This document shows, one piece after another, positions 1-64,000 of a stretch of 64,000 nt of DNA. Position 1 is the stretch's first letter; each line of letters opens with the position of its first letter. The notes beneath the pieces are model-generated. The model worked only from the letters and a program-made list of their open reading frames with translations. It searched no databases and was not told the DNA's origin. The position numbers and the translations under genes are program-made. Source of the DNA: Acidobacteriota bacterium. GTDB lineage: Bacteria; Acidobacteriota; Polarisedimenticolia; J045. The stretch covers positions 76,466 through 140,465 of the forward strand of contig JAGOJY010000004.1 in assembly GCA_017994815.1 (NCBI GenBank), written 5' to 3'.

Positions 1-132
1 CAAGTGCCATCGTAGATCCGCGTACCCCGCGCGACAAGACGACGCGGCGACCGCGTTCTGGATCGGCGTTGAGGTGGGGTGCGAAAAACGGGGCGCCCGG
101 AGCATCAGCGTGAAACGGTCGGCCCCGTTGAC

Positions 133-166
133 GAACAAGAGCCTCCCTGCCTGGGGAGGCTCTTGT
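133..166. terminator. Perfect 14-bp inverted repeat (AACAAGAGCCTCCC-tgcctg-GGGAGGCTCTTGTT) downstream of the minus-strand toxin gene; candidate intrinsic terminator
   Basis: Inverted repeat read directly in the sequence. It lies just beyond the stop of the RelE-like CDS. There is no strong U-tract, which is normal for high-GC genomes. Confidence 0.4.
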
Positions 167-225
167 TGTCGTGCTCTCGTCTCGGTCCCGTTCGTGCTGG
201 CTGGCTCTGACGCTCTTGGTCTGCC

Positions 226-471
226 CTACTTCGGGTGCGGGATGATGGTAATGAGGTAGTAGGTGTCGCCCTCGATCGTGAAGTAGAAGCGCCAGGAGCC
301 GGTCACCCGGCCCTGCCACAGCCCACGGGCCGGATCGTACTTCTTGACGCGCAGAGAGGGGTGCCGCTGGTTTGATAGCAACAACGCGGCCTTGCGGTCG
401 AACGCACGCTGGATCGCGGGCGGTGCCGTCGCGTAGCTCTTGCGGAACCGCTCGGTGTAGGCCAGGCGCAT
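226..471 (-). CDS. RelE/ParE-family type II toxin (81 aa)
   Basis: Internal Met of ORF 226..834. Translation MRLAYTERFRKSY...RHPSLRVKKYDP...WRFYFTIEGDTYYLITIIPHPK is a typical RelE/ParE fold signature. Its start overlaps the stop of the upstream antitoxin. Confidence 0.8.
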   Translation of the reverse strand: MRLAYTERFRKSYATAPPAIQRAFDRKAALLLSNQRHPSLRVKKYDPARGLWQGRVTGSWRFYFTIEGDTYYLITIIPHPK

Positions 472-773
472 CAGCGTTTCTTGGCCGTCTTCCTCGCCCG
501 CCCGCGCCTGGTCGGCTGCCGCAAGGAATGCGCCGTGGCGGCCGCGCTGTCGAAGGGGCCGTAGATCCGGCCCTTGCGGACGTCCTCCAGCCCCTCGGTC
601 AGTTCGGCTTCGAGTTGGTCGTAGTCCGGCAGGAGGGTCAGGGGCACCACCGCCGCCATCGGCTTGCCGGCGCGTTCGATGACGAACTGGTCCCCGCGGT
701 GGTACGCGCCTTCCAGCAGCTCGCCCAGCTTGTGCCGGGCTTCGAGCGCGGTGACTTTCTTGACCATGTCCAT
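471..773 (-). CDS. Phd/YefM-family antitoxin
   Basis: ORF 471..788. The N-terminus MDMVKKVTALEARHKLGELLEGAYHRGDQFVIERAGKPMAAVVPL is a Phd/YefM signature. ATG at 773 is preceded by GAGGT; the track start at 788 is a TTG. Stop overlaps the toxin start. Confidence 0.75.
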   Translation of the reverse strand: MDMVKKVTALEARHKLGELLEGAYHRGDQFVIERAGKPMAAVVPLTLLPDYDQLEAELTEGLEDVRKGRIYGPFDSAAATAHSLRQPTRRGRARKTAKKR

Positions 774-775
774 AC

Positions 776-830
776 CTCGTTGTATCAATTCTTATACTTG
801 TAGCAATTGTATCAGTTACTGCCGCGGTCG
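776..830 (-). promoter_or_regulatory. AT-rich TA promoter/operator with three TTGTATCA-type repeats
   Basis: TTGTATCA at 780-787 and 807-814, and TTGTAGCA at 797-804. The patch is AT-rich in a 70% GC genome and lies immediately upstream of the antitoxin start. Autoregulated TA operons typically have such operators. Confidence 0.4.
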
Positions 831-895
831 TCAAGCCCCGCGACGGCCCGTGCCGGGTGAACGACGCGGCGTAACGATCTCCGGTGAGCGCTGGG

Positions 896-1726
896 TCAGC
901 TACTCTGCTTCGGCGGCCAGTATCCCCGTCGCACGTTCTCCTCGTACGCAGCCTGGACCTCCTCCCTGGTCCGGTAATCGCCGGGCAACGGTGAGTAGAC
1001 CGAGAGCACCGGCAGCGCCAAGGTGAGCGGGACGCAATCGTCGTAGAGGTACTTGGCCATGAACGTGATGTCGATCAAGCTCGCGTCCGGCGCGGCCGAC
1101 TCGCCCAGGGCCAGCACAAACCCAAGCGGCGCGAACGTGATCTCGCTGAACACGGAATGCGTGCGGCGCGCCAGGTCGCCGATCCCGACCGGCCCAGAAG
1201 CGCGGCCCCGGTCGGCGGCAGTGAGCAAGGCGAACACCGCGTACTCCGCAGGCAGGCCGGTCGCGAACTCGTTCAGCACAAACCGCTTCAGCTCAGGACA
1301 CGTCTTGTGAAACGCAGGGCCGATCGTGCTCGCGAACATGGCGATGACCTGCTTGAGCACCCGAAGCGGGAAGACGGTGTAGGTGTGCTGGTGGATGCCG
1401 GGTGCTGCGAGCAAGCGCAAGAAGCGGCCGGCTTGGTGCGCGAACTCGACGTAGGCGGGACCGTACCTCGTGCCGGTGAAGTTGTTGCACCGGCCGCACA
1501 GCGTGTGGGCTCCCGCGCCGCGCCGGAGCAGGTCCCCGCGAATGTGGTCGAGGTCTGCGGTCTGGAACAGCGTCTCGCTGCGTGCGCGACGGACGGGTCG
1601 GCGGTTGAACGCCGCCCGGGGCGGAACGTGCTCGTACGAGAGATCGCCCGTCGTGCCGCACAGGTGGCAGGTCCCGCGTACTCGTCTGCGCCCCATTGCC
1701 TGTCGTCCCTGGCCCGCAAGCGCCAT
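896..1726 (-). CDS. HNH endonuclease-like protein
   Basis: ORF 896..1774. Motifs CHLCG...EHVPP...CGRCNN match the HNH C-X2-C / His / C-X2-C-N pattern. Start position is uncertain. Confidence 0.5.
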   Translation of the reverse strand: MALAGQGRQAMGRRRVRGTCHLCGTTGDLSYEHVPPRAAFNRRPVRRARSETLFQTADLDHIRGDLLRRGAGAHTLCGRCNNFTGTRYGPAYVEFAHQAGRFLRLLAAPGIHQHTYTVFPLRVLKQVIAMFASTIGPAFHKTCPELKRFVLNEFATGLPAEYAVFALLTAADRGRASGPVGIGDLARRTHSVFSEITFAPLGFVLALGESAAPDASLIDITFMAKYLYDDCVPLTLALPVLSVYSPLPGDYRTREEVQAAYEENVRRGYWPPKQSS

Positions 1727-1784
1727 TATGACGGGGTGCCGGCGTATGCGCCCGCGCGGAGCAGGTCGGAGCACGACGTCTCGC

Positions 1785-1933
1785 GGGGGACTTCCGGGTG
1801 GACTTCGGGGACTTGGGGGACTTCGGAAACGCTCTGGGCCACGTCGGCTTAGCTAACGTTCGCGATTTCGTCTGAACGAAAACGGCCTCTCCTCACCCCC
1901 CGTGCAAAGTCCCCCAAGTCCCCCATGTCCCCC
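1785..1933. repeat. Inverted arrays of GGGGGACTT-type iteron-like repeats flanking a lower-GC spacer
   Basis: Left array 1785-1828 holds four copies of GGACTT(C)GG. Right array 1907-1933 holds three copies of (A)AGTCCCCC, the reverse complement. A 78-bp AT-richer spacer separates them. The structure sits between the ATPase gene stop and the HNH gene start. Confidence 0.5.
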
Positions 1934-1937
1934 GCGG

Positions 1938-3284
1938 CTACGCCACGAGCGCCGGCGGGGCGGCGTCCGTCGCCGTAACCGGCTCGATCCCGTACCGCTC
2001 GAACAGCCGCTCCAGCGCCGGCCGCTCGGAGTTCGGCACGACGAAGGCGCCGTGCCGCTTTTCGGTCCGAAGGTGCAGGCGGTTTCGAAGCAGGAAGCCC
2101 ACCCACTTGGGGGTGACCTTGCGCTCGTACTCCTCCCCGTGGCGGTCGGTGAACAGTCCCGTCACCTCCTTGACCGAGAGCGGGCTTTCGGCAGCGAGGA
2201 GGTCGCGGATGACTTCAAGGACCTGGGCCTCGGCCGTGAGCGCGCGGTCGGAGACAAGCTCGCGGTTGAACCGCCGGGCGAGGTCCCGCAGCTCTGTCCG
2301 GGTCCGCTCGTCGTGGATGACGGAGAGCAGTGGCACGAGAACCTGGTTCAGGCGCGGCTCGAGCGACGGGTCGACCAAGCCCTCGGGTGAGGAAGTGCGC
2401 CCGAGCGTGCGCAGCCGGAACAACAGGAGCTTGTTCCGGAGCGCGAGCGCCGCGTCCTTGTGCTCGTTCGGCAGGTTGATCGGCACGTCCGCGCGGAGCC
2501 GCCGCTGACCCATGACCTCGGTGAGGCAGCGCGACTCCAGCGCGCGATCCTCGAAGAGGCCTCTCGTCGCCACTAGCTTTGGGCCGAACACGGCGTAGGC
2601 CGTGGGGTTGAACTCCCGCGTGGACGACACCTCAGTGCGAAGCACCGGGAACCCGCGGCCGTTGCCGTTGTTCAAGATCTTGACGATCTCGGCCCGCTCG
2701 TCCGAGAGCCTAAAGTCCCCCTCGTCGACGATCAGGGTGCCGCGGACCGCGTCGAGGATCCGAAACAGCGGCGACACCGTGGAGGCGCCGCTGGCGAAGA
2801 TCGGCTTGTAGCAGAGCGACCCGACCGTCAGCAGGAAGCGGGTCTTGCCGGAGCCGGGATCCCCGAGCAGCCGCAGGTACGGCAGCTCGTTGAAGGCGTC
2901 GTAGACCCAGGTGAACAGGACGTAGTACGAGGCGAGCTTCTCGAACAGGGCCGACACGTCCACGTAGCGGTGGACGAACCGTTGGATCTCGGCCACGAGG
3001 TCCTGCTCCGCGCCGTACTCGGCCGTGTCGGAGGGGAACAGCACCACGTCGTTTCTGAGCAGGTTGTTCTCGGGCGAGTACGGCAGCAGCCGCCGGTCGT
3101 CCACCAAGAGGGAGTCCTCGTAGCGGACCTGGCCCTCCTGCCAGACCAGGAACAGCGTCCGGCGCTCGGCGGGGCGGTACAGCAGCTCGACGAGGGTGCC
3201 GTCGGGCAGGACTTCCGAGACCGTGCGCCGGACCGCGGTGTGCCGCGCCGCCTCGGCCGCGTGCTTGAGGTTTTCGGCGCTCAT
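1938..3284 (-). CDS. P-loop NTPase, putative primase-associated helicase/ATPase (448 aa)
   Basis: Walker A GDPGSGKT and Walker B LIVDEGD. True start MSAENL at 3284 overlaps the primase stop (ATGA). The Arg-rich N-terminal extension of track ORF 1938..3974 was discarded. Confidence 0.7.
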   Translation of the reverse strand: MSAENLKHAAEAARHTAVRRTVSEVLPDGTLVELLYRPAERRTLFLVWQEGQVRYEDSLLVDDRRLLPYSPENNLLRNDVVLFPSDTAEYGAEQDLVAEIQRFVHRYVDVSALFEKLASYYVLFTWVYDAFNELPYLRLLGDPGSGKTRFLLTVGSLCYKPIFASGASTVSPLFRILDAVRGTLIVDEGDFRLSDERAEIVKILNNGNGRGFPVLRTEVSSTREFNPTAYAVFGPKLVATRGLFEDRALESRCLTEVMGQRRLRADVPINLPNEHKDAALALRNKLLLFRLRTLGRTSSPEGLVDPSLEPRLNQVLVPLLSVIHDERTRTELRDLARRFNRELVSDRALTAEAQVLEVIRDLLAAESPLSVKEVTGLFTDRHGEEYERKVTPKWVGFLLRNRLHLRTEKRHGAFVVPNSERPALERLFERYGIEPVTATDAAPPALVA

Positions 3285-4216
3285 GGTCCGGCGAGTCTCC
3301 GGATGACTTCCAGGGCCTGACCAAACGTCAGGCCCTCGTACTTCTGCACGAAGGCGAGCGCGTCGCCGTGGGCCCGGCAGCCGAAGCAGTGGAAGGTCTG
3401 CGAGCCGGGGTAGACCACGAACGAGGGCACGCGGTCGTCGTGGAAGGGGCAGCGGCCCTTGAGGACCTGGCCCGTGCGCCGCAGGGTCACGAACTCCCCC
3501 ACCACCTCTTCGAGGCGCACGCGGGCCTGGAGTTCGGCCGCGTCCGTGCCTGGAAACGGCTGCCAGGGCCTCCGGGGCGGATCTTGCGACTCCGGCTCCG
3601 GCGGCAGGGGCTCGGCGGCGTCGAGGAGCGCGAGGAAGTCCTCGCGCGTTCTTTTCAGCTTCACGAAGAAGTCGGTCACGTCGCCGCGGAGGCCGAGCTC
3701 GTCCGGGAGCTGCACCACCCGGGCGTGCGGGAGCAGGCTCGCGACGCGCCGGGCACCGGCTCGTCCGGCCGCGTCGTGGTCGTAACAGACGTAGAGGTTG
3801 GGGACGGACCGGAGGGCCTCGGCCCACTCCGGGAGAAAAACGAGGGCGCCTCCGGTGCCGGTCACGGCCGCGATACCCCGCCCTTCGAGGACCAGCCGGT
3901 CGAACTCGCCCTCGCAGACGACGAGCCGTTCCTGGTCTTCGCGGACGTGCTCCCAGCCGTACAACTCGGCCCACGCTCCGGGCTGCGAGCGCATCTTCGG
4001 ACCCCAGGGCCGCTCGGGATCGCGGGCGTAGCGGAAGAACGCGAAGTCACATTCGCGGTCGAAGACGGGGATCGTGATCCGCTCGCCGTCGAAGCCCAGG
4101 AGGAACCGGGCGATCACGTCGTCGGTGATGCCGCGGGCGTTCAGGTACGCGCGAATCCGCGGCGGCATCTGGCCGTGGTACTGCCGCGCGAGGTCGAGGT
4201 AGGTGGCGTTGCTCAT
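3281..4216 (-). CDS. DnaG-like primase with Toprim domain and C-terminal CHC2 zinc finger
   Basis: Toprim motifs VVCEGEFD and YVCYDHDAAG. zf-CHC2 CPFHDDRVPSFVVYPGSQTFHCFGCRAHGDALAFV sits at the C-terminus. Start MSNATYLDL at 4216. Confidence 0.75.
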   Translation of the reverse strand: MSNATYLDLARQYHGQMPPRIRAYLNARGITDDVIARFLLGFDGERITIPVFDRECDFAFFRYARDPERPWGPKMRSQPGAWAELYGWEHVREDQERLVVCEGEFDRLVLEGRGIAAVTGTGGALVFLPEWAEALRSVPNLYVCYDHDAAGRAGARRVASLLPHARVVQLPDELGLRGDVTDFFVKLKRTREDFLALLDAAEPLPPEPESQDPPRRPWQPFPGTDAAELQARVRLEEVVGEFVTLRRTGQVLKGRCPFHDDRVPSFVVYPGSQTFHCFGCRAHGDALAFVQKYEGLTFGQALEVIRRLAGP

Positions 4217-4405
4217 GGCGGGACCGTAACAAGCACGCGCAGAACGGGACAGGAGGCGGGAGCTGCCGGGGGCGGCAGGTACTGACAGGATCTTCGGATG
4301 GCCCACATCGCTTCTCTCGGTGCAAAACGGGATCCGAGCGGCGCGGTCCTTAACCAATGCGCGTACCCTTCCAAGACGTCGAGCGATTTGTTACGCTTAC
4401 CTTCG

Positions 4406-4627
4406 ATGAGCGAGCATCCGATAATCGAGCCCGGCCGCTACCGACACTACAAGGGTCAGTACTACCGCGTGATCGGCTGCGCGACGCATACCGAGACTGG
4501 GGAGGAGTTAGTCGTCTACCAAGCACTGTACGGTGAGATGCGCTTATGGGTGCGACCGAAAGCGATGTTTCTGGAATTGGTCGAGTCATCCGGTCGCCGC
4601 ATGCCCCGGTTCGAACGCACAGAATGA
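4406..4627 (+). CDS. DUF1653-family small protein (73 aa)
   Basis: MSEHPIIEPGRYRHYKGQYYRVIGCATHTETGEELVVYQALYG...WVRPKAMFLELV matches the DUF1653 signature. GC is lower than the flanks. Confidence 0.65.
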   Translation: MSEHPIIEPGRYRHYKGQYYRVIGCATHTETGEELVVYQALYGEMRLWVRPKAMFLELVESSGRRMPRFERTE

Positions 4628-4655
4628 CGAAGCACCAATGGCCCCGGAGTAGGTA

Positions 4656-5828
4656 GTGGCATTCATCCTACCATCCCTGTCGCGGAAAAGGTCTCGGATC
4701 GAGACGCAAGCGGCGGAACTGGTCGCCGCACCGATCACACAGACGGTGGGCTTTTTCGACCTTGTGGGTTCGACTTCGGCAAAGCTGCGCAAGGGCCATA
4801 CACGCGGGGTGCATGCAGCGATGGTCTTCACGCTCGCGGCTCGATCGGTTGTCCACAGTTACCGTGGCGCCGTTGTCAAGGAGCTTGGGGACGGGGTGCT
4901 CTGCCGGTTCAGCGATCCGCTCTCTGCTTGTCGCGCGGCGTTGACGCTGAAAGCCCTCTGCCCTGAACTAGGTCTCATGGGACGTTTCGGTCTTGCCCTT
5001 GGCCGACTCTCGCGCTACTCCCGGACCGCCGGCAACGAGGATGTGTTTGGAGCACCGGTCGATCGCTGCGCCCGCATCCAAGCTGCCGCACGACCGCAGC
5101 AGGTACTGATTGACGATCCGCTCCACGAAGCCGTCCGAAGTCACCTCGTTGAGCATCCCGAGGTGCTCGCGAGTGACGCTCTTCCCCTGGACGCCAAGGA
5201 CATTGGACTGATCAACGTGCGGGAGCTCTCATTACGCGGCGACGGGCTCGCGAACCGCCTCAGTGGCAGTTTCCGTGCATACCCTCAAGGTCGCCTCACG
5301 ATAGCGGAGAAGGTGAGATTCGCCCGCAACGCAAAGAGCGAGGTGCTGGAGATAGGAACCGGCCTTACTGCATTCGCGAAATCCTTTACGGGCCAACGAC
5401 CGGGTGAGTTTCAAGATCACATCGCAGCACTCGTGCGCCGAGGCGTGTCGGTCAAGTGCTACGCCGTCGATCCACACTATGAGCCGGCCCAAAGGTATCT
5501 GCGCGAATGTGGCGATCGGCAGTACGAGAGCGACATTCTCCGAGCGAGGAAACAGATTCTCGCCGAGCGCCGCCGGCTCCTGGCCTGCGGAACCGCTGGG
5601 TCTCTCGAGTACTACGTCTACTCACGCATCCCGTTCTTCCACTGCTTGTGTTGCGACAGCGACGATCCCGCCGATGGATCCATGCTGTTCTCCTACTACC
5701 TCCCCGGCGTACCCAGGGCCTCGTGTCCGGTCTACCTAATCTCGCGAGCCTCCGAACCAGAACTGTACGACAAGCACCTGGCTTCGGTGCGACTTGTTCA
5801 ACAGCATAGTCGCGAGATCGAGGCGTAA
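4656..5828 (+). CDS. Divergent class III nucleotidyl cyclase domain fused to ~200-aa uncharacterized C-terminal domain
   Basis: Cyclase-like motifs FFDLVGST, KELGDGVLCRF and VFGAPVDRCARIQAAARPQQVLI, with Asp in place of the usual Asn. The C-terminal half has multiple Cys (CLCCDSDD, CPVYLI) and no recognisable family. GC is ~58%. Confidence 0.6.
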   Translation: MAFILPSLSRKRSRIETQAAELVAAPITQTVGFFDLVGSTSAKLRKGHTRGVHAAMVFTLAARSVVHSYRGAVVKELGDGVLCRFSDPLSACRAALTLKALCPELGLMGRFGLALGRLSRYSRTAGNEDVFGAPVDRCARIQAAARPQQVLIDDPLHEAVRSHLVEHPEVLASDALPLDAKDIGLINVRELSLRGDGLANRLSGSFRAYPQGRLTIAEKVRFARNAKSEVLEIGTGLTAFAKSFTGQRPGEFQDHIAALVRRGVSVKCYAVDPHYEPAQRYLRECGDRQYESDILRARKQILAERRRLLACGTAGSLEYYVYSRIPFFHCLCCDSDDPADGSMLFSYYLPGVPRASCPVYLISRASEPELYDKHLASVRLVQQHSREIEA

Positions 5829-5959
5829 CTGAAGCTGCATACGGGAGTTCATTGACAGTTCGCGTCCTCGCACGTAGGATGAAACCACACCTCGTCCTGC
5901 CGCATCCGGCAGACCGTACCGCCTGTCCCGTCGCGCCCGTGGGCTGCTACGCTGCCCGC

Positions 5960-6136
5960 ATGCAGCTCACGGACGATGACATCCGCGAATTCAGCGAGAT
6001 CTGGCAGCAGGAGTTCGGCGAGGACATCCCCTTGGGCGAGGCGCGCTCGCGAGCGTCGCACCTCATGCACCTGTACCTGCTGTTCTCCCGACCCGCGCCG
6101 CCTGTCCCTCCGCCAGACAACCAACAACCCCCATGA
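5960..6136 (+). CDS. Small hypothetical protein (58 aa)
   Basis: Internal Met MQLTDDDIREFSEIWQQEF of ORF 5852..6136. Ends 3 nt before the recombinase start. No recognisable family. Confidence 0.3.
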   Translation: MQLTDDDIREFSEIWQQEFGEDIPLGEARSRASHLMHLYLLFSRPAPPVPPPDNQQPP

Positions 6137-7743
6137 AGTACTTCCTCTACTGCCGCAAGTCCAGCGAGGACGAGGACCGGCAGGTCCTCTCCATCGAATC
6201 CCAGCGCCGCGAAGTCGAGCGCCTGCTGCCGCATTGGCCGGAGGTCGAGATCCTGGAGGTGTACGAGGAGTCGTTCAGCGCGAAAGCGCCGGGCCGGCCT
6301 ATCTTCGACGAGATGATCCAGCGGATCGAGAAGGGCGAGGCCCAGGGGATCGTGGCCTGGCACCCGGACCGGCTGGCAAGAAACTCCATCGACGGCGGGC
6401 GGATCATCTACCTGCTCGACCGAAAGCTCCTGCAAGACCTCCGGTTCGCCACGTTTACGTTCGACAACACCCCGCAGGGCAAGTTCATGCTCTCCATCAT
6501 CCTGGCGAATTCCAAGTACTACGTGGACAGCCTCTCGGAGAACGTCAAGCGCGGCAACCGCACCAAGGTCGAGAACGGCTGGCGCCCCACGCCCGCGCCC
6601 GTCGGCTACCTCAACGACTCGGCCACGCGGACGATCGTGGCCGATCCCGAGCGGTTCCCCCTGGTCCGGCAGATGTGGGACCTAATGCTGACCGGAGCCT
6701 ACAGCCCCCAGCGGATCTGTGACATCGCTCGCGAAGAGTGGGGCCTACGATCCGTCAAGCGCAAACGCACCGGTGGCGCGCTCCTCAGCCGATCCACGGT
6801 CTACGGCATCTTCGCCAACCCCTTCTACGCCGGCGTGATCGACTGGGAGGGCAAGACCTATCCCGGCAAGCATCAAGCCATGGTGACGCTGGACGAGTTC
6901 GACACGGTCCAGAAGCTCCTCGGCCGGCCGGGGCGTCCCCGCCCCCAGAAACACCGTTTCGCGTTCACGGGTCTCATGCGCTGCGGGTACTGCGGCCTCT
7001 CCATCACGGCCGAGGAACGGTACAACCGCTTCGGCTCGTTCTACACCTACTACCACTGCACGAAACGCCGGGTCGGCACCCACTGCGACCAGCCCTATGT
7101 GCCCTTGGCTCGGCTCGAGCAGCAGATCGTCGCCTTTCTTGAGGGGATCTCCCTGCCCGAGCCGTTCCACCGCTGGGCACTGAACCGCCTCGAACGCGCT
7201 ACCCGGCAGGATAAGCACGAGCGAGTTGCACAGCACCGGTCGCTGGACGCAGCGCTGACAGTGGTGGATCGGCAGGTCGAGAACCTGACCGACCTGAGGC
7301 TGCGGGACCTGCTCTCGGACGAGGAGTTCCTGCGCCGACGACAGGCTCTGGAGCGCGACAAGCTGGCGCTGGCCCAGCGACGGTCGGCTGGACCGCCGAG
7401 CTGGTTTGAACCCGCCCAGGGGGTGATATCCTTCAGCATCCACGCAGTTTCCTGGTTCCAGCGCGACGATCTGGACGTGAAGCGCCTGATCCTCGAAACC
7501 GTCGGTTCGAACCCGCGCCTTCTGGACGGAGAACTGCTCATCGAAGCCAAAAAACCGTTCCGGTCATGGACCGGAACGGTTTCTCGTTCAGATTGGTCGG
7601 CCTTCGTGAAGGACGTTCGAACACTGGTGGCTGCCAACGATCCCGCGTTCACGAAGACGCTCGCCAACATCGGTCGGCTCGTGAGCATCGTTCAGGGTAG
7701 CAAAGAGCCAGATGCCAGGAAGGGGGTGTCTCGTGCCGCCTGA
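6133..7743 (+). CDS. Large serine recombinase (resolvase/invertase catalytic domain + recombinase domain + zinc ribbon)
   Basis: N-terminus YCRKSSEDEDRQVLSIESQRRE is the catalytic Ser motif region. It is followed by a recombinase domain and a CGYCG...C...C zinc ribbon, 536 aa. Confidence 0.9.
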   Translation: MKYFLYCRKSSEDEDRQVLSIESQRREVERLLPHWPEVEILEVYEESFSAKAPGRPIFDEMIQRIEKGEAQGIVAWHPDRLARNSIDGGRIIYLLDRKLLQDLRFATFTFDNTPQGKFMLSIILANSKYYVDSLSENVKRGNRTKVENGWRPTPAPVGYLNDSATRTIVADPERFPLVRQMWDLMLTGAYSPQRICDIAREEWGLRSVKRKRTGGALLSRSTVYGIFANPFYAGVIDWEGKTYPGKHQAMVTLDEFDTVQKLLGRPGRPRPQKHRFAFTGLMRCGYCGLSITAEERYNRFGSFYTYYHCTKRRVGTHCDQPYVPLARLEQQIVAFLEGISLPEPFHRWALNRLERATRQDKHERVAQHRSLDAALTVVDRQVENLTDLRLRDLLSDEEFLRRRQALERDKLALAQRRSAGPPSWFEPAQGVISFSIHAVSWFQRDDLDVKRLILETVGSNPRLLDGELLIEAKKPFRSWTGTVSRSDWSAFVKDVRTLVAANDPAFTKTLANIGRLVSIVQGSKEPDARKGVSRAA

Positions 7744-7909
7744 GGCAGACCGCGGATCGTTCACGTCTCTGTGCCCGCGCTGCTGGTCAGGAAGGCCCAG
7801 ATCGCGGGAGGATCCGGGGTGTTGTGGTTGCTCGCATCCATGGACTTCAACCTGCCAAGCCCACCGGTCGTGTCAACGGTCCGGTTCTCGCGGACTCTCG
7901 GGCAGGGCC

Positions 7910-8467
7910 TCACCGATCGAACTCCCGCTTGGCCTCCTCGAAGTAGAACACCTCCGGACGCCAGCCCTGGAGCCACTCCCGCAGCTCCTCGGCCTCCTCC
8001 AAGTCCTCGTCGTCCCCGAGGATGACCCTGACGCAGTCCTGGTACCCGCCCGTCCCGCCGCAGTCGTCGGGTGGGAAGGCTCGCGCTCCACCGAGCAGCC
8101 GGCGTTGGAAGCTCTCGGGCAGCTCCACCGTGCCGTGGCAGACCAGCTCGTGCCACCAGGAGTCCCCGAAGTCGTACAGATAGAAGCAGCGAGACGGCTC
8201 CGAACCGAAGAAGCTTTGGAGCTTGACCCGGCCCGAGTCGGGCGGAGGCTCGTCCATGTCCTCGTGGGGCAGGCCCGCGAGGTCGATCCCCCGCTCGTGG
8301 GCCTTGAGGCGGCGGAACACGTGCAGGTGAGAGTTGGTCCAGCCGCAGGCGTCCTGGATCGCTTCATGCACGGCGGCGAAGGTCAGGTCGTCCCGCAGCA
8401 GGAACCGGCGGAAGATCCTCGGTTCCACGTCGCAGAGCGTCACCTCGAAGTCGTAGTAGCGGGGCAT
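7910..8467 (-). CDS. pRiA4b ORF3-like family protein
   Basis: Motifs YDFGDSWWHELV and PPDDCGGTGGY are characteristic of PF07929. Confidence 0.7.
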   Translation of the reverse strand: MPRYYDFEVTLCDVEPRIFRRFLLRDDLTFAAVHEAIQDACGWTNSHLHVFRRLKAHERGIDLAGLPHEDMDEPPPDSGRVKLQSFFGSEPSRCFYLYDFGDSWWHELVCHGTVELPESFQRRLLGGARAFPPDDCGGTGGYQDCVRVILGDDEDLEEAEELREWLQGWRPEVFYFEEAKREFDR

Positions 8468-8746
8468 GGGTTCACGGTACCGAAACCAGGGAAAAGCACA
8501 AGGGCGGAAGCCGTCGGTGTCAAGCTGTCAGGACGACGGTGACGCGCAATGGCAACGGCAAGGTCGTTCCCGAAGTCCTGTGCTGGGCCGGCGGTACCTG
8601 CTGTCCGCGTGCCCAAGGCGGGAAAACTAACGCCAGCGCCCGCCCTTGTTAGCGTGCCAGTCCTGCTCTTGGCACCTCGGCCTCGTTCGCTCCCGTCTTG
8701 ACGCGGGCTGGTATCGCCAACTACCTTCCTCCTGGGAGGCCCGATC

Positions 8747-9103
8747 ATGTCGCGAAGGTGGATGCTTGTCGTCCTTCTCCTGCCAGCAATCCTGACCCTG
8801 TGGTCCTGCACCGACAGTGGTGACGACGACAACGACGGTCGCGTCGTGCGCTACCTGCTCACCTCAACCTGCACGGCTGATGTCGCCTACCTCGGCGCCC
8901 ACGAGATCGAGCGCGAGGAAGACGATGTCAGCAGTGGCTGGCGGTTCAGCTTCCAAGGCTCCAAGGGCGACGAGGTCTACATCGGCGCCATGCTCGACTG
9001 CGACGGGACCGTCACGGTCGAGATCTTCAAGGACGACCGACGGTACCGCTCCGCCACCGCGAGTGGCCCCGCGGCGTTCGCGGAGGCGTCGGGGAAGTTG
9101 TAG
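8747..9103 (+). CDS. Small secreted lipoprotein, hypothetical
   Basis: Signal peptide MSRRWMLVVLLLPAILTLWSC with a lipobox-like Cys, followed by an acidic mature region. Confidence 0.5.
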   Translation: MSRRWMLVVLLLPAILTLWSCTDSGDDDNDGRVVRYLLTSTCTADVAYLGAHEIEREEDDVSSGWRFSFQGSKGDEVYIGAMLDCDGTVTVEIFKDDRRYRSATASGPAAFAEASGKL

Positions 9104-9126
9104 GCGCACAGACCGCCGTTGGCTAA

Positions 9127-9588
9127 TCAGTACTCGTGCACAACGCCCGGTGGTCGCGGTGACCGCTGGCCGAACAGTCGATCAAACGTAATGCGGATTC
9201 GCAGACCACCGAAGATCGCTATCTGTACTTGATATGCAGGTGTCCTCAGCCTGCGCCGACGGCATCGGACCCACGCGATCTCGCAGTTATGCGGCTTCTC
9301 GTTATCTTTCCATTCCTTCGGTCGAACGGTACAGCCTCGGATGTCGAGTTGTGCAACGCCCTCCGCCGCTAAATCGACGAGTACTTCCGCCTCGCCGCTC
9401 AGCGCAAGCATGTTCGCCAGAGCCGCATGGTAGCTAGGTACGATCTCAATCGTGATCACACACCTGCTACGGCCGAGATCAGTGCAGACCCCATAGACGA
9501 GCACGTCCGTCAGATCGAGACGGGTCAGCGCTACGGGGTCCAATGGGACACCGAAGCCGGAGGTGACTTCCGGCGGCGAGCCGGCCAT
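9127..9588 (-). CDS. Putative immunity protein for the RHS toxin (153 aa)
   Basis: Begins 2 nt after the RHS stop on the same strand. GC is ~56%, markedly lower than the RHS core. No recognisable family. Position is typical for immunity genes. Confidence 0.45.
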   Translation of the reverse strand: MAGSPPEVTSGFGVPLDPVALTRLDLTDVLVYGVCTDLGRSRCVITIEIVPSYHAALANMLALSGEAEVLVDLAAEGVAQLDIRGCTVRPKEWKDNEKPHNCEIAWVRCRRRRLRTPAYQVQIAIFGGLRIRITFDRLFGQRSPRPPGVVHEY

Positions 9589-9590
9589 GT

Positions 9591-12500
9591 TCACTGCCTC
9601 TCGGGTGGAACTGCAACCGGGATCGTCCGCGGAGGCTGTGTGGTCGTTCGGCCCGTCAAGGGCAGGTGTGACGGCGCCCTCGCAAGAGTCCGGCCGGTCC
9701 AAGGGTCGATCGGCTGGCCGCGCAGGTTGTACACTTTGGCGTAGCCCGCAGGGTTCCAACCGTCGGGCATGGCTGCCCGTACAGCGCCAGCATCGCCCCG
9801 CGACCCAGCCGGTCGATACACAACGCCGCGACCGTTGTCCGCCATGCTCCGAACCCAACCCCTAGGAACAATGATATCGCCGGAGGCCGTCGGGACCCTC
9901 ACCTCGTTCAACGTTGTTGAAGCAGCCCGAGCGCCGCCAGCGACGCTTGTCAGCATCAAGATGAGCCCCCCAGCCCGACCCGCTTCCGCAGCGCTTGCTC
10001 GGACGTAACTCTCGCCAGTGCCTCCAGTTCCGTGCACCTCTCCGACTGACGTGCCGAGATTCAGGGTGTCGCCGATGCCTTGGACCATTGAACCGCCGAT
10101 ACCAAGGGTTGCATCAACCGCAACACCACCGAAACTACCATCGTTGGCGGCAGCGCCAGCCTCCTGAAGACTTGCACCCCAACTGATGACTCGTGCCGCC
10201 GCCGCACGATTCAATCCTGACGTCCAATCCAAGTAGCGGCCGACGAGCGCCCGCACACCCGCGCGTCCGTCGGGGTCAGTGAAGTTAACGGCGTCGTTGA
10301 ACGCATATGCGTAGCGGTTGACGGAGCGAGGATCGAGGTCGGAGAACGAGTCGCCCGGATCGGGCGACATGAACCGAGCGATCCGCCAGTTGTAGAAGCG
10401 CGCACCGAAATTCGATAGCCCCGACTCGTCATCGCGCAACTTCGCCGTGTACCCGCCGTCCAGCACCCGGCAGCCGTCGGTCTTCGGCTCGCCGAACGGG
10501 AACAGTTCGTAGCTCGCGTCCAGGCCGCCCTCGCCATCCAGAACGTAGCGGGTCGAGCCCAAGTGGTCGTTGACGTGCCACCGCAGAATCGAGCGAGCCG
10601 TGCGGACGTCATAGAACAGTTGGGTGTCCAGGAGCGTTGTCAACTCGTCCAGATAGGATAGCTTGGTGGTACCGTCGGGGGTCATGTTCTGCTGATCCGA
10701 GAGGTTCGGGCTTTCCGCCCGCCACACCTCCCAGGGCGTGCCACACCCGGCGGGGTCGGTCCAGGAAAGCAGCGGCTGCTCACCGGTCTTGGTCAGCCGC
10801 AGCGAATCGAAGACGCTCTCGCCGTCGTCCACGTTGGCGTAGGTCTTCTCCGCGACCAATTGGTCGCCGAGCCAGATGAACTCCCGCCGTGCGTCCGCGA
10901 CACCCGCGCCCTGTCGCTCCCGGCGAGCCAGAAGCTCGCCACGGTCGCCGAACAGATCCAGGCGCACCAGCCCACTCGGTCCTGAGGTCAGGGTGCGCTG
11001 GCCCTGGCCGTCGTAGGAGTAGGACCAGGCGGCGGAATCGACGGTCTGGAGGAATCCGCCCGGATGGTACCCGTAGCTGTGGGCACCGTCATTGAGTAGG
11101 TCGCCGCGGAGGTTGTAACTCCACCCGTTGATCTTGTTATCGGTGTAGCCGTAGCTGAAGTTGAGGCTCGGCCACTGGGTGCTATTCCGGGAGGTCAGGT
11201 TGCCGCGCGCATCCGCCGTGTAGGTGACGGTTCCCGTCGTCCCGTACTGTACCTGCTCCAGGTTTCGCCGGGAGTCGTAGGTGTACTGATCGACGCGGTT
11301 CGCAACATCCGGCTGCCCGACAAACCCCTGTGTGGTCGCTACCTTCTTGAGCAGGCCCCGGGCGTTGTATTCCTGGAAATCCAGAAGCAGGTTGCGGGCA
11401 ACGCCGTCCTCGGTCACGCCCGTGGTGTAGATCTGCTCCGGGCGGTTCCGGGATTGGGCGGAAGTCGGGAGATATACCGACACGCCGTTGTCGTAGTCGA
11501 TCCGCGATGGCTTGAACGCAGCGCTGTAGTTCACGTCCGTGACCACCACCCTGCCCCCGACCAAGGCCGCGTAGTCCGGCAGGTCCGCATCGTTATAGGT
11601 GTAGGTGACTTCCGTCTCGACGCTCTGGCCGCTCAGGGTCGGGTACTTCAGGCTCTCGACGTTGCCGCGCGTGTCATACGTCCAGTTGGTCACGAGCGTG
11701 CTGCCGTCGATTCGGTTCTCCCGCCGCTGGAGCTGCCCGTCTGCATTGAAGTCGGTCCAGAGGGTAGTCCCCGTCCCGTCGGTCATGCCCGACAGGTGCC
11801 CTCTTGCGTTGACATATGTCGCCGACGCACCTGGTACGGCGTCGCCGTCGTAGTAGAAGCGCGCATCCGTGCCGGACGGGTAGTCGATCAGCGTGAGCCT
11901 CCGGCGGGGGTCGTAGTCGTAGTACACGTTGATGCTCTGCGCATCGTTGCGCTTGGTGCGGTTGCCCAGCTTGTCGTAGGTGTAGCGTGTGCGGCCGGAC
12001 TCGGGTCGGGTCTCCTCGGTAAGATACCCGAGCGCGTTGTAGGTAAACGTCGAGTTGCTGGTAGCACTACCCGGCGGGTCGATGGTCTTGAGCCGGTCGA
12101 GCAGGTCGTAATCGTATGTCGTGACGCTTCCTTCCTGGTCCTGCAACTGGCTGACGCGGCCGAAGTCGTCGAACGTGTACACAACCGTGTTGCCGCCCGG
12201 TTCGGTGACCGTCTTGGTATTGCTGGTGTAGGAGTACTGGGTCGTGCCGTCAACGGTCGTCTCAGTGGCCGGCCGGCCCAGTCCATCATACGTGTACGCG
12301 ATTGCCGGCGCATTGGTCGTGGGGTCGCTTAGCGCCAGCTCGTAGGTCTTGTAGAGCTGGCCCGCAGCGTTGTAGGAGCGACGCGCGTAGGAGTAGGTGC
12401 TCCCCGACAGCCGGGTGCGGACCAAATACGGCCGCCCCAGAGTGTCGAAAGAGTAGCGGGTCTTCTCCTGGGTGCCGCGCTTGATGATCACGTACTGGGC

Positions 12501-14480
12501 GGCCGAGTTGTCGTACTCGATGTTGGTGTCGAGCACACCGGGTTCCGGCGGGTCGATCTTGGTCAGCCGGCCGAGGTCGTCATAGGTGAAGTTGGTGGTC
12601 TTGCTGTTCTCGTCCGTCTGCGCGAGAACGAGGCCGGTCTCCTGGTCGATGGTGCGGCTGAAGAGCTGATCGTCGTTCACGGTCACGCTGCTCAGGACGC
12701 CGTAGGTGTGGACGAAGTCGGTGGTGATGTCGGTCGTGCCGTTCTCCTCGACCTGCTGCTGGATGTCTCCGCGTGCGTCGTACTCGAAAGTGGTGTGAGT
12801 GGTGCCGGAAGTCGAGTTCTCACCGGACAGCGTGTCGTACCAGCGGTCTTCCGAGGAGAGGTGCCCCAGGATCTCGCCCGCCGGGCAGGAAGTGCAGGAG
12901 TAGTACTCGCGCGTCGTCTCCGCCTTCTTGGTACCCGATGCGGTCTTCCGGAGTTCCCTGGTGACCAACTGAACGAGGTTGTTGCTGCGGAACGTCGCGT
13001 CGTCGCCGTCGCCATTGGAGTGCTCGTACTCGTACTGGGTCTTGCGGTACGCCGCTCCGTCCCAGTCGCGCTCCTCGACCGTGCCCACGTTACCGTAGTT
13101 GTCGTGCCCCGAGAACAAGGTCTCAGAGCTGCGGCTCGTGCCACCGTAGAGGGTGACCGTGGTTTGCGTCAGAAGAGCACGGGTCGCATCCTCGAAGTAG
13201 CCGTTCTGCGTCGAGATCTCGTCGTTCGAGATGCGCTGGCCCGTGTACACGTGCTCCACCTTCTTGAGCAGGGTGGACGAGCCCGAGTAAACCTCGGTCT
13301 TGTTGAGCGTACCCGCACGCCAGATCTGGTCGGTGCCGGTGTTCCCGCGCCGGTTGAAATAGTGCTTCTGGACGTTGTTCGACGGGTCCGTGACCGCGGT
13401 CGGATTGTCAGGCAGCGTCTCGGTGGCGTAGCTGTACGTCCAGGTGCCCCCACTGGCGGCTCGGGAACTCACCACCCGGGTCCGCTCGTTGCTCTGGTAC
13501 GTGTTGCGGTGCGGGTTGTAGAAGGTGTTGTCGGCGTAGGCGTAGGTGATGGTGCCGCCCTGCGGCAGCGTGATCGTGTGCAGCTCCGGGAGCGACGAGA
13601 CCTGGTAGTAGTCGTAGAGCGTCTCAAGCCCGGTGGGCAGGGTCACGCTCGCGAGAACGTTCTTGGACGTGTACGCAGGCTCAGCGACGTCGTAGGTGTA
13701 GGTGATCGACTGGCCGGCCGTGTTTTTCACGGCCATCGTGGACAGGCGCTTGGGCGAGCCAGGGTGGTTGACGTGGTTGATGTACTGGAAGGTGACCTGG
13801 CGGTTCCAGCGGTTCTCGGTCGCGGTGAGCCAGTTGATGTAGGAGTAGTTCTTCTCGTAGGTGTGGGTGATGCGGTTGCCGGCCGTGTCCTCTTTGTATT
13901 CGAGGTAGCGGTAGTCGCTCCACGTGTACGCCGTGGCGCTCGGGAAGTGCCACTTGGTCCCTGTCGGATCCGTCACGGTCCAGCCGCTGTCGGAAACCAG
14001 CGCCCAGCCGCCCTTGGAGATGTAGTCGCCTGCCGGAGCAGGGGTCAGGACGTTGTTGTGGAAGAACTCTTCCTTGCCGCCGCCCGGTAGTTCCAGAACG
14101 TACTTCGGTACACCGCCCGTGAGCGGATTCACCCACAGGCGTCCCGGGTGCATCATCCAGCCGATGCCGAGGTTCGATTCCTCAGCGAAGTCGGTGTCGT
14201 ACCCGGGAGGAGGACCCCACGTGCGGATCTTGCTCGTGTACCAGCGCACGACCTCGAGGTCCATCCCGTTCGGTCCGGGCAGGCGGTAATCGACGTACCG
14301 CAGGATCAGGGCACCGGTAAAGAGATCCACCTGCTCCTCGGCCATGAGCGAGTCGTACACGTGCTCGGCCCGAAACTCGGGCAAGCTGTAGGATTCGTCG
14401 GAAGCTGCGACTAGGTGCGTCGCAGCCAATACCACCAGCACAGCGGTGCAACACCGGCCAATACTCCGCATGAGCCGCAT
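9591..14480 (-). CDS. RHS/YD-repeat polymorphic toxin with Sec signal peptide and variable C-terminal toxin domain (1629 aa)
   Basis: N-terminal signal MRLMRSIGRCCTAVLVVLAATHLVAAS. Many YD repeats (YTYDGLGR, YDYDLLDRL, YTYDKLGNR). RHS core end NFTDPDGR is followed by a ~220-aa C-terminal domain of unassigned family. No PAAR or VgrG nearby. Confidence 0.85.
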   Translation of the reverse strand: MRLMRSIGRCCTAVLVVLAATHLVAASDESYSLPEFRAEHVYDSLMAEEQVDLFTGALILRYVDYRLPGPNGMDLEVVRWYTSKIRTWGPPPGYDTDFAEESNLGIGWMMHPGRLWVNPLTGGVPKYVLELPGGGKEEFFHNNVLTPAPAGDYISKGGWALVSDSGWTVTDPTGTKWHFPSATAYTWSDYRYLEYKEDTAGNRITHTYEKNYSYINWLTATENRWNRQVTFQYINHVNHPGSPKRLSTMAVKNTAGQSITYTYDVAEPAYTSKNVLASVTLPTGLETLYDYYQVSSLPELHTITLPQGGTITYAYADNTFYNPHRNTYQSNERTRVVSSRAASGGTWTYSYATETLPDNPTAVTDPSNNVQKHYFNRRGNTGTDQIWRAGTLNKTEVYSGSSTLLKKVEHVYTGQRISNDEISTQNGYFEDATRALLTQTTVTLYGGTSRSSETLFSGHDNYGNVGTVEERDWDGAAYRKTQYEYEHSNGDGDDATFRSNNLVQLVTRELRKTASGTKKAETTREYYSCTSCPAGEILGHLSSEDRWYDTLSGENSTSGTTHTTFEYDARGDIQQQVEENGTTDITTDFVHTYGVLSSVTVNDDQLFSRTIDQETGLVLAQTDENSKTTNFTYDDLGRLTKIDPPEPGVLDTNIEYDNSAAQYVIIKRGTQEKTRYSFDTLGRPYLVRTRLSGSTYSYARRSYNAAGQLYKTYELALSDPTTNAPAIAYTYDGLGRPATETTVDGTTQYSYTSNTKTVTEPGGNTVVYTFDDFGRVSQLQDQEGSVTTYDYDLLDRLKTIDPPGSATSNSTFTYNALGYLTEETRPESGRTRYTYDKLGNRTKRNDAQSINVYYDYDPRRRLTLIDYPSGTDARFYYDGDAVPGASATYVNARGHLSGMTDGTGTTLWTDFNADGQLQRRENRIDGSTLVTNWTYDTRGNVESLKYPTLSGQSVETEVTYTYNDADLPDYAALVGGRVVVTDVNYSAAFKPSRIDYDNGVSVYLPTSAQSRNRPEQIYTTGVTEDGVARNLLLDFQEYNARGLLKKVATTQGFVGQPDVANRVDQYTYDSRRNLEQVQYGTTGTVTYTADARGNLTSRNSTQWPSLNFSYGYTDNKINGWSYNLRGDLLNDGAHSYGYHPGGFLQTVDSAAWSYSYDGQGQRTLTSGPSGLVRLDLFGDRGELLARRERQGAGVADARREFIWLGDQLVAEKTYANVDDGESVFDSLRLTKTGEQPLLSWTDPAGCGTPWEVWRAESPNLSDQQNMTPDGTTKLSYLDELTTLLDTQLFYDVRTARSILRWHVNDHLGSTRYVLDGEGGLDASYELFPFGEPKTDGCRVLDGGYTAKLRDDESGLSNFGARFYNWRIARFMSPDPGDSFSDLDPRSVNRYAYAFNDAVNFTDPDGRAGVRALVGRYLDWTSGLNRAAAARVISWGASLQEAGAAANDGSFGGVAVDATLGIGGSMVQGIGDTLNLGTSVGEVHGTGGTGESYVRASAAEAGRAGGLILMLTSVAGGARAASTTLNEVRVPTASGDIIVPRGWVRSMADNGRGVVYRPAGSRGDAGAVRAAMPDGWNPAGYAKVYNLRGQPIDPWTGRTLARAPSHLPLTGRTTTQPPRTIPVAVPPERQ

Positions 14481-14492
14481 GGTCGTTCCCCC

Positions 14493-15065
14493 TCACCGCG
14501 AACTGCGGGTGCAGTCGTCACCCACGCAGCGGACGCACACCACGCCCGGCTCTGGTTCGGTCGGGCAGCCTCCGGAACACGTAACCTGAAGCACCGCCTC
14601 AGGGTCGGTAAGCGGGGCGCACGCAATGATGTTGCCCTCTTCGGTCGTACAGCGGTAGCCGTCGGGAACTCGGACCGTGAGTGAATCCACCCCGCCACCG
14701 GGCGCAGGTTCCGCGCACAGGGTCTCGATGACCACGCCGCCGTCGGCGTAGAACTCGTCGAACCGGTTGATGGTCGTGCAGGCACCGGACCCGTTGACCT
14801 CCAGGCAGCCGTGGTCGAAGCGGACGACGCCTCCGCCGATCTCGTCGGTGCAGCCGGCGGTGCCGGTTTCCACGTCCCACTCGCAGCTTCCCGTCTCGGA
14901 GAAGAGCGCGACCGTGTAGGCAATGCCGACCGAGTCGTTGAGGTTGCAGGCGAAGCTCTCGTAGTGCATGAACCTGGGTCGTCTGCGGACCTGGTCGGCG
15001 GTCGCTGGGGCGGTCAGCAACAGCAAGAGCACGAGAAGCGTGGCGATCCCGCGAACCTGGCGCAT
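14493..15065 (-). CDS. Cys-rich secreted protein, hypothetical
   Basis: Internal Met MRQVRGIATLLVLLLLLTAPATA is a signal peptide; at least 10 Cys. Ends 13 nt upstream of the RHS start, so probably co-transcribed. Confidence 0.5.
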   Translation of the reverse strand: MRQVRGIATLLVLLLLLTAPATADQVRRRPRFMHYESFACNLNDSVGIAYTVALFSETGSCEWDVETGTAGCTDEIGGGVVRFDHGCLEVNGSGACTTINRFDEFYADGGVVIETLCAEPAPGGGVDSLTVRVPDGYRCTTEEGNIIACAPLTDPEAVLQVTCSGGCPTEPEPGVVCVRCVGDDCTRSSR

Positions 15066-15256
15066 GTCCGGTCTCCTCAGACTGGGCAGAGATGGATCAA
15101 CTCCGACGCACATCGCTGCCCGAATGAAAACGAGCCCCATAGGACGTCCCCAACCCTCTTCCCGGTAGTTCTACGCCGGTGCGTTCAGGTCCGCTACCGG
15201 TTGAACACCAATGGTTACTGTGTAAGTCCCGGAGGTTTGGGAAGAACCCTGCCAAA

Positions 15257-15296
15257 GAGAAACGCCAGCGCTTTGCACGCTGGCGTTTGGTTTGGG
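15257..15296. terminator. Strong hairpin (AACGCCAGCG-ctttgca-CGCTGGCGTT) with flanking T-runs; candidate intrinsic terminator
   Basis: Perfect 10-11 bp stem just downstream of the minus-strand nuclease gene stop. T/U-rich on both sides (GTTTGGTTTGGG on plus, TTCTCTTTGG on minus). Confidence 0.5.
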
Positions 15297-15301
15297 TCCG
15301 G

Positions 15302-16087
15302 CTACCGCACCCGGACGAGAGTTTCCGCCGCCCGCACGGTGTCGCCGGTGCAGACGGGGAGGTAGTCGCACCAGGCGCACCACAGCCCGGGGCGCTTGTA
15401 GAACTCGCCCTCGGCGATCCGCCGGCCGAGCAGGGCGGCCTTGGTGAGGAACTCGGAGAGGTGCCGTTCGGTGCGGGACGTGAGGTGCCACTCGATCCGC
15501 GGCTCTTTCGTCTTCACGAGCACGCACAGGGCGGCCTGCTCGGCCGTGGGCTCGGCGAGCTGGTAGGCCGTGAGCTGGTCCGAGAGTTCCGCCTCGTGCT
15601 CGTCGTAGCGGGCGGAGGCGGTCTTGAAGTCGATCACGGTGCGCTTGCCGTCGAGGACGGCCACGAGGTCCACGACACCCACCAGGGGCAGGTCGAGGCT
15701 GGTGACGTCGAGCTGGAACGGCTTCTCCACGGCTCCGACGGTGCCGAGCTTGGGAAGCTCGTCCGCCACGAACCGGGCGAGGAGCACCTCGCCGATGCCG
15801 TCCAGCCGCTCCCAGGAGTCGCGCGTGCCGTACGTGAGGGCGACCTGCTTCGTCGCCTCCCAGGTCTCGCCGAACAGCGAGACCGGATCCTCGCCCGACT
15901 GGAACAGCCGGGCGAGGGCCTGGTGGACGATCTGGCCGAAGACGAGTGTCGCGGGCGGGACCTTCGGGCGGAGGTTCTCGACGTAATACAGGCGGTACTG
16001 CTCGGGGCAGTGGAGATAGCGGCTGAGGCGCGAGAACGAGAGGTGGGGCGTGGCCCTCGCGACTGGCTCCGGACGGGCGGCGGTCAC
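15302..16087 (-). CDS. PD-(D/E)XK nuclease, Cas4/RecB-like with C-terminal Cys cluster
   Basis: N-terminal motif SFSRLSRYLHCPEQYRLYYVE, DFKT motif, and C-terminal CAWCDYLPVC. GTG start at 16087 overlaps the stop of the upstream SWIM gene (GTGA). Confidence 0.65.
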   Translation of the reverse strand: MTAARPEPVARATPHLSFSRLSRYLHCPEQYRLYYVENLRPKVPPATLVFGQIVHQALARLFQSGEDPVSLFGETWEATKQVALTYGTRDSWERLDGIGEVLLARFVADELPKLGTVGAVEKPFQLDVTSLDLPLVGVVDLVAVLDGKRTVIDFKTASARYDEHEAELSDQLTAYQLAEPTAEQAALCVLVKTKEPRIEWHLTSRTERHLSEFLTKAALLGRRIAEGEFYKRPGLWCAWCDYLPVCTGDTVRAAETLVRVR

Positions 16088-16950
16088 GGTGACCGCCGCG
16101 GGGCGGGACCGAGCGGCAGGACCTGCTCGACGTTCTGGAACCGGCCGTCGGGAGACGGCTGGGTCACGATCCGGCACAGCAGGTCGAGCCGGACGCCCTC
16201 GGCGACGGTGCCGGCGCGGTCGGGGAAGCCGGCCGCGGCGATCGCGTCGGCGAGCTGCTTCGGGTTGCCGAACAGTCTGAGCGTCTGGCCGTTCGATTGG
16301 ATCAGGATGTAGAGCCTGCGGCCCCACTTGCCGTCCATGCCGTCGATGCGCAGGAGCATCGCCGGCATGCCGGACTGAGCCGGCGGGGGCGCAGCGGGAC
16401 GCGGCGCGGGAGCGGAACGCTCGGCACGCTGTTCGCCGTTTCCGGCGAGGAACCGGCCGATGATCCCGGCCTGGAGCGCGAGGATCGCCTCGGCTCTGCC
16501 TTCGGTTTCGGAGCGGGTCGGCTCGACCGGGCAGGAGAACTCGACCGAGAGCGAGTCGATCCGGCCGTCGGGGGAGATGCTGCGCTTGAGCAGCATCTGC
16601 GCCGCCGAACCGTTCGTGGTGTGTGGCGCGCGCCGGCGCCGGGTGGGTTTGCCCTCCTCCTGGATCGCGGCGCGCTCCTCGTCCTCGGCGGGCGGCACCG
16701 TTTCGGGCGGAGCCGGGGCCGCGAAGCGGCTCTGGACCGCCAGCACGTGCTTGCAGCGCCAGTCAGGGTCGGTGCGGTGATAGTCGAAGTCGGGGCAGGT
16801 GCAGGTCGGGCTGTTCAGGTCGGGGCCGACGACGTACACGGTCCGCCCGTTCTGGGGCGCGTGAACGCGAAAGCCGTCGGGGCCGCGCGCGATGACGAAG
16901 ACTTCGTCCGTGGCGCGTGTGTCGCGGGGTTGTCGTTCCTCGGGTCGCAT
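16084..16950 (-). CDS. SWIM zinc-finger protein with uncharacterized C-terminal domain
   Basis: CTCPDFDYHRTDPDWRCKHVLAV matches SWIM CxCxnCxH. A Pro/Ala linker and an unknown C-terminal domain follow. Confidence 0.65.
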   Translation of the reverse strand: MRPEERQPRDTRATDEVFVIARGPDGFRVHAPQNGRTVYVVGPDLNSPTCTCPDFDYHRTDPDWRCKHVLAVQSRFAAPAPPETVPPAEDEERAAIQEEGKPTRRRRAPHTTNGSAAQMLLKRSISPDGRIDSLSVEFSCPVEPTRSETEGRAEAILALQAGIIGRFLAGNGEQRAERSAPAPRPAAPPPAQSGMPAMLLRIDGMDGKWGRRLYILIQSNGQTLRLFGNPKQLADAIAAAGFPDRAGTVAEGVRLDLLCRIVTQPSPDGRFQNVEQVLPLGPAPRRSP

Positions 16951-17109
16951 GACGGGTCCTCCTTTCGTGAGGGGTTCGGGGTCGTGGGGTGGTAATGAAC
17001 GTCACTCCACGCTACCGAAGGCCCTCGGACCCGTGAAGGCGGCACATGGGGCCGACACGTCACGGCATGCAGTCTTCCGACCAAACGCCCAGCGGGACAC
17101 GCTGACGTC

Positions 17110-18282
17110 ATGGCCACTCCTTCTTCCCAGTCCGTGACGCTCCTCGGGCGCACCACGTTCCGCAACGTGCACCGCGTGTTCGGCATCCGGCAGCGCGACC
17201 GGCTAAGTCACGTCTACCTCATCGGGCGCACCGGGGTGGGTAAGTCCACGCTCTTGGCGTCGATCGCTCGTCAAGATGTGGACGCTGGGCACGGCCTCGC
17301 GCTGTTCGACCCACACGGCGACCTCGCGGACGACGTCGCGGGCTACGCCAAGCGGGTGCGGCCCGACGACCTTCTTTACCTCAACGCCCCTGATCCAGCG
17401 CAGCCGTTCACGTTCAATCCTCTCGCGGAGGTGTCACCGGAAAGACGCTCTCTCGCGTCGGCGAATCTGCTCGACGTGTTCAAGAAGATCTGGGCCGACT
17501 CGTGGGGCCCGCGCCTGGAGCACATTTTGAGGAACTGCCTCTTGACGTTGCTCGACCAACCGGAGCCATCCCTGGGCGACATGCCGCGCTTGCTGCATGA
17601 CACTGCGTACCGCAAACGCGCGGTTCTGCGCGTCGCGAACCCTCAGGTCCGGCACTTCTGGCTCGTCGAATGGGAGGGGTACGGCGTCCGGTTCCGGGCC
17701 GAGGCCGCGGCGCCGCTCGATAACAAGGTCGGCGCCTTCGTCACCGACCCCGTGCTCCAACGAGTACTGCTCGCAAGAAACCAACCACTTAGCCTGCGCC
17801 GCATCATGGACGAGGGCCGCGTGCTCGTCGTGAATCTCTCGAAGGGCCGTATCGGCGAACCCGTCGCGGCGCTCCTTGGTTCCCTCCTGTTGGCAAGCCT
17901 CGGACTCGCCGGCCTTGGACGCGCCGACGTGCCCGAGACGGCACGCCGCGACTTCTTCACGATGCTCGACGAGTTTCAGTTCTTCATCACGCAATCGTTG
18001 GCAGGCATGCTCGCCGAGCTCAGGAAATTCCACGTCGGCCTGACGCTCGCGCATCAGTTCCTCGGCCAACTCGATCCGCTGCTTCGGAATGCTGTTCTGG
18101 GGAACGTGGGGTCCTTGGTCTGCTTTCGAATCGGCGCTGAGGATGCGGAGACTCTGGAACGGGAGTTCGTGCCGGACCTCCGGGCAGAAGACCTCAGTAC
18201 CCAACCGAACTTCGCCTTCTACACCAAGATCATGAATGACGGCCGCATCTCGCGGCCATTCAGTGCGGAGACGTTCCGCTGA
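17110..18282 (+). CDS. HerA/FtsK-superfamily ATPase, TraD/VirD4 (T4SS DNA-transfer)-like, no TM segment
   Basis: Walker A GRTGVGKST, LFDPHGDL motif and Walker B LDEFQF. The C-terminal LAHQFLGQL resembles the T4CP C-terminal region. Confidence 0.7.
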   Translation: MATPSSQSVTLLGRTTFRNVHRVFGIRQRDRLSHVYLIGRTGVGKSTLLASIARQDVDAGHGLALFDPHGDLADDVAGYAKRVRPDDLLYLNAPDPAQPFTFNPLAEVSPERRSLASANLLDVFKKIWADSWGPRLEHILRNCLLTLLDQPEPSLGDMPRLLHDTAYRKRAVLRVANPQVRHFWLVEWEGYGVRFRAEAAAPLDNKVGAFVTDPVLQRVLLARNQPLSLRRIMDEGRVLVVNLSKGRIGEPVAALLGSLLLASLGLAGLGRADVPETARRDFFTMLDEFQFFITQSLAGMLAELRKFHVGLTLAHQFLGQLDPLLRNAVLGNVGSLVCFRIGAEDAETLEREFVPDLRAEDLSTQPNFAFYTKIMNDGRISRPFSAETFR

Positions 18283-18335
18283 CCCCGACTTGGATTGGCT
18301 CCACACAGATCTTTACTGAAGACACCCCCATTGCG

Positions 18336-19769
18336 TCAGAATCGGTTGCTGGCGTAACCCCGCTCACGCCAGCCCTGGACGTGATTGCGCGCGCGCCGGA
18401 TGATCTTCGCTTGGTGCTGGAATCCCGCCTGCATGGCCACCTGGAGTGCGCGATCCAGCGTATCCACGGCGGCAGTGATGTCCCGGTCCAGGTGCCAGCG
18501 TGCCAGAGCCGCGGCGCGAAGAGCGGCACTCCGAAAGCGCGTCTCCATCTCCTTCTGTTCCAGCGCGGCGAGGAGGTGATCGAGCGCTCGCCCATACTGG
18601 CCGGTCTTGCGAAGGGCGTCGCCGTAAACTACATGCTTCCCGTGCGCGCTGCCTTCACTCCCGGCCGCCTTCAAGATCATGGACTCGCTCGCTGCGGGAA
18701 GTACGCTACGTCCGCCAGCGAGGACTTCCTCGCGTAGGGCACGAGCACGCACGAGTTCCCGTTCGCCCGCCTCACTCCGTATGTTACGCAGGAGCTCGAT
18801 CGCGTGGTCGAGACGCGTCAAGCGGTCCTCGTCTGCTGCGGCCGTTTCCAGTTGATCAGCCACGCATACCGCGATGTAGTGCGCACGCGCTCTGGTGAGA
18901 TCCGCCTCAGGCTGACCCAGCCCGCTCTGTTTGAGGCTCCGGAAGATGTCCGTCACCACGGCTGACGAGAGCTGAGGTCGGCCGATCTGCATTTCGATCC
19001 GTGCGCGCGCGAGCAGGAGGCCGTACCACACCGGATCGGCACGCTTCTGTTCACTTCCGAAATACCGGTCGATGGCGCCGTCGAGAAGAAGCTGGGCCGT
19101 GACCCACTGGTCCTCCGCGCACAATTTGCGCGCCCGTCCCACGCATTCCCCAACGTCACCTTCCCGCATCGCGATCTTGCGGGCGACATGATCGACGTAC
19201 TGCGTCGCGCGGTCCTCGTCCTCGACACGAATGTCGTCGGCGACGATCCACCACGGCCCGCTGGCGCGGGCCACGTGTCGGTAGTTGCGCATCTCGTCCC
19301 AGCGCAGCAGATCACCGGGGTGTGCGTTGAGGTTTCGCTTCAGCCACTGCTCGAAGGCCCATTCTGTCTGGCCGAGGCGCTCACGAATCCGCACCGCCTG
19401 GGACGGGGATCGCGGGTGGTGCGCCTGCTCCTTGATCACGAGGAGCAGAAACGCCACGTGGTGTTCCGTGAAGCGTTCGCCGATCAGCCCGAGCCGAGGT
19501 GGCAGCTTGGGCGGGAACGGCCCGAGGCGAAGGCGCTCCACGTCCTCGCCCGGAAACTGCCAGGAGATCACGGCCGACGACTCGAACGCGCGACGGGCGG
19601 TCCGTCGCGCCTTAACCCGCGCTGCGGTCCTAGCGCCTACGGGAGTCACCGCAGCCATATCCGGTGCGTCGTCTTCGATCCGAATCCGAAAAAGAGAAGC
19701 CTGTGGCTTCTGCATTGCTTTCTCTACCCCGGTTGTCCGAACCGTAGCCTGACGCGCACCTGCTGACAA
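18336..19769 (-). CDS. Hypothetical alpha-helical protein (477 aa)
   Basis: Long ORF with no recognisable motifs. Start may instead be at MQKPQ (19718). Confidence 0.45.
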   Translation of the reverse strand: MSAGARQATVRTTGVEKAMQKPQASLFRIRIEDDAPDMAAVTPVGARTAARVKARRTARRAFESSAVISWQFPGEDVERLRLGPFPPKLPPRLGLIGERFTEHHVAFLLLVIKEQAHHPRSPSQAVRIRERLGQTEWAFEQWLKRNLNAHPGDLLRWDEMRNYRHVARASGPWWIVADDIRVEDEDRATQYVDHVARKIAMREGDVGECVGRARKLCAEDQWVTAQLLLDGAIDRYFGSEQKRADPVWYGLLLARARIEMQIGRPQLSSAVVTDIFRSLKQSGLGQPEADLTRARAHYIAVCVADQLETAAADEDRLTRLDHAIELLRNIRSEAGERELVRARALREEVLAGGRSVLPAASESMILKAAGSEGSAHGKHVVYGDALRKTGQYGRALDHLLAALEQKEMETRFRSAALRAAALARWHLDRDITAAVDTLDRALQVAMQAGFQHQAKIIRRARNHVQGWRERGYASNRF

Positions 19770-20035
19770 CCATTGCCCGCAGAACGCAGCCGCGGGTTGG
19801 TGGTGGAGCGGGGAGTGTTAGCGCACTCCCCTCGGCAGGCAACGGTTATCTGCCACCCACCGACCCACAGGAGGTAGAGCTCCATGTGGGCGCTCCATGT
19901 AGTCGCGCCACTCGTCCAGTCGTTGCGCCAGAGTTTCGCGCGGATCTGCGCGCACACCTTGTCTGACGCCCCGCCACGACATTTCTGTCACACCACTTCA
20001 ACCACACGGCGCACGACGCGCCACTGGGAGGCTCG

Positions 20036-21676
20036 ATGACCGCGAGACCTACGTCGCCCTCGCCAACGGAGGGTGGGCGCGCCGAACGACCGGCACGTCC
20101 GCACCTCGGCAGTACCCGCCGTGCTGACGACCCGGGTGATGGTCTGGAACCGCCGGACGGTGATCCGCCTGATGACCCCGTCTGGTTCGATCGCGAACAC
20201 CAGCAGGTGCTGCTACGGATCGAGAGCTGCGACACCCGTCGCGACCAGGAACGGGCCGCCCGAATCGCGAGCGCGGAGCAGACCGAGCGCATCCAGGAAC
20301 TGAACGCGGAAGAGGCAGGACTCGGGAGTGACGAGCACCTGCGGCGCATCGCCGAGAGTTCCTGGTTCCCCCATCTCCGCGCGATCCGGCGCGGCGCGAA
20401 CCTATGCTGGTGGTTCGACATGTTGCTCTGGATGGCGTTGGCAGTGAGCCTGTGGTTCTACTGCCGGCAGCTGGTTCAGGCCGACGACGGGTCGACGCCA
20501 GCGCTCCTCTACCTCGCCGGCCTCGTCCTGGTACCCCTCTTCGCGTCGGTCTGCGCGCGGGCGACGAAGGGTATGGGGCAGCAGGTCGCCGTTAGCCGTT
20601 TGACCGACGCGACGAACATCGAGCACACGATCGACCGGCAGGTACGGGTGGCTGGGTCGTGCGCCGTCTTCGGCCTCGCCTGCCTCTTGGTACTCCTCAT
20701 CTCCTTCCTCTTCACGATTCCCGGGGGCGTCGGGGTCGTTCAGGCGGTGAGCACGATCGTGACCATCGGGGCGAACGTCACCTTTGGTCTCGCGGCCGGG
20801 ATCGGTAGCAATGCAGCTGGGATCCTCGAGAAGCCGAGCCGGCGAGAGACGATTCGTTGCCGTATCGAGATGAAGAAGAACCTGCGCGATCGGCTCTCGA
20901 AGTTTTTCAGCGTTCTTGCCGTTATCGCCAGCGGGCTGAGTGCGGCTCGAGGTGCCGAGCCGGCACCCGTCTGGGTCTGGCTGGTCGGCACGACCGACCT
21001 CGAGCCGATCCAACGCCGCGCAGCGTTGGATGCCCTGGTCCGGAGTGCCACCACACGTGCGCGCCAGTTGAACGTCGGTGCCATTCAGGTCGTGACCATC
21101 ACTGGCGAGGACATCCTCTCGAACATGCGGTGGGTAGTGGTTCCTCGGCAGGCCTACTTCGAGGACTGCGCCAAAGCGCGGCCCGCGACGGCGATTGGGA
21201 AGACCTGGACGCAGTGGTCTCCGGCCGTCGTCGCAGAGCACCGCGCCCAGGCGGTTGCCGCGTGCACTGCGCGTGTACGCGAACAACGATCCCAGGCCCT
21301 CGCCGAGGAGCAGGGATTCCGCAACGCTCTCTGGTCCGCGGTGTCCGCCACGCCTCGCGCGAACGCAACCCGTATCGTCCCACTCCTGAACCTCGTGCTG
21401 TCCCGCCCGGGAACACGCGCGGTCGACATCGTGAGTACCGGTGTCGACCAGAGTGGTTTGCCCCTCATGTCCCTGAGCGTGCCGGCGACAACTCGCGTCA
21501 CACTCATCCTCACCCGTCCGGACCCGCGACACCGTCCCTACCTTTGGGACGTGCTCCAGGCCGGTAAGGCGTGGTCACGCGTGAAAGGCGTCGTCGTAGT
21601 CGGTGCCGAGGAGTACGCCGGGGTCTGGCCGGTTCTAAACGCTGGCTCGCTTTCACGCAACACGGGGAGCGAGTAG
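20036..21676 (+). CDS. Polytopic membrane protein, hypothetical (546 aa)
   Basis: Several hydrophobic helices (WWFDMLLWMALAVSLWF, LYLAGLVLVPLFASV, CAVFGLACLLVLLISFLF). First gene of a tightly overlapping operon. Confidence 0.5.
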   Translation: MTARPTSPSPTEGGRAERPARPHLGSTRRADDPGDGLEPPDGDPPDDPVWFDREHQQVLLRIESCDTRRDQERAARIASAEQTERIQELNAEEAGLGSDEHLRRIAESSWFPHLRAIRRGANLCWWFDMLLWMALAVSLWFYCRQLVQADDGSTPALLYLAGLVLVPLFASVCARATKGMGQQVAVSRLTDATNIEHTIDRQVRVAGSCAVFGLACLLVLLISFLFTIPGGVGVVQAVSTIVTIGANVTFGLAAGIGSNAAGILEKPSRRETIRCRIEMKKNLRDRLSKFFSVLAVIASGLSAARGAEPAPVWVWLVGTTDLEPIQRRAALDALVRSATTRARQLNVGAIQVVTITGEDILSNMRWVVVPRQAYFEDCAKARPATAIGKTWTQWSPAVVAEHRAQAVAACTARVREQRSQALAEEQGFRNALWSAVSATPRANATRIVPLLNLVLSRPGTRAVDIVSTGVDQSGLPLMSLSVPATTRVTLILTRPDPRHRPYLWDVLQAGKAWSRVKGVVVVGAEEYAGVWPVLNAGSLSRNTGSE

Positions 21677-21679
21677 CCG

Positions 21680-21964
21680 ATGGACGACCTGAAGCGTGCT
21701 GCGATCGGGCTGCTCCTCATGCTGCTGCTTCTGGGGTTCTCCTGGGGACTCTTGAAGGGACAGCTGGCCGCCCTTCACACCAGTCCCGGCAAGCTCGCAA
21801 AGCTGACGGCTCGATACCTCGCCGGGGCCGCGCGGGTGGCGTTCCGACTCGTGCGCTGGCCCCTCTCCTACGTCGGCCTTGCGGGCCGTCAACTTCGTCG
21901 CCTGCCGTTCAAGACTACCTTCACCGACCGAGGTCGCGCGCGATCGGTCGGCTTCGAGGACTGA
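21680..21964 (+). CDS. Small membrane protein, hypothetical
   Basis: TM helix AAIGLLLMLLLLGFSWGLL. Starts 4 nt after the stop of the previous gene. Confidence 0.4.
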   Translation: MDDLKRAAIGLLLMLLLLGFSWGLLKGQLAALHTSPGKLAKLTARYLAGAARVAFRLVRWPLSYVGLAGRQLRRLPFKTTFTDRGRARSVGFED

Positions 21965-21966
21965 CC

Positions 21967-22476
21967 ATGCGGCTTGCGCAGTTTCAGATTCTCGACCAGT
22001 GGCACCTGCTGGTTCGTGCCGCTGGCCACAAGGGAGCAAGGTTTGTCATTGCCCTCGAGCGAGCACTGGCGGCGGCCGCTCTGCCCGGCATTGAGTGGCA
22101 TGAAGCGAGCATCGCCGCCGGTTTCCTGAAGAGCCTTCGGGGCAAACGTCGTGATGTCCTCGTCATCACTACGCGGGCGTTCCCCGAACACCGCGTGCTC
22201 GTGAGTCACTATCCCTACGGAACGGCGCTCGGCGTGGGCCGATTCGTGGTCGTGAGACCGCGCATCGGGCGAGATGCCCGACGACTCCTGTCCATCCCGC
22301 GGCACGGTACGAGTTGGCACGAGGTGGGCTCAGAGCACGACGTGTTCGAGTGCATGGATCTTGCCGCCGCCATCGCCGTCGTGGACAACGCCGTGAACGT
22401 TGCGGTCGGCGTGCTCAAGCAACCCGAGAGTGAAGGAACGGGTGAGTCGGGCACGTCGAGCGCGGACGTGTTGTGA
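21967..22476 (+). CDS. Hypothetical protein (169 aa)
   Basis: Internal ATG of ORF 21571..22476, chosen because it follows the previous stop by 3 nt. Overlaps the next start. Confidence 0.4.
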   Translation: MRLAQFQILDQWHLLVRAAGHKGARFVIALERALAAAALPGIEWHEASIAAGFLKSLRGKRRDVLVITTRAFPEHRVLVSHYPYGTALGVGRFVVVRPRIGRDARRLLSIPRHGTSWHEVGSEHDVFECMDLAAAIAVVDNAVNVAVGVLKQPESEGTGESGTSSADVL

Positions 22477-24536
22477 TTACGCTCCTGGTTCTGGCAGGCC
22501 TCGCTCTCGGCGGGGCCTGCCTCGTCTATGTCTACTTTGCGCAGCAACGACAGGATCAGGGCCGACGCCAGCGCGAACGCGCGACATGGCTTGCGCACGA
22601 CCGGGCAGCCAAGGCGACGAGCGCAGTCGAACGCGTCGCCCGCTTTTACCCGTTCCTGCTGAGAGAGCTCGAGGCGGTAAGCGTCGCGACAGAGAAGTCT
22701 GGCACAGCAGTTCGTGATCTTCTGCAGTCGCTTCCCGGGATCTCGATCGGTGTCGGGCCCCACGACATTCCCGCCGTGCTGGCCCACAGCCGGAGACCGT
22801 CGCACGTCCTCCTCCTGGCTCGCTCCGGTGGCGGCAAGACCGTTCTCTTGACCCGGGTGCTCGCTCATGACCTAGGGCACACCAGTGTCGTCGTGATCGG
22901 CGCTGAGCGAGATGCATTTCGCCGGTTGGTCCTGCCGTTTGTTCCGCCAGCGCGGGCAAAGGACACCGTGTACTGGGCGCTCGGGGACGAAGCGTGCCCC
23001 GTCGGACTGAACGCTTGTGACGTTCCGGCCGGTGCTTCGCCGGCCCGATACGCCGGGGACCTCTACCACATCTGGAAGCAGGGTTCGGAAGAAGACTCCA
23101 TAGGCGGTCGCAGCGACGCGATCGTCTGGAACACGCTCGCGGTACTCGTTGCCGCCCCCGGCACCTCGTTCCTCTCGATCCGCCCCATACTTGAAGACGC
23201 CTCGTTCCGTGCGGGCCTGCTTGAGCACGTCACCGATTCCGAGGTTCGGAACTACTGGACCAGTTCTTTTCCCCGTCTGCCCGCAAGCGCCATTCAGCCG
23301 TTCCTGAACCGCGTGACACGGATCCTGAGTCCGGCTATTCGCCGCGCGTTCTGTGCGGAGCAGAACACGTTCTCGCTGCGGGGCGTACTCGACTCCGGCG
23401 TACTGCTCGTGGACACCTCGGGCTTGCCGCCGGACGAACGACGCCTCGCTGCCCAGCTCGTTCTCGCGATGATCCAACTCTGCATCGAACAGCGCGACGA
23501 GATCGATGAAGGCGCTCGGCCCCGGACGCATCTGTTCATCGACGAATTTTCCACGCTGGCCGGAACGTCCGAGCATACGTGGCGCGAGTTGTTCTCCCGC
23601 TCGCGTCGCATGGGTCTCGGTCTGTTCTTGACCTTGCAGCACACCGCGGCCTTGCCTACGGCAATTCGAGCGGAGCTCCTGACCAATAGTTCCACGCTGA
23701 TCGCCTTGCCGTTGGGCGCGAAAGACGCAGCCCTCCTCAATCGCGAGTTCTTGGTGCCGTCTACGACGGGCGGAACGGCGGCGATTCCGTCAGCGAGGCT
23801 CATAGACAGCGGTGTGGGGTCGGGCTATCTGCGCACGGCGCCCGGCGCGGTGGCCATGCCCGTCCGATTCCACCCACCCCTGGCAGAGCGCCCAATAGCG
23901 GACGGCGAGCGCATCAAGTCGGTGTCGTGGAAGACACATGGAGCATCGAGGCCGCCTGAGGCGGGGCCACCGCCTGTTATGGCGCGATCCGCTCCATGCC
24001 CCCCTGCCGAGCCTCCGCTGAGTGGATTGCCCGGCCGCGGCGGCTCTCAGCACAAGTTCCTCCAGCAATTCGTTGCTCAGGTGGGGTCAGAGCGCGGGTT
24101 TCGCTCAGACCTAGAACTCTCGATCCTCGCCGGCACCGGACGAGTAGATGTTGCCCTCATGCGTGACGATCTCCGGATTGCCGTTGAGATCGCGATCACC
24201 ATGACTCCTGAGCGGGTCGCAGCATCCGTAACGAAGTCACTCGCGGCGGGATTCGACCGCGTCGTTGTCCTTGCGCCAGACCAGAACCTACGGCGACGAA
24301 TTGAGCCAGAGCTCGCAGCAGCGCTCGGCAGTAAGGAACGTGAGCGAGTCCACGTCGGTGGCGCCGAGACGCTCGTTGCCCTGTTAGACGAAGTCCAAAC
24401 ACCGACATCGTCCGATCAACCCGCCGGGTACCGCCTCTCGGTTCGACAGGTGGAGGTTCCCCCAGTTCGAGCTACGGCAAACCGCGCGACGCTCGCCCGA
24501 ATCGTTGGTGACGCGCTTCTACGGAGGACGCAATGA
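22473..24536 (+). CDS. Membrane-anchored FtsK/TraD-like (T4CP-like) ATPase with extra C-terminal domain (687 aa)
   Basis: N-terminal TM MITLLVLAGLALGGACLVYVYF, Walker A ARSGGGKT and Walker B LFIDEFSTLAG. ~200-aa C-terminal domain of unknown function. Confidence 0.7.
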   Translation: MITLLVLAGLALGGACLVYVYFAQQRQDQGRRQRERATWLAHDRAAKATSAVERVARFYPFLLRELEAVSVATEKSGTAVRDLLQSLPGISIGVGPHDIPAVLAHSRRPSHVLLLARSGGGKTVLLTRVLAHDLGHTSVVVIGAERDAFRRLVLPFVPPARAKDTVYWALGDEACPVGLNACDVPAGASPARYAGDLYHIWKQGSEEDSIGGRSDAIVWNTLAVLVAAPGTSFLSIRPILEDASFRAGLLEHVTDSEVRNYWTSSFPRLPASAIQPFLNRVTRILSPAIRRAFCAEQNTFSLRGVLDSGVLLVDTSGLPPDERRLAAQLVLAMIQLCIEQRDEIDEGARPRTHLFIDEFSTLAGTSEHTWRELFSRSRRMGLGLFLTLQHTAALPTAIRAELLTNSSTLIALPLGAKDAALLNREFLVPSTTGGTAAIPSARLIDSGVGSGYLRTAPGAVAMPVRFHPPLAERPIADGERIKSVSWKTHGASRPPEAGPPPVMARSAPCPPAEPPLSGLPGRGGSQHKFLQQFVAQVGSERGFRSDLELSILAGTGRVDVALMRDDLRIAVEIAITMTPERVAASVTKSLAAGFDRVVVLAPDQNLRRRIEPELAAALGSKERERVHVGGAETLVALLDEVQTPTSSDQPAGYRLSVRQVEVPPVRATANRATLARIVGDALLRRTQ

Positions 24537-25513
24537 GCGGCCCGGTCCCGTTCGGGCTCCGGCGTGAGCGCGGCACACTCGTGGCTGAACCCGCCGAGGC
24601 GGGCCTCGTCCGCGCCCTGGTTGGGGAATTCCTAGCAACGGGACGAATGAAGTCAGTTGCCGCGACGTTGAATCAACATGGGTTTCGGACCAGACGCGGC
24701 CGGCCGTGGAGTGACATGGCGGTTGCGCGAGCACTCCAGACGATTTGCGTTCACAACCTCGTGGACGAAGGACTTCGTGCCCGTTGCGCTGCCCTGCTCG
24801 AGGCCCACCGTCAAGGCGCGCCCGCTCGGCGCGCGGTGCACCCCTTGGGCGGCGTGGTCGCCTGCGGCACGTGCAGCGGGAGGATGTACCTCTTCGGCTC
24901 GGGTCCAACCGGCAAGTTCATCTGCCGATCCTGCCGAACGAAGATTCCCGCGCCGACACTAGAGCAGGTCTTCGTGGCAAGTCTCGCCTCGATTTCGATC
25001 ACACCCGAAGAGGTCTGCGCGGCATGTGGGGATCAGGAGCGACCCCTCGACCTGCCTCCCCGCGGTCTTGCTGTAGCGGAGATCTGGCCGGCGCTTGGCC
25101 TCGACGATCGACGGCAACTCGTTGACGCGGTCGTGTCCGAGGTGGTGGTCGCAGACAACGAGATCACGGTTTCCTTCGCATTGACCGCGGCGTCATCGGC
25201 GCCCAGCAGCGACGGCCCGCCCGTCCCGTCGCCTTCTTCTCGCAGTTGTACGTCCTCCAAGAAGAAGCCAACGAAACAGCGCAACACAAAGGCTGACCGT
25301 TCGGCCGCACCCGAGGAAAGCGCGGGGCCGTTGGTCACCGTGGAGGAAGCGGCGGCGCTCCTCCGCACGAGTCCGAAGGCGATTTACGCCATGGCCGAAC
25401 GCGGACAGCTCGGTGGCGTGGTGCGCGTGGGACGCCGCCTGCTCTTCTCGCGGGAGCAGCTGCTACACTCACTCACCGGAAGTCGTGCGCCATCGCCTGA
25501 GGAGACCAGGTGA
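24533..25513 (+). CDS. Serine-recombinase-derived protein lacking catalytic domain (recombinase domain + Cys4 ribbon) fused to C-terminal excisionase/AlpA-type HTH
   Basis: N-terminus PFGLRRERGTLVAEPAEAGLVRALVGEF is a recombinase domain. CGTCSG...CRSC is a zinc ribbon. C-terminus LVTVEEAAALLRTSPKAIYAMAERGQL is an Xis/AlpA-like HTH. Overlaps both neighbours. Confidence 0.55.
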   Translation: MSGPVPFGLRRERGTLVAEPAEAGLVRALVGEFLATGRMKSVAATLNQHGFRTRRGRPWSDMAVARALQTICVHNLVDEGLRARCAALLEAHRQGAPARRAVHPLGGVVACGTCSGRMYLFGSGPTGKFICRSCRTKIPAPTLEQVFVASLASISITPEEVCAACGDQERPLDLPPRGLAVAEIWPALGLDDRRQLVDAVVSEVVVADNEITVSFALTAASSAPSSDGPPVPSPSSRSCTSSKKKPTKQRNTKADRSAAPEESAGPLVTVEEAAALLRTSPKAIYAMAERGQLGGVVRVGRRLLFSREQLLHSLTGSRAPSPEETR

Positions 25514-26643
25514 TGAGCGTCAGAGTCAGACCGTACCGACGAGGCGGCTTCGAAGTGGACATCCTCGCGCTCCTGCCCGACGGAACCCGGATTCGAGATC
25601 GGCGCCGAGCGCCGGTCGCGAGCCGATCCGCGGCCCTTCGCTGGGGCCAGGCGCGCGAACGGGAACTCATCCGCAACGGTCGCCCGAAACAACGAGAGGA
25701 GGTGCCAACGCTCGCAGATTTCGCTCCGCGTTTTCTCGACGGCTACGCGCGAGCGAATCGGCAGAAGCCCAGCGGCATCGCGGCGAAGGAGACTGCGCTC
25801 CGGGTCCACCTGATTCCTGCTCTGGGCAACAAGCCGTTGGACCGGATCGGCAACGAGGACGTACAGCGCGTCAAGACGGCTCTCTCGGACCGATCCCCAA
25901 AGACGGTGAACAACGTGCTCACGGTCCTCAACACGTTGCTCAAAGTAGCCGTCGAGTGGGGAATCGTTGAACGAATGCCCTGCACCGTCCGCCTGCTACG
26001 CGTGACCCAAGGCCGTGCGGGCTTTCACGATTTCCACGAGTACGAGCGGCTCATCGAGGCGGCTCGGGCGGTCGACAGCAATGCCTTAGTCGTGGTGCTG
26101 CTGGGTGGCGAAGCCGGGCTCCGCTGTGGCGAGATGATGGCCCTCGAGTGGACCGACGTGGACACGACCCGGCGTCAGCTGCAGGTAGAGCGCTCCGAGT
26201 GGAAGGGCAAGGTCACGGTCCCGAAGGGCGGCCGGTCTCGCATCGTGCCGATGACCTCGCGCCTTGCAGCGGCACTCACCGCACACCGGCATCTCAGGGG
26301 ACCGCGCGTGTTGTGCCAACCGGACGGGCAATCGCTCACACAGAAGATGGTGCGGGTCTTGGTGCAGAAGGCCGCGCGCCGGGCCCAACTCAAGAACCAG
26401 AGCGTGCACATCCTGCGGCACACCTTCTGCTCGCACCTTGCGATGCGGGGAGCCCCCGCGCGCGCCATCCAAGAACTAGCCGGACACAAGGACCTGTCCA
26501 CGACGCAGCGCTACATGCACCTCTCCCCGGCAGCAATCGAGAGCGCTATTCGCCTCTTGGACAGGTCAACACAACACCGGGGCACTGGAGACGGTGTGGA
26601 GACGGGCTCTGCCGAGAAACACAACCAGAGCCCGCACAAGTAG
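25510..26643 (+). CDS. int: Tyrosine-type site-specific integrase
   Basis: C-terminal catalytic region HILRHTFCSHLA...TTQRYMHL carries the R-H-R-Y pattern. Ends 5 nt from the tmRNA 3' end. Confidence 0.9.
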   Translation: MMSVRVRPYRRGGFEVDILALLPDGTRIRDRRRAPVASRSAALRWGQARERELIRNGRPKQREEVPTLADFAPRFLDGYARANRQKPSGIAAKETALRVHLIPALGNKPLDRIGNEDVQRVKTALSDRSPKTVNNVLTVLNTLLKVAVEWGIVERMPCTVRLLRVTQGRAGFHDFHEYERLIEAARAVDSNALVVVLLGGEAGLRCGEMMALEWTDVDTTRRQLQVERSEWKGKVTVPKGGRSRIVPMTSRLAAALTAHRHLRGPRVLCQPDGQSLTQKMVRVLVQKAARRAQLKNQSVHILRHTFCSHLAMRGAPARAIQELAGHKDLSTTQRYMHLSPAAIESAIRLLDRSTQHRGTGDGVETGSAEKHNQSPHK

Positions 26644-26648
26644 TTAGG

Positions 26649-27005
26649 TGGTGGAGGCGGCGGGAATCGAACCCGCGTCCGAGGAAGGTCGGCAACAGGC
26701 TTCTACACGCTTAGCCGCTTCTTTTGGATCTCGCGTCGGCCGCACCGAAGGGCAGGTTCGGCGTCCGCCAGCCCTTTGATCTCGTCGCGCGCTGCCGGGC
26801 CGGCAACGCGGGACCAGCCCGCGTCCATTGACGTCCTGACTCCACCCCACGGGCGGGGCGAAGGGGACGGACCGCTTTTAGTTAAGCAGCCAGAGCAAGT
26901 TCAGTGTTGGCGCTTGTTTTAAGCGTCCCGTGGATTTACGAGGTACCGGGAACCCTCGGCGTGCCACCTGCGCTTTCCAGTCCCCGTCGAGTCCTGTTCG
27001 CCCCC
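26649..27005 (-). ncRNA. ssrA: tmRNA (ssrA), tag reading frame ANTELALAA
   Basis: 5' end GGGGGCGAACAGGACUCGACGGGG. 3' T-arm GCGGGUUCGAUUCCCGC followed by CGCCUCCACCA. Acceptor stem carries the G3:U pair. Internal ORF GCC AAC ACT GAA CTT GCT CTG GCT GCT TAA. Confidence 0.85.
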
Positions 27006-27067
27006 ACGAGTGACCAAGCGCGTCGTTATTGTGGGATCGGCCGGGGGGCGCGGCAAGGCCCGGCCGC

Positions 27068-27607
27068 TCAGCCCGGCGGCGCGGGCGGCGCGGCCAGCAG
27101 AGCGGTCAGCTCGTCGCGCTGAGCGGGATCGAGGTCCGGGCTGAAGTGGAGCACGGCCTCGCGGGTGTCGCTGGTCTCGAAGTAGGCGGAGCGGCAGTCG
27201 AGGTGGATGAAGCCGCCGGGGGTGAACCGGACCTCCTCGAAGTACGTCAGCCGGATGCGCCAGCTGCCGCGGGGGATCGGTTCGCGGCAGTGGCGGCACT
27301 TGGCCTGGCCGCCGGGGGCGCGCTCGGCGCCGTCGATGCGCGGCAGCCGCGGTGCGGCGGAGGCGGCATGGGCGGCGCGTTCCAAACTGTCGCGGTCGGG
27401 CACGTCCCCCGGCTGCGCGAGGAACTCGAGCAGCGATCCGGGCCGCTTGTACGCCGCGCAGAGCGGGTGGAACCACAGCGTGGTCTCGCCCTCTCCATAG
27501 GGGTTCGCGATGCGCTCGCCGAAGCGCAGTTCGCCGCGCCCGATCGGCCGCGTGCAGCCGCGGCAGCGCGAGCGCCCGGTGGTCGCCGGCTCGAGGACGT
27601 GCGTCAC
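27068..27607 (-). CDS. PARP-type zinc-finger protein (two zf-PARP-like repeats)
   Basis: CRGCTRPIGRGELRFG...WFHPLC and CRHCREPIPRGSWRIRL...FIHLDC. GTG start overlaps the MFS stop (GTGA). The Arg-rich upstream part of the 732-aa track ORF was discarded. Confidence 0.55.
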   Translation of the reverse strand: MTHVLEPATTGRSRCRGCTRPIGRGELRFGERIANPYGEGETTLWFHPLCAAYKRPGSLLEFLAQPGDVPDRDSLERAAHAASAAPRLPRIDGAERAPGGQAKCRHCREPIPRGSWRIRLTYFEEVRFTPGGFIHLDCRSAYFETSDTREAVLHFSPDLDPAQRDELTALLAAPPAPPG

Positions 27608-28863
27608 GCGGCCTCCTCGTCGCGCCCGGTCGGATCCGAGGTGGCCCGCGTCCGTCGCGCCAGCAGGACAAACGGCAGCGAGAGGAGCGCGACGCCCGCG
27701 CTCGCCAGGTACGACACCGGGTAGCCCCACGCGTCGGCCGACCTCCCGAGCAGCGGCTGGAGGACCACGCCGCCGGCCGAGCCGAGCAGGTTGTCGGACG
27801 ACAGCACGGTGGCCCGCTGCTCGGACGGGATCAACCCGTTGATGAACGCGAGCCGCACGGGCGTCACGGCCGCGAAGGCCGTGCCCCACGCGGCGAGGGC
27901 GACCAGCGCGACCGGGAACGTCGTCCCGACGCCGATCAGCGCCAGCGCCGCCGCGCTGAGCAGGGTGCCAACGAGCAGCAAGGTCGTGCGGCGATGGAAG
28001 GCGCGGCTGACGCGCGGCGCGGCGGCGCCGCCCAGCATCTGCGTGCCGGCGACGATCGCGGCAGCAAGCCCGGCGATCGCGTACGAGCCGCGCCCGCCGT
28101 ACAGCTCGAGCAGGTACGGCTGCAGCGCGTAGAAGACGTAGATCCCGACACCCGCGCTGAACGGGCTGGCGAGCATCAGCCAGCGCACCGGCGGGTTGCC
28201 GAGGCCGTGGTCCAGCGAGTCGCGCAGGATGCGGCGCATCTCCGCCCCGGGCGACGCGCCCGTGCGCGGCGCGAAGCCGACGTCGCGCATCCAGCGGAAG
28301 GCGATCACGAACGTCAGCGCCAGCATCAGCGCACGCACGAGGTAGGGCACGCCGAGGTTCGTGAGCTGGGCCACGAGGCCGCCCGCCACGGTGCCGGTCA
28401 GCATCGCGGCGCCGCTGGCGACCTGGCCCTTGGCGAAGGCGGATTCGAGGCTGCCGCTGTACCCGGCGGAGTTGAGCCCGTCCACCAGCCAGGCCTCGGT
28501 CGCGCCGGAGAAGAACGTGAAGCCGAGGCCGAGCAGCAACGAGGTCAGCGCCCAGGCCCAGAACGGGCCGTGGATGCGCCACAGGAGGAAGTACAGGAGC
28601 GTCGAGGCGAACAGCGTGGACGCGCCGAGCAGGTACGAGGCGCGCCGGCCGACGGTGTCGGCGACGACGCCCGTCGGGACCTCGAACAGCATCTCGCCCA
28701 GCGTGTAGAAGGCGTTGACCGAGAACGCCGCGGTGACGCCGAGGCCGGCGTCGAGCAGGAACAAGGTGTTGATGCCCCAGATGAACGACGACGCCAAGGT
28801 CGAGAGCACGGTCAGCAGGACGTACGTGCCGAGCACTCGCCTCGCCGTGACCGCCTCGTGCAT
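27604..28863 (-). CDS. MFS transporter
   Basis: 12-TM hydropathy pattern. Motif ADTVGRRASYLLG matches the MFS signature loop. Confidence 0.85.
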   Translation of the reverse strand: MHEAVTARRVLGTYVLLTVLSTLASSFIWGINTLFLLDAGLGVTAAFSVNAFYTLGEMLFEVPTGVVADTVGRRASYLLGASTLFASTLLYFLLWRIHGPFWAWALTSLLLGLGFTFFSGATEAWLVDGLNSAGYSGSLESAFAKGQVASGAAMLTGTVAGGLVAQLTNLGVPYLVRALMLALTFVIAFRWMRDVGFAPRTGASPGAEMRRILRDSLDHGLGNPPVRWLMLASPFSAGVGIYVFYALQPYLLELYGGRGSYAIAGLAAAIVAGTQMLGGAAAPRVSRAFHRRTTLLLVGTLLSAAALALIGVGTTFPVALVALAAWGTAFAAVTPVRLAFINGLIPSEQRATVLSSDNLLGSAGGVVLQPLLGRSADAWGYPVSYLASAGVALLSLPFVLLARRTRATSDPTGRDEEAA

Positions 28864-29062
28864 TCCGCGGGTGCCCCTCCCGGGCGCCGCGGCCGGACCC
28901 GGGCGGTCCCGGCGCGCGGTCCGACAAGCGCGACGTCAAGACGCTACACCGCGGGGCCGGTCCGGGCACGCCGCGGTCGCCCCGCACGACACGTTTCCCG
29001 GCTCGGGACGCTCCGGCACGCCGCGGCGTAAAATCGCGGCAGCGGCCCGTTACCCTCGACGC

Positions 29063-29650
29063 ATGACAGGAGCGATCCCGATGCCGGAACCCGGAGCGGA
29101 CGCCCCGCGCGGTCCCCTGACCTACGCGGACTATGCCGCCCTGCCCGACGACGGGCACCGCTACCAGCTCGTCGAGGGGGACCTGGTCGTGATGCCGTCG
29201 CCGAACCGCTGGCACCAGGCACTCGTCGGGAAGCTCTACGCGAGCCTGCTGCGGCACGTCGAGCAACGGGGTCTGGGGCAGGTGTTCGTGGCCCCGCTCG
29301 ACGTCGTCCTCGCGGAGCGGGTCGTCTTGCAGCCGGACGTCTTATTTGTCTCCAACGAGTGCGCGGCGATCGTCGGCGACGCGAACGTCACCGGCGCGCC
29401 GGACCTGTGCGTCGAGGTGCTGTCGCCCGGGACCGAGCGGCTCGACCGCACGCGGAAGTTGGACCTGTACGCGCGGCACGGGGTCTCCCACTGCTGGATC
29501 GTGGACGTCGCGGCGCGTTCGATCGAGGAGTACGTGCTGGCCGGCGACGTCTACCGCGTGAGGAGCGTCACGGGCAACGACGAGGTCCTCCGGCCTGCAG
29601 CGCTGGCGGGGTTCGAGTTCCGGCTGGCCGAGGTCGGCCTGCCCGGCTAG
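29063..29650 (+). CDS. Uma2-family (DUF820) PD-(D/E)XK endonuclease-like protein
   Basis: YQLVEGDLVVMPSPNRWHQALV...PDLCVEVLSPGTERLDRTRKLDLYARHGVSHCWIVD. Start taken from the track frame (MTGAIP). Confidence 0.75.
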   Translation: MTGAIPMPEPGADAPRGPLTYADYAALPDDGHRYQLVEGDLVVMPSPNRWHQALVGKLYASLLRHVEQRGLGQVFVAPLDVVLAERVVLQPDVLFVSNECAAIVGDANVTGAPDLCVEVLSPGTERLDRTRKLDLYARHGVSHCWIVDVAARSIEEYVLAGDVYRVRSVTGNDEVLRPAALAGFEFRLAEVGLPG

Positions 29651-29663
29651 GCGAGTTCGCGGC

Positions 29664-29939
29664 CTACTTGCGCACGACCCTCAGGAAGATGCGGTACTTG
29701 GAGTCGTTGAGGTCGTCGGGCAGGCGGTAGGCGTCGGGGACGAGCAGCACCAGCACCCGCGCGCCGGGTGGATCCACGTCGGGGGAAGTCGGGGCGCGAT
29801 CGGGACCGACGCGCTCCGAATCCCGCCGCCGGCGCGGCATCCGCACGTGGAGCAGCTTGGCCTCGATCGGCGCCGGCGAGGCCGCCTGACGATCGCCCGC
29901 CTGTCCGATGGCCGGGACCCGACCGATGATCACGTCCAT
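29664..29939 (-). CDS. Hypothetical small protein (91 aa)
   Basis: ORF only; convergent with the Uma2 gene. No recognisable family. Confidence 0.2.
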   Translation of the reverse strand: MDVIIGRVPAIGQAGDRQAASPAPIEAKLLHVRMPRRRRDSERVGPDRAPTSPDVDPPGARVLVLLVPDAYRLPDDLNDSKYRIFLRVVRK

Positions 29940-30045
29940 AACTGCCTCCGATCCTCGTTTCGGCCCGCCCCCGCGGAACCTGAAGGCCGGCCGGGCGGGT
30001 TCGGCCGGCCGCGGGCTCCCGCGGACGGAACTGGCCGGAAACGCC

Positions 30046-30072
30046 TAAGGACACGGGCCGAAAGGCCGATAC
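30046..30072 (+). promoter_or_regulatory. Sigma-28 (FliA)-type promoter upstream of motA: TAAGGACA-N11-GCCGATAC
   Basis: Match to TAAAGTTT-N11-GCCGATAA read ~45 nt upstream of the motA start. Confidence 0.4.
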
Positions 30073-30116
30073 GGATTCCGGCGGGCGCCGTGGACTGCGC
30101 CCTTGCGGGGACCCGG

Positions 30117-30884
30117 GTGGACCTTTCGACCGTATTCGGCCTGCTCGCCGGCGCGGCGCTGATCCTGTCCGCGATCGTGCTCGGGGGCCGGCCGTCGCTG
30201 TACCTCGACTTCCCGTCGTTCCTGATCGTCTTCGGCGGGACGCTGGGGGTGACGTTCATCAAGAACCCGCTGGACCGGGTGTTCAGCACGCTGTCGGTGG
30301 TGCGCAAGGCGTTCACCAACCGGCTGACGCAGCCCGAGGAGTTGGCCGAGCAGATCGTGCAGCTCTCGCGCAAGGCGCGGCGCGAGAGCCTCCTGGCGCT
30401 GAACAAGGTCCCGATCGGGGACCCGTTCCTCGCGCGCTCGGTGAAGCTGGCGGTGGACGGGATGGAGCCGGCCGAGATCAAGACGCTGCTGGAGGCCGAG
30501 ATCCAGACGCTGGCCCAGCGGCACAAGCAGGGACAGGAGCTTCTGGAGGGGATGGCGGCCTCGGCGCCGGCCCTCGGGATGATCGGCACGCTGATCGGGC
30601 TGGTGCAGATGCTGGCCAACATGAACGAGCCGCACAGCATCGGGCCGGCGATGGCGGTGGCGCTCTTGACGACGCTGTACGGCGCGCTTCTCGCGTACCT
30701 CGTCTGCCTACCGCTGGCCGAGAAGCTCCGCAACCGCAGCCGCCAGGAAGTCAACGCCCGGATGATGGTGCTGCAGGGGATCGTCGCGATCGCGCACGGC
30801 GAGCACCCGATGTCGATCGGCGAGAAGCTGGCGCCGTACGTCGAGCCGCGCGCGCGGCGCGAATCGCGGCGGGACGTGGCGTGA
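30117..30884 (+). CDS. motA: Flagellar stator protein MotA
   Basis: GTG start VDLSTVFGLLAGAALIL. Four TM helices and C-terminal plug region; MotA/TolQ/ExbB family. Confidence 0.85.
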   Translation: MDLSTVFGLLAGAALILSAIVLGGRPSLYLDFPSFLIVFGGTLGVTFIKNPLDRVFSTLSVVRKAFTNRLTQPEELAEQIVQLSRKARRESLLALNKVPIGDPFLARSVKLAVDGMEPAEIKTLLEAEIQTLAQRHKQGQELLEGMAASAPALGMIGTLIGLVQMLANMNEPHSIGPAMAVALLTTLYGALLAYLVCLPLAEKLRNRSRQEVNARMMVLQGIVAIAHGEHPMSIGEKLAPYVEPRARRESRRDVA

Positions 30885-30894
30885 GGCGAGCCTG

Positions 30895-31569
30895 ATGGAC
30901 CTGCCGCAGGACGAGCCGCGCAACACGGCGCCGGTGTGGGCGATCACGTTCGCCGACATGATGACGCTGTTGTTGTGCTTCTTCGTGCTGGTCCTGGCGT
31001 TCAGCGCGCTGGAGATCGACCGCTTCAAGGTGCTGGCGCGCTCGATGCGCGACGCCTTCGGCGGGCCGACGCAGGTTGCCGCCGAGGGACCGGTCGGGGC
31101 GCTGGAGTACCCGGATTACACGCGGGCGCGGCTGCTCGAGCACGTCGAGTTGCTGCGCCGCCGGCTGCCCGACCCGTCCCTGGTCCAGGCCAGCCTGGAG
31201 GACGACGGGGTGCGGGTCCGGCTGAGCGAGAAGTTCGCGTTCGCCCGGGGCAGCGCCGTGCTGGAACCCGACGTGCACGCGATGCTCGACGGGCTGGCGC
31301 GGCTGATCGCCGACTCGGGCAAGGAGGCGGTGGTCGAGGGACACACGGACAGCCTGCCGATCGGCTCGGCGACGTTCCCCAGCAACTGGGAACTGTCGGC
31401 GGCCCGCGCGGGGGCGGTGGTGCGGTACCTGGTCGCGCACGGCGTGCCGGGCAACCGCATCGAGGCGGTCGGGCGCGCGGACACGCGGCCGCTCGCGGAC
31501 AACCGAACCGAGGACGGCATGCGGCGCAACCGGCGGGTGGAGATCCTGATCCGCACGGCGGCGAGCTGA
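30895..31569 (+). CDS. motB: Flagellar stator protein MotB (OmpA-like C-terminal domain)
   Basis: N-terminal TM with conserved Asp (FADMMTLLL). C-terminal OmpA motif NRRVEIL. Confidence 0.85.
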   Translation: MDLPQDEPRNTAPVWAITFADMMTLLLCFFVLVLAFSALEIDRFKVLARSMRDAFGGPTQVAAEGPVGALEYPDYTRARLLEHVELLRRRLPDPSLVQASLEDDGVRVRLSEKFAFARGSAVLEPDVHAMLDGLARLIADSGKEAVVEGHTDSLPIGSATFPSNWELSAARAGAVVRYLVAHGVPGNRIEAVGRADTRPLADNRTEDGMRRNRRVEILIRTAAS

Positions 31570-31603
31570 CCGGGATTGCCGATACGAACTGGAGGTCGGG
31601 GCG

Positions 31604-32086
31604 ATGGCGGAAGAAGCTGAACCCAAGGCGAAGGGTGGCAAGAAGAAGCTGCTGTTCATCCTGCTCGGCGCGGTGGTGCTGGTGCTGGCCGTGGCGGGCG
31701 TGCTGACGACCCTGCTGATGGGCGGGGGCAAGAAGGCGGAGGCCAGCGCGGAGGCCGCGGTGGCCGCGCCGGCGCCGGATGCAGTCGTGACGCTGGAACC
31801 GTTCGTGGTCAACCTCGCCGACCCGCGCGGCGACCGCTTTCTCAAGGCGACGCTGCGGGCCGTGGTGTCGGACCCGGCGCTGGCCGCGCAGATGCAGCAC
31901 GACGTGCTGCTGGTCTCGCGGATCCGCGACCGCGTGATTTCGGTCCTGACCAGCAAGACCTACGAGGACATCGGCCACAACGAGGGCAAGGAAGCGCTGC
32001 GGGAGGAGCTGGCGCGCGAGATCAACCAGATGCTCCCCAACGACGCGGTGCGCGAGATCCTCCTCGTCGACTTCATCGTGCAGTAG
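31604..32086 (+). CDS. fliL: Flagellar basal-body-associated protein FliL
   Basis: Lys-rich N-terminus, single TM, FliL C-terminal domain (VVNLADPRGDRFLK...). Confidence 0.8.
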   Translation: MAEEAEPKAKGGKKKLLFILLGAVVLVLAVAGVLTTLLMGGGKKAEASAEAAVAAPAPDAVVTLEPFVVNLADPRGDRFLKATLRAVVSDPALAAQMQHDVLLVSRIRDRVISVLTSKTYEDIGHNEGKEALREELAREINQMLPNDAVREILLVDFIVQ

Positions 32087-32181
32087 TGGTGGGGGGGGAC
32101 AGTCGAGTCCGACAGCAGCGAACGGGTCGGGCTCGATGTCCCCTCACCGGCCCGGCTGCTGCGGCCCGCCTGCGGCGGCCG

Positions 32182-33006
32182 CTACATGCCGCGCAGGACG
32201 CTGAGGCCGTCGGCGATGCTGCGCCGCACGTCCAGCGAGAGTTCGTCGAGCTTCTCGGCCTTGTAGCCGAGGCGGGCCGCCGCGGGAATGGGATCCTCGC
32301 TGGCGTTCTCGAACAGCCGGTCGGTGAGCACCACCGGCGCGAGCCGCACGGCGTGCGGGCTCGCCTCCAGGTCCGTACCGTGGTGCGCACCGGCGGTCTC
32401 GGCCAGGAGCGGCCCGAGGTTCCACTGCTCGAGCAGCATCCGCCCGATCTGCTGGTGATCGATGCCGATCCGCTGGCGCTCGGGGCCGGGCAGCGGGAGC
32501 GCGCCACCGCTCTGCAGCATCAGGTCCACGTAGTCGTCGGTCTTCTGGCCGAGCAGGACCAGCCGCCCGCAGTCGTGCAGCAGCCCGCAGATGAACGCCT
32601 CCTCGTACCAGTCCTCGCCGCGCTTCTCGACCAGGTAGCGCGCGCCGAGCGCGGTGACGATCGCGTGCTCCCAGATCAGCCAGCGCTGCTCGGTGGCTTC
32701 GGGCGGGATGGCGTCGCGCAGGCGCGAGGCAACGCTGGTGAAGATCAAGGAGCGCAGGCGCAGGAAGCCGATCAGGATGATCGCCTGCTTGAGCGTCGTG
32801 ACCGGCTTGAGCAGGGTGAACAGCGCCGAGTTGGCCAGCCGCAGCACGGTCGCGGTGAGCGCGGGATCGCACTCGATGACGGCCCGCAGCTGGTCGGCGG
32901 TCGTGTCCGGGTCCTGCAGCAGGAGCAGGGCCTGTCCCGCGACGCTCGGCATCGGCGGCAGCTCGGCGGCCCACACGCCCGGGGCGAGTTCGGCGTTCGG
33001 GCTCAT
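32182..33006 (-). CDS. HDOD-domain signalling protein
   Basis: HDOD motifs LAETAGAHHG and CGLLHDCGRLVLL. Confidence 0.8.
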   Translation of the reverse strand: MSPNAELAPGVWAAELPPMPSVAGQALLLLQDPDTTADQLRAVIECDPALTATVLRLANSALFTLLKPVTTLKQAIILIGFLRLRSLIFTSVASRLRDAIPPEATEQRWLIWEHAIVTALGARYLVEKRGEDWYEEAFICGLLHDCGRLVLLGQKTDDYVDLMLQSGGALPLPGPERQRIGIDHQQIGRMLLEQWNLGPLLAETAGAHHGTDLEASPHAVRLAPVVLTDRLFENASEDPIPAAARLGYKAEKLDELSLDVRRSIADGLSVLRGM

Positions 33007-33260
33007 GGGTTGTCGTTCCCTTCCGGCGGCTCCGGCTTGCGCAGCGTGGAGACGATCGCGTCGAGCGAGCCGCGGTCCGTGCGCGCCGCCTCGCGGTTCG
33101 CCGCCACGACCGCGCGGTGCAGCTCCTCGCGCACCACGGGCACGTCGTCGGGCGCTTCGAGGCCCAGGCGCACCTGTTGCCCGCGGATGTCGATCACCTT
33201 GACGCGGATGTCCTTGCCGATGATCAAGGACTGGCCGATCTTGCGGGTCAGAACGAGCAC
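33003..33260 (-). CDS. csrA: Carbon storage regulator CsrA
   Basis: MLVLTRKIGQSLIIGKDIRVKVIDIRGQQVRLGLEAPDDVPVVREEL. Confidence 0.9.
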   Translation of the reverse strand: MLVLTRKIGQSLIIGKDIRVKVIDIRGQQVRLGLEAPDDVPVVREELHRAVVAANREAARTDRGSLDAIVSTLRKPEPPEGNDNP

Positions 33261-33288
33261 GGGACCTCCCTGTCCCTGCGGCGAGTCG

Positions 33289-33726
33289 TCACTCGCCGCC
33301 GTCGGCAGCCAGCGGGTGTTGCAGCGGCCAGTCGGTGTCCTCGAGGATCACCTGCCAGCCGCGCATCGTCTCGGGGTTGAGCACCAGCGGCGCGCGCAGG
33401 TTGGCGCTGGCGCCGTTCCGGCGCAGCGTGACGATGACCAGGAGCACCGAGGACTTGCCGCCGCCGAGCCCCATTCGCGCGAGCATGCCGAGCGGAATGC
33501 GCGGGTCGTACCCGCGCTTCGCGAGCTGCGCGGGCAGCACCAGCAAGGACAGCGCGGCGGGCTCGATCGCGCGCAGCCACAGGAACGGCTGCGCCTGGTC
33601 GCTGGCGACCAGCTCCCACTCGCGCACGTCCTCGAAGCCCGGCAGCCCCTCGGGGAACAGGATCGTGCTGCGCCCCGTTTCGCTGCTCAGGACCTCGCAC
33701 GGACGCGTTGCCACGGCTTCGGTCAC
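33289..33726 (-). CDS. fliW: Flagellar assembly factor FliW
   Basis: ILFPEGLPGFEDVREWEL...QPFLWL matches the FliW family. Confidence 0.85.
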   Translation of the reverse strand: MTEAVATRPCEVLSSETGRSTILFPEGLPGFEDVREWELVASDQAQPFLWLRAIEPAALSLLVLPAQLAKRGYDPRIPLGMLARMGLGGGKSSVLLVIVTLRRNGASANLRAPLVLNPETMRGWQVILEDTDWPLQHPLAADGGE

Positions 33727-33730
33727 GGCG

Positions 33731-34606
33731 TCACCCGAGATAGTCGAAGAAGGTCGGCCCGAACAGCCTGGCGCCGGCCGCGAGGGTCGCGTTGTAGCCG
33801 GTCTCGAACTTCTGCACGTCGGAAATCGCTTGCGCCAGGTCGGCCGCGCCGAGGGCGTTGGCCCTTTCCGCCACCTCGAGCTGGCGGTCGCCGATCCGCA
33901 CGTCGGCGTCGTCGAGCATCTTGAGCCGCGTGCCGACGCGCGCGAGCAGCGCGGCGTTGGCCGAAATCGCGTCGTCGAGCGGTTCGAGGAGGTTCTGCAC
34001 CGTGTCGGTGTCGTTGGTGCGCAGCGCCGCCTCCAAATCGTCGAGGATCGCCAAGGCGCCGCTGCTGCCGGTGCCGAAGACCTGGTCGCCGGCCAGGTTG
34101 AGCGACACGCTGACGTCGTCCAGCGGGATCTCGATCTCGCGCGAGTTGCCCTGGTAGTTGCCGGAGGCGTCGAACGGCTGCATCTCGGTCAGCGTGCCGG
34201 AGAAGATGTAGCGCCCGGCCAGCTTCAGGTTGGCGATTCCCTCCACCTGCTCGCGCAGGCCGTGGATCTGCTCGGCCAGCGCGATCTTCTCTTCCGGCTG
34301 CAGGATGTCCGACGCGCCCTGCATGGCGTACGTGCTGGCGCTGGCGAGGATGTTCCCCAGCTCCGTCAGGCCGCGCTCCGTCAGCTGCAGCCACGGCCGC
34401 GCCTGCGAGATCCCGCGCTGGCGCATCGTCAGCTTCTGCGACTCGTCGGCCAGCCGCAGCAGCTCGCCCGCGACCTGCGGGTCGTCCGAGGCGTAGCGCA
34501 CGCGCACGCCGGTCGACATGCGCTCCAGCGCGTCGTCGAGGTCCAGCCGCGCCTTGTGCAGCTGGCGGAGGAACATGTCCTGGTCGAACGAGACGCCGAT
34601 CTTCAT
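33731..34606 (-). CDS. flgL: Flagellar hook-associated protein FlgL
   Basis: Flagellin-like N- and C-terminal helices. Position after flgK. Confidence 0.8.
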   Translation of the reverse strand: MKIGVSFDQDMFLRQLHKARLDLDDALERMSTGVRVRYASDDPQVAGELLRLADESQKLTMRQRGISQARPWLQLTERGLTELGNILASASTYAMQGASDILQPEEKIALAEQIHGLREQVEGIANLKLAGRYIFSGTLTEMQPFDASGNYQGNSREIEIPLDDVSVSLNLAGDQVFGTGSSGALAILDDLEAALRTNDTDTVQNLLEPLDDAISANAALLARVGTRLKMLDDADVRIGDRQLEVAERANALGAADLAQAISDVQKFETGYNATLAAGARLFGPTFFDYLG

Positions 34607-34613
34607 GGGCCGC

Positions 34614-36017
34614 TCACTCGGTCAACAGCGTCAGCGCGGTTTCCGTCACGCGGTTCACGACCTGCATGAACCGCGCCGCCGCGTCGAACGACTGCTGCCA
34701 CTTGATCAGTTCGGCCGCCTCCTCGTCGAGGCTGACCGCCGACCGCGCGTTGCGCATCTGGTCCAGGCTGTCGAGGATCACCTGGCTGGCTTGCACCGCG
34801 GCGCCGCCCTCGGCCGAGTCGCGCCCGACCTGGGCCACGATGTCCGCGGCGTAGTCGCCGAAGCTGCGCGTGCCGAGCGAGGCGATCGGCTGCTCGCGCA
34901 GCGCCAGAAGCGCCAGCACGTTGGTGTTGTTGAACGGCTCGCCCGCGACTCCGGAGGCCGCGATGCGGCGCGCGTCGGCGGCGACCACCGCGTTGACGTG
35001 GATCGCCGCGGCGGCGTTGTCGCCGGGCGGATCGGGCTCGAACAGGTTCAGCCCGCCGTTGCCGTCGAGGTCGAAGCCGGCGGCGTGGACCTGGTTGAAC
35101 TGCTCGATCACGGCCGAGGCCAGCACGTTCAGCCGGTCGCGGTAGCCGGCCAGGTCGGTGTCACGCACCTGGAGGTAGCCGCCCAGCTCCCCGCCGCGCA
35201 GCGAGCTGGTCAGGTCGACGCTCTCGCCGCCGCGGCTGACGTAGATCCGCACGAGGCCGTCGCTGTCGTTGCGCAGCTCCAGCGGCCGCGCCGACAGGCG
35301 GACCAGCAGCGGGTCGCCCGGCCCGTCGAGGAACACGCTGACCGCGCCGTCGTCCTCCTCCACGGCGCGGATCGCGACCAGCCCGCTCAGCTCGTCCAGC
35401 AGACGGTCGCGCTCGTCGCGCAGATCCGAGGCCTCGGCGCCGCCCGATTCCTGGCTGACGATCTCGCTGTTGAGCTTGGCGAGCTGCCGCACGATCTCGT
35501 TGACGCGCTCGGCCCGCGAGCCGATGCGCTCGTTGGCCGTGCGCCGCGACTCGACGACGTAGGCGTCGGCGCGCTGCAGGCCGCTGGCCAGCCGCTGCGC
35601 CGCGGCGATGACGTCCTCGCGCAGCGCGATGCTGTCGGGTTGCACCGCGACCTGCTCGAACGCGTCGAACAGGCCGGTCAGCGCCTCCTGCAGCGTGGAG
35701 TTCTCGATCTCGCCCAGCGTCGGCTCGAAGGCCGACAGGACCTCGGTGCGGGTGCTGTCCGAGCCGTAGCGGCTCATCTCGCGGCGCACCGAGAAGTCGA
35801 GGAACGGGTCGCGCACGCGGTGCATCGACACGACGTCCACGCCGATGCCGGCCAGCCCGCCGGTCAGGTTCACGATCGGCAGCATCCCCAGCTCGATGCG
35901 GCGGCGCGAGAAGCCGGGCGTCTGCGAGTTCGCGACGTTGTAGCCGGCCAGGTCCATGCCGAGCCGGAACGCGCGCATCGCCGAGCGACCGATGGCGAAG
36001 TGCGAGAAGGTGGTCAC
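34614..36017 (-). CDS. flgK: Flagellar hook-associated protein FlgK
   Basis: N-terminal rod/hook motif GLDLAGYNVANSQTPGFSRR. C-terminal FlgK domain. Confidence 0.85.
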   Translation of the reverse strand: MTTFSHFAIGRSAMRAFRLGMDLAGYNVANSQTPGFSRRRIELGMLPIVNLTGGLAGIGVDVVSMHRVRDPFLDFSVRREMSRYGSDSTRTEVLSAFEPTLGEIENSTLQEALTGLFDAFEQVAVQPDSIALREDVIAAAQRLASGLQRADAYVVESRRTANERIGSRAERVNEIVRQLAKLNSEIVSQESGGAEASDLRDERDRLLDELSGLVAIRAVEEDDGAVSVFLDGPGDPLLVRLSARPLELRNDSDGLVRIYVSRGGESVDLTSSLRGGELGGYLQVRDTDLAGYRDRLNVLASAVIEQFNQVHAAGFDLDGNGGLNLFEPDPPGDNAAAAIHVNAVVAADARRIAASGVAGEPFNNTNVLALLALREQPIASLGTRSFGDYAADIVAQVGRDSAEGGAAVQASQVILDSLDQMRNARSAVSLDEEAAELIKWQQSFDAAARFMQVVNRVTETALTLLTE

Positions 36018-36019
36018 GC

Positions 36020-36469
36020 TCAGCCCTCCGCCGACAGCGCGCCGCCCGCGGGCGCGGCCGAGGCCGGCCGCCCGTCGGGCAGGTACGCCGTGCCGAACGC
36101 CGACGACACCGCCGCGTCGCGGGTCTGGAAGGTGTCGCCCAGCCGCTCGAGCACGGTGCCGGCGACGGCGGCTTCGCGCAGCAGCACCGCCAGCGCCCGC
36201 GCGGCCGCGCCGCGCGCGTTCTCGAGATCCGGACGGTCCTGCGCGGCTCCCGCGGATTCCAGCCGCCCGCGCTCGTCCTCCAAGAGCGCGAAGCGCGTGG
36301 CCAGCGTCGTGGCCTCGCGGCAGAGCTGCTCGAGGCGCTCGCGGTCGGCCGCGAGCAGCGCGCGGCGCTGCTCGGCGACGAGCCCGGTCAGCTCGCCGAA
36401 CAGGCGGGCCTGCGCCTCGAGCACACCGCCGAGGGCCGCCGCCGCGTCGCGGCGGGACTCAGTCGCCAC
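36020..36469 (-). CDS. flgN: FlgN-like flagellar chaperone
   Basis: Small helical protein between flgM and flgK. Weak family signal. Confidence 0.55.
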   Translation of the reverse strand: MATESRRDAAAALGGVLEAQARLFGELTGLVAEQRRALLAADRERLEQLCREATTLATRFALLEDERGRLESAGAAQDRPDLENARGAAARALAVLLREAAVAGTVLERLGDTFQTRDAAVSSAFGTAYLPDGRPASAAPAGGALSAEG

Positions 36470-36779
36470 CTTCGCTCTCGCGCATCAGGGCGTCGGCGAT
36501 CCGGGTGCCGTCCACCGCGTAGCGCCCGCTCGCGATCTCGGCGCGCATGCGCTCGACCAGCTCCTCGCGGACCTCCGGCGAGTCGAGCATCGCGCTGCGC
36601 AGGCGGGCCAGCTCGCGGGCGCCCGCCGACAGTTCGATGCCGTCGCGCTCGGGCGCCATCGCGCGAGCGCCGCGGCGGCCGTCGGCGCGGTCCGTCCGCT
36701 CGGCCGCCCGCTCGGTCTCGTCGAGTTGCGCGAGCATGTCGCGCAGGCGGCTCAGCGGATCGGAAGGGTTGATCTTCAT
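36459..36779 (-). CDS. flgM: Anti-sigma-28 factor FlgM
   Basis: MKINPSDPLSRLRD... with a C-terminal helical region typical of FlgM. Confidence 0.7.
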   Translation of the reverse strand: MKINPSDPLSRLRDMLAQLDETERAAERTDRADGRRGARAMAPERDGIELSAGARELARLRSAMLDSPEVREELVERMRAEIASGRYAVDGTRIADALMRESEGGD

Positions 36780-37252
36780 CGCTCATCCTCCGGCAGGCCG
36801 TCCCCGGGCAGAACGGGTGCGGACAACTGCCCAAGCGTCTTTTCGGCAACGTCGAGGCGAACTTGAGCCCCGCTTCGCATATTTCCGAACGAGCGCGGCG
36901 GGGAGCCGAGATCTGCGGACGGTTTTGACGCCCCGCTTGCGCCGGGGCTAGCTGCTGGCCCCGAAGGAGTTAGCTGGTCCGCGATCTTCGCCGCGAGCCC
37001 GAGCGGCTCGCGCTCGGCGATCGCCTCCGTCAGGTAGACCTCGAACAAGGTCGAACGAGGTCCGGCCTCGCCGGAACCGCCGAAGAAGCTGCCCTCCTCC
37101 AGCTGGGCCCGCTGCATCGCCTTGAACATCTCGCGCAGCAGGGCCGCCTCGAGCCCGCGCGCCGCCTTCTGGATCGCCGCGCGCTGGTCGGTGTCCGCCG
37201 CCGTCCCCGGCTCCCCGACCCCGACCCCCGCCCCCGTGCGCGCGATCTCCAT
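36776..37252 (-). CDS. Rod-binding protein (FlgJ N-terminal domain-like)
   Basis: IQKAARGLEAALLREMFKAMQRAQ matches the FlgJ rod-binding domain. Start MEIARTG overlaps the flgI stop. Confidence 0.7.
   Translation of the reverse strand: MEIARTGAGVGVGEPGTAADTDQRAAIQKAARGLEAALLREMFKAMQRAQLEEGSFFGGSGEAGPRSTLFEVYLTEAIAEREPLGLAAKIADQLTPSGPAASPGASGASKPSADLGSPPRSFGNMRSGAQVRLDVAEKTLGQLSAPVLPGDGLPEDER
36840..36866 (-). promoter_or_regulatory. Sigma-28-type promoter for flgM operon: TCAAGTTC-N11-GCCGAAAA (minus strand)
   Basis: Read on the minus strand ~55 nt upstream of the flgM start. Resembles the element upstream of the CheX-REC gene. Confidence 0.45.
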
Positions 37253-38391
37253 CAGATCACCACCAGCTCGGCCTGCAGCGCCCCCGCGGCGCGGATCGCC
37301 TGGAAGATGGCGATCAGGTCGCGCGGGCTGACCCCGAGCTTGTTCAGCGCGTTGACGAGGTCCTCGACGCTGCTGCCCTCCGCGAGCTGCAGCGACTTCC
37401 CGTCGCTCTCCTCGGCCGCGACGTCGGTGCGCGGCACGACGGCGGTCCGCCCCTTCTCGGAAAACGGCTGGGGCTGGCTGACTTCCCACGTGCGGCTGAC
37501 GGAGATGATCAGGTTGCCGTGGGTGATCGAGACGCGCGAGATGCGCGCGTCGCCGCCGGTCACGACCGTCCCGGTGCGCTCGTTCAGCACCACGCGCGCC
37601 GGCGTGTCCGGCGCGACCGGCACCGCCAACGCCGCCGCGAGGAACTCGACCGGCTTGTCGCGCATCGCCTCGGGCACCGTCACCCGCACGGTGCCGGAGT
37701 CGATCGCCTGCGCGGTCCCGGGCTGGAAGGCGTTCGCCAGCGCCTGCTCGACCCGGTGCGCGTTGCCGAAGTCGGGCCGCCGGAGCTGCAGGTCGAACGT
37801 CGTGCGCCCCTCGAGGTCGATGCCCGAGGAGCGCTCGACGAGCGCGCCGGCCGGGATCAGCCCGGCGGTCGCGTGGTTCTTCTGCACCGACGTGCCGCCG
37901 CCGCCGGCGGCGTACGCGCCGCCGAGGCTCACCGGCCCCTGCGCGATCGCGTAGACGCGGCCGTCCGGCCCGTGCAGCGTCGTCATCAACAGCGTGCCGC
38001 CGGTGAGTGACTTGGCGTCGCCGACCGACGCGACGTTGACGTCGATGCGCGTGCCGGGCCGCGTGAACGCCGGCAGGTTGCCGGTCACCATCACCGCCGC
38101 GGCGTTGCGCACGCGGATCGAGGCCGGCGGGACGACGACGCCCATGCGCTGCAGCGCGTTGGCCAGGCTCTGGATCGTGAACTTGGCCTGCGTGCCGTCG
38201 CCGGTGCCGGCCAGCCCGACGACGAGGCCGTAGCCGACGAGCTGGTTCTCGCGCACGCCGTGTACGTCGGCGATCTCGCGCAACTGCACCGTGCGCTCGC
38301 CCGCGCGGGCCGGCGCCGCGGGCGGCTCCTGCGCCGCCGCGACCAGCGCGGCGAGCCCGAAGCAGATCGCAATGGCGCTCGCGTGTCTCAT
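37252..38391 (-). CDS. flgI: Flagellar P-ring protein FlgI
   Basis: Signal peptide, then GYGLVVGLAGTGDG...; FlgI family. Confidence 0.9.
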   Translation of the reverse strand: MRHASAIAICFGLAALVAAAQEPPAAPARAGERTVQLREIADVHGVRENQLVGYGLVVGLAGTGDGTQAKFTIQSLANALQRMGVVVPPASIRVRNAAAVMVTGNLPAFTRPGTRIDVNVASVGDAKSLTGGTLLMTTLHGPDGRVYAIAQGPVSLGGAYAAGGGGTSVQKNHATAGLIPAGALVERSSGIDLEGRTTFDLQLRRPDFGNAHRVEQALANAFQPGTAQAIDSGTVRVTVPEAMRDKPVEFLAAALAVPVAPDTPARVVLNERTGTVVTGGDARISRVSITHGNLIISVSRTWEVSQPQPFSEKGRTAVVPRTDVAAEESDGKSLQLAEGSSVEDLVNALNKLGVSPRDLIAIFQAIRAAGALQAELVVI

Positions 38392-38400
38392 CGCGTCACC

Positions 38401-39099
38401 TCAGAACGGCCAGAGCTTGGCCATCAGGCGCTGGAACCAGCCCTGCTTGGTCGTGTCGGCGATCTCGCCGTGCCCGCCGTAGGTGATCGTCAGGTCGGCG
38501 ATCTGGGAAGAAGCGATCGTGTTCGACGGGCCGACGTCCTCGGGGCGGACGATGCCGGCCAGCGTGATGATCTGCCGCTCGCGGTTGACGAGGATCTCCT
38601 TCTTGCCCGCGACGAGCATCCGCCCGCCGGCGCCGACCGCGAGCACGCGCACGGCGATGCGGCCGCTCAGCGTGGACTGCCGCGTCGTCGCGCCCTGCCC
38701 GTCGAACGACTGCTCGGTCGTGGCCGACAGCGCGAGCGCCGGGTCGAAGTCGGGGCCGAGCTTGCCCTTGGCCTTGTTCTCCCAGCCGAGGATCACCGGC
38801 GCTTTCAGCTCGGTGGACGACGAGCGGTCGAGCTGGTTGTCGGCCGACGCCTTGCCCAGCGAAGTCTCGACGATCTGCACGGTCAGCACGTCGCCCATGT
38901 GGCGCGCGCGGAAGTCCCCGACCAGCTCGGCGGCGCCGTTGTTGGCGTACAGCGAGCCCTCGGACAGCGCCGGCGCCTGCGAGGCGTCCTCGAGGACCGG
39001 GAGCGGCCCGTCGAACACGGTCGGCGTCGGCTGGGGCACCGTGGCGCAGGCCGCGCAGAGCGCGGCGAGCGCGACGCTGGCGAGCGCGCGGGAAATCAT
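38401..39099 (-). CDS. flgH: Flagellar L-ring lipoprotein FlgH
   Basis: Lipobox LAALCAAC. FlgH motifs GDVLTVQIVE and LTITYGGHGE. Confidence 0.85.
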   Translation of the reverse strand: MISRALASVALAALCAACATVPQPTPTVFDGPLPVLEDASQAPALSEGSLYANNGAAELVGDFRARHMGDVLTVQIVETSLGKASADNQLDRSSSTELKAPVILGWENKAKGKLGPDFDPALALSATTEQSFDGQGATTRQSTLSGRIAVRVLAVGAGGRMLVAGKKEILVNRERQIITLAGIVRPEDVGPSNTIASSQIADLTITYGGHGEIADTTKQGWFQRLMAKLWPF

Positions 39100-40100
39100 G
39101 GCTTCTCCTGTGCCGGGTCCGGCGCCGGCGGCGTCTCGACGACGACGCGCCCGGGGGCGACCACGCGCGCGCGGATCGGCTTGCGGTCGGCCCCGTCCAC
39201 GGTGACGGTGTCGCCGGGGTTGCCGCGGCCGCGCGCGATCGACGACAGCTCCAGCTCGATCCCGCCCTGGCGCACGAGGACCTGCACCGGCTGCCCCGGC
39301 TCGACGGCGCAGCGCCGCATCACCGCCCGCGCCGGGACCGGGTCGCCGCGCCGCAGTGGCGTGCGCAGCGTCAGCCCGGCGACCTCGGCCGGATCGCGCA
39401 GGTTGGCTTCGCCACGGCGCAGCGGGCGCGGCTCGACGCGCACGTCGCCGTCGTCGACCGCCTCGCCGGGGAGCAGGTCGCGCGTCGCCACCAGCACCTC
39501 GGCCGTCACCTCGACGCGCGCGGTCGCCGTGAAGCGCCGCGGCGAACCGCCGGGCGCCTGCGCGATCACCGGGACCAAAAGCGTCCCGCTGCTGATGCCC
39601 GCGGCCGGCGGGTCGGCGCGCAGCTCGTACGCGCCGGGCGGCATCAGCGCGTTCTGCGGCAGCGAGAGCGACAGCAGCTTGACCTCGCCGTCCGCGCGCG
39701 CGGCCAGCGTCGCGCTGACCGCGGCGCGCACGCGCTCGAGGTCGAGCGGCTGCCCCGCGCCACGGACCCGCACGTAGGGCGCGCCGGCGAAACGGATGGT
39801 CGCGCCGGGGATGCCGGACTGCTCGAGCGCGCGCCGCAGCTCCGCCGGGAGCACGACGCGGGCGCGGCCCGGCCCGGGCGCCGTCCCGACCGTCAGCGCC
39901 GCCGCGCCGTCCGCCCCGGGGCCGGACAGCTCGGCGAGTTCGGCGATGGTCAGCGGCTGCTCGGCCGCGGCGTCGGCCTGCGCGCGCAGCGTGACGACCA
40001 GCGCGCCGCTGTCCGGCGGGGCGTCGTTCGCCAGCCCCGGCAACGCGAGCAGCGCGGCCATTGCGGCCAGGACGAGCGCGAGGCGGCGCACGGCTCCCAC
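39096..40100 (-). CDS. flgA: Flagellar P-ring assembly chaperone FlgA
   Basis: Signal peptide and C-terminal SAF-like region. Position upstream of flgH/I. Confidence 0.65.
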   Translation of the reverse strand: MGAVRRLALVLAAMAALLALPGLANDAPPDSGALVVTLRAQADAAAEQPLTIAELAELSGPGADGAAALTVGTAPGPGRARVVLPAELRRALEQSGIPGATIRFAGAPYVRVRGAGQPLDLERVRAAVSATLAARADGEVKLLSLSLPQNALMPPGAYELRADPPAAGISSGTLLVPVIAQAPGGSPRRFTATARVEVTAEVLVATRDLLPGEAVDDGDVRVEPRPLRRGEANLRDPAEVAGLTLRTPLRRGDPVPARAVMRRCAVEPGQPVQVLVRQGGIELELSSIARGRGNPGDTVTVDGADRKPIRARVVAPGRVVVETPPAPDPAQEKP

Positions 40101-40104
40101 CGCC

Positions 40105-40890
40105 TCAGCGGACGAGCTGCGCGAGCTGGCGCAGCATGTCGTCCACGCTCTTGATCGACCGCGAGTTCAGCTCGTAGGCGCGCTGCGCGGTGATCATGTC
40201 CACCAGCTCGGTGACGATGTCCACGTTCGACGTCTCGAGGAAGCCCTGCTGCAACTCGCCGAGACCGTCGGTGCCGGGCGTGCCGAGGATCGGGTCGCCG
40301 CTGGCCACCGTGGACGCGAACATGTTGCTGCCGATGCTCTGCAGCCCCGTGGGGTTGATGAAGTGCGCCAGCTCGATGTTGCCGACCTGGCTCACCGTTT
40401 CGTCGGCCAACCGCACGCTGACCGTGCCATCGCGGCCGATCGTCACCGTCTGGGCGTCCTGCGGCAGCGTGATCGGCGGGTCGAGCGAGTAGCCGAGCAT
40501 GTTGACCAGGTTGCCGTTCTCGTCGGTGGTGAACGCGCCGTCGCGCGTGTAGACCATCGTGCCGTCCGGCTTGATGACCTTGAAGAACCCCTCGCCGGCG
40601 ATGATCACGTCCAGCGGGTTCTCCGTGGCGCGGAAGTCGCCCTGTTCGAACAGCTTCTTGACCGCGCCGGTGCGGGCGCCGAGGCCGATCTGGATTCCGC
40701 TCGGCAGGTTGGTCGACGCGCTCGAGGCGGTGCCGGGGGCGTTGATCGTCTGGTACAGGAGGTCCATGAACTCGGCGCGGCTGCGCTTGTAGCCGGTCGT
40801 GCTCACGTTGGCCAGGTTGTTGGCGATGACGTCCATGTTGACCTGCTGCACGGACATTCCGGCGGCGGCGGTCCAGAGCGAGCGTTCCAT
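40105..40890 (-). CDS. flgG: Flagellar distal rod protein FlgG
   Basis: MERSLWTAAAGMSVQQVNMDVIANNLANVSTTGYKR. Confidence 0.9.
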   Translation of the reverse strand: MERSLWTAAAGMSVQQVNMDVIANNLANVSTTGYKRSRAEFMDLLYQTINAPGTASSASTNLPSGIQIGLGARTGAVKKLFEQGDFRATENPLDVIIAGEGFFKVIKPDGTMVYTRDGAFTTDENGNLVNMLGYSLDPPITLPQDAQTVTIGRDGTVSVRLADETVSQVGNIELAHFINPTGLQSIGSNMFASTVASGDPILGTPGTDGLGELQQGFLETSNVDIVTELVDMITAQRAYELNSRSIKSVDDMLRQLAQLVR

Positions 40891-40939
40891 TGCCGTCTCC
40901 CTTTCTGCGCCGGGCGGGGCCGGGGCCCCGCCCCTTCGT

Positions 40940-41674
40940 TCACTTCGCGTTGGCCAGGTCGAGCGCCTTGCGCGCGAGCGTGTTGGCGGTCAGGTCGACC
41001 ACGCGCTGCTGCAGCTCGAACAGGCGACTGGCCTCGATCATCGAGACCAGCTCGTTGGTGGCCTGCACCTGCGGTTCCTCGACGAAGCCCTGCGCGACGC
41101 GGGCTTCGCCCTGCGCCATCGCGCGCGCGCCGGAACCGGCGCTCCACAGCGTCGCGCCTTCGCGGGTCATCTCCGCGACCGGGGCGTCGACGAAGCCGAG
41201 CCGCGCGACCTGCGCGCCGTTGACCGTCAGCGAGCCATCGGGCGCGATGACCACGTCGCCCTCCGGCAGCGTGATCGGCTGGCCGCGATCGTCGAGCACC
41301 GGGTCGCCTTCCGGCGTAACGAGCCGCCCGCTCTGCGCGCGCTGGAACGTGCCGGCACGCGTCAGGCGCTCGCCGGCGGTGGTGCCGACGCGGAACCAGC
41401 CGCGGCTTTCGAGCGCGAGGTCGAGCGGGTTGCCGGTCTCGCGCAGGCTGCCCGGCCGCTCGTCGCGCCAGCCCCCGCTGACGCTGACACCGTACGACGG
41501 CGGCTGCCCCTGCGGGATCTGCCGTGCCATCTCGGCGCTCAGGTACGAGGCGAACAGCGTGTGCTCCGGCCGGTACGCGGCGGTGCGCACGTTGGCGAGG
41601 TTGTTGGAGACGACGTTGAGCGTGCGCAGCCCGGCGATCATGCCCGAGGCGCCGGTGTACAGGAGCGGGTACAT
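40940..41674 (-). CDS. flgF: Flagellar proximal rod protein FlgF
   Basis: Internal Met MYPLLYTGASGMIAGLRTLNVVSNNLANVRT. Confidence 0.85.
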   Translation of the reverse strand: MYPLLYTGASGMIAGLRTLNVVSNNLANVRTAAYRPEHTLFASYLSAEMARQIPQGQPPSYGVSVSGGWRDERPGSLRETGNPLDLALESRGWFRVGTTAGERLTRAGTFQRAQSGRLVTPEGDPVLDDRGQPITLPEGDVVIAPDGSLTVNGAQVARLGFVDAPVAEMTREGATLWSAGSGARAMAQGEARVAQGFVEEPQVQATNELVSMIEASRLFELQQRVVDLTANTLARKALDLANAK

Positions 41675-41813
41675 CGTCAGTGCCCTCCCGCGACGAGATG
41701 CAAGATCCGCGCCGTTGGGAGCAATCGCCGGGCCCGGTGCAAGCACCGGCCGGGCCGCTCCCGAAGCCCGCCAGCGGCGCCGGACGCGCTGGGACCCGGC
41801 AGAATTTGCCGGG

Positions 41814-42017
41814 TCACGTGTCGGTCCTCCGCAGCTTCAGCACGACCTCCGGGACGAGGCGCAGGACCTCGACCCACACGTCTTCACCGGCGCGCAGCGC
41901 GGCGTTCGCGCGGGCCGGGACGAGGAGCCCGCCGAGTTCGAGCAGCGCGCGGCCGTCGGACATCAGCGCGGTGACCCGCGCCGCGTAGACCTCGCCGATG
42001 GCCAGCGCCGGCAGCAT
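41814..42017 (-). CDS. Small hypothetical protein in flagellar operon (67 aa)
   Basis: Internal Met immediately after the stop of the preceding small gene. No family. Confidence 0.3.
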   Translation of the reverse strand: MLPALAIGEVYAARVTALMSDGRALLELGGLLVPARANAALRAGEDVWVEVLRLVPEVVLKLRRTDT

Positions 42018-42019
42018 GC

Positions 42020-42304
42020 TCAACTCGCCCGGGCCCGGAAGCGCGCGAGGCGGTCGCGCAGCGCGGCCTCGGCGAGCAGCTCCTGCTGCTCGGCGCGCTC
42101 GACCAGATCCGCCAGCGCCGGGGCCGCCGCCGCGACCGGCGCCGCCGCCACGGCGGGCGCGGGCGCCTTGGCGCGGCGCGCGAACCAGCGCCGCCGGCGG
42201 GGCGCCGCTTCCGCCGCCCGGCGGCGCGGCCCGCGCAGCACCGCGCACAGCGCCGCGAGGATCAGCACGTTGAACGCAAGCTGCAGCACGACGAGGTCGT
42301 GCAT
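42020..42304 (-). CDS. Small single-TM protein, hypothetical (94 aa)
   Basis: TM helix LVVLQLAFNVLILAALCAVL. Directly downstream of fliN. Confidence 0.4.
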   Translation of the reverse strand: MHDLVVLQLAFNVLILAALCAVLRGPRRRAAEAAPRRRRWFARRAKAPAPAVAAAPVAAAAPALADLVERAEQQELLAEAALRDRLARFRARAS

Positions 42305-42660
42305 CAGCTGTCCCCGCGCTGCGCGTCGCCCAGCAGTTCGCGCACGCGGAAGGCGAACCGGCCGTCCACCACGACGAGGTCGCCCGCCGCGTACGGCCGC
42401 TCCTGGATGTAGAGCGTCACCGCGTCGTCCCCCTCCGGTCCGACCGGCACCGCTTCCCCCACGCGCAACGACAGCACGCGCTCGAGCGGCCAGACCTCGC
42501 GACCGAGGCGCACCTCGAGCGGCAGCTCCAGCTCGTCGAGCAGCGCGACCGACCCGCCGGCGCGCGGTGCCGCCTCGCGGCGCGGCGCCGTCTCCTCGCG
42601 CAGCTCGGCTTCGACGTCGGCCCAGCCGACCTGCCCGCCATCCCCGTCCTGGTTCGCCAT
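42304..42660 (-). CDS. fliN: Flagellar motor switch protein FliN
   Basis: SpoA domain LEVRLGREVWPLERVLSLRVGEAVPVG...GDLVVVDGRFAFRV. Confidence 0.85.
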   Translation of the reverse strand: MANQDGDGGQVGWADVEAELREETAPRREAAPRAGGSVALLDELELPLEVRLGREVWPLERVLSLRVGEAVPVGPEGDDAVTLYIQERPYAAGDLVVVDGRFAFRVRELLGDAQRGDS

Positions 42661-42674
42661 CTCGCGTCCTCCGC

Positions 42675-43607
42675 TCAGCCGCGGACCGCGCCGATCGACG
42701 CGATCTCGAACACGCGCTCGGCGTTCCGCTTCTTGAGGTAGCCCCGCATCATCAGCGCGCCGTTCAGCCGCAGCGCGAGCGGCTCGCCCTCGCGCGTGTC
42801 GAGCTGCACCACGTGGCCCGGCCGCATGCGGCGCACGTCGCTGACCCTCAGGCTCGCGCCGGTGATCACCGGCTCGACGCGCACCGGCACCTTGGCCAGC
42901 GCCGCGACCAGCTCCGGCGGGCAGCTCTCGACCGCGCGCACCGGCGGGTCGGCCAACAGCCGCGCGACGAGCACCGGCGTCATCAGCAGCCGGCACACGG
43001 CCTCGCCGGTCGGCGCGGTGACCCGGAAGCCCGCGGTCGCCAGCGTCCCGCCGCGCCGCGCGAGCCGGCCGAACAGCGGGTCGGCCTCCAGCCCGCCCGA
43101 GGCCAGCGGGGCGAGCGGGGTGTTGCGGTCGAGGTACGCCACCAGCCGGTGCAGCGCGGTCTCGAACAGCAGGCACTCGACCGGCGACAGCGCGCGCGAG
43201 CCGTCGGGCGCGGTTCCCTCGCCGCCCTGCAGCCGGTCCACGATCGACAGCGCCAGCTCGGACTGGAACGACAGCGCGCCGAGCGGCTCGCCCGCCGCGT
43301 CGACCAGCGCGCCGACCGGCTCGGACGGCGCGAGCGTCCCGAGCACCGTCGTCGCCGGCTGCTGCAGCAGCCCGGCGAACTGCGCGATGACGGGGCTCTC
43401 CGAGATCAGCACGATCGACAGCGCCTCGCCGAGCCGCGCGGCGATCTTCTCGCAGGCGGCCTGCGTCAGCGCGAGGCGCTCGCCCGCGAGCACGAGCGGC
43501 GCGCGCAGGTCGAACGGCGTCTCGCTCGTGCTGGCCGGGCGCGCCGGCTCCGCGTCGTACGACTGCAGCAGCGCGTCGACCTCGGCCTGGGACAACAGTC
43601 GCGTCAT
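42675..43607 (-). CDS. fliM: Flagellar motor switch protein FliM
   Basis: N-terminal LSQAEVDALL CheY-binding motif. FliM middle and C-terminal SpoA-like domains. Confidence 0.85.
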   Translation of the reverse strand: MTRLLSQAEVDALLQSYDAEPARPASTSETPFDLRAPLVLAGERLALTQAACEKIAARLGEALSIVLISESPVIAQFAGLLQQPATTVLGTLAPSEPVGALVDAAGEPLGALSFQSELALSIVDRLQGGEGTAPDGSRALSPVECLLFETALHRLVAYLDRNTPLAPLASGGLEADPLFGRLARRGGTLATAGFRVTAPTGEAVCRLLMTPVLVARLLADPPVRAVESCPPELVAALAKVPVRVEPVITGASLRVSDVRRMRPGHVVQLDTREGEPLALRLNGALMMRGYLKKRNAERVFEIASIGAVRG

Positions 43608-43622
43608 CGCCGCCTCCCCCGC

Positions 43623-44390
43623 TCACGCATGCTCGGGAACCTTCAGGCGCTCGTCGATCCGCGCCCGCAGCCGGGCGATGGCGCGCGTGTGGATCTGGCA
43701 CACGCGCGATTCCGTCACCTCCAGCGCCGCGCCGATCTCCTTCAGCGTCAGGCCGCGCTCGTAGTACAGGCTGAGCACCAGCCGCTCGCGTTCCGGCAGG
43801 CTCTCGATCTCCTCCGCCAGAAGGTGCTGGCGCTCGCGCTCCTGCACGCAATCGAGCGGGTTGGCGCCGGGATCGGCCGGGTCGCGGCCCTCCTCCTCGT
43901 TGCCCGGGAGCTGGCCGATGCGGATCCCGCGCGCCTGCACGTACAGCGCCTGCAGTTCCTCGATCGAGAGCTGCAGCTCCTGCGCGATCTCCTCGTCCGT
44001 CGCGGTCTGGCGCGTGCGGCGCTCGACCGCGCTGATCGCCGCCTCGAGCTTGCGCGCCGCGCGCCGCAGCGTGCGCGGCGCCCAGTCGCGGGCCCGCACG
44101 CCGTCGAGGATCGCGCCGCGGATGCGCGACTCGGCGTACGTCTTGAACTGCACGTTGTGCGAGGGGTCGAAGCGGTCGACGGCCTCGATCAGGCCCAGTA
44201 GCCCGTCGCCGACGAGGTCGTCGAAATCGACGCCCCCCGCGAGCCGGCAGCCGATGCGATGCGCGAGGTAGCGCACCAGCGCCGAGTGCCCGAGCAGCAG
44301 GCGCTCGCGGGCCGCCGACCCCGAGACGCGCGCCTCGGGTGTCCACTCGACCGACGGGTCGACCAGCGGGAGGTCGCCGGTGGTTTTCAA
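43623..44390 (-). CDS. fliA: Flagellar sigma factor FliA (sigma-28)
   Basis: Region 2 DLVGDGLLGLIEAVDRFDPSHNVQFKTYAESRIRGAI. Region 4 LSLYYERGLTLKEIGAALEVTESRVCQIH. TTG start overlapping the flhG stop was chosen; ATG at 44429 is the alternative. Confidence 0.8.
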   Translation of the reverse strand: MKTTGDLPLVDPSVEWTPEARVSGSAARERLLLGHSALVRYLAHRIGCRLAGGVDFDDLVGDGLLGLIEAVDRFDPSHNVQFKTYAESRIRGAILDGVRARDWAPRTLRRAARKLEAAISAVERRTRQTATDEEIAQELQLSIEELQALYVQARGIRIGQLPGNEEEGRDPADPGANPLDCVQERERQHLLAEEIESLPERERLVLSLYYERGLTLKEIGAALEVTESRVCQIHTRAIARLRARIDERLKVPEHA

Positions 44391-45232
44391 TGCAGGACCT
44401 CCGCGACCGGTGGGTTGTAGTCTCGGCATGGCTCGGCACCCGCACGCTGGCGGCGGTGGGCCAGCGCGGCAAAGCGCAGCGCCAGCCGCTCGAGCGAGCG
44501 GCTGGCCGGCGCGAACGGCGCGTCGATGAGCACGGCCCGCTGGCGCTTGGCGGCCGTGACGACGGCCTCGTCGCGCGGGACGAAGCCGTCCAGGTCGATG
44601 CCCTGCGACAGGAACCGCTCGGCGGCGGCGAGCAGCCGCGCGTGCACCTGGCGCGCCTCGCGCTCGTCGGCGACCCCGTTGACGACCAGCCCGACCGGCT
44701 GGTTCGGCGTGCGGCGGCGCAGGAGCTTGAGCGTGGCGTAAGCGTCCACGAGCGCGGTCGGCTCGGGCCACGTCACCAGCGCGACGCGGTCGGCCAGCGC
44801 CAGGACGCGCGAGACCTGCTCGCTGATCCCCGCGGCGGTGTCCACGAGCAGCAGGTCGTTCTGCTCGCGCACGCGGCGCACGGCGTCGACGAAGCGCAAC
44901 AGCTCGTCGGTGGTCAGCCGGGTCAGCTCCGGGATCCCGGAGCCGGCCGGGATCAGGCGGATCCCGCCCGGCCCCTCGATCGTGATGTCGTCGAACGACG
45001 CGCCGTCGCGGAAGAAGTGCTCGATCGTGCGCTTGGGCACGAGGCCGAGCATCACGTCGAGGTTGGCGAGGCCGAGGTCGGCGTCGAGCACGGTCACGCG
45101 CAGGCCGAGCTTGGACATCGCGATGGCGAGGTTGGCGACGACGGAGGTCTTGCCGACGCCGCCCTTGCCCGACGTCACCGCGAGCGCCAGGCAGCGCTCC
45201 GCGCGGCGCGGCGCCAGCGCGGGCGCGCTCAC
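44387..45232 (-). CDS. flhG: Flagellar number regulator FlhG/FleN (MinD-like ATPase)
   Basis: Deviant Walker A SGKGGVGKT. GTG start overlaps the flhF stop. Confidence 0.85.
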   Translation of the reverse strand: MSAPALAPRRAERCLALAVTSGKGGVGKTSVVANLAIAMSKLGLRVTVLDADLGLANLDVMLGLVPKRTIEHFFRDGASFDDITIEGPGGIRLIPAGSGIPELTRLTTDELLRFVDAVRRVREQNDLLLVDTAAGISEQVSRVLALADRVALVTWPEPTALVDAYATLKLLRRRTPNQPVGLVVNGVADEREARQVHARLLAAAERFLSQGIDLDGFVPRDEAVVTAAKRQRAVLIDAPFAPASRSLERLALRFAALAHRRQRAGAEPCRDYNPPVAEVLH

Positions 45233-46230
45233 CGGGCCTCCCGGCGCAGCGCCACGGGCGGTTGCCCGGGCAGCGGCAGGGCCCACGCCGCGAGGCGGCG
45301 CGCGTCGGCCGGCAGCAGGTCGTCGGGGACGTCCGGACCGCAGCCGAGGTGGTGCAGCGGCAGGCGCGTGCGGGCCAGCGCGCTGATCAGCGTCCCGGGG
45401 CGGACGGCCTCGTCCACGCGCGTCGCGCCGAGCGCGCCGGGGTGCAGGCGCGCGAAGCGCCGCACCGTTTCGGCGAGCGCTTCCGGCTCGCCGTCCGCCG
45501 CGAGCAGCAGCTCGATCTCCTCCGGGCGCGTGCCGGCGAGAAGCTGCGCCAGCCAGTCCAGCGCCTCGCCGTCGTGGCGCGAGATCCCCGGCGTGTCGAG
45601 CAGCAGCGTGCCGCGCCGGCCGGCGGCTTCGCGCGCCGCGTACAGCTCGCGGCGGTTGCGCACCGCGTGGAACGGAATGCCCAGCACGCGCGCGTACGCT
45701 TCGAGCTGCTCGGCCCCGCCGAGCCGGCGCGTGTCGCACGACGCCAGCACGACCGTGCGGCCGTCGTGGCACAGCTCGCGCGCGGCGAGCTTGGCCGCGG
45801 TGGTGGTCTTGCCCACGCCCGGCGCGCCCACCAGCACCAGCAGCGACGAGCCCGTGACACGCGGCGGCGCGCCGGCCGGCAGCCACAGCGCGATCAGGTC
45901 GCGCGCGTAGCTGACGCACGCCTGGCGGTCCTCCAGCCGGTCGCTGTCGAGGTTCGACAGCGCCGCCGCCGTGATCTGCTCGGCCAGCGGCACCGAGAAG
46001 CCGCACGCGACGAGGTCGTCGCGCAGCCGCTCCGCCGCCGGGGAGTCCGGCAGGCACGGCGCCGCGCCGGGCAGCGCCCGCCGGGGCCCCGGCCGCTCGG
46101 CCGCCGCGAGCACTTCGACTCCCGCGGGACCGCGCCGTGTCTCGAGGATGCACGCGTCGGGTCCCAGCTCGCCGCGCACGCGCGCGAGCGCCTCGGCCCC
46201 GGTGCGTCCCTGGTAGGTCTTCACGAGCAT
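45229..46230 (-). CDS. flhF: Flagellar SRP-type GTPase FlhF
   Basis: GAPGVGKTTTAAKLAA and DTPG motifs. Confidence 0.85.
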   Translation of the reverse strand: MLVKTYQGRTGAEALARVRGELGPDACILETRRGPAGVEVLAAAERPGPRRALPGAAPCLPDSPAAERLRDDLVACGFSVPLAEQITAAALSNLDSDRLEDRQACVSYARDLIALWLPAGAPPRVTGSSLLVLVGAPGVGKTTTAAKLAARELCHDGRTVVLASCDTRRLGGAEQLEAYARVLGIPFHAVRNRRELYAAREAAGRRGTLLLDTPGISRHDGEALDWLAQLLAGTRPEEIELLLAADGEPEALAETVRRFARLHPGALGATRVDEAVRPGTLISALARTRLPLHHLGCGPDVPDDLLPADARRLAAWALPLPGQPPVALRREAR

Positions 46231-46360
46231 CCGCGCCCCAAGGGGGACAGGTGGCACACCGGTCCCCGGTTGTCGCTGCGAACCGCGCGTCGGCAAGTCC
46301 CTGTCTGTACGGGCCGCCGCAGGCGGCCCGCTACGCGACGCGTCACGCCGTCGCGCGTCA

Positions 46361-48409
46361 TCAGCTCACCGTTGCCAGCGCGCGGAGGGTCACCTCCGGC
46401 GGGATTTCCATCGTCGACAGCACCGCGGTGTGCGGCAGTTGCAGGCGCATCAAGGCCGAGAGCGACGGCCGCAGCAGCGGGCCGGTGACGATCGGGCACT
46501 GCGCGCCGGCGCCGGAAATCGCGGTGACGATCCGCGTGACGACCTCGCGCGCGCGCGCCGGCGCGAGGCCGCTGCCGGGTCCGCTCGGATCGCCGACCAG
46601 TGCCGCCGTCAGCTCGTCCTCCAGCTCCGGCGCCAGCGCCACGCAGCGCAGCGCGCCACGCTCGTCGGCCAGCCCGCCGACGATCGCGCGGCCGAGCGCG
46701 CGGCGGACCGTCTCGACGATCGTCTGCGTGTCGCGGGTGGCCGCGGCGTCGGCCATCGCCTCGACGATCAGCGCCAGGTCGCGGATCGAGACCCGCTCGC
46801 GCAGGAGCGCCTGCAGCACGCGCTGCACCTCGCCGACCGTGAGCCGCTCCGGGATCAGCTCGGCCACCGCCTTGGGGTGCGTCTTCTGCAGGTGGTCGAT
46901 CAGGCGCGCCACGTCCTCGCGGCCGAGGAGGTCGGCCGCGTGGCGCTGGATCAGTTCCATCAGGTGCGTGGTCAGGACCGACGGCGCGTCCACGACGGTG
47001 TAGCCGGCCGAGCGCGCGTCGTCGGCGCGGTCCGGCGCGATCCACACCGCCGGCAGGCCGAATGCCGGGTCCTTCGTCTTCTCGCCCTCGATCGGCCGCA
47101 GCGCGCCGGCGTCGAGCGCCAACAGGCGCCCGCGCGGGATGCGCCCCGTGCCGATGCGCACGCCGCGCAGGACGATCGCGTACTGGTCCGGCGGGAGCTG
47201 CAGGTTGTCGCGCACGCGCACCGGCGGCAGGACGAACCCCTGCTCGGCGGCGATCTGGCGCCGCAGGCCCTTGATCTTGTCCAGGATGCCGCCGCCGCGG
47301 TCGGCCCCGACGGCGCCGATCAGGTCGTAGCCGACCTCGACGCACAGCGGGTCGACGCCGAGCAGCGGCTCGACCTCGTCCTCCGGCGGGCGCTGCGGCT
47401 CCGGCTCCGGCGGCGGGGCCTCGGCTGCCTCGCGCTCGCGCGCCGACGCCGCGCGGGAGCCGGCGAACACTGCCGCGGCGAGGATCATGAACGAGACCTT
47501 CGGCAGGCCGGGGATTAGCGCGAGGGCGAACAACGTCCCGGCGGCGATGCGCAGCGGGCGCGGCGAGAGCAGCAGCTGGCCGACGACTTCCTCGCCCAGG
47601 CTGCGCTCCTGCGCCGCGCGGGTCGTGATCACGCCGCCGGCGATCGCGATCAACAGCGCCGGGATCGCGGTCACCAGGCCGTCGCCGATCGTCAGCACGG
47701 TGTAGGTCTGGAACGCCTCGGAGGCTTCCATCCCCTTCTGCAGGATCCCGATCAGAAGGCCCGCGCCGATGTTGATCAATACGATGATGAACGCCGCGAT
47801 CGCGTCGCGTTGCGTGAAGCGCACCGCGCCGTCCATCGAGCCGAAGAACTCCGCTTCCTTCTGGATCGCCAGCCGCCGCCCGATCGCCTCGCGCTCGGTG
47901 ATCAGCCCGGCGTTGAGGTCGGCGTCGATCGCCATCTGCTTGCCGGGCATCGCGTCGAGGGTGAAGCGGGCGATCACCTCGGAGATGCGGGTCGAGCCGT
48001 GCGCGATCACGACGAACTGCACGACCAGCAGCACCAGGAACACGACGATGCCGACCACGAACGAGCCGCCGACCACGAACTGGCCGAAGGCCTCGATCAC
48101 CACGCCGGCGGCGCGCGTCCCCTCCTCGCCGTGCAGCAGGATCGAGCGGGTGCAGGCGATGTTCAGCGCCAGCCGGAACAGCGTCAGCAGCAGCAGCAGC
48201 GACGGGAAGGACGAGAACTTCGTCGGCCCCGGCACGTACATCGCCGTCATCAGCACGACGAGGCTGGCCGCCAGGTCGACGGTGATCAGCACGTCGAGCA
48301 GCGCCGTCGGCACCGGCACCACGATCAAGGAAATCGCGCAGACCACGCCGATCGGCAGGATCAGCGCGCTCTTGGACATGCCGGCGGGCATCGCGGTCGC
48401 GGCGCTCAC
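46361..48409 (-). CDS. flhA: Flagellar export apparatus protein FlhA
   Basis: 682 aa. TM domain plus cytoplasmic domain with FHIPEP-family motifs. Confidence 0.9.
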   Translation of the reverse strand: MSAATAMPAGMSKSALILPIGVVCAISLIVVPVPTALLDVLITVDLAASLVVLMTAMYVPGPTKFSSFPSLLLLLTLFRLALNIACTRSILLHGEEGTRAAGVVIEAFGQFVVGGSFVVGIVVFLVLLVVQFVVIAHGSTRISEVIARFTLDAMPGKQMAIDADLNAGLITEREAIGRRLAIQKEAEFFGSMDGAVRFTQRDAIAAFIIVLINIGAGLLIGILQKGMEASEAFQTYTVLTIGDGLVTAIPALLIAIAGGVITTRAAQERSLGEEVVGQLLLSPRPLRIAAGTLFALALIPGLPKVSFMILAAAVFAGSRAASAREREAAEAPPPEPEPQRPPEDEVEPLLGVDPLCVEVGYDLIGAVGADRGGGILDKIKGLRRQIAAEQGFVLPPVRVRDNLQLPPDQYAIVLRGVRIGTGRIPRGRLLALDAGALRPIEGEKTKDPAFGLPAVWIAPDRADDARSAGYTVVDAPSVLTTHLMELIQRHAADLLGREDVARLIDHLQKTHPKAVAELIPERLTVGEVQRVLQALLRERVSIRDLALIVEAMADAAATRDTQTIVETVRRALGRAIVGGLADERGALRCVALAPELEDELTAALVGDPSGPGSGLAPARAREVVTRIVTAISGAGAQCPIVTGPLLRPSLSALMRLQLPHTAVLSTMEIPPEVTLRALATVS

Positions 48410-49503
48410 GACGTGGCCCCCTCGAGCTCAGGGTGCTGGCGGTAGCGCCCGCGCCCGCGGCGGCCCATGACGTAGGCGAAGACCTCGGCCACCGCGCGGT
48501 ACAGCGCGGCCGGCACCGGCGCGCCGAGCGGGCAGAGCTTGTCCAGCATCCGCGCCAGCGGGGGGTCCTCGACGATCGGCACGCTGTGCGCCCGCGCCTC
48601 GTCCTTGATGCGCTGCGCGAGCCGGTCCCAGCCCTTGGCGATGACGACCGGCGCCGCCATCCGCGCCTTGTCGTACTTCAGCGCGACGGCGACGTGCGTC
48701 GGGTTGGTCACGACCACGTCCGCGGTGCGGACGGCGGCCATCATCCGCCGCCGCGCCATCTCGCGCTGGCGCTGGCGGATGCGGCCGCGGATCATCGGGT
48801 CGCCTTCGTTTTCCTTCGACTCGTCGCGGACTTCCTGCTTGGTCATGTACAGCTGGCGGTACCAGCGAAACCAGGCGACGCCGAAGTCGACCACCGCGAT
48901 GGCGATCCCGACCAGGAGCGCGCGGAACAGGACGCGCCCGCAAATTCCGGCCAATTCGCCGATGAACGCCGACGTCGGCACCATCGCCAGCGAGGCGACG
49001 TGGCTCCACTCCGGCAGGACGACCGCCGCGGCGACCAGGCCGTAGAGGAACGTGCGCAGCAGCGCCTTGGCGGCGTTGATCAGCTTGGCGACGTTGATGA
49101 AGTTCTTCAGCCCGGTCACCGGGTTCAGGCGCTTGAGCTCGAACGGCAGCGGGTTCTTGCGCGGCTGGAACCCGCCCTGCAGCAGCTGGCCGACGACCCC
49201 GCCGACCAGTAGCAGCAGCAGCAGCGGGGCCATCATCACGAGGGCCTCGGTGGCGGACGAGACGATCCCGTCCATGAGCGCGGCCTCGCCCGGCCCGCGC
49301 CCGGCGCGCTGCAGCGTGACGCGCATCATCGAGGCCGACGCCGAGAGGAACGCCGCCCCGCCCAGCGCGGCCCACAGCAGGAACATCGCCAGCGCCGCGG
49401 CGTGGCCGATGTCCTGGCTGCGGGCGACCTGCCCCTGCTCGCGGGCGCGGCGGATGCGCCGGCCGGACGGCTTCTCGGTCCTTCTGTCCTTGTCCTCGGC
49501 CAT
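48406..49503 (-). CDS. flhB: Flagellar export apparatus protein FlhB
   Basis: NPTH autocleavage motif (VVVTNPTHVAVAL). Start taken at MAEDKD. Confidence 0.9.
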   Translation of the reverse strand: MAEDKDRRTEKPSGRRIRRAREQGQVARSQDIGHAAALAMFLLWAALGGAAFLSASASMMRVTLQRAGRGPGEAALMDGIVSSATEALVMMAPLLLLLLVGGVVGQLLQGGFQPRKNPLPFELKRLNPVTGLKNFINVAKLINAAKALLRTFLYGLVAAAVVLPEWSHVASLAMVPTSAFIGELAGICGRVLFRALLVGIAIAVVDFGVAWFRWYRQLYMTKQEVRDESKENEGDPMIRGRIRQRQREMARRRMMAAVRTADVVVTNPTHVAVALKYDKARMAAPVVIAKGWDRLAQRIKDEARAHSVPIVEDPPLARMLDKLCPLGAPVPAALYRAVAEVFAYVMGRRGRGRYRQHPELEGATS

Positions 49504-49504
49504 G

Positions 49505-50284
49505 TCAGCGCTGTCCGGCCACGGCCCGCAGCAGGCCGAAGGCATCGCCCGTCGCGCCGTCCAGCGCCTCGGCGACGATCGGGGCCAGCATGTGCAGCGA
49601 GAAGGCCAGCCCGAGCAGGGCGACGAGGTAGCGCAGGGGCGCGCCGACCACGAGGATGTTCATCTGCGGCACGGCGCGCGCGATCAGCATCAGGAACAGG
49701 TCGACGAGCATCGCCGCGGCGAGCACCGGCGCGGCCAGGCGCACGCCGAGCACGAGCATGCGGCCGGTGACCGACACCGCCGCCGGGAGCCACGGGCCGG
49801 TCAGGTGCACGGTCCCGCAGGGGACGATCTCGTACGACTTGGCCAGCGCCCCGATCATCTGGCGGTGCCCGCCGATCGCGAGGTACGCCAGCGCGCCGAG
49901 CAAGCGGTAGAACACGCCCAGGGTCGGCGTCGTCTGCTGCGTGACCGGGTCGAGCATGCTGGCGATGGCGAGCCCGCTGGAGTGGCTCCCCAGCTCGCCG
50001 GCGAACAGCGCCAGGTCCACCACCATCCGCGCGGCGAAGCCGATCAAGAGCCCCGCGAACAGCTCGCCGGCCACCAGCGGCAGGATCGCGGCGTTCGCGC
50101 CGGGGGCCGGCGCGATCGGCGCCAGTAGCAGCGCCAGCAGCACCGCGAAGCCGATCCGGAGCTGGGCCGGCACCGACTCCGAGCCGGCGATCGGCGCGGT
50201 CGCCACGAACGCGCCCGTGCGCACGGCGAGCGCCATCCCCGACAGGACGCTGTTCCACGGCAGCTGGAAGACGACCAGGTCCAT
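49505..50284 (-). CDS. fliR: Flagellar export apparatus protein FliR
   Basis: Polytopic; position between flhB and fliQ. Confidence 0.8.
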   Translation of the reverse strand: MDLVVFQLPWNSVLSGMALAVRTGAFVATAPIAGSESVPAQLRIGFAVLLALLLAPIAPAPGANAAILPLVAGELFAGLLIGFAARMVVDLALFAGELGSHSSGLAIASMLDPVTQQTTPTLGVFYRLLGALAYLAIGGHRQMIGALAKSYEIVPCGTVHLTGPWLPAAVSVTGRMLVLGVRLAAPVLAAAMLVDLFLMLIARAVPQMNILVVGAPLRYLVALLGLAFSLHMLAPIVAEALDGATGDAFGLLRAVAGQR

Positions 50285-50553
50285 CAGGGCGCGAGGCCGG
50301 AGATCAGGCCGAAGATCCGCTGCGTGAACTCGATCATCAGCCGCAGCATCCAGTGCAGCGAGATCAGCAGCGCGAAGAACACCGCGAGGATCTTCGGGAT
50401 GAACGTGATCGTGACGTCCTGGATCGACGTCGCGACCTGCAGCACGCTGATCACGATCCCGACGAGCATCCCGGCCAGGAGCATCGGCGCCCCCACGAGC
50501 AGCGCGACGCCGATCGCATCGCGGCCGATCGTGACGACGGTCATCTCGTCCAC
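50284..50553 (-). CDS. fliQ: Flagellar export apparatus protein FliQ
   Basis: 89 aa, two TM helices, FliQ signature. Confidence 0.9.
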   Translation of the reverse strand: MDEMTVVTIGRDAIGVALLVGAPMLLAGMLVGIVISVLQVATSIQDVTITFIPKILAVFFALLISLHWMLRLMIEFTQRIFGLISGLAP

Positions 50554-50571
50554 GTCCCCTCCCCCAACCCC

Positions 50572-51309
50572 TCAGCGCACTCCGGCCACGAGCGAGCCCG
50601 CGAGCAGGCTCCAGCCGTCGACCAGCACGAACAGCAGCACCTTGAACGGCAACGACACCATCGCCGGCGGCAGCATCATCATTCCCATCGACAGCAGGAT
50701 CGAGGACACGACAAGGTCGACGACGAGGAACGGCAGGAACAACAGGAAGCCGATCTCGAACCCGGCGCGCAGCTCCGAGATCACGTACGACGGCACGACC
50801 ACGCGCAGCGGCAGGTCCGCCGGGCCGGACGGGCGCGGCATCTTCGACATGCGCACGAACAGCGCGAGGTCGGCCTCGCGCGTGTTGCGCAGCATGAACT
50901 CCTTCATCGGGCCGGCCGCGGCGGTGAGCCCGGCCGTGGCGTCGAGCTTGCCCTCGTTGTAGGGCAGCCACGCCTCGCTGTGCACCTTCTCCAGGACCGG
51001 CGACATCGTGAACAGCGTCAGGAACAGCGCGAGGCCGATGACGACCTGGTTCGGCGGCATCTGCGGCGTGCCCAGCGCCTGCCGCAGGAAGTGCAGCGCG
51101 ACGATGAACCGGACGAAGCAGGTCATCATCAGCAGCAGCGCCGGCGTGACGGCCAGCACCGTCATCAGGATCAGCAGGCGCAGGGCCGTCGAGCCGCCGC
51201 CGTCGAGGCGCAGCTGGATGCTGGCCGGGCCGCTGTCGTCGGCCGCCAGCGCCGGGAGCGCCGCGCACGCGGCGAGCAGCGCCAGCGCCACCAGGACGCG
51301 ACGGGTCAC
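50572..51309 (-). CDS. fliP: Flagellar export apparatus protein FliP
   Basis: Signal peptide plus FliP motifs. Confidence 0.9.
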   Translation of the reverse strand: MTRRVLVALALLAACAALPALAADDSGPASIQLRLDGGGSTALRLLILMTVLAVTPALLLMMTCFVRFIVALHFLRQALGTPQMPPNQVVIGLALFLTLFTMSPVLEKVHSEAWLPYNEGKLDATAGLTAAAGPMKEFMLRNTREADLALFVRMSKMPRPSGPADLPLRVVVPSYVISELRAGFEIGFLLFLPFLVVDLVVSSILLSMGMMMLPPAMVSLPFKVLLFVLVDGWSLLAGSLVAGVR

Positions 51310-51692
51310 GACGCGGACTCCGTGCGCGGGGCGGCGTTGGTCCGTGCGCGGCCGGTGCGCAGCGCGCGCGTCGCCTCGGCCAGCGTCGTCAGCCAGCCGG
51401 CGGCAGCCGGCGCGGCGGCGCGGGCCGGTTCTTCGAGGGGATCCAGCTCGGTCAACAGGCTGACGGCGCGGTCGGAGACGCCGAGCACCAGCCGGCGCCC
51501 GTCCACGGCGACGACGGCGAGCTGCGTGCCGCGCGCGACGACCAGCCGCTCCTCGACGCGCATCCGCGAACCGCGCGCGCCGATGCCGCGCCGCGCGAGC
51601 CGCGCGGCGAGCAGGGCCAGGACGAGCACGATCACCAGCGCGCTGCCGACGCGCAACAGGTCGAGGAACCCCGTGCCGGCCGCTTCAGCCAC
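51306..51692 (-). CDS. fliO: Flagellar protein FliO
   Basis: Single TM; RLVVARGTQLAVVAVDGRRLVLGVSDRAVSLL. Directly upstream of fliP. Confidence 0.7.
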   Translation of the reverse strand: MAEAAGTGFLDLLRVGSALVIVLVLALLAARLARRGIGARGSRMRVEERLVVARGTQLAVVAVDGRRLVLGVSDRAVSLLTELDPLEEPARAAAPAAAGWLTTLAEATRALRTGRARTNAAPRTESAS

Positions 51693-51990
51693 GGTCGGGC
51701 CCCACGCGCGTGAGCCGCAGCGCGAGCCGCCCCTTGACCTCGACGATCTCGCCGGCGCCGATCACCGCGCCGCCCGCGACCAGGTGCGTCGCCTCGCCGA
51801 CCGGCGTGTCGAGCGGGATCACGCTGCCCGGCTCGAGCCGCCGCAGCGCCGAGAGGCGCGCGTTGCCGGTCGCGATGCGGGCCGCGAGTTCCAGCGGCAA
51901 GCCGTGGAACTCGGTCCGCGCCCAGCCGGCCGAGGCTCCGCTCGCTGGCTCCGGCTTTCGCGGCGCCTGGGTCGTCTTGCTTTCGGCCAT
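51685..51990 (-). CDS. Second FliN/FliY-type SpoA-domain protein
   Basis: LPLELAARIATGNARLSALRRLEPGSVIPLDTP...AVIGAGEIVEV. Confidence 0.75.
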   Translation of the reverse strand: MAESKTTQAPRKPEPASGASAGWARTEFHGLPLELAARIATGNARLSALRRLEPGSVIPLDTPVGEATHLVAGGAVIGAGEIVEVKGRLALRLTRVGPDRG

Positions 51991-52016
51991 CGTCGCCTCC
52001 GCGAACGGGGGCCTTC

Positions 52017-52032
52017 AGCAAGCGTTGTGCCG
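52017..52032 (-). promoter_or_regulatory. Sigma-54 -24/-12 promoter (CGGCAC-N5-TTGCT on minus strand) upstream of the fliN2-fliOPQR-flhBAFG-fliA operon
   Basis: Read on the minus strand as CGGCACAACGCTTGCT, with consensus GG/GC spacing. Lies ~25 nt upstream of the fliN2 start, with GGAGG in the leader. Confidence 0.5.
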
Positions 52033-52170
52033 CCGGCTTTCGCCTCGGTTAAGTCGCTGACCCGCGATGCCTTGCCTCGCGCGGGAGACCAACGGCGCGG
52101 CGACGCGCGGCCGATGGCACGACGGCCGGTTGACAGGCGGTTCAAATCGGAACGGTGCGGTAACGCGGCG

Positions 52171-52197
52171 GGGCGGGGACGGAGCCCCGCCCCTTTA
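52171..52197. terminator. GC-rich hairpin GGGGCGGGG-acggag-CCCCGCCCC followed by TTT; candidate terminator downstream of flgE
   Basis: Perfect 9-bp stem in the flgE/fliN2 intergenic region. The T-run is on the plus side. Confidence 0.4.
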
Positions 52198-52238
52198 CCG
52201 CGTACTGCGCCGCGCTTTCAGCGGGCGGGGACGAACCC

Positions 52239-53555
52239 CTACCCGCGCTTGATCGACAGCGCTTCCTGCATCACCTGGTCGGTCGTCGTGATGATCCGGC
52301 TGTTCGACTGGTAGCCGCGCTCGGCGATGATCAGGTCCGTGAACTGGTCCGTGATGTCCACGTTCGACAACTCGAGCGCGCGGGCCATGATCGTGCCGCG
52401 CCCGCCGGTCCCGGCCGTGCCGAGGGTCGCCGCGCCGGAACCGAGCGACGCGGTGTAGGTGTTGCCCGCGGCCTTGGTCAGCCCGGCCGGGTTGTTGAAC
52501 GAGGCGATCGCGAGCTGCGCGAGCTCGATCGTCTGCCCGTTGGTGAACGTCCCGCTGATCAGCCCCGCGTCGTTGACGGTCAGCGTGCGGATGCGGCCGA
52601 CCCCGTAGCCGTTCTGCGACATGCTGCTGATCGCGGAGTCCATGGCGAAGCCGGTGACCAGCGGCGTGGCGTCGGTCTCGAACAGGCCCCAGACGACGTC
52701 CTGCGCCGCGGCGCCGTTGGCCCAGCCCGGGATCGACAGCGTGACGTTGGCGGCCGGATCGGTGAGCTGCCCGTTGCTGTCGAACTGCATCGTCCCGGAG
52801 TCGATCACCTCGTACTCGGGGTCGCCGGGGGCGACCGGGATGCCGAGGTCGCTCTTCGGCGCTCGGGCTTCCCAGGTCCAATCGTCGAGCTTGCCGTCGC
52901 CGTCGTTGTCGATCGGCGTGAACACCAGCGTCAGCTCGTGCTCCGCGCCGAGCGAATCGAACACGGGGACGGTGTTGGTGTACATCTCGGCTTCATTGGC
53001 CGCGGTGGCCGGGTTGTCGACCAGCGCCTCCGCGTTGAGGTTCATCGTCAGCTCGAACAGCGTGGTCGTGTTCGGCGGCGCCTGCAGGCCGGCCGGGATG
53101 CGGATGTCGCTGATGCTGCCGGACGGGATGATGTGACCGAGCGGGTCCAGCTCGGTGTAGCCCTGCACGCGGTGCCCGTTCGGATCGACCAGGTAGCCGT
53201 TGGCGTCGAACGAGAAGTTCCCGGCGCGCGAGTAGACCGGCAAGCCGTCGTGGGTGCGCAGCGCGAACAGGCCGGAGCCCTGCAGCGCCATGTCGGTCTC
53301 GACGTCGGTCGGCTGCAGCGCGCCCTGGTTGAAGATCTGGTGCACGGCGGCCAGCTGCGTGCCGAGGCCGATCTGGAACGGCACGCCCGCCCCGTTGACG
53401 CCGGCGGTGGTGGACGAGAACAGCTCGGCGAACGAGGCACGACTGCCCTTAAAGCCGAACGTGTTGACGTTCGCCAGGTTGTTGCCGATCACGTTCAGTT
53501 GCGCCGAATGCGCCTTGAGTCCGGTCAACCCCGTGTAGAACGCGCTGTAGGCCAT
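52239..53555 (-). CDS. flgE: Flagellar hook protein FlgE
   Basis: Conserved rod/hook N- and C-terminal motifs; 438 aa. Confidence 0.9.
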   Translation of the reverse strand: MAYSAFYTGLTGLKAHSAQLNVIGNNLANVNTFGFKGSRASFAELFSSTTAGVNGAGVPFQIGLGTQLAAVHQIFNQGALQPTDVETDMALQGSGLFALRTHDGLPVYSRAGNFSFDANGYLVDPNGHRVQGYTELDPLGHIIPSGSISDIRIPAGLQAPPNTTTLFELTMNLNAEALVDNPATAANEAEMYTNTVPVFDSLGAEHELTLVFTPIDNDGDGKLDDWTWEARAPKSDLGIPVAPGDPEYEVIDSGTMQFDSNGQLTDPAANVTLSIPGWANGAAAQDVVWGLFETDATPLVTGFAMDSAISSMSQNGYGVGRIRTLTVNDAGLISGTFTNGQTIELAQLAIASFNNPAGLTKAAGNTYTASLGSGAATLGTAGTGGRGTIMARALELSNVDITDQFTDLIIAERGYQSNSRIITTTDQVMQEALSIKRG

Positions 53556-53634
53556 GTTCGCTGACCTCCTCTGCGGGTCCGCGCGGCGGAACCCGCGTGC
53601 GTTTCGCGGCGGGTCTCCGTCCCCGCCGTTTCGT

Positions 53635-54321
53635 CTATTGCGCCTGGATCTCCCAGATATCCGCGAAATCGATCGTGCGGCCGCCCGAGACGAGCGTCAG
53701 CGTGCCGCCGCCGAAGTTGATGCCGTCGATCTCCAGCTCGACGTACGCCTGCGCGTTGACCTCGCGCCCCTCGCCGTCCACCGTCACCACGCGGAACGAG
53801 TAGTCGCCCGGTTCGAGCTGCTGGCCGTTCTCGGCGTCGATGCCGTCCCAGCGGAACTCGTTGCGCCCGGCCTTCACGTCATCGAGCGCCACGCTGGTCA
53901 CGAACTGCCCGCTGGCGTCGAAGATGTCCACTCGCGCCGCGCGCGGCGCCTCGCCGAGTTCGAACGCGATCGCCTCGGCGCCGTCCTCGCGCAGCCGGAA
54001 CTTGCCATCGGTGTTCGCGAGCACGTTGCGGCCGACCAGGCTCAGCGCCTGGCTGTTGACGAGCTGGTCCTGGCCGCTATTGAGCAGGTCCATGCGCTTG
54101 TTCAGGTCGACCAGCTGCTCGAGGCTGGAGAAGGTCGCGAGCTGCGCGACGAACTCGTGGTCCTGCATCGGCTCGAGCGGGTTCTGGTTTTCCATCTGCG
54201 CCACCAGCAGCTTGATGAACTCGTTGCGGCCGAGGCCCTGGGTCGCATCGGCCCACGGGCTGGCCTCGGTCACGGTGCGGTAGCTGCTGTTGTCGAGCCC
54301 GATGTCGGTGATGGTGCTCAT
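53635..54321 (-). CDS. flgD: Flagellar hook capping protein FlgD
   Basis: Internal Met MSTITDIGLD... NEFIKLLVAQMENQNPLEPM matches the FlgD motif. Confidence 0.85.
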   Translation of the reverse strand: MSTITDIGLDNSSYRTVTEASPWADATQGLGRNEFIKLLVAQMENQNPLEPMQDHEFVAQLATFSSLEQLVDLNKRMDLLNSGQDQLVNSQALSLVGRNVLANTDGKFRLREDGAEAIAFELGEAPRAARVDIFDASGQFVTSVALDDVKAGRNEFRWDGIDAENGQQLEPGDYSFRVVTVDGEGREVNAQAYVELEIDGINFGGGTLTLVSGGRTIDFADIWEIQAQ

Positions 54322-54341
54322 GGATCCTCCACGGCCCGGAT

Positions 54342-54358
54342 TTGCAACCGCGATGCCA
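54342..54358 (-). promoter_or_regulatory. Sigma-54 -24/-12 promoter (TGGCAT-cgcgg-TTGCA on minus strand) upstream of flgDE
   Basis: Reverse complement of ttgcaaccgcgatgcca gives TGGCATCGCGGTTGCA. Ends ~20 nt upstream of the flgD ATG, with GGAGGA in the leader. Confidence 0.55.
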
Positions 54359-54449
54359 TCGCGGGAAGCCGTGCCGGCCGCAGCGGAAGCCGCGGTCGGG
54401 GCGCGATGCGGCAACTTTTGCCGGGATGCCGGAAAGCCTGACCTGCCCG

Positions 54450-57068
54450 TCAGGTGATGACGTCGAGGCGCGTGGAGGCGTGGAAGTGCTGCAGGCGCGC
54501 CGCCGCGTGCGCGGGGTGCGGGTCGCGCTGCGCGGCCTGCCCGCCACCCTGCTGCCCGTGCCCCCGGGAACCGTCGCGGTCGGCGGCGCCCGCCTGGTCG
54601 TGGCGCTGCCCGTCGCCCGCCGCGGCGAGCGGGACCTCGACCCGTGCCGGCTCGCCGGGGCGCGAGAGCAGCGCTTCCAGCCGGGCCGCGCCGTCCGCGA
54701 GCAGGCCCGCGACTTCGGGCGTTTCGGCCATCAAGCGCACGTGCAGTTCGCGCCCGCGCAGGGTGAGCCGCGCGAGGACGTGGCCCAGTTCCGGCGGATC
54801 GAGCGCAAGCGTGACCGTGCCCGTCGGCAGCGATGCGATGCGCGCGGCGAGTTGTTCGATCACGATCGTGGAGGGACCGGATGACGCTGGCGCGGCCGAA
54901 CGCACCGGCGAGGGCGGCACCGGCCCGCTGGCCGCGGCCGGTTTCGCGGCCGCGACGGCGTGCAGTTCCGCCGCGCGCGGCGGGCGCTGCGACGCCGCGC
55001 TCGCGGCATCCCGCGGTGCGCGGTCATCGGCAGGCCGCGGCGCTGTGGCCGCCCGGGAGGCCGGATCCGGAACCGGGTCCGTCTCGCGCGACGGCTGGCG
55101 CGGCGTGGGCTCCACCTCGCGGCCCGCGGACCGCGCCGCGATCTCCGGAAGCGGCGCCGCAGAGACCGGCACGTGCACCACCGTCGAGCGGAACGCGGCA
55201 ACTTCGTCGATGTGCGTGGGGACAGGTGGCGCACCTGTCGCCGCAGGCCGATACGAACCGTCCACCACGACGCGCTGCGCGGCGGGCGTGGGGACAGGTG
55301 GCGCACCTGTCTCGGCAGTCCGATTTGGATTCTCCGGGGCCACGTGGCCAAAGACCCGCGTCGGTGCCGGGCCGCCTGCGGCGGCCCCTACGAAGACCAC
55401 CGAATCCCCGGCGGCGACCAGCCTGGGGACCGGCGGATTCGAACCGCGCGCTTCGGCGCGCGTGGGGACAGGTGGCGTACCTGTCTCGGCAGTCCGATTT
55501 GGATTCTCCGGGGCCAGGTGGTCAAAGACCCGCGTCGGTGCCGGGCCGCCTGCGGCGGCCCCTACGAAGACCACCGAATCACCGGCGGCGACCAGCCTGG
55601 GGACCGGCGGATTCGAACCGCGCGCTTCGGCGCGCGTGGGGACAGGTGGCGCACCTGTCTCGGCAGTCCGACTTGGATTCTCCGGGGCCAGGTGGTCAAA
55701 GACCCGCGTCGGTGCCGGGCCGCCTGCGGCGGCCCCCACGAAGACCACCGAATCACCGGCGGCGACCAGCCTGGGGACCGGCGGATTCGAACCGCGCGCT
55801 TCGGCGCGCGTGGGGACAGGTGGCGCACCTGTCGTCGCAGTTCGAATCCAACGGTCCGCGAAGACGCGTTCGGCAGCCGGCGTCGGGACGGGTGGCGGAC
55901 CTGTTTCCGCAGTTCGATTCGAACCGTCGACCGTGACGCGTGACGCGGCCGGCGTGGGGACGGATGGCGCACCTGTTTCCGCAGGTGGATTCGAACCGTC
56001 GACGACGACGGAATCCGTCGGATTCGAATCGCCGGAAGCGACGGGAGTGGCGACAGGTGGCGCACCTGTCACCGCCGTTCGACCATTTTCCGGGGCCACG
56101 TGGTCAAAGATCGGTGTCGGTGCCGGGCCGCCTGCGGCGGCCCCTACGAAGCCCGCCGAATCGCCGGCGGCGACGGGCGGCGGGACCGGCGGATTCGAGC
56201 CGCCTGCGGCGACCGGCGTGGGGACCGGCTGGTTCGCACCGCGGGCAGTGGCGGGCGTCGGGACGGGTGGCGGACCTGTTTCCGCAGTTCGATTCGAACC
56301 GTCGACCGTGACGCGTGACGCGGCCGGCGTGGGGACGGGTGGCGGACCTGTTTCCGCAGTTCGATTCGAACTGTCGACGACGACGGAATCCGCCGGGTTC
56401 GAACCGCCGGAAGCGACGGACGTGGGGACGGGTGGCGCACCTGTCACCGTCGTTCGACCATTTTCCGGGGCCACGTGGTCGAAGATCGGTGTCGGTGCCG
56501 GGCCGCCTGCGGCGGCCCCTACGAAGCCCGCCGAATCGCCGGCGGCGACCGGCGTGGGGACCGGCTGGTTCGCACCGCGGGCAGTGGCGGGCGTGGGGAC
56601 AGGTGGCCGACCTGTCTGCGCAGGCCGATTCGAGCCGTCCACCACGACGCGTGACGCGGCCGGCGTGGGGACGGATGGCGCACCTGTTTCCGCAGTTCGA
56701 TTCGAACCTTCGACGACGACGGAATCCGTCGGGTTCGAACCGCCGGAAGCGACGGGCGTGGGGACGGGTGGCACAGCTGTCGCCGTGGTGCGATTCGCAA
56801 GATCCACGGCGACGGACTCAGCGACGACCGTGGTTCTCGGGTCCTTCGCCCCGTGGTCCAAGACCCGTGTCGGTGCCGGGCCGCCTGCAACGAACGGCGT
56901 GGGGACCGATGGGCGTTCCGCCTGTGCCCCGTCGCCCCGTTTCAGCGCCTGGGCCAGGAGCTGCATGAACGTGGCGCGGTGCGGGGCCGCCCGGGCAGCC
57001 GGCGGTCCGCCGGCGGCCGTCGCGCCCCCGAGCGCGACGCGCAGCAGCAGGGAGATCGGAACTCGCAT
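54450..57068 (-). CDS. fliK: Flagellar hook-length control protein FliK with greatly expanded Pro/Thr-rich tandem-repeat ruler region
   Basis: C-terminal Flg_hook domain LALDPPELGHVLARLTLRGRELHVRLMAETPEVAGLL. Start is uncertain; MRVPISLLL at 57068 was chosen, and the ORF extends to 57470. Confidence 0.65.
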   Translation of the reverse strand: MRVPISLLLRVALGGATAAGGPPAARAAPHRATFMQLLAQALKRGDGAQAERPSVPTPFVAGGPAPTRVLDHGAKDPRTTVVAESVAVDLANRTTATAVPPVPTPVASGGSNPTDSVVVEGSNRTAETGAPSVPTPAASRVVVDGSNRPAQTGRPPVPTPATARGANQPVPTPVAAGDSAGFVGAAAGGPAPTPIFDHVAPENGRTTVTGAPPVPTSVASGGSNPADSVVVDSSNRTAETGPPPVPTPAASRVTVDGSNRTAETGPPPVPTPATARGANQPVPTPVAAGGSNPPVPPPVAAGDSAGFVGAAAGGPAPTPIFDHVAPENGRTAVTGAPPVATPVASGDSNPTDSVVVDGSNPPAETGAPSVPTPAASRVTVDGSNRTAETGPPPVPTPAAERVFADRWIRTATTGAPPVPTRAEARGSNPPVPRLVAAGDSVVFVGAAAGGPAPTRVFDHLAPENPSRTAETGAPPVPTRAEARGSNPPVPRLVAAGDSVVFVGAAAGGPAPTRVFDHLAPENPNRTAETGTPPVPTRAEARGSNPPVPRLVAAGDSVVFVGAAAGGPAPTRVFGHVAPENPNRTAETGAPPVPTPAAQRVVVDGSYRPAATGAPPVPTHIDEVAAFRSTVVHVPVSAAPLPEIAARSAGREVEPTPRQPSRETDPVPDPASRAATAPRPADDRAPRDAASAASQRPPRAAELHAVAAAKPAAASGPVPPSPVRSAAPASSGPSTIVIEQLAARIASLPTGTVTLALDPPELGHVLARLTLRGRELHVRLMAETPEVAGLLADGAARLEALLSRPGEPARVEVPLAAAGDGQRHDQAGAADRDGSRGHGQQGGGQAAQRDPHPAHAAARLQHFHASTRLDVIT
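55230..56900. repeat. Tandem ~180-bp (60-aa) repeats inside fliK, about 8 copies, three nearly identical
   Basis: Near-perfect recurrence, e.g. gtggggacaggtggcgcacctgtctcggcagtccga...gaaccgcgcgcttcggcgcgc. The protein repeat is RTAETGAPPVPTRAEARGSNPPVPRLVAAGDSVVFVGAAAGGPAPTRVFDHLAPENPN. Confidence 0.75.
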
Positions 57069-57201
57069 CGCCCGGCGTGGAGGCAAGCCGCGTGCCGCCG
57101 GCCGGCGGTCGCCGTACGCCGCGCTCGTTCGGCGCCGAGCGGCGCCCGGCAAGATTTGCCGACCGGCCGCACGAGATTGCCGCGCGGCACCCCATGGCCG
57201 T

Positions 57202-57228
57202 TCAAGCTCGTCTGAATCGGGCCGAAAC
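57202..57228 (+). promoter_or_regulatory. Sigma-28-type promoter TCAAGCTC-N11-GCCGAAAC upstream of the CheX-REC-like gene
   Basis: Matches the class of elements seen upstream of flgM and cheY. Lies in the divergent region between fliK and the plus-strand gene. Confidence 0.4.
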
Positions 57229-57264
57229 GAACTTGAGCCATCTCCGGTGGCGAACGGGAGCGTC

Positions 57265-58404
57265 GTGGAGACCACGACCGCCAGCATCCTGGCGCGCCTG
57301 CTGCGCAGCGAAGCGGAAGCCGTCCTCGCCGCATTCGCGGAGAGCCTGGAAGCGCTCGTCGGCCGCAAGGTCGACGTCGAGCCGCTGCCGGCGGGCAACG
57401 CCGAGATCCCGATCCTGTTCGGCGACCGCGAACTGTACGTTTTCCCGATCGAGGCGCAGAGCGGCACCACGCAGCCGGCGTTGCTCGCCCTCGACCTGCC
57501 GGGCGCGGTCTACCTCGGTGCGTCGCTCAGCCTGATGGGGCCCGAACAGGTCAACGAGGTCCTCGGCAGCGGCGAGATCCCCGAGATCCTCCACGACTCG
57601 ATCGGCGAGGTCGCCAACATCCTCTGCGGCGGCGTCGCGAAGATCGTGCGGCTGCGCGCCCCGTCGGGGACCCCGGAGTTCCGCCGCGGGCCGCACTTCG
57701 AGCGGCGCGGGGTCGGTGCGTGGCCGGACCTGCTGAGCGCCTTCGATCCCGATCCCGCGGCGCCGTGGGACGTGCTCGGCGGTCGGCTGAGCCTCGCCGG
57801 GGCCGACTCGGGCACGTTCCTGTGGGCCGCCAGCGGCCGCAAGCGCAAGGCCGCCGCGGCGGAAAAGGCGGACCCCGCGGCGGCGACCGGATCGCACCCC
57901 GCGACCGAGCCGCGCATCACCGCCCCGCAGCCGATCCAGCAGCCGGCCGCGCCAGCGCCTGCGCCGCGCGAGGCAGCGGCGTCGCCGGAGCGCCGCGCGA
58001 AACCCGAGCCGGCACCGGCCGCCTCGCCGCAGCCGTGGCTCCCGTCGGCACTCCTGGTGCAGGTCACGGGGCACCCGGCGGACGCGGCGGTCGTCGGGTT
58101 GCGCAGCGTGCTCGACGCCGCCGGGGCCTCGGTCCTGCCGTCGTTCTCGCCGGTGACGGGGGCGCAGGGGCCGGGGGCGCTGTTCGTGGTGAGCCGGTCG
58201 CCGGTCGACCTGAAGTCGCGGCTGGAGTCGATCGCGCCGGGGCGGCGGCCGCCGCTCGTCGTCGCGTGCTCCGACCGCCCGACCCGCGAGCTGGTGCAGG
58301 CGGCGCGGGCCGCCGGGGCCGACGACTTCCTCGTGCTCCCGGCGGCGGTGGACCGCCTGGCAACGGTCCTGCGGCGCTTCATCAGCGCGGAAGCCCCGGC
58401 ATAG
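57265..58404 (+). CDS. CheX/CheC-like domain protein with C-terminal receiver (REC)-like domain
   Basis: C-terminal segment of the 1316-aa antisense track ORF. CheX-like GEVANILCGGVAKI. C-terminus resembles a REC tail (GADDFLVLP). GTG start with GGGAG SD; alternative GTG at 57247. Confidence 0.55.
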   Translation: METTTASILARLLRSEAEAVLAAFAESLEALVGRKVDVEPLPAGNAEIPILFGDRELYVFPIEAQSGTTQPALLALDLPGAVYLGASLSLMGPEQVNEVLGSGEIPEILHDSIGEVANILCGGVAKIVRLRAPSGTPEFRRGPHFERRGVGAWPDLLSAFDPDPAAPWDVLGGRLSLAGADSGTFLWAASGRKRKAAAAEKADPAAATGSHPATEPRITAPQPIQQPAAPAPAPREAAASPERRAKPEPAPAASPQPWLPSALLVQVTGHPADAAVVGLRSVLDAAGASVLPSFSPVTGAQGPGALFVVSRSPVDLKSRLESIAPGRRPPLVVACSDRPTRELVQAARAAGADDFLVLPAAVDRLATVLRRFISAEAPA

Positions 58405-58486
58405 ATCGGATAACCGCAGACGTCCGCGTGCCGACCCTCGAAATCACCTTCGATCGTCGGGGCCGGGATGCTAACCTTCCGCCGCG

Positions 58487-59947
58487 GTGGAAACGACCCG
58501 TTTCCCGCGAGGCGGCATGCGCGTGATGCCTTTCCCCGACCCGAGGAAGGGACTCGTGCGAGGGGTGATCCTCGCCTTGGTCCTGGCGGCCCTCGCCGCC
58601 GCGTACGGGTGTCGCGGCCCGCGCCAGCCGAATGTCGTTCTGATCTCGATCGACACGCTGCGCGCCGACAAGCTCGGGGCCTACGGGCACACCGCCCCGA
58701 CCAGCCCCGCGGTCGATCGCCGGCTCGCGGCGCAGGGCGTCACCTTCACCCGCGCGTTCAGCCAGTCGCCGAAGACGACGCCCTCGCACATGTCGATGCT
58801 CACGTCGCTGTACCCGTGCGTGCACGGGGTCGAGCTGTGGACTTCGTCCGAAACGCCGAGCGCCAAGCTCCGTCCGGCGATCGACACGCTCGCGGAGCTA
58901 CTGCAGGCGTCCGGCTACGCCACCGTCGCGTTCACCGGCGGCGGCCACGTGCACGCCTCGCGCGGTTTCGCCGATGGCTTCGACACCTACGAGCACGGGG
59001 ACGAGCTGAAGAGAACGCTGGAGTGGCTGCGCGCGCACGGCCGCGACGGGAAGTTCTTCCTGTTCTTCCACACGTACCTGGTCCACGATCCGTACGTGCA
59101 CCCGCTGCGCTACATCCGGCAGTTCGACCCCGATTACAACGGCCCGGTGCTCGAACGCGTCGAGCAGCTCAACCAGCGCGCGCGGGGACGCCACACCCGT
59201 CCGGTGAGCGAGAAGAAGATGAGCCGGGCGCAGGCGTTCTGGGAGGTCGTCGACCGCAACAACCCCGCCGACGTGCGCTTCGTCGAGCACCTCTACGAGG
59301 CCGGCATCCTCCGCATGGACGAAACACAGCTGACGCCGCTGCTCGACCTGCTCGACGAACTCCAGCTCGCGGAGAACACGCTCGTCGTCTTCACCTCCGA
59401 CCACGGCGAGGCGTTCCTCGAGCACGGCAACTTCCTGCACATGGACCTCTACGGCGAGACGCTCCACGTCCCGCTGATCGTCCGATACCCGGGCCACGTG
59501 CCGGCCGGCGCGCGCTTCGACGCCCCCGTCACCTCGCTCGACCTGATGCCGACGATCCTCGACATCGCCGGGCTGCCGGTCCCGGCGGCGGCGCAGGGAC
59601 GCAGCCTCGTGCCGCTGTGGAGCGGCGGGAAGATCGCGCCGCTGCCGACGATCAGCGAGTGGAACGGCCGCGCCAGCGGCGTGCCGTTCTCGGCGGTCCG
59701 CGACGGCGGGTTCTCGTACATCGTCGAGGGTTCCGACGAGCAGCTGTTCGACTTGGGCGCCGATCCGGGCGAGCGGAACTCGCTCGTGCAGCAGCAGGCC
59801 GGGCAGCTGGCCGCGCTGCGGGCGCAAAAGGCCGAGTGGGAGAAGGAGTGCCGGATCCGCGCGAGCCAGCTCGGGCCGCCGCCGAGCGGGGCCGGGCCCT
59901 CCGAGGAAACCCGGCGCCAGCTGCGGGCCCTGGGGTACGTTCAGTAA
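58487..59947 (+). CDS. Sulfatase (alkaline-phosphatase superfamily)
   Basis: VVLISIDTLRADKLGAYGH...SPKTTPSHMSMLTSLYP matches the sulfatase N-terminal signature. Confidence 0.85.
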   Translation: METTRFPRGGMRVMPFPDPRKGLVRGVILALVLAALAAAYGCRGPRQPNVVLISIDTLRADKLGAYGHTAPTSPAVDRRLAAQGVTFTRAFSQSPKTTPSHMSMLTSLYPCVHGVELWTSSETPSAKLRPAIDTLAELLQASGYATVAFTGGGHVHASRGFADGFDTYEHGDELKRTLEWLRAHGRDGKFFLFFHTYLVHDPYVHPLRYIRQFDPDYNGPVLERVEQLNQRARGRHTRPVSEKKMSRAQAFWEVVDRNNPADVRFVEHLYEAGILRMDETQLTPLLDLLDELQLAENTLVVFTSDHGEAFLEHGNFLHMDLYGETLHVPLIVRYPGHVPAGARFDAPVTSLDLMPTILDIAGLPVPAAAQGRSLVPLWSGGKIAPLPTISEWNGRASGVPFSAVRDGGFSYIVEGSDEQLFDLGADPGERNSLVQQQAGQLAALRAQKAEWEKECRIRASQLGPPPSGAGPSEETRRQLRALGYVQ

Positions 59948-59963
59948 GCGCGCGGGGACTCGA

Positions 59964-61034
59964 GTGGCACTGTCGCCGACCATCAACGATCCGCCGCGCG
60001 CCGCCGTGCTGCGCCTGAGCTGGCCGATCGGCGCGACGTTCGCGATCGCGCTGGCGATCGTCTTGGTGATCGTGACCGCGTGCGAGTTCGCGGCGCGGGG
60101 CAAGACCTTCGACGACCGGATGTTCCCCGAGAGCATCGGCAGCGGCCAGCCCCAACTGGACAAGAAGCTCGTCCTGTTGCGGCGGATGGTCGAGCGCGAG
60201 CACGGCCTGGACTGCCTGTTCCTCGGCAGCTCGCAGGTCTACCGCGCGATCGACCCGCAGGCGGTCCGCCAACGCATCCGGCAGCGAAGCGGCGAAGACC
60301 TGCGCTGCTTCAACTTCGGCCTCGGCGGGATGTCGGAGATCAGCGAGGCGCCGTTGGCCGAGATCCTGCTGCGCAAGTACCGGCCGCGGCTGGTCGTCGT
60401 CGGCCTGTCGTCGTACGGGATGGGCGACCGCGGCTTCAAGTTCGACGAGTTCCTCGGCGCGAGCCCGTGGTTCCAGTACCAGTCCGGGGATCCGACGCTC
60501 AGCGGCTGGCTGCTCGAGCACTCGTACGCGATGCGGCGCTACCAGGGCTACCGCTTCCGCACCGGCACCGACAAGGACCAGATCGCCACGCAGGTCGGGC
60601 TCGTCATCGGCATGGACCCGACCGGGCACGCACCGCTGAAGCGCGGCGAGTACCGCGGCGTGGGCCCCGAGACGCGCCGTGTCCTGCAGCAGTTCAGCGT
60701 CTCCCCGCAGCACATCGAAGGGCTGCAGGCGCTCTTGGCGCTGCGCTCGGCGGACGTCGAGTTCCTCGGCGTCGAGCTGCCGGTGCACGAGACCGTGATC
60801 GCGCTGTACCCGCAGGGCGCGGCCGACCACACCGCCGCGCGGGCGACGATCGAGCAGATCGCGGCGCAGCACGGGATCCCGTTCTGGCGCCTGCCCGACG
60901 ACCTGCGCTTCCCCGCCGACACGTGGGCCGACTTCGTGCACCTCAACCGCGCGGGGACCGCGATCTACAGCGACTGGCTGGGCGAGCGGCTCGGCGAGGC
61001 GCTGCGCCGCGGCGAGCTGACCGCCGGGCGCTAG
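59964..61034 (+). CDS. Hypothetical membrane-anchored protein
   Basis: N-terminal TM helix IGATFAIALAIVLVIVTA. No clear family. Confidence 0.5.
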   Translation: MALSPTINDPPRAAVLRLSWPIGATFAIALAIVLVIVTACEFAARGKTFDDRMFPESIGSGQPQLDKKLVLLRRMVEREHGLDCLFLGSSQVYRAIDPQAVRQRIRQRSGEDLRCFNFGLGGMSEISEAPLAEILLRKYRPRLVVVGLSSYGMGDRGFKFDEFLGASPWFQYQSGDPTLSGWLLEHSYAMRRYQGYRFRTGTDKDQIATQVGLVIGMDPTGHAPLKRGEYRGVGPETRRVLQQFSVSPQHIEGLQALLALRSADVEFLGVELPVHETVIALYPQGAADHTAARATIEQIAAQHGIPFWRLPDDLRFPADTWADFVHLNRAGTAIYSDWLGERLGEALRRGELTAGR

Positions 61035-61039
61035 GCCGC

Positions 61040-61519
61040 TCAGCGCCGGCGCATGTGGTTGTACATCAGCGCGGTTTCGACCGACTTGCCCTCGATGCGC
61101 CAGTTGAGCTGCGCGCCGGCCGATGCGCCGACGTTGACCATCTGCGCGCGCCCGGCGAGCACGGAGGGCAGCGACAGCTCGAGGTGGATGCCGGAGGCCT
61201 CGATGCGGCGCTTGACCGAGCCACCGAGGATGTTCGCCAGCTCGCCCAGGCTGTCCGCGACCGCGGGATCGCTGGCCGCGAGTTCCTCGTCGCCCAGGAG
61301 CATCCCGGCGAGCCGCCGGGCGGTCGCCTCGGCGCAGGAAAAGCGCAGCAGGCCGCGGAACTCGGGGCCAGCCAGGCCGATGATCCCGGTCATGCTCGGC
61401 GAGTCCGGCTCGCCGCCGGTGCCCGGGCCGTCGTAGGGCAGCGCGAACAGCGTTTCCATCACCTCGCGAAACGACTCGACCAGGGCCGCACCGAGATCGA
61501 CCTGCTCCACGACGTTCAT
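61040..61519 (-). CDS. cheX: Chemotaxis protein CheX
   Basis: Internal Met MNVVEQVD...GELANILGGSV matches CheX. Confidence 0.8.
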   Translation of the reverse strand: MNVVEQVDLGAALVESFREVMETLFALPYDGPGTGGEPDSPSMTGIIGLAGPEFRGLLRFSCAEATARRLAGMLLGDEELAASDPAVADSLGELANILGGSVKRRIEASGIHLELSLPSVLAGRAQMVNVGASAGAQLNWRIEGKSVETALMYNHMRRR

Positions 61520-61544
61520 CTCGTCTCCCGTTCCTGTGTGCCCG

Positions 61545-61928
61545 TCAGGTCCGGCAGGCGAGCAGCACCGGCGCGAGCGTCTCGGCCAGCTTCTCGGGGG
61601 TGAACGGCTTGGTGACGAAGCCGTTGGCACCGGCGTCGAGCGCGCGCTGGATGCGCTCCTTGCCGCCCTCGGTGGTCACCATCAGCATCGGCATGTGGTA
61701 ACCCTTGGCGCGGCTGGCGATGACGAAGTCGATCCCGTTCATGTTGGGCATGTTCCAGTCGCAGAGCACGAGGTCCGGTTTCGGCGAGCGCTCCAGCATC
61801 GCCAGCGCCTCGACGCCGTCCGAAGCCTCGAGCACCTCGCCGACGCCGAGCGCGGCCTGGCGCAGCGCGCGCGTGATCACCTTGCGCATCACGACCGAGT
61901 CGTCGACCAGCAGAACGTTCAAGGCCAT
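61545..61928 (-). CDS. cheY: CheY-like response regulator
   Basis: Internal Met MALNVLLVDDS with D/D/K receiver residues (LCDWNMPNMNG, TKPF). Confidence 0.85.
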   Translation of the reverse strand: MALNVLLVDDSVVMRKVITRALRQAALGVGEVLEASDGVEALAMLERSPKPDLVLCDWNMPNMNGIDFVIASRAKGYHMPMLMVTTEGGKERIQRALDAGANGFVTKPFTPEKLAETLAPVLLACRT

Positions 61929-61979
61929 CGGCGCGCTCCCTCTCCCGGCCGCGCGAGGCGCGCGGCCTTCCGGGAAGCT

Positions 61980-62006
61980 CATCGGGAATCACGCCCGGAA
62001 ACTTGA
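61980..62006 (-). promoter_or_regulatory. Sigma-28-type promoter TCAAGTTT-N11-TCCCGATG upstream of cheY-cheX (minus strand)
   Basis: Read on the minus strand. The -35 half is strong; the -10 half is imperfect. Confidence 0.35.
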
Positions 62007-62040
62007 ACGGCAGGCGCGGATGGTCGAAAGTGCGCCGGCG

Positions 62041-62457
62041 TCACTGCACGTCGCGCGGACCCGGGACGGCGAAACCGCCGCGCACGACGAGGACCTGGGA
62101 GCGCGGGGCGCCGGAGTCCAGGGCGGAGGCGAGGTGCGCGATCCGCAGCGCCGCGCGCTCGATGTCGCCGCGCAGCTCGGTCAAGCGGGCGAACTGCTCG
62201 CGGCAGGCTTCGCGCAGCTCGCCGAGCCGCCCCTGGAGTCGGCCGAGCTGTTCGCGGGCCGCGGACGCGTGCCGGCGGACCGCCGCCTCGCGCTCGAACG
62301 TCTCGACGATCGCGCCGACGTACGGGCCGGCCTCGCGCTCGAGCGAGATGCCCTTGGCCCGGAAGAGGTTCCGGACCTCGTCCACGAACGACTGTGGAGC
62401 GCCGGTGCGCCGCGCGAGCGCGGCGATCAGGGCGGCCACGGATCCGGCCAATTCCAC
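62041..62457 (-). CDS. Hypothetical helical protein (138 aa)
   Basis: ORF only. Confidence 0.35.
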   Translation of the reverse strand: MELAGSVAALIAALARRTGAPQSFVDEVRNLFRAKGISLEREAGPYVGAIVETFEREAAVRRHASAAREQLGRLQGRLGELREACREQFARLTELRGDIERAALRIAHLASALDSGAPRSQVLVVRGGFAVPGPRDVQ

Positions 62458-62555
62458 GGCAAGGCCTTTCGTCCCCGGCCTTGCGAGGTACGGCGAAACG
62501 GCCGCCGGTCAAGGCAAAATGCAGAGTCCATCAAAAGCGAACGTCGGCGGCACCC

Positions 62556-63938
62556 TCACGCGGGCAGGCGCAGCTTGGTCCCGATGTTGTCCCGGATCCA
62601 GTGCTCGTCCAGCCACTCGACCGGATCGACCGAAATGCCCTGCACGAACATCTCGAGGTGCAGGTGGTCGCCGCCGGCCAGTCCGGTCGCCCCGGTCGCA
62701 CCGATGGTCTGGCCCTTGGTCACGCGGGCGCCTTTCTCGACCGCCACGCTCGACAGGTGGCCCTGCAGGCTCAATAGCCCGTAGCCGTGGTCGATGATCA
62801 CGGCGTTGCCGTAGATCCCGAGGTAGCCGGCGAACAGCACGACGCCCGCGTTGGGCGCGGGCGCGGGCGCGCGCGAGAGCGAAGCCAGGTCGAGGCCGAG
62901 GTGCGTCTGCCGGTCCACGCTGCGGCCCTGGTAGCGGTAGTCGCGCGTGTCGGCGAACCCGGCGCGGCGCTGCGAGTTCGCCATCTGCAGGAAGGCGCCC
63001 GACCACAGCAGGGCCGGTTCGCTCTGCCCGGCCAGCTCGGAGATGAAGCGCAGGTTGCGGCGGCGCAACTCGCCGTTGATCTCCAGGTACTGCTCGAGCG
63101 TCGAGCCGCTCGCCTTCAGGTCGGGCGTGTTGCCGACGATCTCCGGCACGACCTTGTCCAGGAACGCGTCGGAGATCTCGATCGTGTCGGACGTCGGCGG
63201 GCGCGGCTTGAAGATGTTGATGAAACCCAGCTCGGAGCGGTTGCCGGCGTCGTCCTCGGCGAACAGCCGCACCTTGCCCGGGTCCGACAGGTCCCACGGG
63301 ATGCCGAACAGCACGAAGCGCTCGCCCGGGCCGCCGCCGGGGAGCGGGTACGACAGCATCTCGCGCTCGCCGGCGCGCACCCCCGAGCGCACCGCGGTGT
63401 CGCCCGCGCGGAACACGACCGCGCCCGCCCCGCCCTGGCGCACGTAGTGCTGGCTCGTGAGCAGCTCGAGCCGCGGCGGCCGGAAGCGGACCGGGAGCTT
63501 CTTCTCGACGACGACCGGCGCGGGGCCGCGGAACGTGCCCGCGATGCGCGTCGCCGTCGCGCGCAGGACCGCCTCGCCCTCGCGCAGCCAATCCGGTGCG
63601 CCGCGGCCGACCGTCGCCTTCAGCTCCGCCTCGGGGTGCACCGGCCGCGAACGGAACGGGTACAGCGAGCCGTGGGCGAACGTCTCGTGCGCGAGCACCG
63701 CCGACTTGTCGCCCTGGACGATCTCCAGCGTCACCTCCGCGAGGCCGCGCCGCGGCTCCTTGAACTGCGCGCGCACTTCCGTCGCGCCGCCGATCGCCGG
63801 GCGCGCGGCGTCGAGCGTCACCGCGGGCGGCGGCGCGGCGCGCAGCGCGCCGAGCACGAAGTAGACGAGGGCGAGCACGACGATGAGCAACAGCGGCCAG
63901 CGCAGCGGGATCCGACGTCGCGGCTTCTCGTAGGCCAA
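62556..63938 (-). CDS. M23/LytM-family metallopeptidase with N-terminal TM
   Basis: C-terminal HLGLDLA...GDHLHLEM matches M23 (HxxxD ... HxH). Confidence 0.85.
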   Translation of the reverse strand: MAYEKPRRRIPLRWPLLLIVVLALVYFVLGALRAAPPPAVTLDAARPAIGGATEVRAQFKEPRRGLAEVTLEIVQGDKSAVLAHETFAHGSLYPFRSRPVHPEAELKATVGRGAPDWLREGEAVLRATATRIAGTFRGPAPVVVEKKLPVRFRPPRLELLTSQHYVRQGGAGAVVFRAGDTAVRSGVRAGEREMLSYPLPGGGPGERFVLFGIPWDLSDPGKVRLFAEDDAGNRSELGFINIFKPRPPTSDTIEISDAFLDKVVPEIVGNTPDLKASGSTLEQYLEINGELRRRNLRFISELAGQSEPALLWSGAFLQMANSQRRAGFADTRDYRYQGRSVDRQTHLGLDLASLSRAPAPAPNAGVVLFAGYLGIYGNAVIIDHGYGLLSLQGHLSSVAVEKGARVTKGQTIGATGATGLAGGDHLHLEMFVQGISVDPVEWLDEHWIRDNIGTKLRLPA

Positions 63939-64000
63939 GCTTCACCTCCGGACGCGGGAGTCTACGCGGGGATGTGGACACAGTCATCTCTCCTGACGCC

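What the first reader, a model, noticed from the sequence alone, without database searches (positions are those of the whole stretch)
15302..18282. SWIM zinc-finger protein translationally coupled to a Cas4-like 4-Cys PD-(D/E)XK nuclease, divergent from a HerA/TraD-like ATPase
The SWIM gene and the nuclease overlap by GTGA, so they are probably co-translated. A strong terminator follows the nuclease. A soluble HerA/FtsK-superfamily ATPase with a DPHGDL motif sits across a divergent promoter region. HerA-type ATPases partner with nucleases in several defence systems and in DNA end processing. A SWIM protein paired with a Cas4-like nuclease is not a described system to my knowledge.
Basis: partly seen in the sequence, partly recalled or inferred. 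Interest (0 to 1): 0.6.

Follow-up and report, generated by a model that had tools for sequence, protein, structure and literature searches.

The report
Mobile-element nuclease pair beside coupling ATPase
Two overlapping genes, one for a zinc-finger protein with a likely single-stranded-DNA-binding domain and one for a Cas4-like nuclease, sit next to a conjugation-type DNA-pumping ATPase gene as a conserved, undescribed module of integrating mobile elements in uncultured bacteria; it is more likely the element's own DNA-handling equipment than a stand-alone immune system, though that is not excluded.

Summary
A 288-aa SWIM protein gene (16084-16950, -) overlaps by GTGA a 261-aa RecB/Cas4-family nuclease gene with four cysteines (15302-16087, -). 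A 12-bp hairpin terminator follows. A 390-aa soluble P-loop ATPase gene (17110-18282, +) lies across a 159-bp divergent region.

New findings:
- The ATPase is a type IV coupling protein (TrwB/VirD4) relative, not HerA.
- The SWIM protein ends in an OB fold.
- The three genes recur in the same arrangement in more than 40 loci from at least six phyla, all MAGs or metagenomes.
- The locus lies in a low-GC integrative element beside tmRNA.
- The ATPase is the anchor gene of this element family. It is commonly followed by a membrane protein, a membrane-anchored coupling-protein paralogue and an excisionase-like HTH.
- SWIM+nuclease is its commonest divergent partner but is absent from about 70% of ATPase-anchored loci. 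There it is replaced by other cassettes, including a different small protein plus a distant Cas4-like nuclease.
- No phage, plasmid, PADLOC or literature match to the trio was found.

Best reading (about 0.4): an accessory module that binds single-stranded DNA and trims DNA ends for the element. A defence or exclusion role (about 0.25) remains open.

The parts
15253..15288 (-). Intrinsic-terminator-like hairpin after the nuclease gene: a 12-bp perfect stem at 15260-15288, then CUCUUUGG
   Evidence: Sequence read. RNA fold of the 61-nt region is -28.4 kcal/mol, z = -3.7.
15302..16087 (-). RecB/Cas4-family PD-(D/E)XK nuclease with a 4-Cys (probable Fe-S) cluster, 261 aa, GTG start
   Evidence: PDDEXK_1 8e-29. 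Phage exonuclease families phrog_69 2e-20 and phrog_1218 7e-19. Weak Cas4 hits below the curated cut-off. The family profile hits MGME1 and the AdnAB nuclease domain. Invariant catalytic residues and Cys residues.
16084..16087 (-). GTGA start/stop overlap between the SWIM gene and the nuclease gene (translational coupling)
   Evidence: Read directly. The 4-nt overlap occurs in 24 other loci (25 of 43 counting the window) and a 1-nt overlap in 3 more.
16084..16950 (-). SWIM-OB protein, 288 aa. It has an N-terminal SWIM zinc finger (1-76), a conserved beta-hairpin (118-139), a long helix (149-172), a low-complexity linker and a C-terminal OB-fold barrel (195-278).
16951..17109 (.). Divergent control region. 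It holds a conserved inverted repeat (about 17035-17077: GAAGAC..GCCG-N8-CGGC..GCCTTC), then TAGCGTGGAG and GTTCATT motifs, and the ribosome-binding site of the SWIM gene.
   Evidence: Alignments. Repeat arms pair in 77% of cells against 32-44% when slid, but covariation does not exceed shuffles. RNAalifold finds no consensus structure. An nhmmer profile also finds the region upstream of the ATPase in loci without SWIM, but never in class C loci.
17110..18282 (+). Soluble type IV coupling protein-like P-loop ATPase (called ATP1 here), 390 aa, with the DPHGDL motif and an all-alpha insertion at about 110-234
   Evidence: Pfam DUF87 and TrwB_AAD_bind. Homologues carry TrwB_AAD_bind, T4SS-DNA_transf and TraG-D_C. 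The family profile hits TrwB at 2.5e-8 and DotL at 2.6e-5, but HerA only at 0.03. 33% identity over 94% of its length to part of an 812-aa coupling protein in an Embleya plasmid T4SS cluster. Foldseek matches: Cagbeta, HerA, TrwB, DotL, VirB4. No N-terminal membrane helix.
20036..21676 (+). Context: polytopic membrane protein (3-4 predicted helices), co-directional with ATP1; homologues in L005 and L036
22473..24536 (+). Context: second coupling-protein paralogue (called ATP2 here), 687 aa, with an N-terminal membrane helix and an extra C-terminal domain. It recurs 3-9 kb downstream of ATP1 on the same strand in 19 loci including the window.
   Evidence: In L126 and L127 it is fused to the HTH_17 protein.
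24533..26643 (+). Context: excisionase-like HTH_17 protein (24533-25513) and tyrosine integrase (25510-26643)
26649..27005 (-). Context: tmRNA gene, the insertion site of the element. GC rises from 0.62-0.66 inside the element to 0.70-0.75 beyond it.

Best explanation
The three genes belong to the backbone of an undescribed family of integrative mobile elements. Here the element is inserted at the tmRNA gene and spans bases 1 to 26648 or more.

The ATPase (ATP1) is a soluble member of the type IV coupling protein family and is the element family's anchor gene. It typically heads a co-directional cluster of ATP1, a membrane protein, a membrane-anchored coupling-protein paralogue (ATP2) and an excisionase-like HTH, sometimes followed by an integrase. 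I infer that this cluster is the element's DNA-translocation or transfer module.

A conserved control region of about 150 bp, containing an inverted repeat, separates ATP1 from a divergently transcribed, exchangeable accessory slot. In this window and in the commonest variant, the slot holds a translationally coupled pair: a SWIM zinc-finger protein ending in an OB fold (inferred to bind single-stranded DNA) and a RecB/Cas4-type Fe-S nuclease.

I propose that the pair works as a two-component DNA-end-processing or recombination module, analogous to the binder-plus-exonuclease pairs of lambda Red and of the SXT element. The nuclease would resect or trim ends or flaps of the element's DNA. The SWIM-OB partner, made in 1:1 stoichiometry, would bind the exposed single strand and target or restrain the nuclease. 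This would aid establishment, recombination or repair of the element during or after transfer.

Shown: gene identities, folds, conserved synteny, conserved gene overlap, conserved control region and mobile-element context. Inferred: single-stranded-DNA binding, nuclease polarity, physical interaction between the proteins, and any cooperation with ATP1.
For: Families and folds:
- Nuclease: PDDEXK_1 and phage 'exonuclease' PHROGs. The family profile matches MGME1 and the AdnAB nuclease domain. RecB motifs and four Cys are invariant.
- The partner protein has an OB fold whose best structural matches include single-stranded-DNA binders such as LEF-3 and Pf3 SSB, plus the OB-fold protein PrgE.
- The 4-nt or 1-nt gene overlap is conserved in 28 of 43 loci.

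Mobile-element context:
- tmRNA, tyrosine integrase, excisionase-like HTH, serine recombinase and primase, with a GC drop.
- Recurrent neighbours in other loci are ATP2, the membrane protein family here called F9 (about 230 aa), HTH326 (the excisionase-like HTH_17 protein encoded at window 24533-25513), serine recombinase, primase/p678 (the ORF at window 1938-3974), RadC and DUF932.
- Variable cargo lies directly beyond the nuclease: RHS toxin here, CBASS, type I restriction-modification, AbiE and toxin-antitoxin genes elsewhere.

The pair is accessory:
- It is absent from 34 of 46 ATPase-anchored loci.
- In class B it is replaced by a different small protein plus a Cas4-like nuclease of 24-29% identity.
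- It is absent where primase and p678 precede ATP1.

Other points:
- The control region is conserved upstream of ATP1 whatever the partner cassette.
- Three MAGs carry two SWIM-family loci each, as expected for mobile elements; in two of them both loci hold the trio.
- The idea that mobile elements carry exonuclease plus binder modules (SXT bet/exo, lambda Red) comes from my own knowledge.
Against: - No member of the trio has been tested.
- The SWIM+nuclease pair is almost never found without the ATPase (26 of 30 SWIM-anchored loci). This hints at a tighter functional link to ATP1 than 'neighbouring slot' implies.
- Several loci (L004, L013, L017, L022, L042, L046) show the intact trio with none of my other element marker genes within 8-10 kb. 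That would fit an autonomous, selectable function such as defence.
- ATPase-plus-nuclease architectures of this superfamily are used in defence. DUF4297-HerA and TdpAB are among the fold matches, and the PADLOC mad8 model hits at 7.6e-15.
Confidence: 0.4

Rival explanations
1. The trio is a self-contained defence or exclusion system carried as cargo. A hexameric coupling-protein-type motor would load onto foreign DNA, the SWIM-OB protein would sense single-stranded DNA or DNA ends, and the Cas4-like nuclease would degrade the target. This would parallel the HerA-nuclease defence machines.
For: - The intact trio recurs as a compact cassette in varied neighbourhoods rich in defence genes. Examples are type I restriction-modification with SAVED-HNH, CBASS, AbiEii, a PLD-helicase with toxin-antitoxin genes, and methyltransferase/DUF4238/ubiquitin-like genes.
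- Some loci lack my other element marker genes within 8-10 kb.
- Fold matches of the ATPase include DUF4297-HerA and TdpAB. The PADLOC mad8 ATPase model hits at 7.6e-15.
- The partner of the nuclease is swapped between classes while a nuclease is kept, as in modular conflict systems.
- SWIM is nearly always found with the ATPase.
Against: - No PADLOC system matches.
- The ATPase is transcribed divergently from the nuclease, not in one operon.
- The ATPase is usually the first gene of a cluster with membrane proteins and a membrane-anchored coupling-protein paralogue. In class C it follows a primase and a P-loop protein.
- 34 of 46 ATPase-anchored loci lack SWIM.
- Defence genes nearby are equally expected at a cargo slot of a mobile element.
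- By sequence the ATPase is closer to TrwB and DotL than to HerA.
Confidence: 0.25
2. The trio is a mobilisation (relaxosome plus coupling) module. The PD-(D/E)XK nuclease would nick at an origin of transfer (oriT) in the conserved intergenic repeat, the SWIM-OB protein would be the auxiliary oriT or single-stranded-DNA binder, and ATP1 would be the coupling ATPase. This would resemble MobC plus MobB of CloDF13.
For: - MOB_C relaxases belong to the PD-(D/E)XK superfamily (PMC12857230).
- CloDF13 encodes its own coupling protein, MobB, which also assists relaxation (PMC7431656).
- Phage 0305phi8-36 pairs a VirD4-like ATPase lacking a membrane helix with a MobC-type relaxase (PMC3357382). Its ORF201 is a distant hit of ATP1.
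- The intergenic region holds an inverted repeat plus conserved downstream motifs that persist across phyla. This layout is typical of oriT regions lying between divergent transfer operons (my own knowledge).
- No canonical relaxase was found in the window.
Against: - The nuclease shows no similarity to the MobC/Replic_Relax-type relaxase ORF200 (hhalign probability 0.2%). ORF200 itself hits Pfam Replic_Relax.
- The nuclease has the Fe-S RecB/Cas4 signature typical of enzymes that process DNA ends.
- The pair is missing from about 70% of ATPase-anchored loci, which is hard to reconcile with an essential relaxase.
- Genuine Replic_Relax genes occur in a few related loci, next to ATP2 rather than ATP1.
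- ATP1 lacks the membrane domain that is needed for function in TrwB, MobB and PcfC (PMC7431656).
- No VirB4 was found in any locus.
Confidence: 0.15
3. The link between the ATPase and the pair is synteny only. SWIM+nuclease would be one of several cassettes that landed in an insertion hot spot next to the ATPase promoter and would have no functional relation to the ATPase.
For: - The ATPase occurs with at least three other upstream arrangements.
- The control region stays with the ATPase whatever the partner.
- Distance correlations are only moderate: ATP1-nuclease 0.43 and ATP1-SWIM 0.33, against 0.58 for SWIM-nuclease.
Against: - SWIM-containing loci are spread across the whole ATPase tree rather than forming one recent clade.
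- SWIM is almost never found away from the ATPase.
- The intergenic spacing is held at about 140-170 bp in most loci.
Confidence: 0.15

Closest known systems
Type IV coupling proteins (TrwB of R388, VirD4/Cagbeta, DotL, TraD)
   Same: The ATPase domain is homologous. The family profile hits TrwB at 2.5e-8 and DotL at 2.6e-5. It is 33% identical over 94% of its length to part of a bona fide coupling protein in a T4SS cluster. Homologues carry the TrwB_AAD_bind, T4SS-DNA_transf and TraG-D_C domains. The model shows an all-alpha insertion, and fold matches have TM-scores of about 0.6.
   Different: It has no N-terminal transmembrane domain. No VirB4 or other T4SS genes, and no canonical relaxase, lie in the element. 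It is only 390 aa and is paired with a second, membrane-anchored paralogue.
Cas4 / AddB / AdnAB / MGME1-type RecB-family nucleases
   Same: It has the PD-(D/E)XK core with E, D, (D/E)xK and QxxxY motifs. One N-terminal and three C-terminal cysteines match the Fe-S cluster signature.
   Different: It scores far below the Cas4 equivalog cut-off (27 bits against 65). No cas genes appeared in the scans of nearby genes, and Tandem Repeats Finder found no array near the locus. It is a stand-alone 261-aa protein not fused to a helicase.
Two-component recombination modules of phages and integrative conjugative elements (lambda Beta/Exo, RecET, SXT Bet/Exo/Ssb)
   Same: The gene order is DNA-binding partner followed by exonuclease, the two genes are tightly coupled, and they are carried by a mobile element. 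The nuclease hits phage 'exonuclease' PHROGs.
   Different: The partner is a SWIM zinc finger plus OB fold, not a RecT, Erf or Rad52 annealing protein. The family is absent from phage and plasmid collections. It is constantly adjacent to a coupling-protein-like ATPase.
MOB_C mobilisation modules (CloDF13 MobB/MobC, pAD1 TraX, phage 0305phi8-36 ORF200/201)
   Same: A PD-(D/E)XK-superfamily nuclease sits next to a coupling-protein-like ATPase, which in the phage case also lacks a membrane helix.
   Different: No sequence similarity to the MobC/Replic_Relax type was detected. The Fe-S RecB signature is present instead, and the pair is dispensable in most related elements.
HerA-nuclease machines (HerA-NurA; defence systems Sir2-HerA, DUF4297-HerA, TdpAB)
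   Same: An ATPase of the same FtsK-HerA superfamily is encoded next to a nuclease, and the folds match.
   Different: By sequence the ATPase is nearer to coupling proteins. The PADLOC HerA model hits only at 6.8e-4 over the P-loop. The genes are divergent, not in one operon, and the nuclease family is different.

Membership tests
Type IV coupling protein (VirD4/TrwB/TraD) | [quoted passage not shown] | tested here: met
   Also 33% identity to part of the Embleya coupling protein.
Type IV coupling protein (VirD4/TrwB/TraD) | All-alpha domain inserted in the nucleotide-binding domain | tested here: inconclusive
   The AlphaFold2 model has a helical insertion at about 110-234 with pLDDT 80-94. 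It was not superposed domain by domain.
Type IV coupling protein (VirD4/TrwB/TraD) | N-terminal transmembrane anchor | tested here: not met
   A hydropathy scan finds no N-terminal helix in ATP1. The paralogue ATP2 has one at residues 2-20.
Type IV coupling protein (VirD4/TrwB/TraD) | Encoded with a T4SS (VirB4) and a relaxase | tested here: not met
   No hit to one actinobacterial VirB4 query (from the Embleya plasmid) by tblastn in about 120 loci, a search that would miss divergent VirB4. The Pfam-annotated loci show no VirB4 family either. Replic_Relax occurs in only 3 loci.
CRISPR-associated Cas4 | RecB nuclease motifs plus a 4-Cys cluster | tested here: met
CRISPR-associated Cas4 | Reaches the curated Cas4 model threshold | tested here: not met
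   TIGR00372 scores 27.3 bits against a cut-off of 65.
CRISPR-associated Cas4 | Adjacent cas1/cas2 genes or a CRISPR array | tested here: not met
   No cas families were found in the neighbouring genes. Tandem Repeats Finder found no array near the locus, although it is not a CRISPR detector.
HerA-nuclease systems (HerA-NurA, Sir2-HerA, DUF4297-HerA) | The ATPase matches HerA models over the whole domain | tested here: not met
   The PADLOC HerA model hits at 6.8e-4 over residues 34-83 only. The family profile hits PDB HerA chains at E 0.03-0.16, against 2.5e-8 for TrwB.
HerA-nuclease systems (HerA-NurA, Sir2-HerA, DUF4297-HerA) | ATPase and effector in one operon, with a NurA, Sir2 or DUF4297 effector | tested here: not met
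   The genes are divergent, and the effector is PDDEXK_1.
Phage Exo + annealing-protein recombination module | Partner belongs to the RecT, Erf, Rad52 or Sak4 families | tested here: not met
   Pfam, PHROGs and NCBIfam give only the SWIM domain and phrog_17897 (unknown function). The fold is an OB barrel.
Phage Exo + annealing-protein recombination module | Found in phage genomes | tested here: not met
   No match in IMG/VR or in GenBank phages.
MOB_C relaxase (Replic_Relax / MobC / TraX) | Sequence similarity to MobC-type relaxases | tested here: not met
   hhalign of the nuclease family against phage 0305phi8-36 ORF200 gives probability 0.2%. ORF200 itself hits Replic_Relax.
MOB_C relaxase (Replic_Relax / MobC / TraX) | Site-specific nicking at an origin of transfer | not testable with these tools
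   This needs biochemistry. A conserved inverted repeat exists in the intergenic region.
MADS defence system | Full gene set including a methyltransferase | tested here: not met
   Only the mad8 ATPase model (7.6e-15 for ATP1, 7.5e-13 for ATP2) and the mad1 HTH model hit. No methyltransferase appeared among the element ORFs that were scanned.

The most novel reading that the evidence does not exclude
The trio is a new kind of nuclease machine borne by a mobile element. A soluble motor derived from a coupling protein, a Cas4-like Fe-S nuclease and a SWIM-OB sensor of single-stranded DNA would together intercept and destroy incoming conjugative or phage DNA. This would be a defence or entry-exclusion system built from conjugation parts. 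It would also imply that this element family moves without VirB4, using two coupling-protein paralogues.
Probability: 0.2. Interest if true: 0.75.

Novelty: new variant of a known kind. Interest (0 to 1): 0.45.

Why it matters
The work defines a conserved, uncharacterised protein family (SWIM-OB, about 200 clusters at 50% identity). It also shows that family's fixed pairing with a Cas4-like nuclease next to a soluble coupling-protein-like ATPase.

The setting is a family of integrative elements spread across Acidobacteriota, Gemmatimonadota, Nitrospirota, Verrucomicrobiota, Planctomycetota and BRC1. To my knowledge gene-transfer mechanisms in these phyla are little studied. No VirB4 was detected in these elements, yet they carry two coupling-protein paralogues, one of which is fused to an excisionase-like HTH in some members.

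If the module proves to be a DNA-processing device for transfer or establishment, it would point to a non-canonical transfer route. If it proves to be a defence system, it would be a new architecture built from conjugation parts. Either way it gives concrete, clonable targets.

Tried and rejected
- PADLOC, NCBIfam and PHROGs scans gave no system-level match.
- No SWIM family member was found in PLSDB plasmids, GenBank phages or IMG/VR. No nuclease match was found in phages. In plasmids the nuclease has only three distant relatives at 25-28% identity. The only one whose neighbourhood I inspected (pDESTI.01, H33) showed no coupling protein within the about 13 kb examined.
- I looked for a direct repeat of the tmRNA 3' end to delimit the element. 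None was found inside the window.
- I tested whether the 120-aa class B partner protein (U8) is homologous to the central hairpin of the SWIM protein, which looked similar by eye. hhalign gives probability 0.1%, so this was rejected.
- I tested whether the nuclease is a MOB_C-type relaxase. hhalign gives probability 0.2%. The CloDF13 record was too poorly annotated or frameshifted to extract MobC.
- I tested whether the intergenic inverted repeat is a structured hairpin. RNAalifold finds nothing, and explicit pair counting shows conservation but no covariation beyond shuffles.
- Literature searches for SWIM with Cas4, coupling protein or TrwB_AAD_bind found nothing relevant. Two early searches were wasted on non-specific terms. 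The MADS paper is not in the library.
- The afdb50 fold library was unavailable.

Full report
**1. Observation**

On the minus strand a 288-aa ORF (16084-16950) carries a SWIM zinc finger (Pfam 1.7e-5, residues 38-72). The ligands C50, C52, C66 and H68 are invariant in 22 homologues.

Its stop codon TGA (16084-16086) overlaps a GTG at 16087-16085. That GTG starts a 261-aa PD-(D/E)XK nuclease ending at 15302; the sequence was read directly (Pfam PDDEXK_1 8e-29).

The nuclease family has these invariant residues: E121, D140, (D/E)153-x-K155, Q171xxxY175, and one N-terminal plus three C-terminal cysteines. This is the RecB/Cas4/AddB signature.

A 12-bp perfect hairpin followed by CUCUUU lies 14 nt after the stop codon. 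The region folds at -28.4 kcal/mol, z = -3.7.

Across a 159-bp gap, a 390-aa P-loop ATPase (17110-18282, +) is transcribed divergently. Its Walker A motif, DPHGD motif and Walker B DE residues are invariant in 21 homologues. It has no N-terminal membrane helix.

**2. What the proteins are**

*The ATPase (called ATP1 here).* It is a coupling-protein relative rather than a HerA.
- Its close homologues carry the Pfam domains TrwB_AAD_bind, T4SS-DNA_transf and TraG-D_C.
- A profile of the family hits TrwB at 2.5e-8 and DotL at 2.6e-5 in the PDB, but HerA only at 0.03-0.16.
- It is 33% identical over 94% of its length to part of an 812-aa coupling protein. That protein lies inside a Gram-positive-type T4SS cluster on an Embleya plasmid, alongside PrgI, a VirB4-like ATPase, a Replic_Relax protein and an NlpC/P60 hydrolase.
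- Its AlphaFold2 model (pLDDT 72, pTM 0.71) has a helical insertion and matches Cagbeta, HerA, TrwB, DotL and the C-terminal domain of VirB4.

*The nuclease.* Its family profile matches MGME1 and the Fe-S nuclease domain of AdnAB, and phage 'exonuclease' PHROGs. It falls far below the Cas4 equivalog threshold.

**3. Conservation**

The SWIM-OB family is small, with 202 clusters at E<=1e-30 among 1.84 billion representatives, and has essentially one architecture.

*Sampling by SWIM.* A scan of species-representative genomes gave 30 loci, all from MAGs. They come from Acidobacteriota, Gemmatimonadota, Nitrospirota, Verrucomicrobiota, Planctomycetota and BRC1. Binatia-labelled and Berkelbacteria-labelled members also exist.
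- The ATPase lies divergently upstream in 26 of the 30 loci, and the nuclease follows wherever the contig allows.
- The four exceptions are two SWIM fragments, one SWIM without either partner, and one SWIM+nuclease pair abutting host genes.
- Seven loci with Pfam-annotated gene calls show the same trio. In an eighth, L037, the ATPase position holds an unannotated 265-aa gene.
- The 4-nt overlap recurs in 24 other loci (25 of 43 counting the window) and a 1-nt overlap in 3 more.
- Mean pairwise divergence is lowest for the ATPase (0.37), then the nuclease (0.45), then SWIM (0.58). Distance matrices correlate at 0.33-0.58, and at most 1 of 500 permutations reaches the observed value.

*Sampling by the ATPase.* An independent sample of 80 metagenome loci changes the picture.
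- Only 12 of 46 loci with enough upstream DNA have SWIM, and 17 of 44 have a nuclease of this family.
- Class B loci instead carry an unrelated 120-aa protein overlapping a Cas4-like nuclease of 24-29% identity that keeps the four cysteines, sometimes with a DUF932 gene.
- Class C loci have a primase and a P-loop protein preceding the ATPase on the same strand.
- On an ATPase tree the SWIM-containing loci are spread throughout, while classes B and C form derived clades.

So SWIM+nuclease depends on the ATPase neighbourhood, but the ATPase does not depend on SWIM+nuclease.

**4. Context**

The window's first 26.6 kb has lower GC (0.62-0.66 against 0.70-0.75). It ends with an excisionase-like HTH_17 protein, a tyrosine integrase and the tmRNA gene.

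It also encodes a large serine recombinase, a primase-like protein, a PRiA4_ORF3 protein, a Phd/YefM antitoxin and an RHS toxin. This is an integrative mobile element.

Downstream of the ATPase on the same strand lie a polytopic membrane protein and a second coupling-protein paralogue, ATP2. ATP2 has an N-terminal membrane helix and an extra C-terminal domain.

The string of ATPase, membrane protein, ATP2 and HTH recurs in 19 loci including the window. In L126 and L127, ATP2 and the HTH_17 protein are fused into one protein of 906-1049 aa, which ties the two together functionally.

RadC, DUF932, serine recombinase and primase/p678 recur nearby. Three MAGs carry two SWIM-family loci each, and in two of them both loci hold the trio.

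An Embleya VirB4 query found no match in any locus by tblastn, and no VirB4 family appears in the Pfam-annotated loci. Replic_Relax genes occur in three loci, adjacent to ATP2 in L073. Phage 0305phi8-36 ORF200, described as MOB_C-type, hits this Pfam family.

Beyond the nuclease, gene content differs in every locus. It is often defence or toxin cargo: type I restriction-modification, CBASS, AbiE, toxin-antitoxin genes, and RHS here. The trio therefore sits at the junction between a conserved backbone module and a cargo region.

**5. The intergenic region**

Its length is held at about 140-170 bp in most loci, and it aligns across phyla. It contains:
- an outer inverted repeat CAAG...CTTG around an inner TGCCG-N4-CGGCA;
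- then TAnnCTGA and GTTCTTT motifs;
- then the ribosome-binding site of the SWIM gene.

The repeat arms pair in 77% of cells against 32-44% when slid, but covariation does not exceed shuffles. RNAalifold finds no consensus structure. The region therefore looks like a protein-binding operator or promoter, or another cis-acting site, rather than a structured RNA or DNA hairpin.

An nhmmer profile of the region also finds it upstream of the ATPase in class B and other loci that lack SWIM, but never in class C. Weak second copies occur elsewhere in some elements, including window 7685-7754. The site therefore belongs with the ATPase and the junction, not with SWIM specifically.

**6. Interpretation**

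The best-supported reading has three parts.
- The ATPase is a backbone gene of a family of integrative elements. It probably acts with ATP2 and the membrane proteins in DNA translocation.
- SWIM-OB plus the Cas4-like nuclease is the commonest occupant of an exchangeable, co-regulated accessory slot.
- The pair most likely forms a module that binds single-stranded DNA and processes DNA ends, serving establishment, recombination or repair of the element.

Three rivals remain.
- A self-contained defence or exclusion machine. Guilt by association, trio-only loci and precedents of ATPase-nuclease systems in this superfamily favour it. The divergent organisation and the ATPase's other partnerships count against it.
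- A MOB_C-like relaxosome with an origin of transfer in the intergenic repeat. Precedents come from PMC12857230, PMC7431656 and PMC3357382. Against it are the absence of any similarity to MobC-type relaxases and the dispensability of the pair.
- Synteny alone, with no functional link.

None of these can be settled without experiments.

**7. Novelty and verdict**

I found no description of this trio, of the SWIM-OB family or of this element family in the tools and literature available.

It is built from known kinds of parts in a new combination and lies in poorly studied phyla. I therefore rate it a new variant of a known kind, of moderate interest (0.45). The defence or exclusion reading (probability about 0.2-0.25) would raise the interest considerably.

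Noticed in passing
window 1-27005: The whole left part of the window is a low-GC integrative element inserted at the 3' end of the tmRNA gene (26649-27005, -). A tyrosine integrase ends 6 nt from it. No repeat of the tmRNA end was found inside the window, so the far end probably lies beyond base 1.
   Followed up: partly
window 9591-15140: A 1629-aa RHS-repeat protein with an unassigned C-terminal tip, plus a 215-aa ORF with no family match, lie directly after the nuclease terminator. This is the cargo slot of the element.
   Followed up: partly
window 1938-4357 (-): In the primase-like ORF (3281-4357) the Toprim domain precedes the CHC2 zinc finger, the reverse of the DnaG order. The ORF overlaps by about 700 nt, in another frame, a 678-aa ORF whose conserved part begins near residue 230. 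This could be a frameshift or a programmed fusion. The two genes are adjacent, with overlapping hits, in L030 as well.
   Followed up: no
window 24533-25513; L126 12021-15170; L127 12857-15577: The protein after ATP2 has a serine-recombinase 'Recombinase' domain fragment without the catalytic Resolvase domain, plus an excisionase-type HTH_17. In two related loci the HTH_17 domain is fused to the C-terminus of the membrane-anchored coupling-protein paralogue.
   Followed up: partly
window 55280-56721: A large tandem array with periods 72, 174 and 375 nt (80-97% matches). The units contain a GGGGAC(A/G)GGTGGCGCACCTGT palindrome-like core, inside a region of long overlapping ORFs. It is not a CRISPR array, because the whole unit is conserved.
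   Followed up: no
window 7685-7754 (-); also L015, L024, L030, L045, L075: Weak second copies of the core of the conserved control region upstream of the ATPase occur elsewhere in the elements (nhmmer E about 1e-3 to 1e-5). This suggests one regulator or cis-acting site is used at several places.
   Followed up: partly
L094, L101, L105, L110, L114, L119, L061, L041: An alternative cassette sits upstream of the same ATPase. It consists of a 110-125-aa protein with a conserved C-terminal MTDAQKRYLFRIL helical domain, overlapping a distantly related 4-Cys Cas4-like nuclease, sometimes preceded by a DUF932 protein.
   Followed up: partly
L006 5518-6084; L007 10809-11471: In two Gemmatimonadota loci, an ORF of about 190-220 aa whose sequence resembles an AraC-type HTH (judged by eye, not scanned) is inserted between the SWIM and nuclease genes, breaking the overlap.
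   Followed up: no
L035 (Sulfitobacter plasmid NZ_CP081110) 10975-13179: The closest ATPase homologue from a cultured organism (42% identity) sits divergently from a DUF3768 gene and a hypothetical gene, near a large serine recombinase. This is another partner cassette for the same ATPase family, and it lies in a host that can be grown.
   Followed up: no
window 471-788 (-): A Phd/YefM-type antitoxin ORF (Pfam 1e-6, just below the curated cut-off) lies at the left edge of the element. No toxin partner was identified.
   Followed up: no

What the first reader, a model, noticed from the sequence alone, without database searches (positions are those of the whole stretch)
20036..26643. Six-gene overlapping operon: membrane proteins, membrane-anchored T4CP-like ATPase, recombinase-fragment/Xis fusion, tyrosine integrase
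All junctions overlap or are 3-4 nt apart (21676/21680, 21964/21967, 22476/22473, 24536/24533, 25513/25510), which implies one transcript ending in the integrase next to ssrA. The only transfer-like components are a TM-anchored FtsK/TraD-like ATPase and two membrane proteins; no VirB4 or relaxase is visible. This resembles the minimal dsDNA-translocase transfer strategy of actinomycete ICEs rather than a classical T4SS, or else an unknown function using a coupling-protein scaffold.
Basis: inference. Interest (0 to 1): 0.55.

Follow-up and report, generated by a model that had tools for sequence, protein, structure and literature searches.

The report
Integrase-linked membrane DNA-pump/nuclease module
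The six overlapping genes are real and form the integrase end of a ~28-kb genomic island inserted in the tmRNA gene; at their centre is an uncharacterised but widespread membrane-anchored DNA-pump ATPase fused to a nuclease-like domain that travels next to site-specific recombinases, most likely as the island's own DNA-mobilisation module.

Summary
ORFs 20036-26643 abut or overlap exactly as reported, and a 91%-identical relative has the same gene calls. The operon ends 5 nt from the 3' end of ssrA. A contig that extends the window leftwards carries a 27-nt copy of that end, so the island is about 28.4 kb.

- The 687-aa ATPase carries a conserved C-terminal domain of about 170 aa with PD-(D/E)XK-like topology and invariant H/E/D/E residues.
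- A paralogous soluble ATPase (17110-18282) belongs to the same syntenic block.
- Gene 3 is soluble.
- Gene 5 is a large serine recombinase that lost its catalytic domain and gained an Xis-type HTH.

The string small TM protein, g3, ATPase-nuclease, g5, tyrosine integrase recurs in three other lineages besides a near-identical copy, once more at ssrA. Long-form relatives sit beside intact serine or tyrosine recombinases. More distant relatives precede MobC (Replic_Relax) relaxase genes.

No T4SS or canonical relaxase lies in the island. The ATPase is not FtsK/TraB-like, so the actinomycete-ICE analogy fails.

Best reading (about 0.45): a compact coupling-protein/nuclease, Xis and Int mobilisation module. 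Main rival (about 0.25): an anti-invader nuclease-ATPase effector. It is a new variant of a known kind.

The parts
16084..16950 (-). SWIM zinc-finger protein (288-aa ORF), divergent from the soluble ATPase. It is the left edge of the conserved syntenic block.
   Evidence: Pfam SWIM, E 1.7e-5. A 53%-identical homologue sits in the same position and orientation in metagenome locus L013.
17110..18282 (+). Soluble T4CP/HerA-like ATPase of 390 aa with no TM segment ('ATP390'). It is a paralogue of the g4 motor and a probable partner motor.
   Evidence: 28% identity to g4 over 331 aa, E 4e-22. Family hits: DUF87, TrwB_AAD_bind, SXT_TraD, CedD, mad8, phrog_5156. Syntenic in L001, L013, L007 and L018. 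It is fused between a g4-like motor and the C-terminal domain in P0014.
18336..19769 (-). 477-aa ORF of unknown function between the two ATPase genes, on the opposite strand.
   Evidence: No hit in Pfam, NCBIfam, PHROGs or PADLOC. Present in L001 (94.5% identity) but replaced by an unrelated 240-aa ORF in L013.
19770..19883 (.). 114-nt divergent control region containing a perfect 8-bp hairpin (19810-19831) and an AGGAGG site (19870-19875).
   Evidence: Only 1 difference from L001 across 19740-19883, whereas the following 150 nt carry about 15 differences. The hairpin is inverted repeat I8.
19884..20039 (+). g0: 51-aa ORF, possibly a leader or small protein. Its coding status is uncertain.
   Evidence: Strong SD and a 4-nt overlap with g1. 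It is called in L001 (52 aa) with an in-frame 3-nt indel, but shows 3 syn / 10 nonsyn codon changes.
20036..21676 (+). g1: 546-aa polytopic membrane protein (about 5 TM segments between residues 123 and 305) with a conserved C-terminal domain of about 240 aa. It is lineage-specific.
   Evidence: Hydropathy analysis. No Pfam, NCBIfam, PHROG or PADLOC hit. In the 5.8-billion-protein search it matched only itself. Homologues exist only in L001, L006 (39% over 132 aa) and L013 (28.5% over 484 aa).
21680..21964 (+). g2: 94-aa protein with an N-terminal TM helix and a basic tail.
   Evidence: Hydropathy analysis. Analogous 86-87-aa proteins (TM plus Arg-rich tail) occupy the same slot in L005 and L008, but no sequence similarity to them was detected.
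21967..22476 (+). g3: 169-aa soluble protein and constant upstream partner of the ATPase-nuclease. Family unknown.
   Evidence: Homologues (29-36% identity) lie directly upstream of g4 in L004, L005, L006, L008, L013 and L014. Weaker g3-like genes precede long-form g4 in L017 and L020. No match in Pfam or among PDB sequences.
22473..24536 (+). g4: 687-aa membrane-anchored ATPase-nuclease. Its parts are a TM helix (aa 1-24, nt 22473-22544), a T4CP/HerA-type motor with an all-alpha insertion (aa ~100-470, nt 22770-23882), a Pro-rich linker, and a PD-(D/E)XK-like domain (aa ~520-645, nt 24030-24407).
24533..25513 (+). g5: 326-aa catalytically dead remnant of a large serine recombinase (recombinase domain plus CxxC...CxxC zinc ribbon, aa 1-~215) fused to an Xis/excisionase-type HTH (aa 267-314, nt 25331-25474).
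   Evidence: Pfam Recombinase 26.9 bits (cut-off 21.1) and HTH_17 39.5 bits; no Resolvase domain. TIGR01764 'excise' 29.1 bits (cut-off 28.8). It aligns to residues 176-365 and 462-499 of the intact LSR that follows long-form g4 in L020. It is 43-44% identical in L004, L005 and L008, and is read as one ORF with g4 in L005.
25510..26643 (+). g6: tyrosine integrase (377 aa, or 376 aa from ATG 25513).
   Evidence: Phage_integrase E 1.7e-27, SAM-like N-terminal domain, phrog_1 E 2e-54. HxxR and RY motifs are visible in the translation. It is 61-62% identical in L004 and L008.
26649..26675 (-). Proximal att core: the last 27 nt of ssrA (CGGGTTCGATTCCCGCCGCCTCCACCA on the tmRNA strand).
   Evidence: An exact 27-nt direct-repeat copy lies at L009 12237-12263. 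L009 is 100% identical to window 1-10471 and extends it leftwards, which places the distal copy at window coordinate about -1765 to -1791. No second copy lies inside the window.
26649..27005 (-). ssrA (tmRNA, tag ANTELALAA), the integration target.
   Evidence: ARAGORN. GC rises from about 0.65 to about 0.72 at this point. Relative L008 has the same module ending 16 nt from its own tmRNA.

Best explanation
The operon is the integration/excision-plus-DNA-processing end of a ~28.4-kb island integrated in the 3' end of ssrA.

Shown: g6 is the tyrosine integrase.

Shown for architecture, inferred for role: g5 is a large serine recombinase that lost its catalytic domain. It keeps its sequence-specific DNA-binding recombinase/zinc-ribbon domains and has gained an Xis-type HTH. 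It probably acts as the directionality and site-recognition factor.

Shown for architecture, inferred for activity: g4 is an inner-membrane-anchored ring ATPase of the VirD4/VirB4/HerA kind, with an apparently active P-loop and a fused, apparently active PD-(D/E)XK-like nuclease domain.

Inferred mechanism: after excision, g5 marks a site on the circular element and recruits g4, together with its constant partner g3 and probably the paralogous soluble motor at 17110-18282. The nuclease domain cuts or nicks there. The motor then feeds the DNA to the membrane for export, either through a helper conjugative pore (IME-like mobilisation) or through the element's own membrane proteins g1 and g2.

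In effect the module is the 'coupling protein, relaxase, Xis, integrase' cassette of integrative mobilizable elements, with the nuclease fused to the coupling protein.
For: 1. The block g3, g4, g5, Tyr integrase is syntenic in the window and in L001, L004, L005 and L008. Identity is only 33-35% for g3 and g4, 44% for g5 and 61% for the integrase. L008 also ends at tmRNA.
2. Long-form relatives keep the linkage to a recombinase. In L020 the order is g3-like, g4-long, intact LSR. In L019 the C-terminal domain sits next to an intact LSR. L018 has a g4-like gene next to a Tyr integrase, and L017 has a Tyr integrase 2 kb away.
3. g5 is homologous to those LSRs minus the catalytic domain, and it is read as one ORF with g4 in L005. 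Start/stop overlaps join g3/g4/g5/g6.
4. More distant ATPase relatives (P0004-P0006) lie immediately upstream of PF13814 Replic_Relax genes, which equal MobC, a restriction-endonuclease-like relaxase family (PMC5357655). One relative, P0162, is fused to that domain. P0161 lies in a locus with NlpC/P60 and a second weak TrwB-like ATPase.
5. Streptococcal IMEs have exactly this compact CP, relaxase, Xis, Int layout, including a VirD4 + MobC class (PMC5357655).
6. An N-terminal TM helix is present in g4 and in all 15 full-length short-form relatives P0010-P0036. Walker motifs and the H/E/D/E residues of the nuclease-like domain are invariant across 34 members.
7. The island also has excision-compatible ends (27-nt direct repeats) and a primase/P-loop replication module.
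Against: - No canonical relaxase, oriT or T4SS gene lies in the island, and no helper is known in these phyla.
- Specific homology of the C-terminal domain to MobC relaxases is not supported: hhalign gives E 0.05 with 1% probability.
- The motor fold is equally close to the defence ATPase DptH/DndH and to HerA. Its best curated-library hit is the defence model mad8, at 7.5e-13.
- In Gemmatimonadota-type relatives the genes upstream are a vWA, PP2C and Ser/Thr-kinase triad typical of conflict systems.
- L007 lies beside a Gabija-like pair.
- In L019 the domain is joined to RHS repeats, as a toxin tip would be.
- g1 is not conserved outside one lineage.
- Every locus is a MAG or metagenome contig, so the g4-g5 fusion could be an assembly error.
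- Nothing here was tested experimentally.
Confidence: 0.45

Rival explanations
1. Anti-invader (defence or exclusion) effector carried as integrase-proximal cargo. g4, with g3 and the soluble paralogue, is a membrane-tethered ATPase-nuclease that captures and cuts incoming phage or plasmid DNA at the inner membrane. In some lineages it is controlled by a kinase, PP2C and vWA sensor triad.
For: - PADLOC mad8 hits for both ATPases, 7.5e-13 and 7.6e-15.
- A vWA + TM-PP2C + Ser/Thr kinase (zinc ribbon plus beta-rich C-terminus) lies directly upstream in L004, L005 and L008. This triad is described in NTP-dependent conflict systems (PMC7159879).
- L007 is adjacent to an OLD-family ATPase plus UvrD helicase, a Gabija-like pair.
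- Members of the C-terminal domain family give weak hits to CoiA_nuc, PDDEXK_9 and REase-ARP.
- The same domain follows RHS/YD repeats in L019.
- The island carries other conflict cargo: an RHS toxin, a RelE/Phd pair and a Cas4-like nuclease.
Against: - It is not MADS. Only mad8-like and mad1-like (generic HTH) hits were found. No other MADS component, including the mandatory mad6 and mad7, matched any island protein scanned, and no methyltransferase was found.
- Defence cargo normally varies while the integrase module stays. Here the ATPase-nuclease keeps its position next to Xis/Int or an LSR across 24-35% identity and across recombinase classes.
- This reading does not explain retention of a dead LSR between g4 and int, overlapped with both, or its fusion to g4 in L005.
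- The family is nearly absent from phage and plasmid records. Only 4 of 2.9 million IMG/VR contigs carry it.
Confidence: 0.25
2. Recombination- or segregation-coupled motor. By analogy with FtsK activating XerCD, the membrane-anchored translocase is tethered to the att region by g5. It controls the directionality or timing of integrase action, or resolves and partitions the excised replicating circle. It does not export DNA.
For: - The layout resembles FtsK: TM anchor, linker, ring motor, flexible Pro-rich linker, C-terminal DNA-interacting domain.
- The integrase's best curated matches are Xer-type recombinases, XerA/XerC/XerD at 1e-21 to 1e-28.
- There is invariant adjacency, and once fusion, to recombinase-derived proteins.
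- The island has its own primase/P-loop replication genes and an iteron-like repeat cluster.
Against: - The invariant catalytic-type residues of the C-terminal domain point to cleavage, not just binding.
- A second motor and membrane proteins are unnecessary for this role.
- No precedent exists for tyrosine integrases of islands needing a motor.
Confidence: 0.12
3. One reading: an autonomous AICE-like element that transfers double-stranded DNA with a single TraB-like pump and no T4SS.
For: - No T4SS or relaxase lies in the island.
- int, an Xis-like domain and a replication module are present.
- A membrane-anchored ring ATPase is present.
- The distant relatives come from actinomycete-like contigs; an SsgA gene lies in L002.
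Against: - The motor is not of the FtsK/SpoIIIE family.
- No clt-like 8-bp repeat array was reported near it.
- The hosts are Acidobacteriota and Gemmatimonadota MAGs. From general knowledge these are diderm bacteria, where a single inner-membrane pump cannot cross the envelope.
- The actinomycete relatives themselves are paired with MobC relaxases, which implies ssDNA-type processing.
Confidence: 0.08

Closest known systems
Compact mobilisation modules of integrative mobilizable elements (coupling protein, relaxase, excisionase, integrase), especially the VirD4 + MobC (PF13814) class (Coluzzi et al. 2017, PMC5357655)
   Same: - Same gene order and compaction at the integrase end of an island that lacks a T4SS.
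- A VirD4-superfamily, membrane-anchored ATPase is present.
- A restriction-endonuclease-fold nuclease sits where the relaxase would be.
- An Xis-type HTH sits just before int.
- More distant relatives of the ATPase really are paired with, or fused to, MobC genes.
   Different: - The nuclease-like domain is fused to the ATPase and is not detectably a MobC/Replic_Relax domain.
- The Xis domain is fused to a dead serine-recombinase body.
- There is a constant extra partner (g3), a second soluble motor and lineage-specific membrane or signalling genes.
- The hosts are Acidobacteriota and Gemmatimonadota.
Type IV coupling proteins TrwB / VirD4 / TraD / Cag-beta / DotL
   Same: - N-terminal membrane anchor.
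- RecA-like NBD with an all-alpha insertion.
- These are the Foldseek top hits.
- Family members pass the Pfam T4CP thresholds.
   Different: - g4 itself is below the Pfam cut-off (15.6 against 20.5 bits).
- One predicted TM helix, where T4CPs usually have two (general knowledge, not tested here).
- A C-terminal nuclease-like domain is present. The TraG-D_C (TraM-recognition) model gives no hit in g4 itself, although relatives pass it.
- No cognate T4SS or relaxase is present.
DptH/DndH C-domain and MAD8: T4CP/HerA-like ATPases of DNA-modification-dependent defence systems
   Different: - None of the partner genes of the Dnd/Dpt or MADS systems is present.
- Sequence identity to DptH-C is 10%.
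- The known examples are not recombinase-linked.
Actinomycete ICE (AICE) TraB dsDNA translocase
   Same: An integrating element with int, xis and rep modules and one membrane-anchored ring ATPase in place of a T4SS.
   Different: - A different ATPase family: no FtsK_SpoIIIE (PF01580) hit.
- The C-terminal domain has a nuclease-like alpha-beta-beta-beta-alpha-beta fold. TraB's C-terminal winged helix is recalled from the literature and was not compared here.
- No clt repeats.
- Different phyla and envelope type.
Large serine recombinases and their C-terminal DNA-binding domains (for g5)
   Same: The recombinase domain, zinc ribbon and C-terminal 'ADNEIT' segment align with intact LSRs that follow long-form g4 genes.
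   Different: The catalytic resolvase domain (about 175 aa) is missing. An HTH_17/excisionase domain has been added. The adjacent active recombinase is a tyrosine integrase.

Membership tests
VirD4/TraD/TraG type IV coupling proteins | N-terminal transmembrane anchor | tested here: met
   Hydropathy predicts a TM segment at aa 1-24 in g4 and in all 15 full-length short-form relatives P0010-P0036. AF2 models a helix at 2-58. Only one helix is predicted.
VirD4/TraD/TraG type IV coupling proteins | P-loop NBD with intact Walker A/B | tested here: met
   G119, G121, K122, D357 and E358 are invariant in the 13- and 34-sequence alignments, along with R378 and Q389.
VirD4/TraD/TraG type IV coupling proteins | Match to curated family models above threshold | tested here: inconclusive
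   g4 scores 15.6 bits on TrwB_AAD_bind against a cut-off of 20.5, and 14 bits on SXT_TraD. Long-form relatives pass TrwB_AAD_bind, TraG-D_C and T4SS-DNA_transf.
VirD4/TraD/TraG type IV coupling proteins | Fold closer to T4CPs than to other FtsK/HerA-superfamily clades | tested here: inconclusive
VirD4/TraD/TraG type IV coupling proteins | Genetic linkage to a relaxase and a T4SS | tested here: not met
   No relaxase, VirB4 or MPF Pfam hit in any island ORF scanned, nor in the precomputed annotation of L009. The rest of the genome was not examined.
Integrative mobilizable element (IME) | Integrase at one end, element bounded by att direct repeats | tested here: met
   The Tyr integrase lies 5 nt from ssrA. 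A 27-nt exact repeat lies about 28.4 kb away on L009, the 100%-identical extension of the window.
Integrative mobilizable element (IME) | Excisionase / directionality factor | tested here: met
   The g5 C-terminus scores 39.5 bits on HTH_17 and 29.1 bits on TIGR01764 'excise' (cut-off 28.8). Function was not tested.
Integrative mobilizable element (IME) | Relaxase or oriT-binding mobilisation protein | tested here: inconclusive
   No canonical relaxase was found. The candidate is the PD-(D/E)XK-like domain of g4. hhalign against three MobC domains gives E 0.05 with 1% probability. No oriT was identified.
Integrative mobilizable element (IME) | Transfer through a helper's conjugative pore | not testable with these tools
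   This needs mating assays and knowledge of co-resident conjugative elements.
Actinomycete ICE (AICE), TraB-type transfer | FtsK/SpoIIIE-family (PF01580) translocase | tested here: not met
Actinomycete ICE (AICE), TraB-type transfer | clt locus: array of 8-bp repeats near the tra gene | tested here: not met
   Neither the repeat scan of 1-30000 nor the fine scan of 19700-20100 reported an array in or beside the operon. The only 8-mer cluster (GGGGACTT, 1786-1923) lies 20 kb away beside the primase genes.
Actinomycete ICE (AICE), TraB-type transfer | Actinomycete host | tested here: not met
   The source record is named 'MAG: Acidobacteria bacterium'. Relatives come from Gemmatimonadota and Acidobacteriota MAGs.
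MADS defence system | Mandatory MAD6, MAD7 and MAD8, plus methyltransferase and specificity genes | tested here: not met
   Only mad8-like (both ATPases) and mad1-like (generic HTH) hits were found. No other MADS model matched any of the 16 island proteins scanned. The requirement is stated.
PD-(D/E)XK nuclease superfamily (g4 C-terminal domain) | alpha-beta-beta-beta-alpha-beta core | tested here: met
   The AF2 model (domain pLDDT about 86-93) gives H525-540, E544-551, E556-564, E567-573, H579-591 and E596-600.
PD-(D/E)XK nuclease superfamily (g4 C-terminal domain) | Conserved acidic/Lys catalytic constellation on beta1-beta3 | tested here: met
   H527, E548, D559 and E572 are invariant in 34 sequences. 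K587 (in the next helix) is conserved in at least 90% of sequences. The canonical ExK lysine is absent.
PD-(D/E)XK nuclease superfamily (g4 C-terminal domain) | Significant profile match to a described PD-(D/E)XK family | tested here: not met
   Only sub-threshold hits: CoiA_nuc in 3 of 30 members, PDDEXK_9 and REase-ARP. The PDB profile search found nothing relevant. A domain-only fold search was not possible.
Large serine recombinase (g5) | N-terminal resolvase catalytic domain with the active-site serine | tested here: not met
   No Resolvase hit. g5 residue 1 aligns to residue 176 of the intact LSR in L020. g5 is a derivative and not a recombinase.
Tyrosine recombinase (g6) | Phage_integrase catalytic domain with the R..HxxR..Y residues | tested here: met
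   PF00589 at E 1.7e-27. 'HILRHTF' and 'QRYMH' are present in the translation.

The most novel reading that the evidence does not exclude
g2, g3, g4 and the soluble paralogue, with g1 in Acidobacteriota, form a previously unrecognised, recombinase-tethered DNA translocon. Two T4CP/VirB4-like motors are involved, one membrane-anchored and carrying its own PD-(D/E)XK nuclease. They are loaded onto the excised island by a domesticated dead serine recombinase. The assembly moves island DNA across the inner membrane without a canonical relaxase or T4SS. This would be a third route of island transfer, alongside T4SS conjugation and TraB-type transfer. The layout of small TM proteins, a polytopic membrane protein and ATPases echoes the archaeal Ced system and minimal T4SS inner-membrane cores.
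Probability: 0.15. Interest if true: 0.85.

Novelty: new variant of a known kind. Interest (0 to 1): 0.6.

Why it matters
The ATPase-nuclease family is large: 297 cluster representatives at E<1e-30 and thousands of more distant ones. Its C-terminal domain and its partner g3 matched no Pfam, NCBIfam, PHROGs or PADLOC family. It spans at least Acidobacteriota, Gemmatimonadota and Gammaproteobacteria, and it is repeatedly bolted onto site-specific recombinases of two unrelated classes.

If it is a mobilisation module, it would explain how islands move in phyla where almost nothing is known about conjugation. It would also give a fused 'coupling protein + nuclease' as a compact marker for finding mobilizable islands that current relaxase-based tools miss.

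If it is a defence effector, it would be a new membrane-tethered nuclease-motor system.

Either way, g5 is a clear example of a serine recombinase domesticated into a DNA-binding accessory of a tyrosine-integrase module.

Tried and rejected
- **attL inside the window.** No second copy of the ssrA 3' end was found. It was found instead on the identical contig L009 that extends the window.
- **Look-up of the 292-aa ORF.** An exact-sequence look-up, tried in order to extend the window, failed.
- **MADS membership.** Rejected; only superfamily-level hits.
- **MobC homology of the g4 C-terminal domain.** BLAST found a 13-residue match (E 0.09). hhalign against one sequence gave E 0.25, and against three gave E 0.05. 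Not significant.
- **vWA identity of the g1 C-terminal domain.** This was suggested by a 'TDGxDN'-like motif in L013. hhalign against a Pfam-verified vWA protein gave E 0.36; dropped.
- **g5 as a copy of the island's own LSR (6133-7743).** Only E 0.1 similarity.
- **PDB sequence searches.** Searches with g4, the C-terminal profile, g5 and the g3 profile found nothing useful beyond a BldC/Xis-like HTH.
- **Word-indexed homologue searches.** These found almost nothing for g4 and g1. Only the exhaustive HMMER search revealed the family.
- **Phage and plasmid collections.** No phage match. In plasmids there were only distant Streptomyces 'ATP/GTP-binding protein' genes and two alphaproteobacterial T4CP-like genes, with uninformative contexts.
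- **First AF2 model.** Built from a 9-sequence alignment, it was poor (pLDDT 60) and was replaced.
- **Structure resources.** The afdb50 fold library was unavailable. The C-terminal domain could not be searched alone, and ATPase hits swamp the lists.
- **attL in L008.** Not found within the 10 kb available.

Full report
**1. Observation.** The six ORFs are present exactly as described. The junction sequences show 2-3-nt gaps (g1/g2, g2/g3) and GTGA, ATGA and GTGATG overlaps (g3/g4, g4/g5, g5/g6). Codon-position GC is coding-like in all six. A 9.5-kb contig from another sample (L001, 95% DNA identity) was called independently as 52|547|94|169|686|327|376 aa in the same order. Window-versus-L001 substitutions are biased to synonymous changes in g1, g2, g4, g5 and especially g6. 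ARAGORN places tmRNA at 26649-27005 on the minus strand, 5 nt beyond the integrase stop. GC jumps from about 0.65 to about 0.72 there. A small upstream ORF (g0, 19884-20039) with a strong SD also overlaps g1, but it evolves like non-constrained sequence. No promoter-like or convincing terminator-like site interrupts the string.

**2. The island.** No copy of the ssrA 3' end lies elsewhere in the window. The RelE-like toxin at 226-471 led to contig L009, which is 100% identical to window 1-10471 and extends it about 6 kb to the left. L009 carries an exact 27-nt copy of the tmRNA 3' end (CGGGTTCGATTCCCGCCGCCTCCACCA) about 1.8 kb beyond the window edge. Housekeeping-type genes and higher GC follow it. 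The island is therefore about 28.4 kb between direct repeats.

Its other genes are:
- a Phd/RelE pair
- a CHC2-Toprim primase plus a P-loop protein
- a large serine recombinase (LSR)
- PRiA4_ORF3
- a 1629-aa RHS protein
- a Cas4-like PD-(D/E)XK protein
- a SWIM protein
- a second ATPase
- several unknown ORFs.

None hits a relaxase, VirB4 or MPF family.

**3. The proteins.** g1, g2 and g3 match nothing in Pfam, NCBIfam, PHROGs or PADLOC. g1 is polytopic, g2 has a single TM helix, and g3 is soluble.

*g4, the ATPase.* g4 has an N-terminal TM helix and a P-loop motor. Its hits to TrwB_AAD_bind are sub-threshold, and it matches mad8 and phrog_5156 moderately. Word-indexed searches found only one close relative and a few distant ones. 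An exhaustive HMMER scan found 6373 relatives, 297 of them at E<1e-30. They include about 20 full-length proteins of about 700 aa and many of about 1000 aa with an extra N-terminal region. The long forms pass the Pfam thresholds for TrwB_AAD_bind, TraG-D_C and T4SS-DNA_transf.

*g4, the C-terminal domain.* Residues ~520-687, after a Pro-rich disordered linker, form a domain present in 124 of the 158 proteins held from the searches. Its consensus is GRGGxQHKYLQ...IE...VDVAL...IA(C/V)E(I/V)...N..KCLAAGF. The model shows the alpha-beta-beta-beta-alpha-beta core of PD-(D/E)XK nucleases. H527, E548, D559 and E572 are invariant, and K587 is nearly so. No described family matches it significantly. 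Only weak hits to CoiA_nuc, PDDEXK_9 and REase-ARP were seen. I read it as a new, probably active, PD-(D/E)XK-type nuclease domain.

*g5.* g5 has the LSR 'Recombinase' domain, a CxxC...CxxC ribbon and an HTH_17/excisionase domain, but no resolvase domain. It aligns with residues 176-365 and 462-499 of an intact LSR that follows a long-form g4 gene. It is therefore a decapitated LSR with an added Xis-type HTH.

*g6.* g6 is a standard tyrosine integrase.

**4. Comparative context.**

*Short-form loci.* A genome scan gave four short-form loci (L004 and L005 from Gemmatimonadota, L006 from Acidobacteriota, L008 uncultured) and one long-form locus (L007). The metagenome scan added L013 and L014. 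Small TM protein, g3, g4, g5, Tyr integrase is conserved in L005 and L008 (L004 shares g3-g4-g5-integrase) as well as the window and L001. g3 and g4 are only 33-35% identical, against 61% for the integrase. L008 again ends at a tmRNA gene. In L005, g4 and g5 form one 994-aa ORF.

What lies upstream differs by lineage. The Acidobacteriota type has SWIM(-), the soluble ATPase, a variable gene, g1 and g2 (window, L001, L013, L006). The Gemmatimonadota type has vWA, TM-PP2C and a Ser/Thr kinase with zinc ribbon and beta-rich tail. That triad is known from conflict systems (PMC7159879).

*The second ATPase.* The ATPase at 17110-18282 is a paralogue of the g4 motor. It co-occurs with g4-like genes in L001, L013, L007 and L018. 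In P0014 it is fused between a g4-like motor and the nuclease-like domain. The two motors probably work together.

*Long-form loci.* These keep the link to recombinases. L020 has g3-like, g4-long and an intact LSR. In L019 the C-terminal domain lies next to an intact LSR. L018 has a g4-like gene next to a Tyr integrase. L017 has g3-like and g4-long with an integrase 2 kb away. L007 lies next to RadC and a Gabija-like pair, with no recombinase detected in the ±10 kb held.

*More distant relatives.* At 23-29% identity, relatives precede MobC-type (PF13814) relaxase genes in three of three loci examined. One protein is fused to that domain, and another lies in a locus with NlpC/P60 and a second weak TrwB-like ATPase.

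*Absence from phages and plasmids.* The family is essentially absent from phage and plasmid collections. It is found in only four IMG/VR contigs.

**5. Interpretation.** The persistence of g3-g4 next to the element's recombinase argues that g4 serves the element's own DNA transactions and is not exchangeable cargo. The supporting points are:
- the linkage holds through deep divergence;
- it survives a switch from serine to tyrosine recombinase;
- the dead LSR body is retained, with overlapping reading frames, and once fused to g4.

The known pattern that fits best is the compact coupling protein, relaxase, Xis, Int cassette of IMEs. That pattern includes a VirD4 + MobC class, MobC being a restriction-endonuclease-fold relaxase (PMC5357655). 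In this island the nuclease would be fused to the coupling protein, and the site-recognition or RDF role would fall to g5. I put this at about 0.45.

It remains an inference for four reasons:
- specific MobC homology of the domain is not supported;
- no oriT or helper is known;
- the motor fold is equally close to defence ATPases;
- some contexts look like conflict systems (kinase/PP2C/vWA, Gabija neighbour, RHS-joined domain in L019).

A defence or exclusion effector is the main rival (about 0.25). A recombination- or segregation-coupled motor gets about 0.12.

**6. Novelty and score.** Integrases at ssrA, Xis-type HTH proteins and T4CP-like ATPases on islands are ordinary. Three things are new:
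- the ATPase-nuclease fusion family with its partner g3;
- its systematic coupling to recombinases of two classes;
- the domesticated LSR-Xis protein.

I class it as a new variant of a known kind, with interest 0.6. A less likely reading (0.15) is a self-contained recombinase-tethered DNA translocon, which would be far more novel.

**Caveats.** All evidence is computational. Most loci are MAG or metagenome contigs, so the L005 fusion and the L008 integrase frameshift may be assembly errors. The context sample is small, about 12 loci.

Noticed in passing
window 1786-1930 (and L009 11330-11460, i.e. left of the window): Iteron-like cluster. GGGGACTT occurs three times directly and twice inverted within 140 nt, giving 27-nt inverted arms that are 89% complementary. 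There are 7 copies in the window against 1.1 expected. The cluster lies between the 292-aa ORF and the P-loop/primase genes, and a similar cluster lies about 1 kb beyond the window's left edge. It may be a replication origin or operator of the island.
   Followed up: partly
window 22473 (g3/g4 junction), compared with L001: Mosaic divergence between two otherwise near-identical islands. In g1-g3, 2-7% of codons differ. In g4 and g5 about 20% differ, and in g6 12% differ, almost all synonymous. This suggests a recombination breakpoint at the g3/g4 junction, with g4-g5-int exchanged as a unit.
   Followed up: partly
L005 2507-5491: g4 and g5 are read as one 994-aa ORF in a Gemmatimonadota MAG. 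This is either a genuine fusion or a one-base assembly error.
   Followed up: no
L008 13020-14154: The integrase next to tmRNA is split into two overlapping frames (13020-13358 and 13165-14154). It is either a frameshifted pseudogene or a sequencing error.
   Followed up: no
L004 310-1584; L005 495-1694; L008 5741-9136: In the Gemmatimonadota-type elements a triad sits directly upstream of the small-TM/g3/g4 genes. It consists of a vWA protein, a TM-anchored PP2C phosphatase, and a Ser/Thr kinase with a zinc ribbon and beta-rich C-terminus. The same triad is described for actinobacterial conflict systems.
   Followed up: partly
L019 2269-3360: A 363-aa ORF joins genuine RHS/YD repeats directly to the g4-type C-terminal nuclease-like domain, which keeps all conserved residues. 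An intact LSR follows it. It could be a polymorphic-toxin tip or a chimera created by insertion.
   Followed up: partly
window 6133-8467: A second recombinase (536-aa LSR) with a PRiA4_ORF3 gene lies inside the island. The island may be composite or carry a nested element.
   Followed up: no
window 9591-15140: A 1629-aa RHS-repeat protein, flanked by a 215-aa ORF upstream (14493-15140) and a 153-aa ORF downstream (called on L009). This looks like a polymorphic toxin cassette carried as island cargo.
   Followed up: no
L009 11560-11945 (about 1.1-1.5 kb left of the window): A low-GC (0.58) stretch. By my own reading of the sequence, without a tool test, it encodes what looks like the C-terminal fragment of another HerA/T4CP-like ATPase. 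It lies between the toxin-antitoxin pair and the distal att repeat and may be a remnant of an earlier element.
   Followed up: no
window 226-788: A RelE/ParE-like toxin (81 aa, 226-471) overlaps a Phd/YefM antitoxin (471-788). The identical toxin was seen on 12 contigs.
   Followed up: partly
window 15302-16950: The longest ORFs of the Cas4-like PD-(D/E)XK protein (15302-16327) and the SWIM protein (16084-16950) overlap by 244 nt on the minus strand, so at least one start is mis-set. Both lie divergent to the soluble ATPase.
   Followed up: no
window 27604-29650: The core genome side of ssrA has an MFS transporter and a Uma2-family endonuclease at about 0.73 GC. The tmRNA tag peptide is ANTELALAA.
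   Followed up: no
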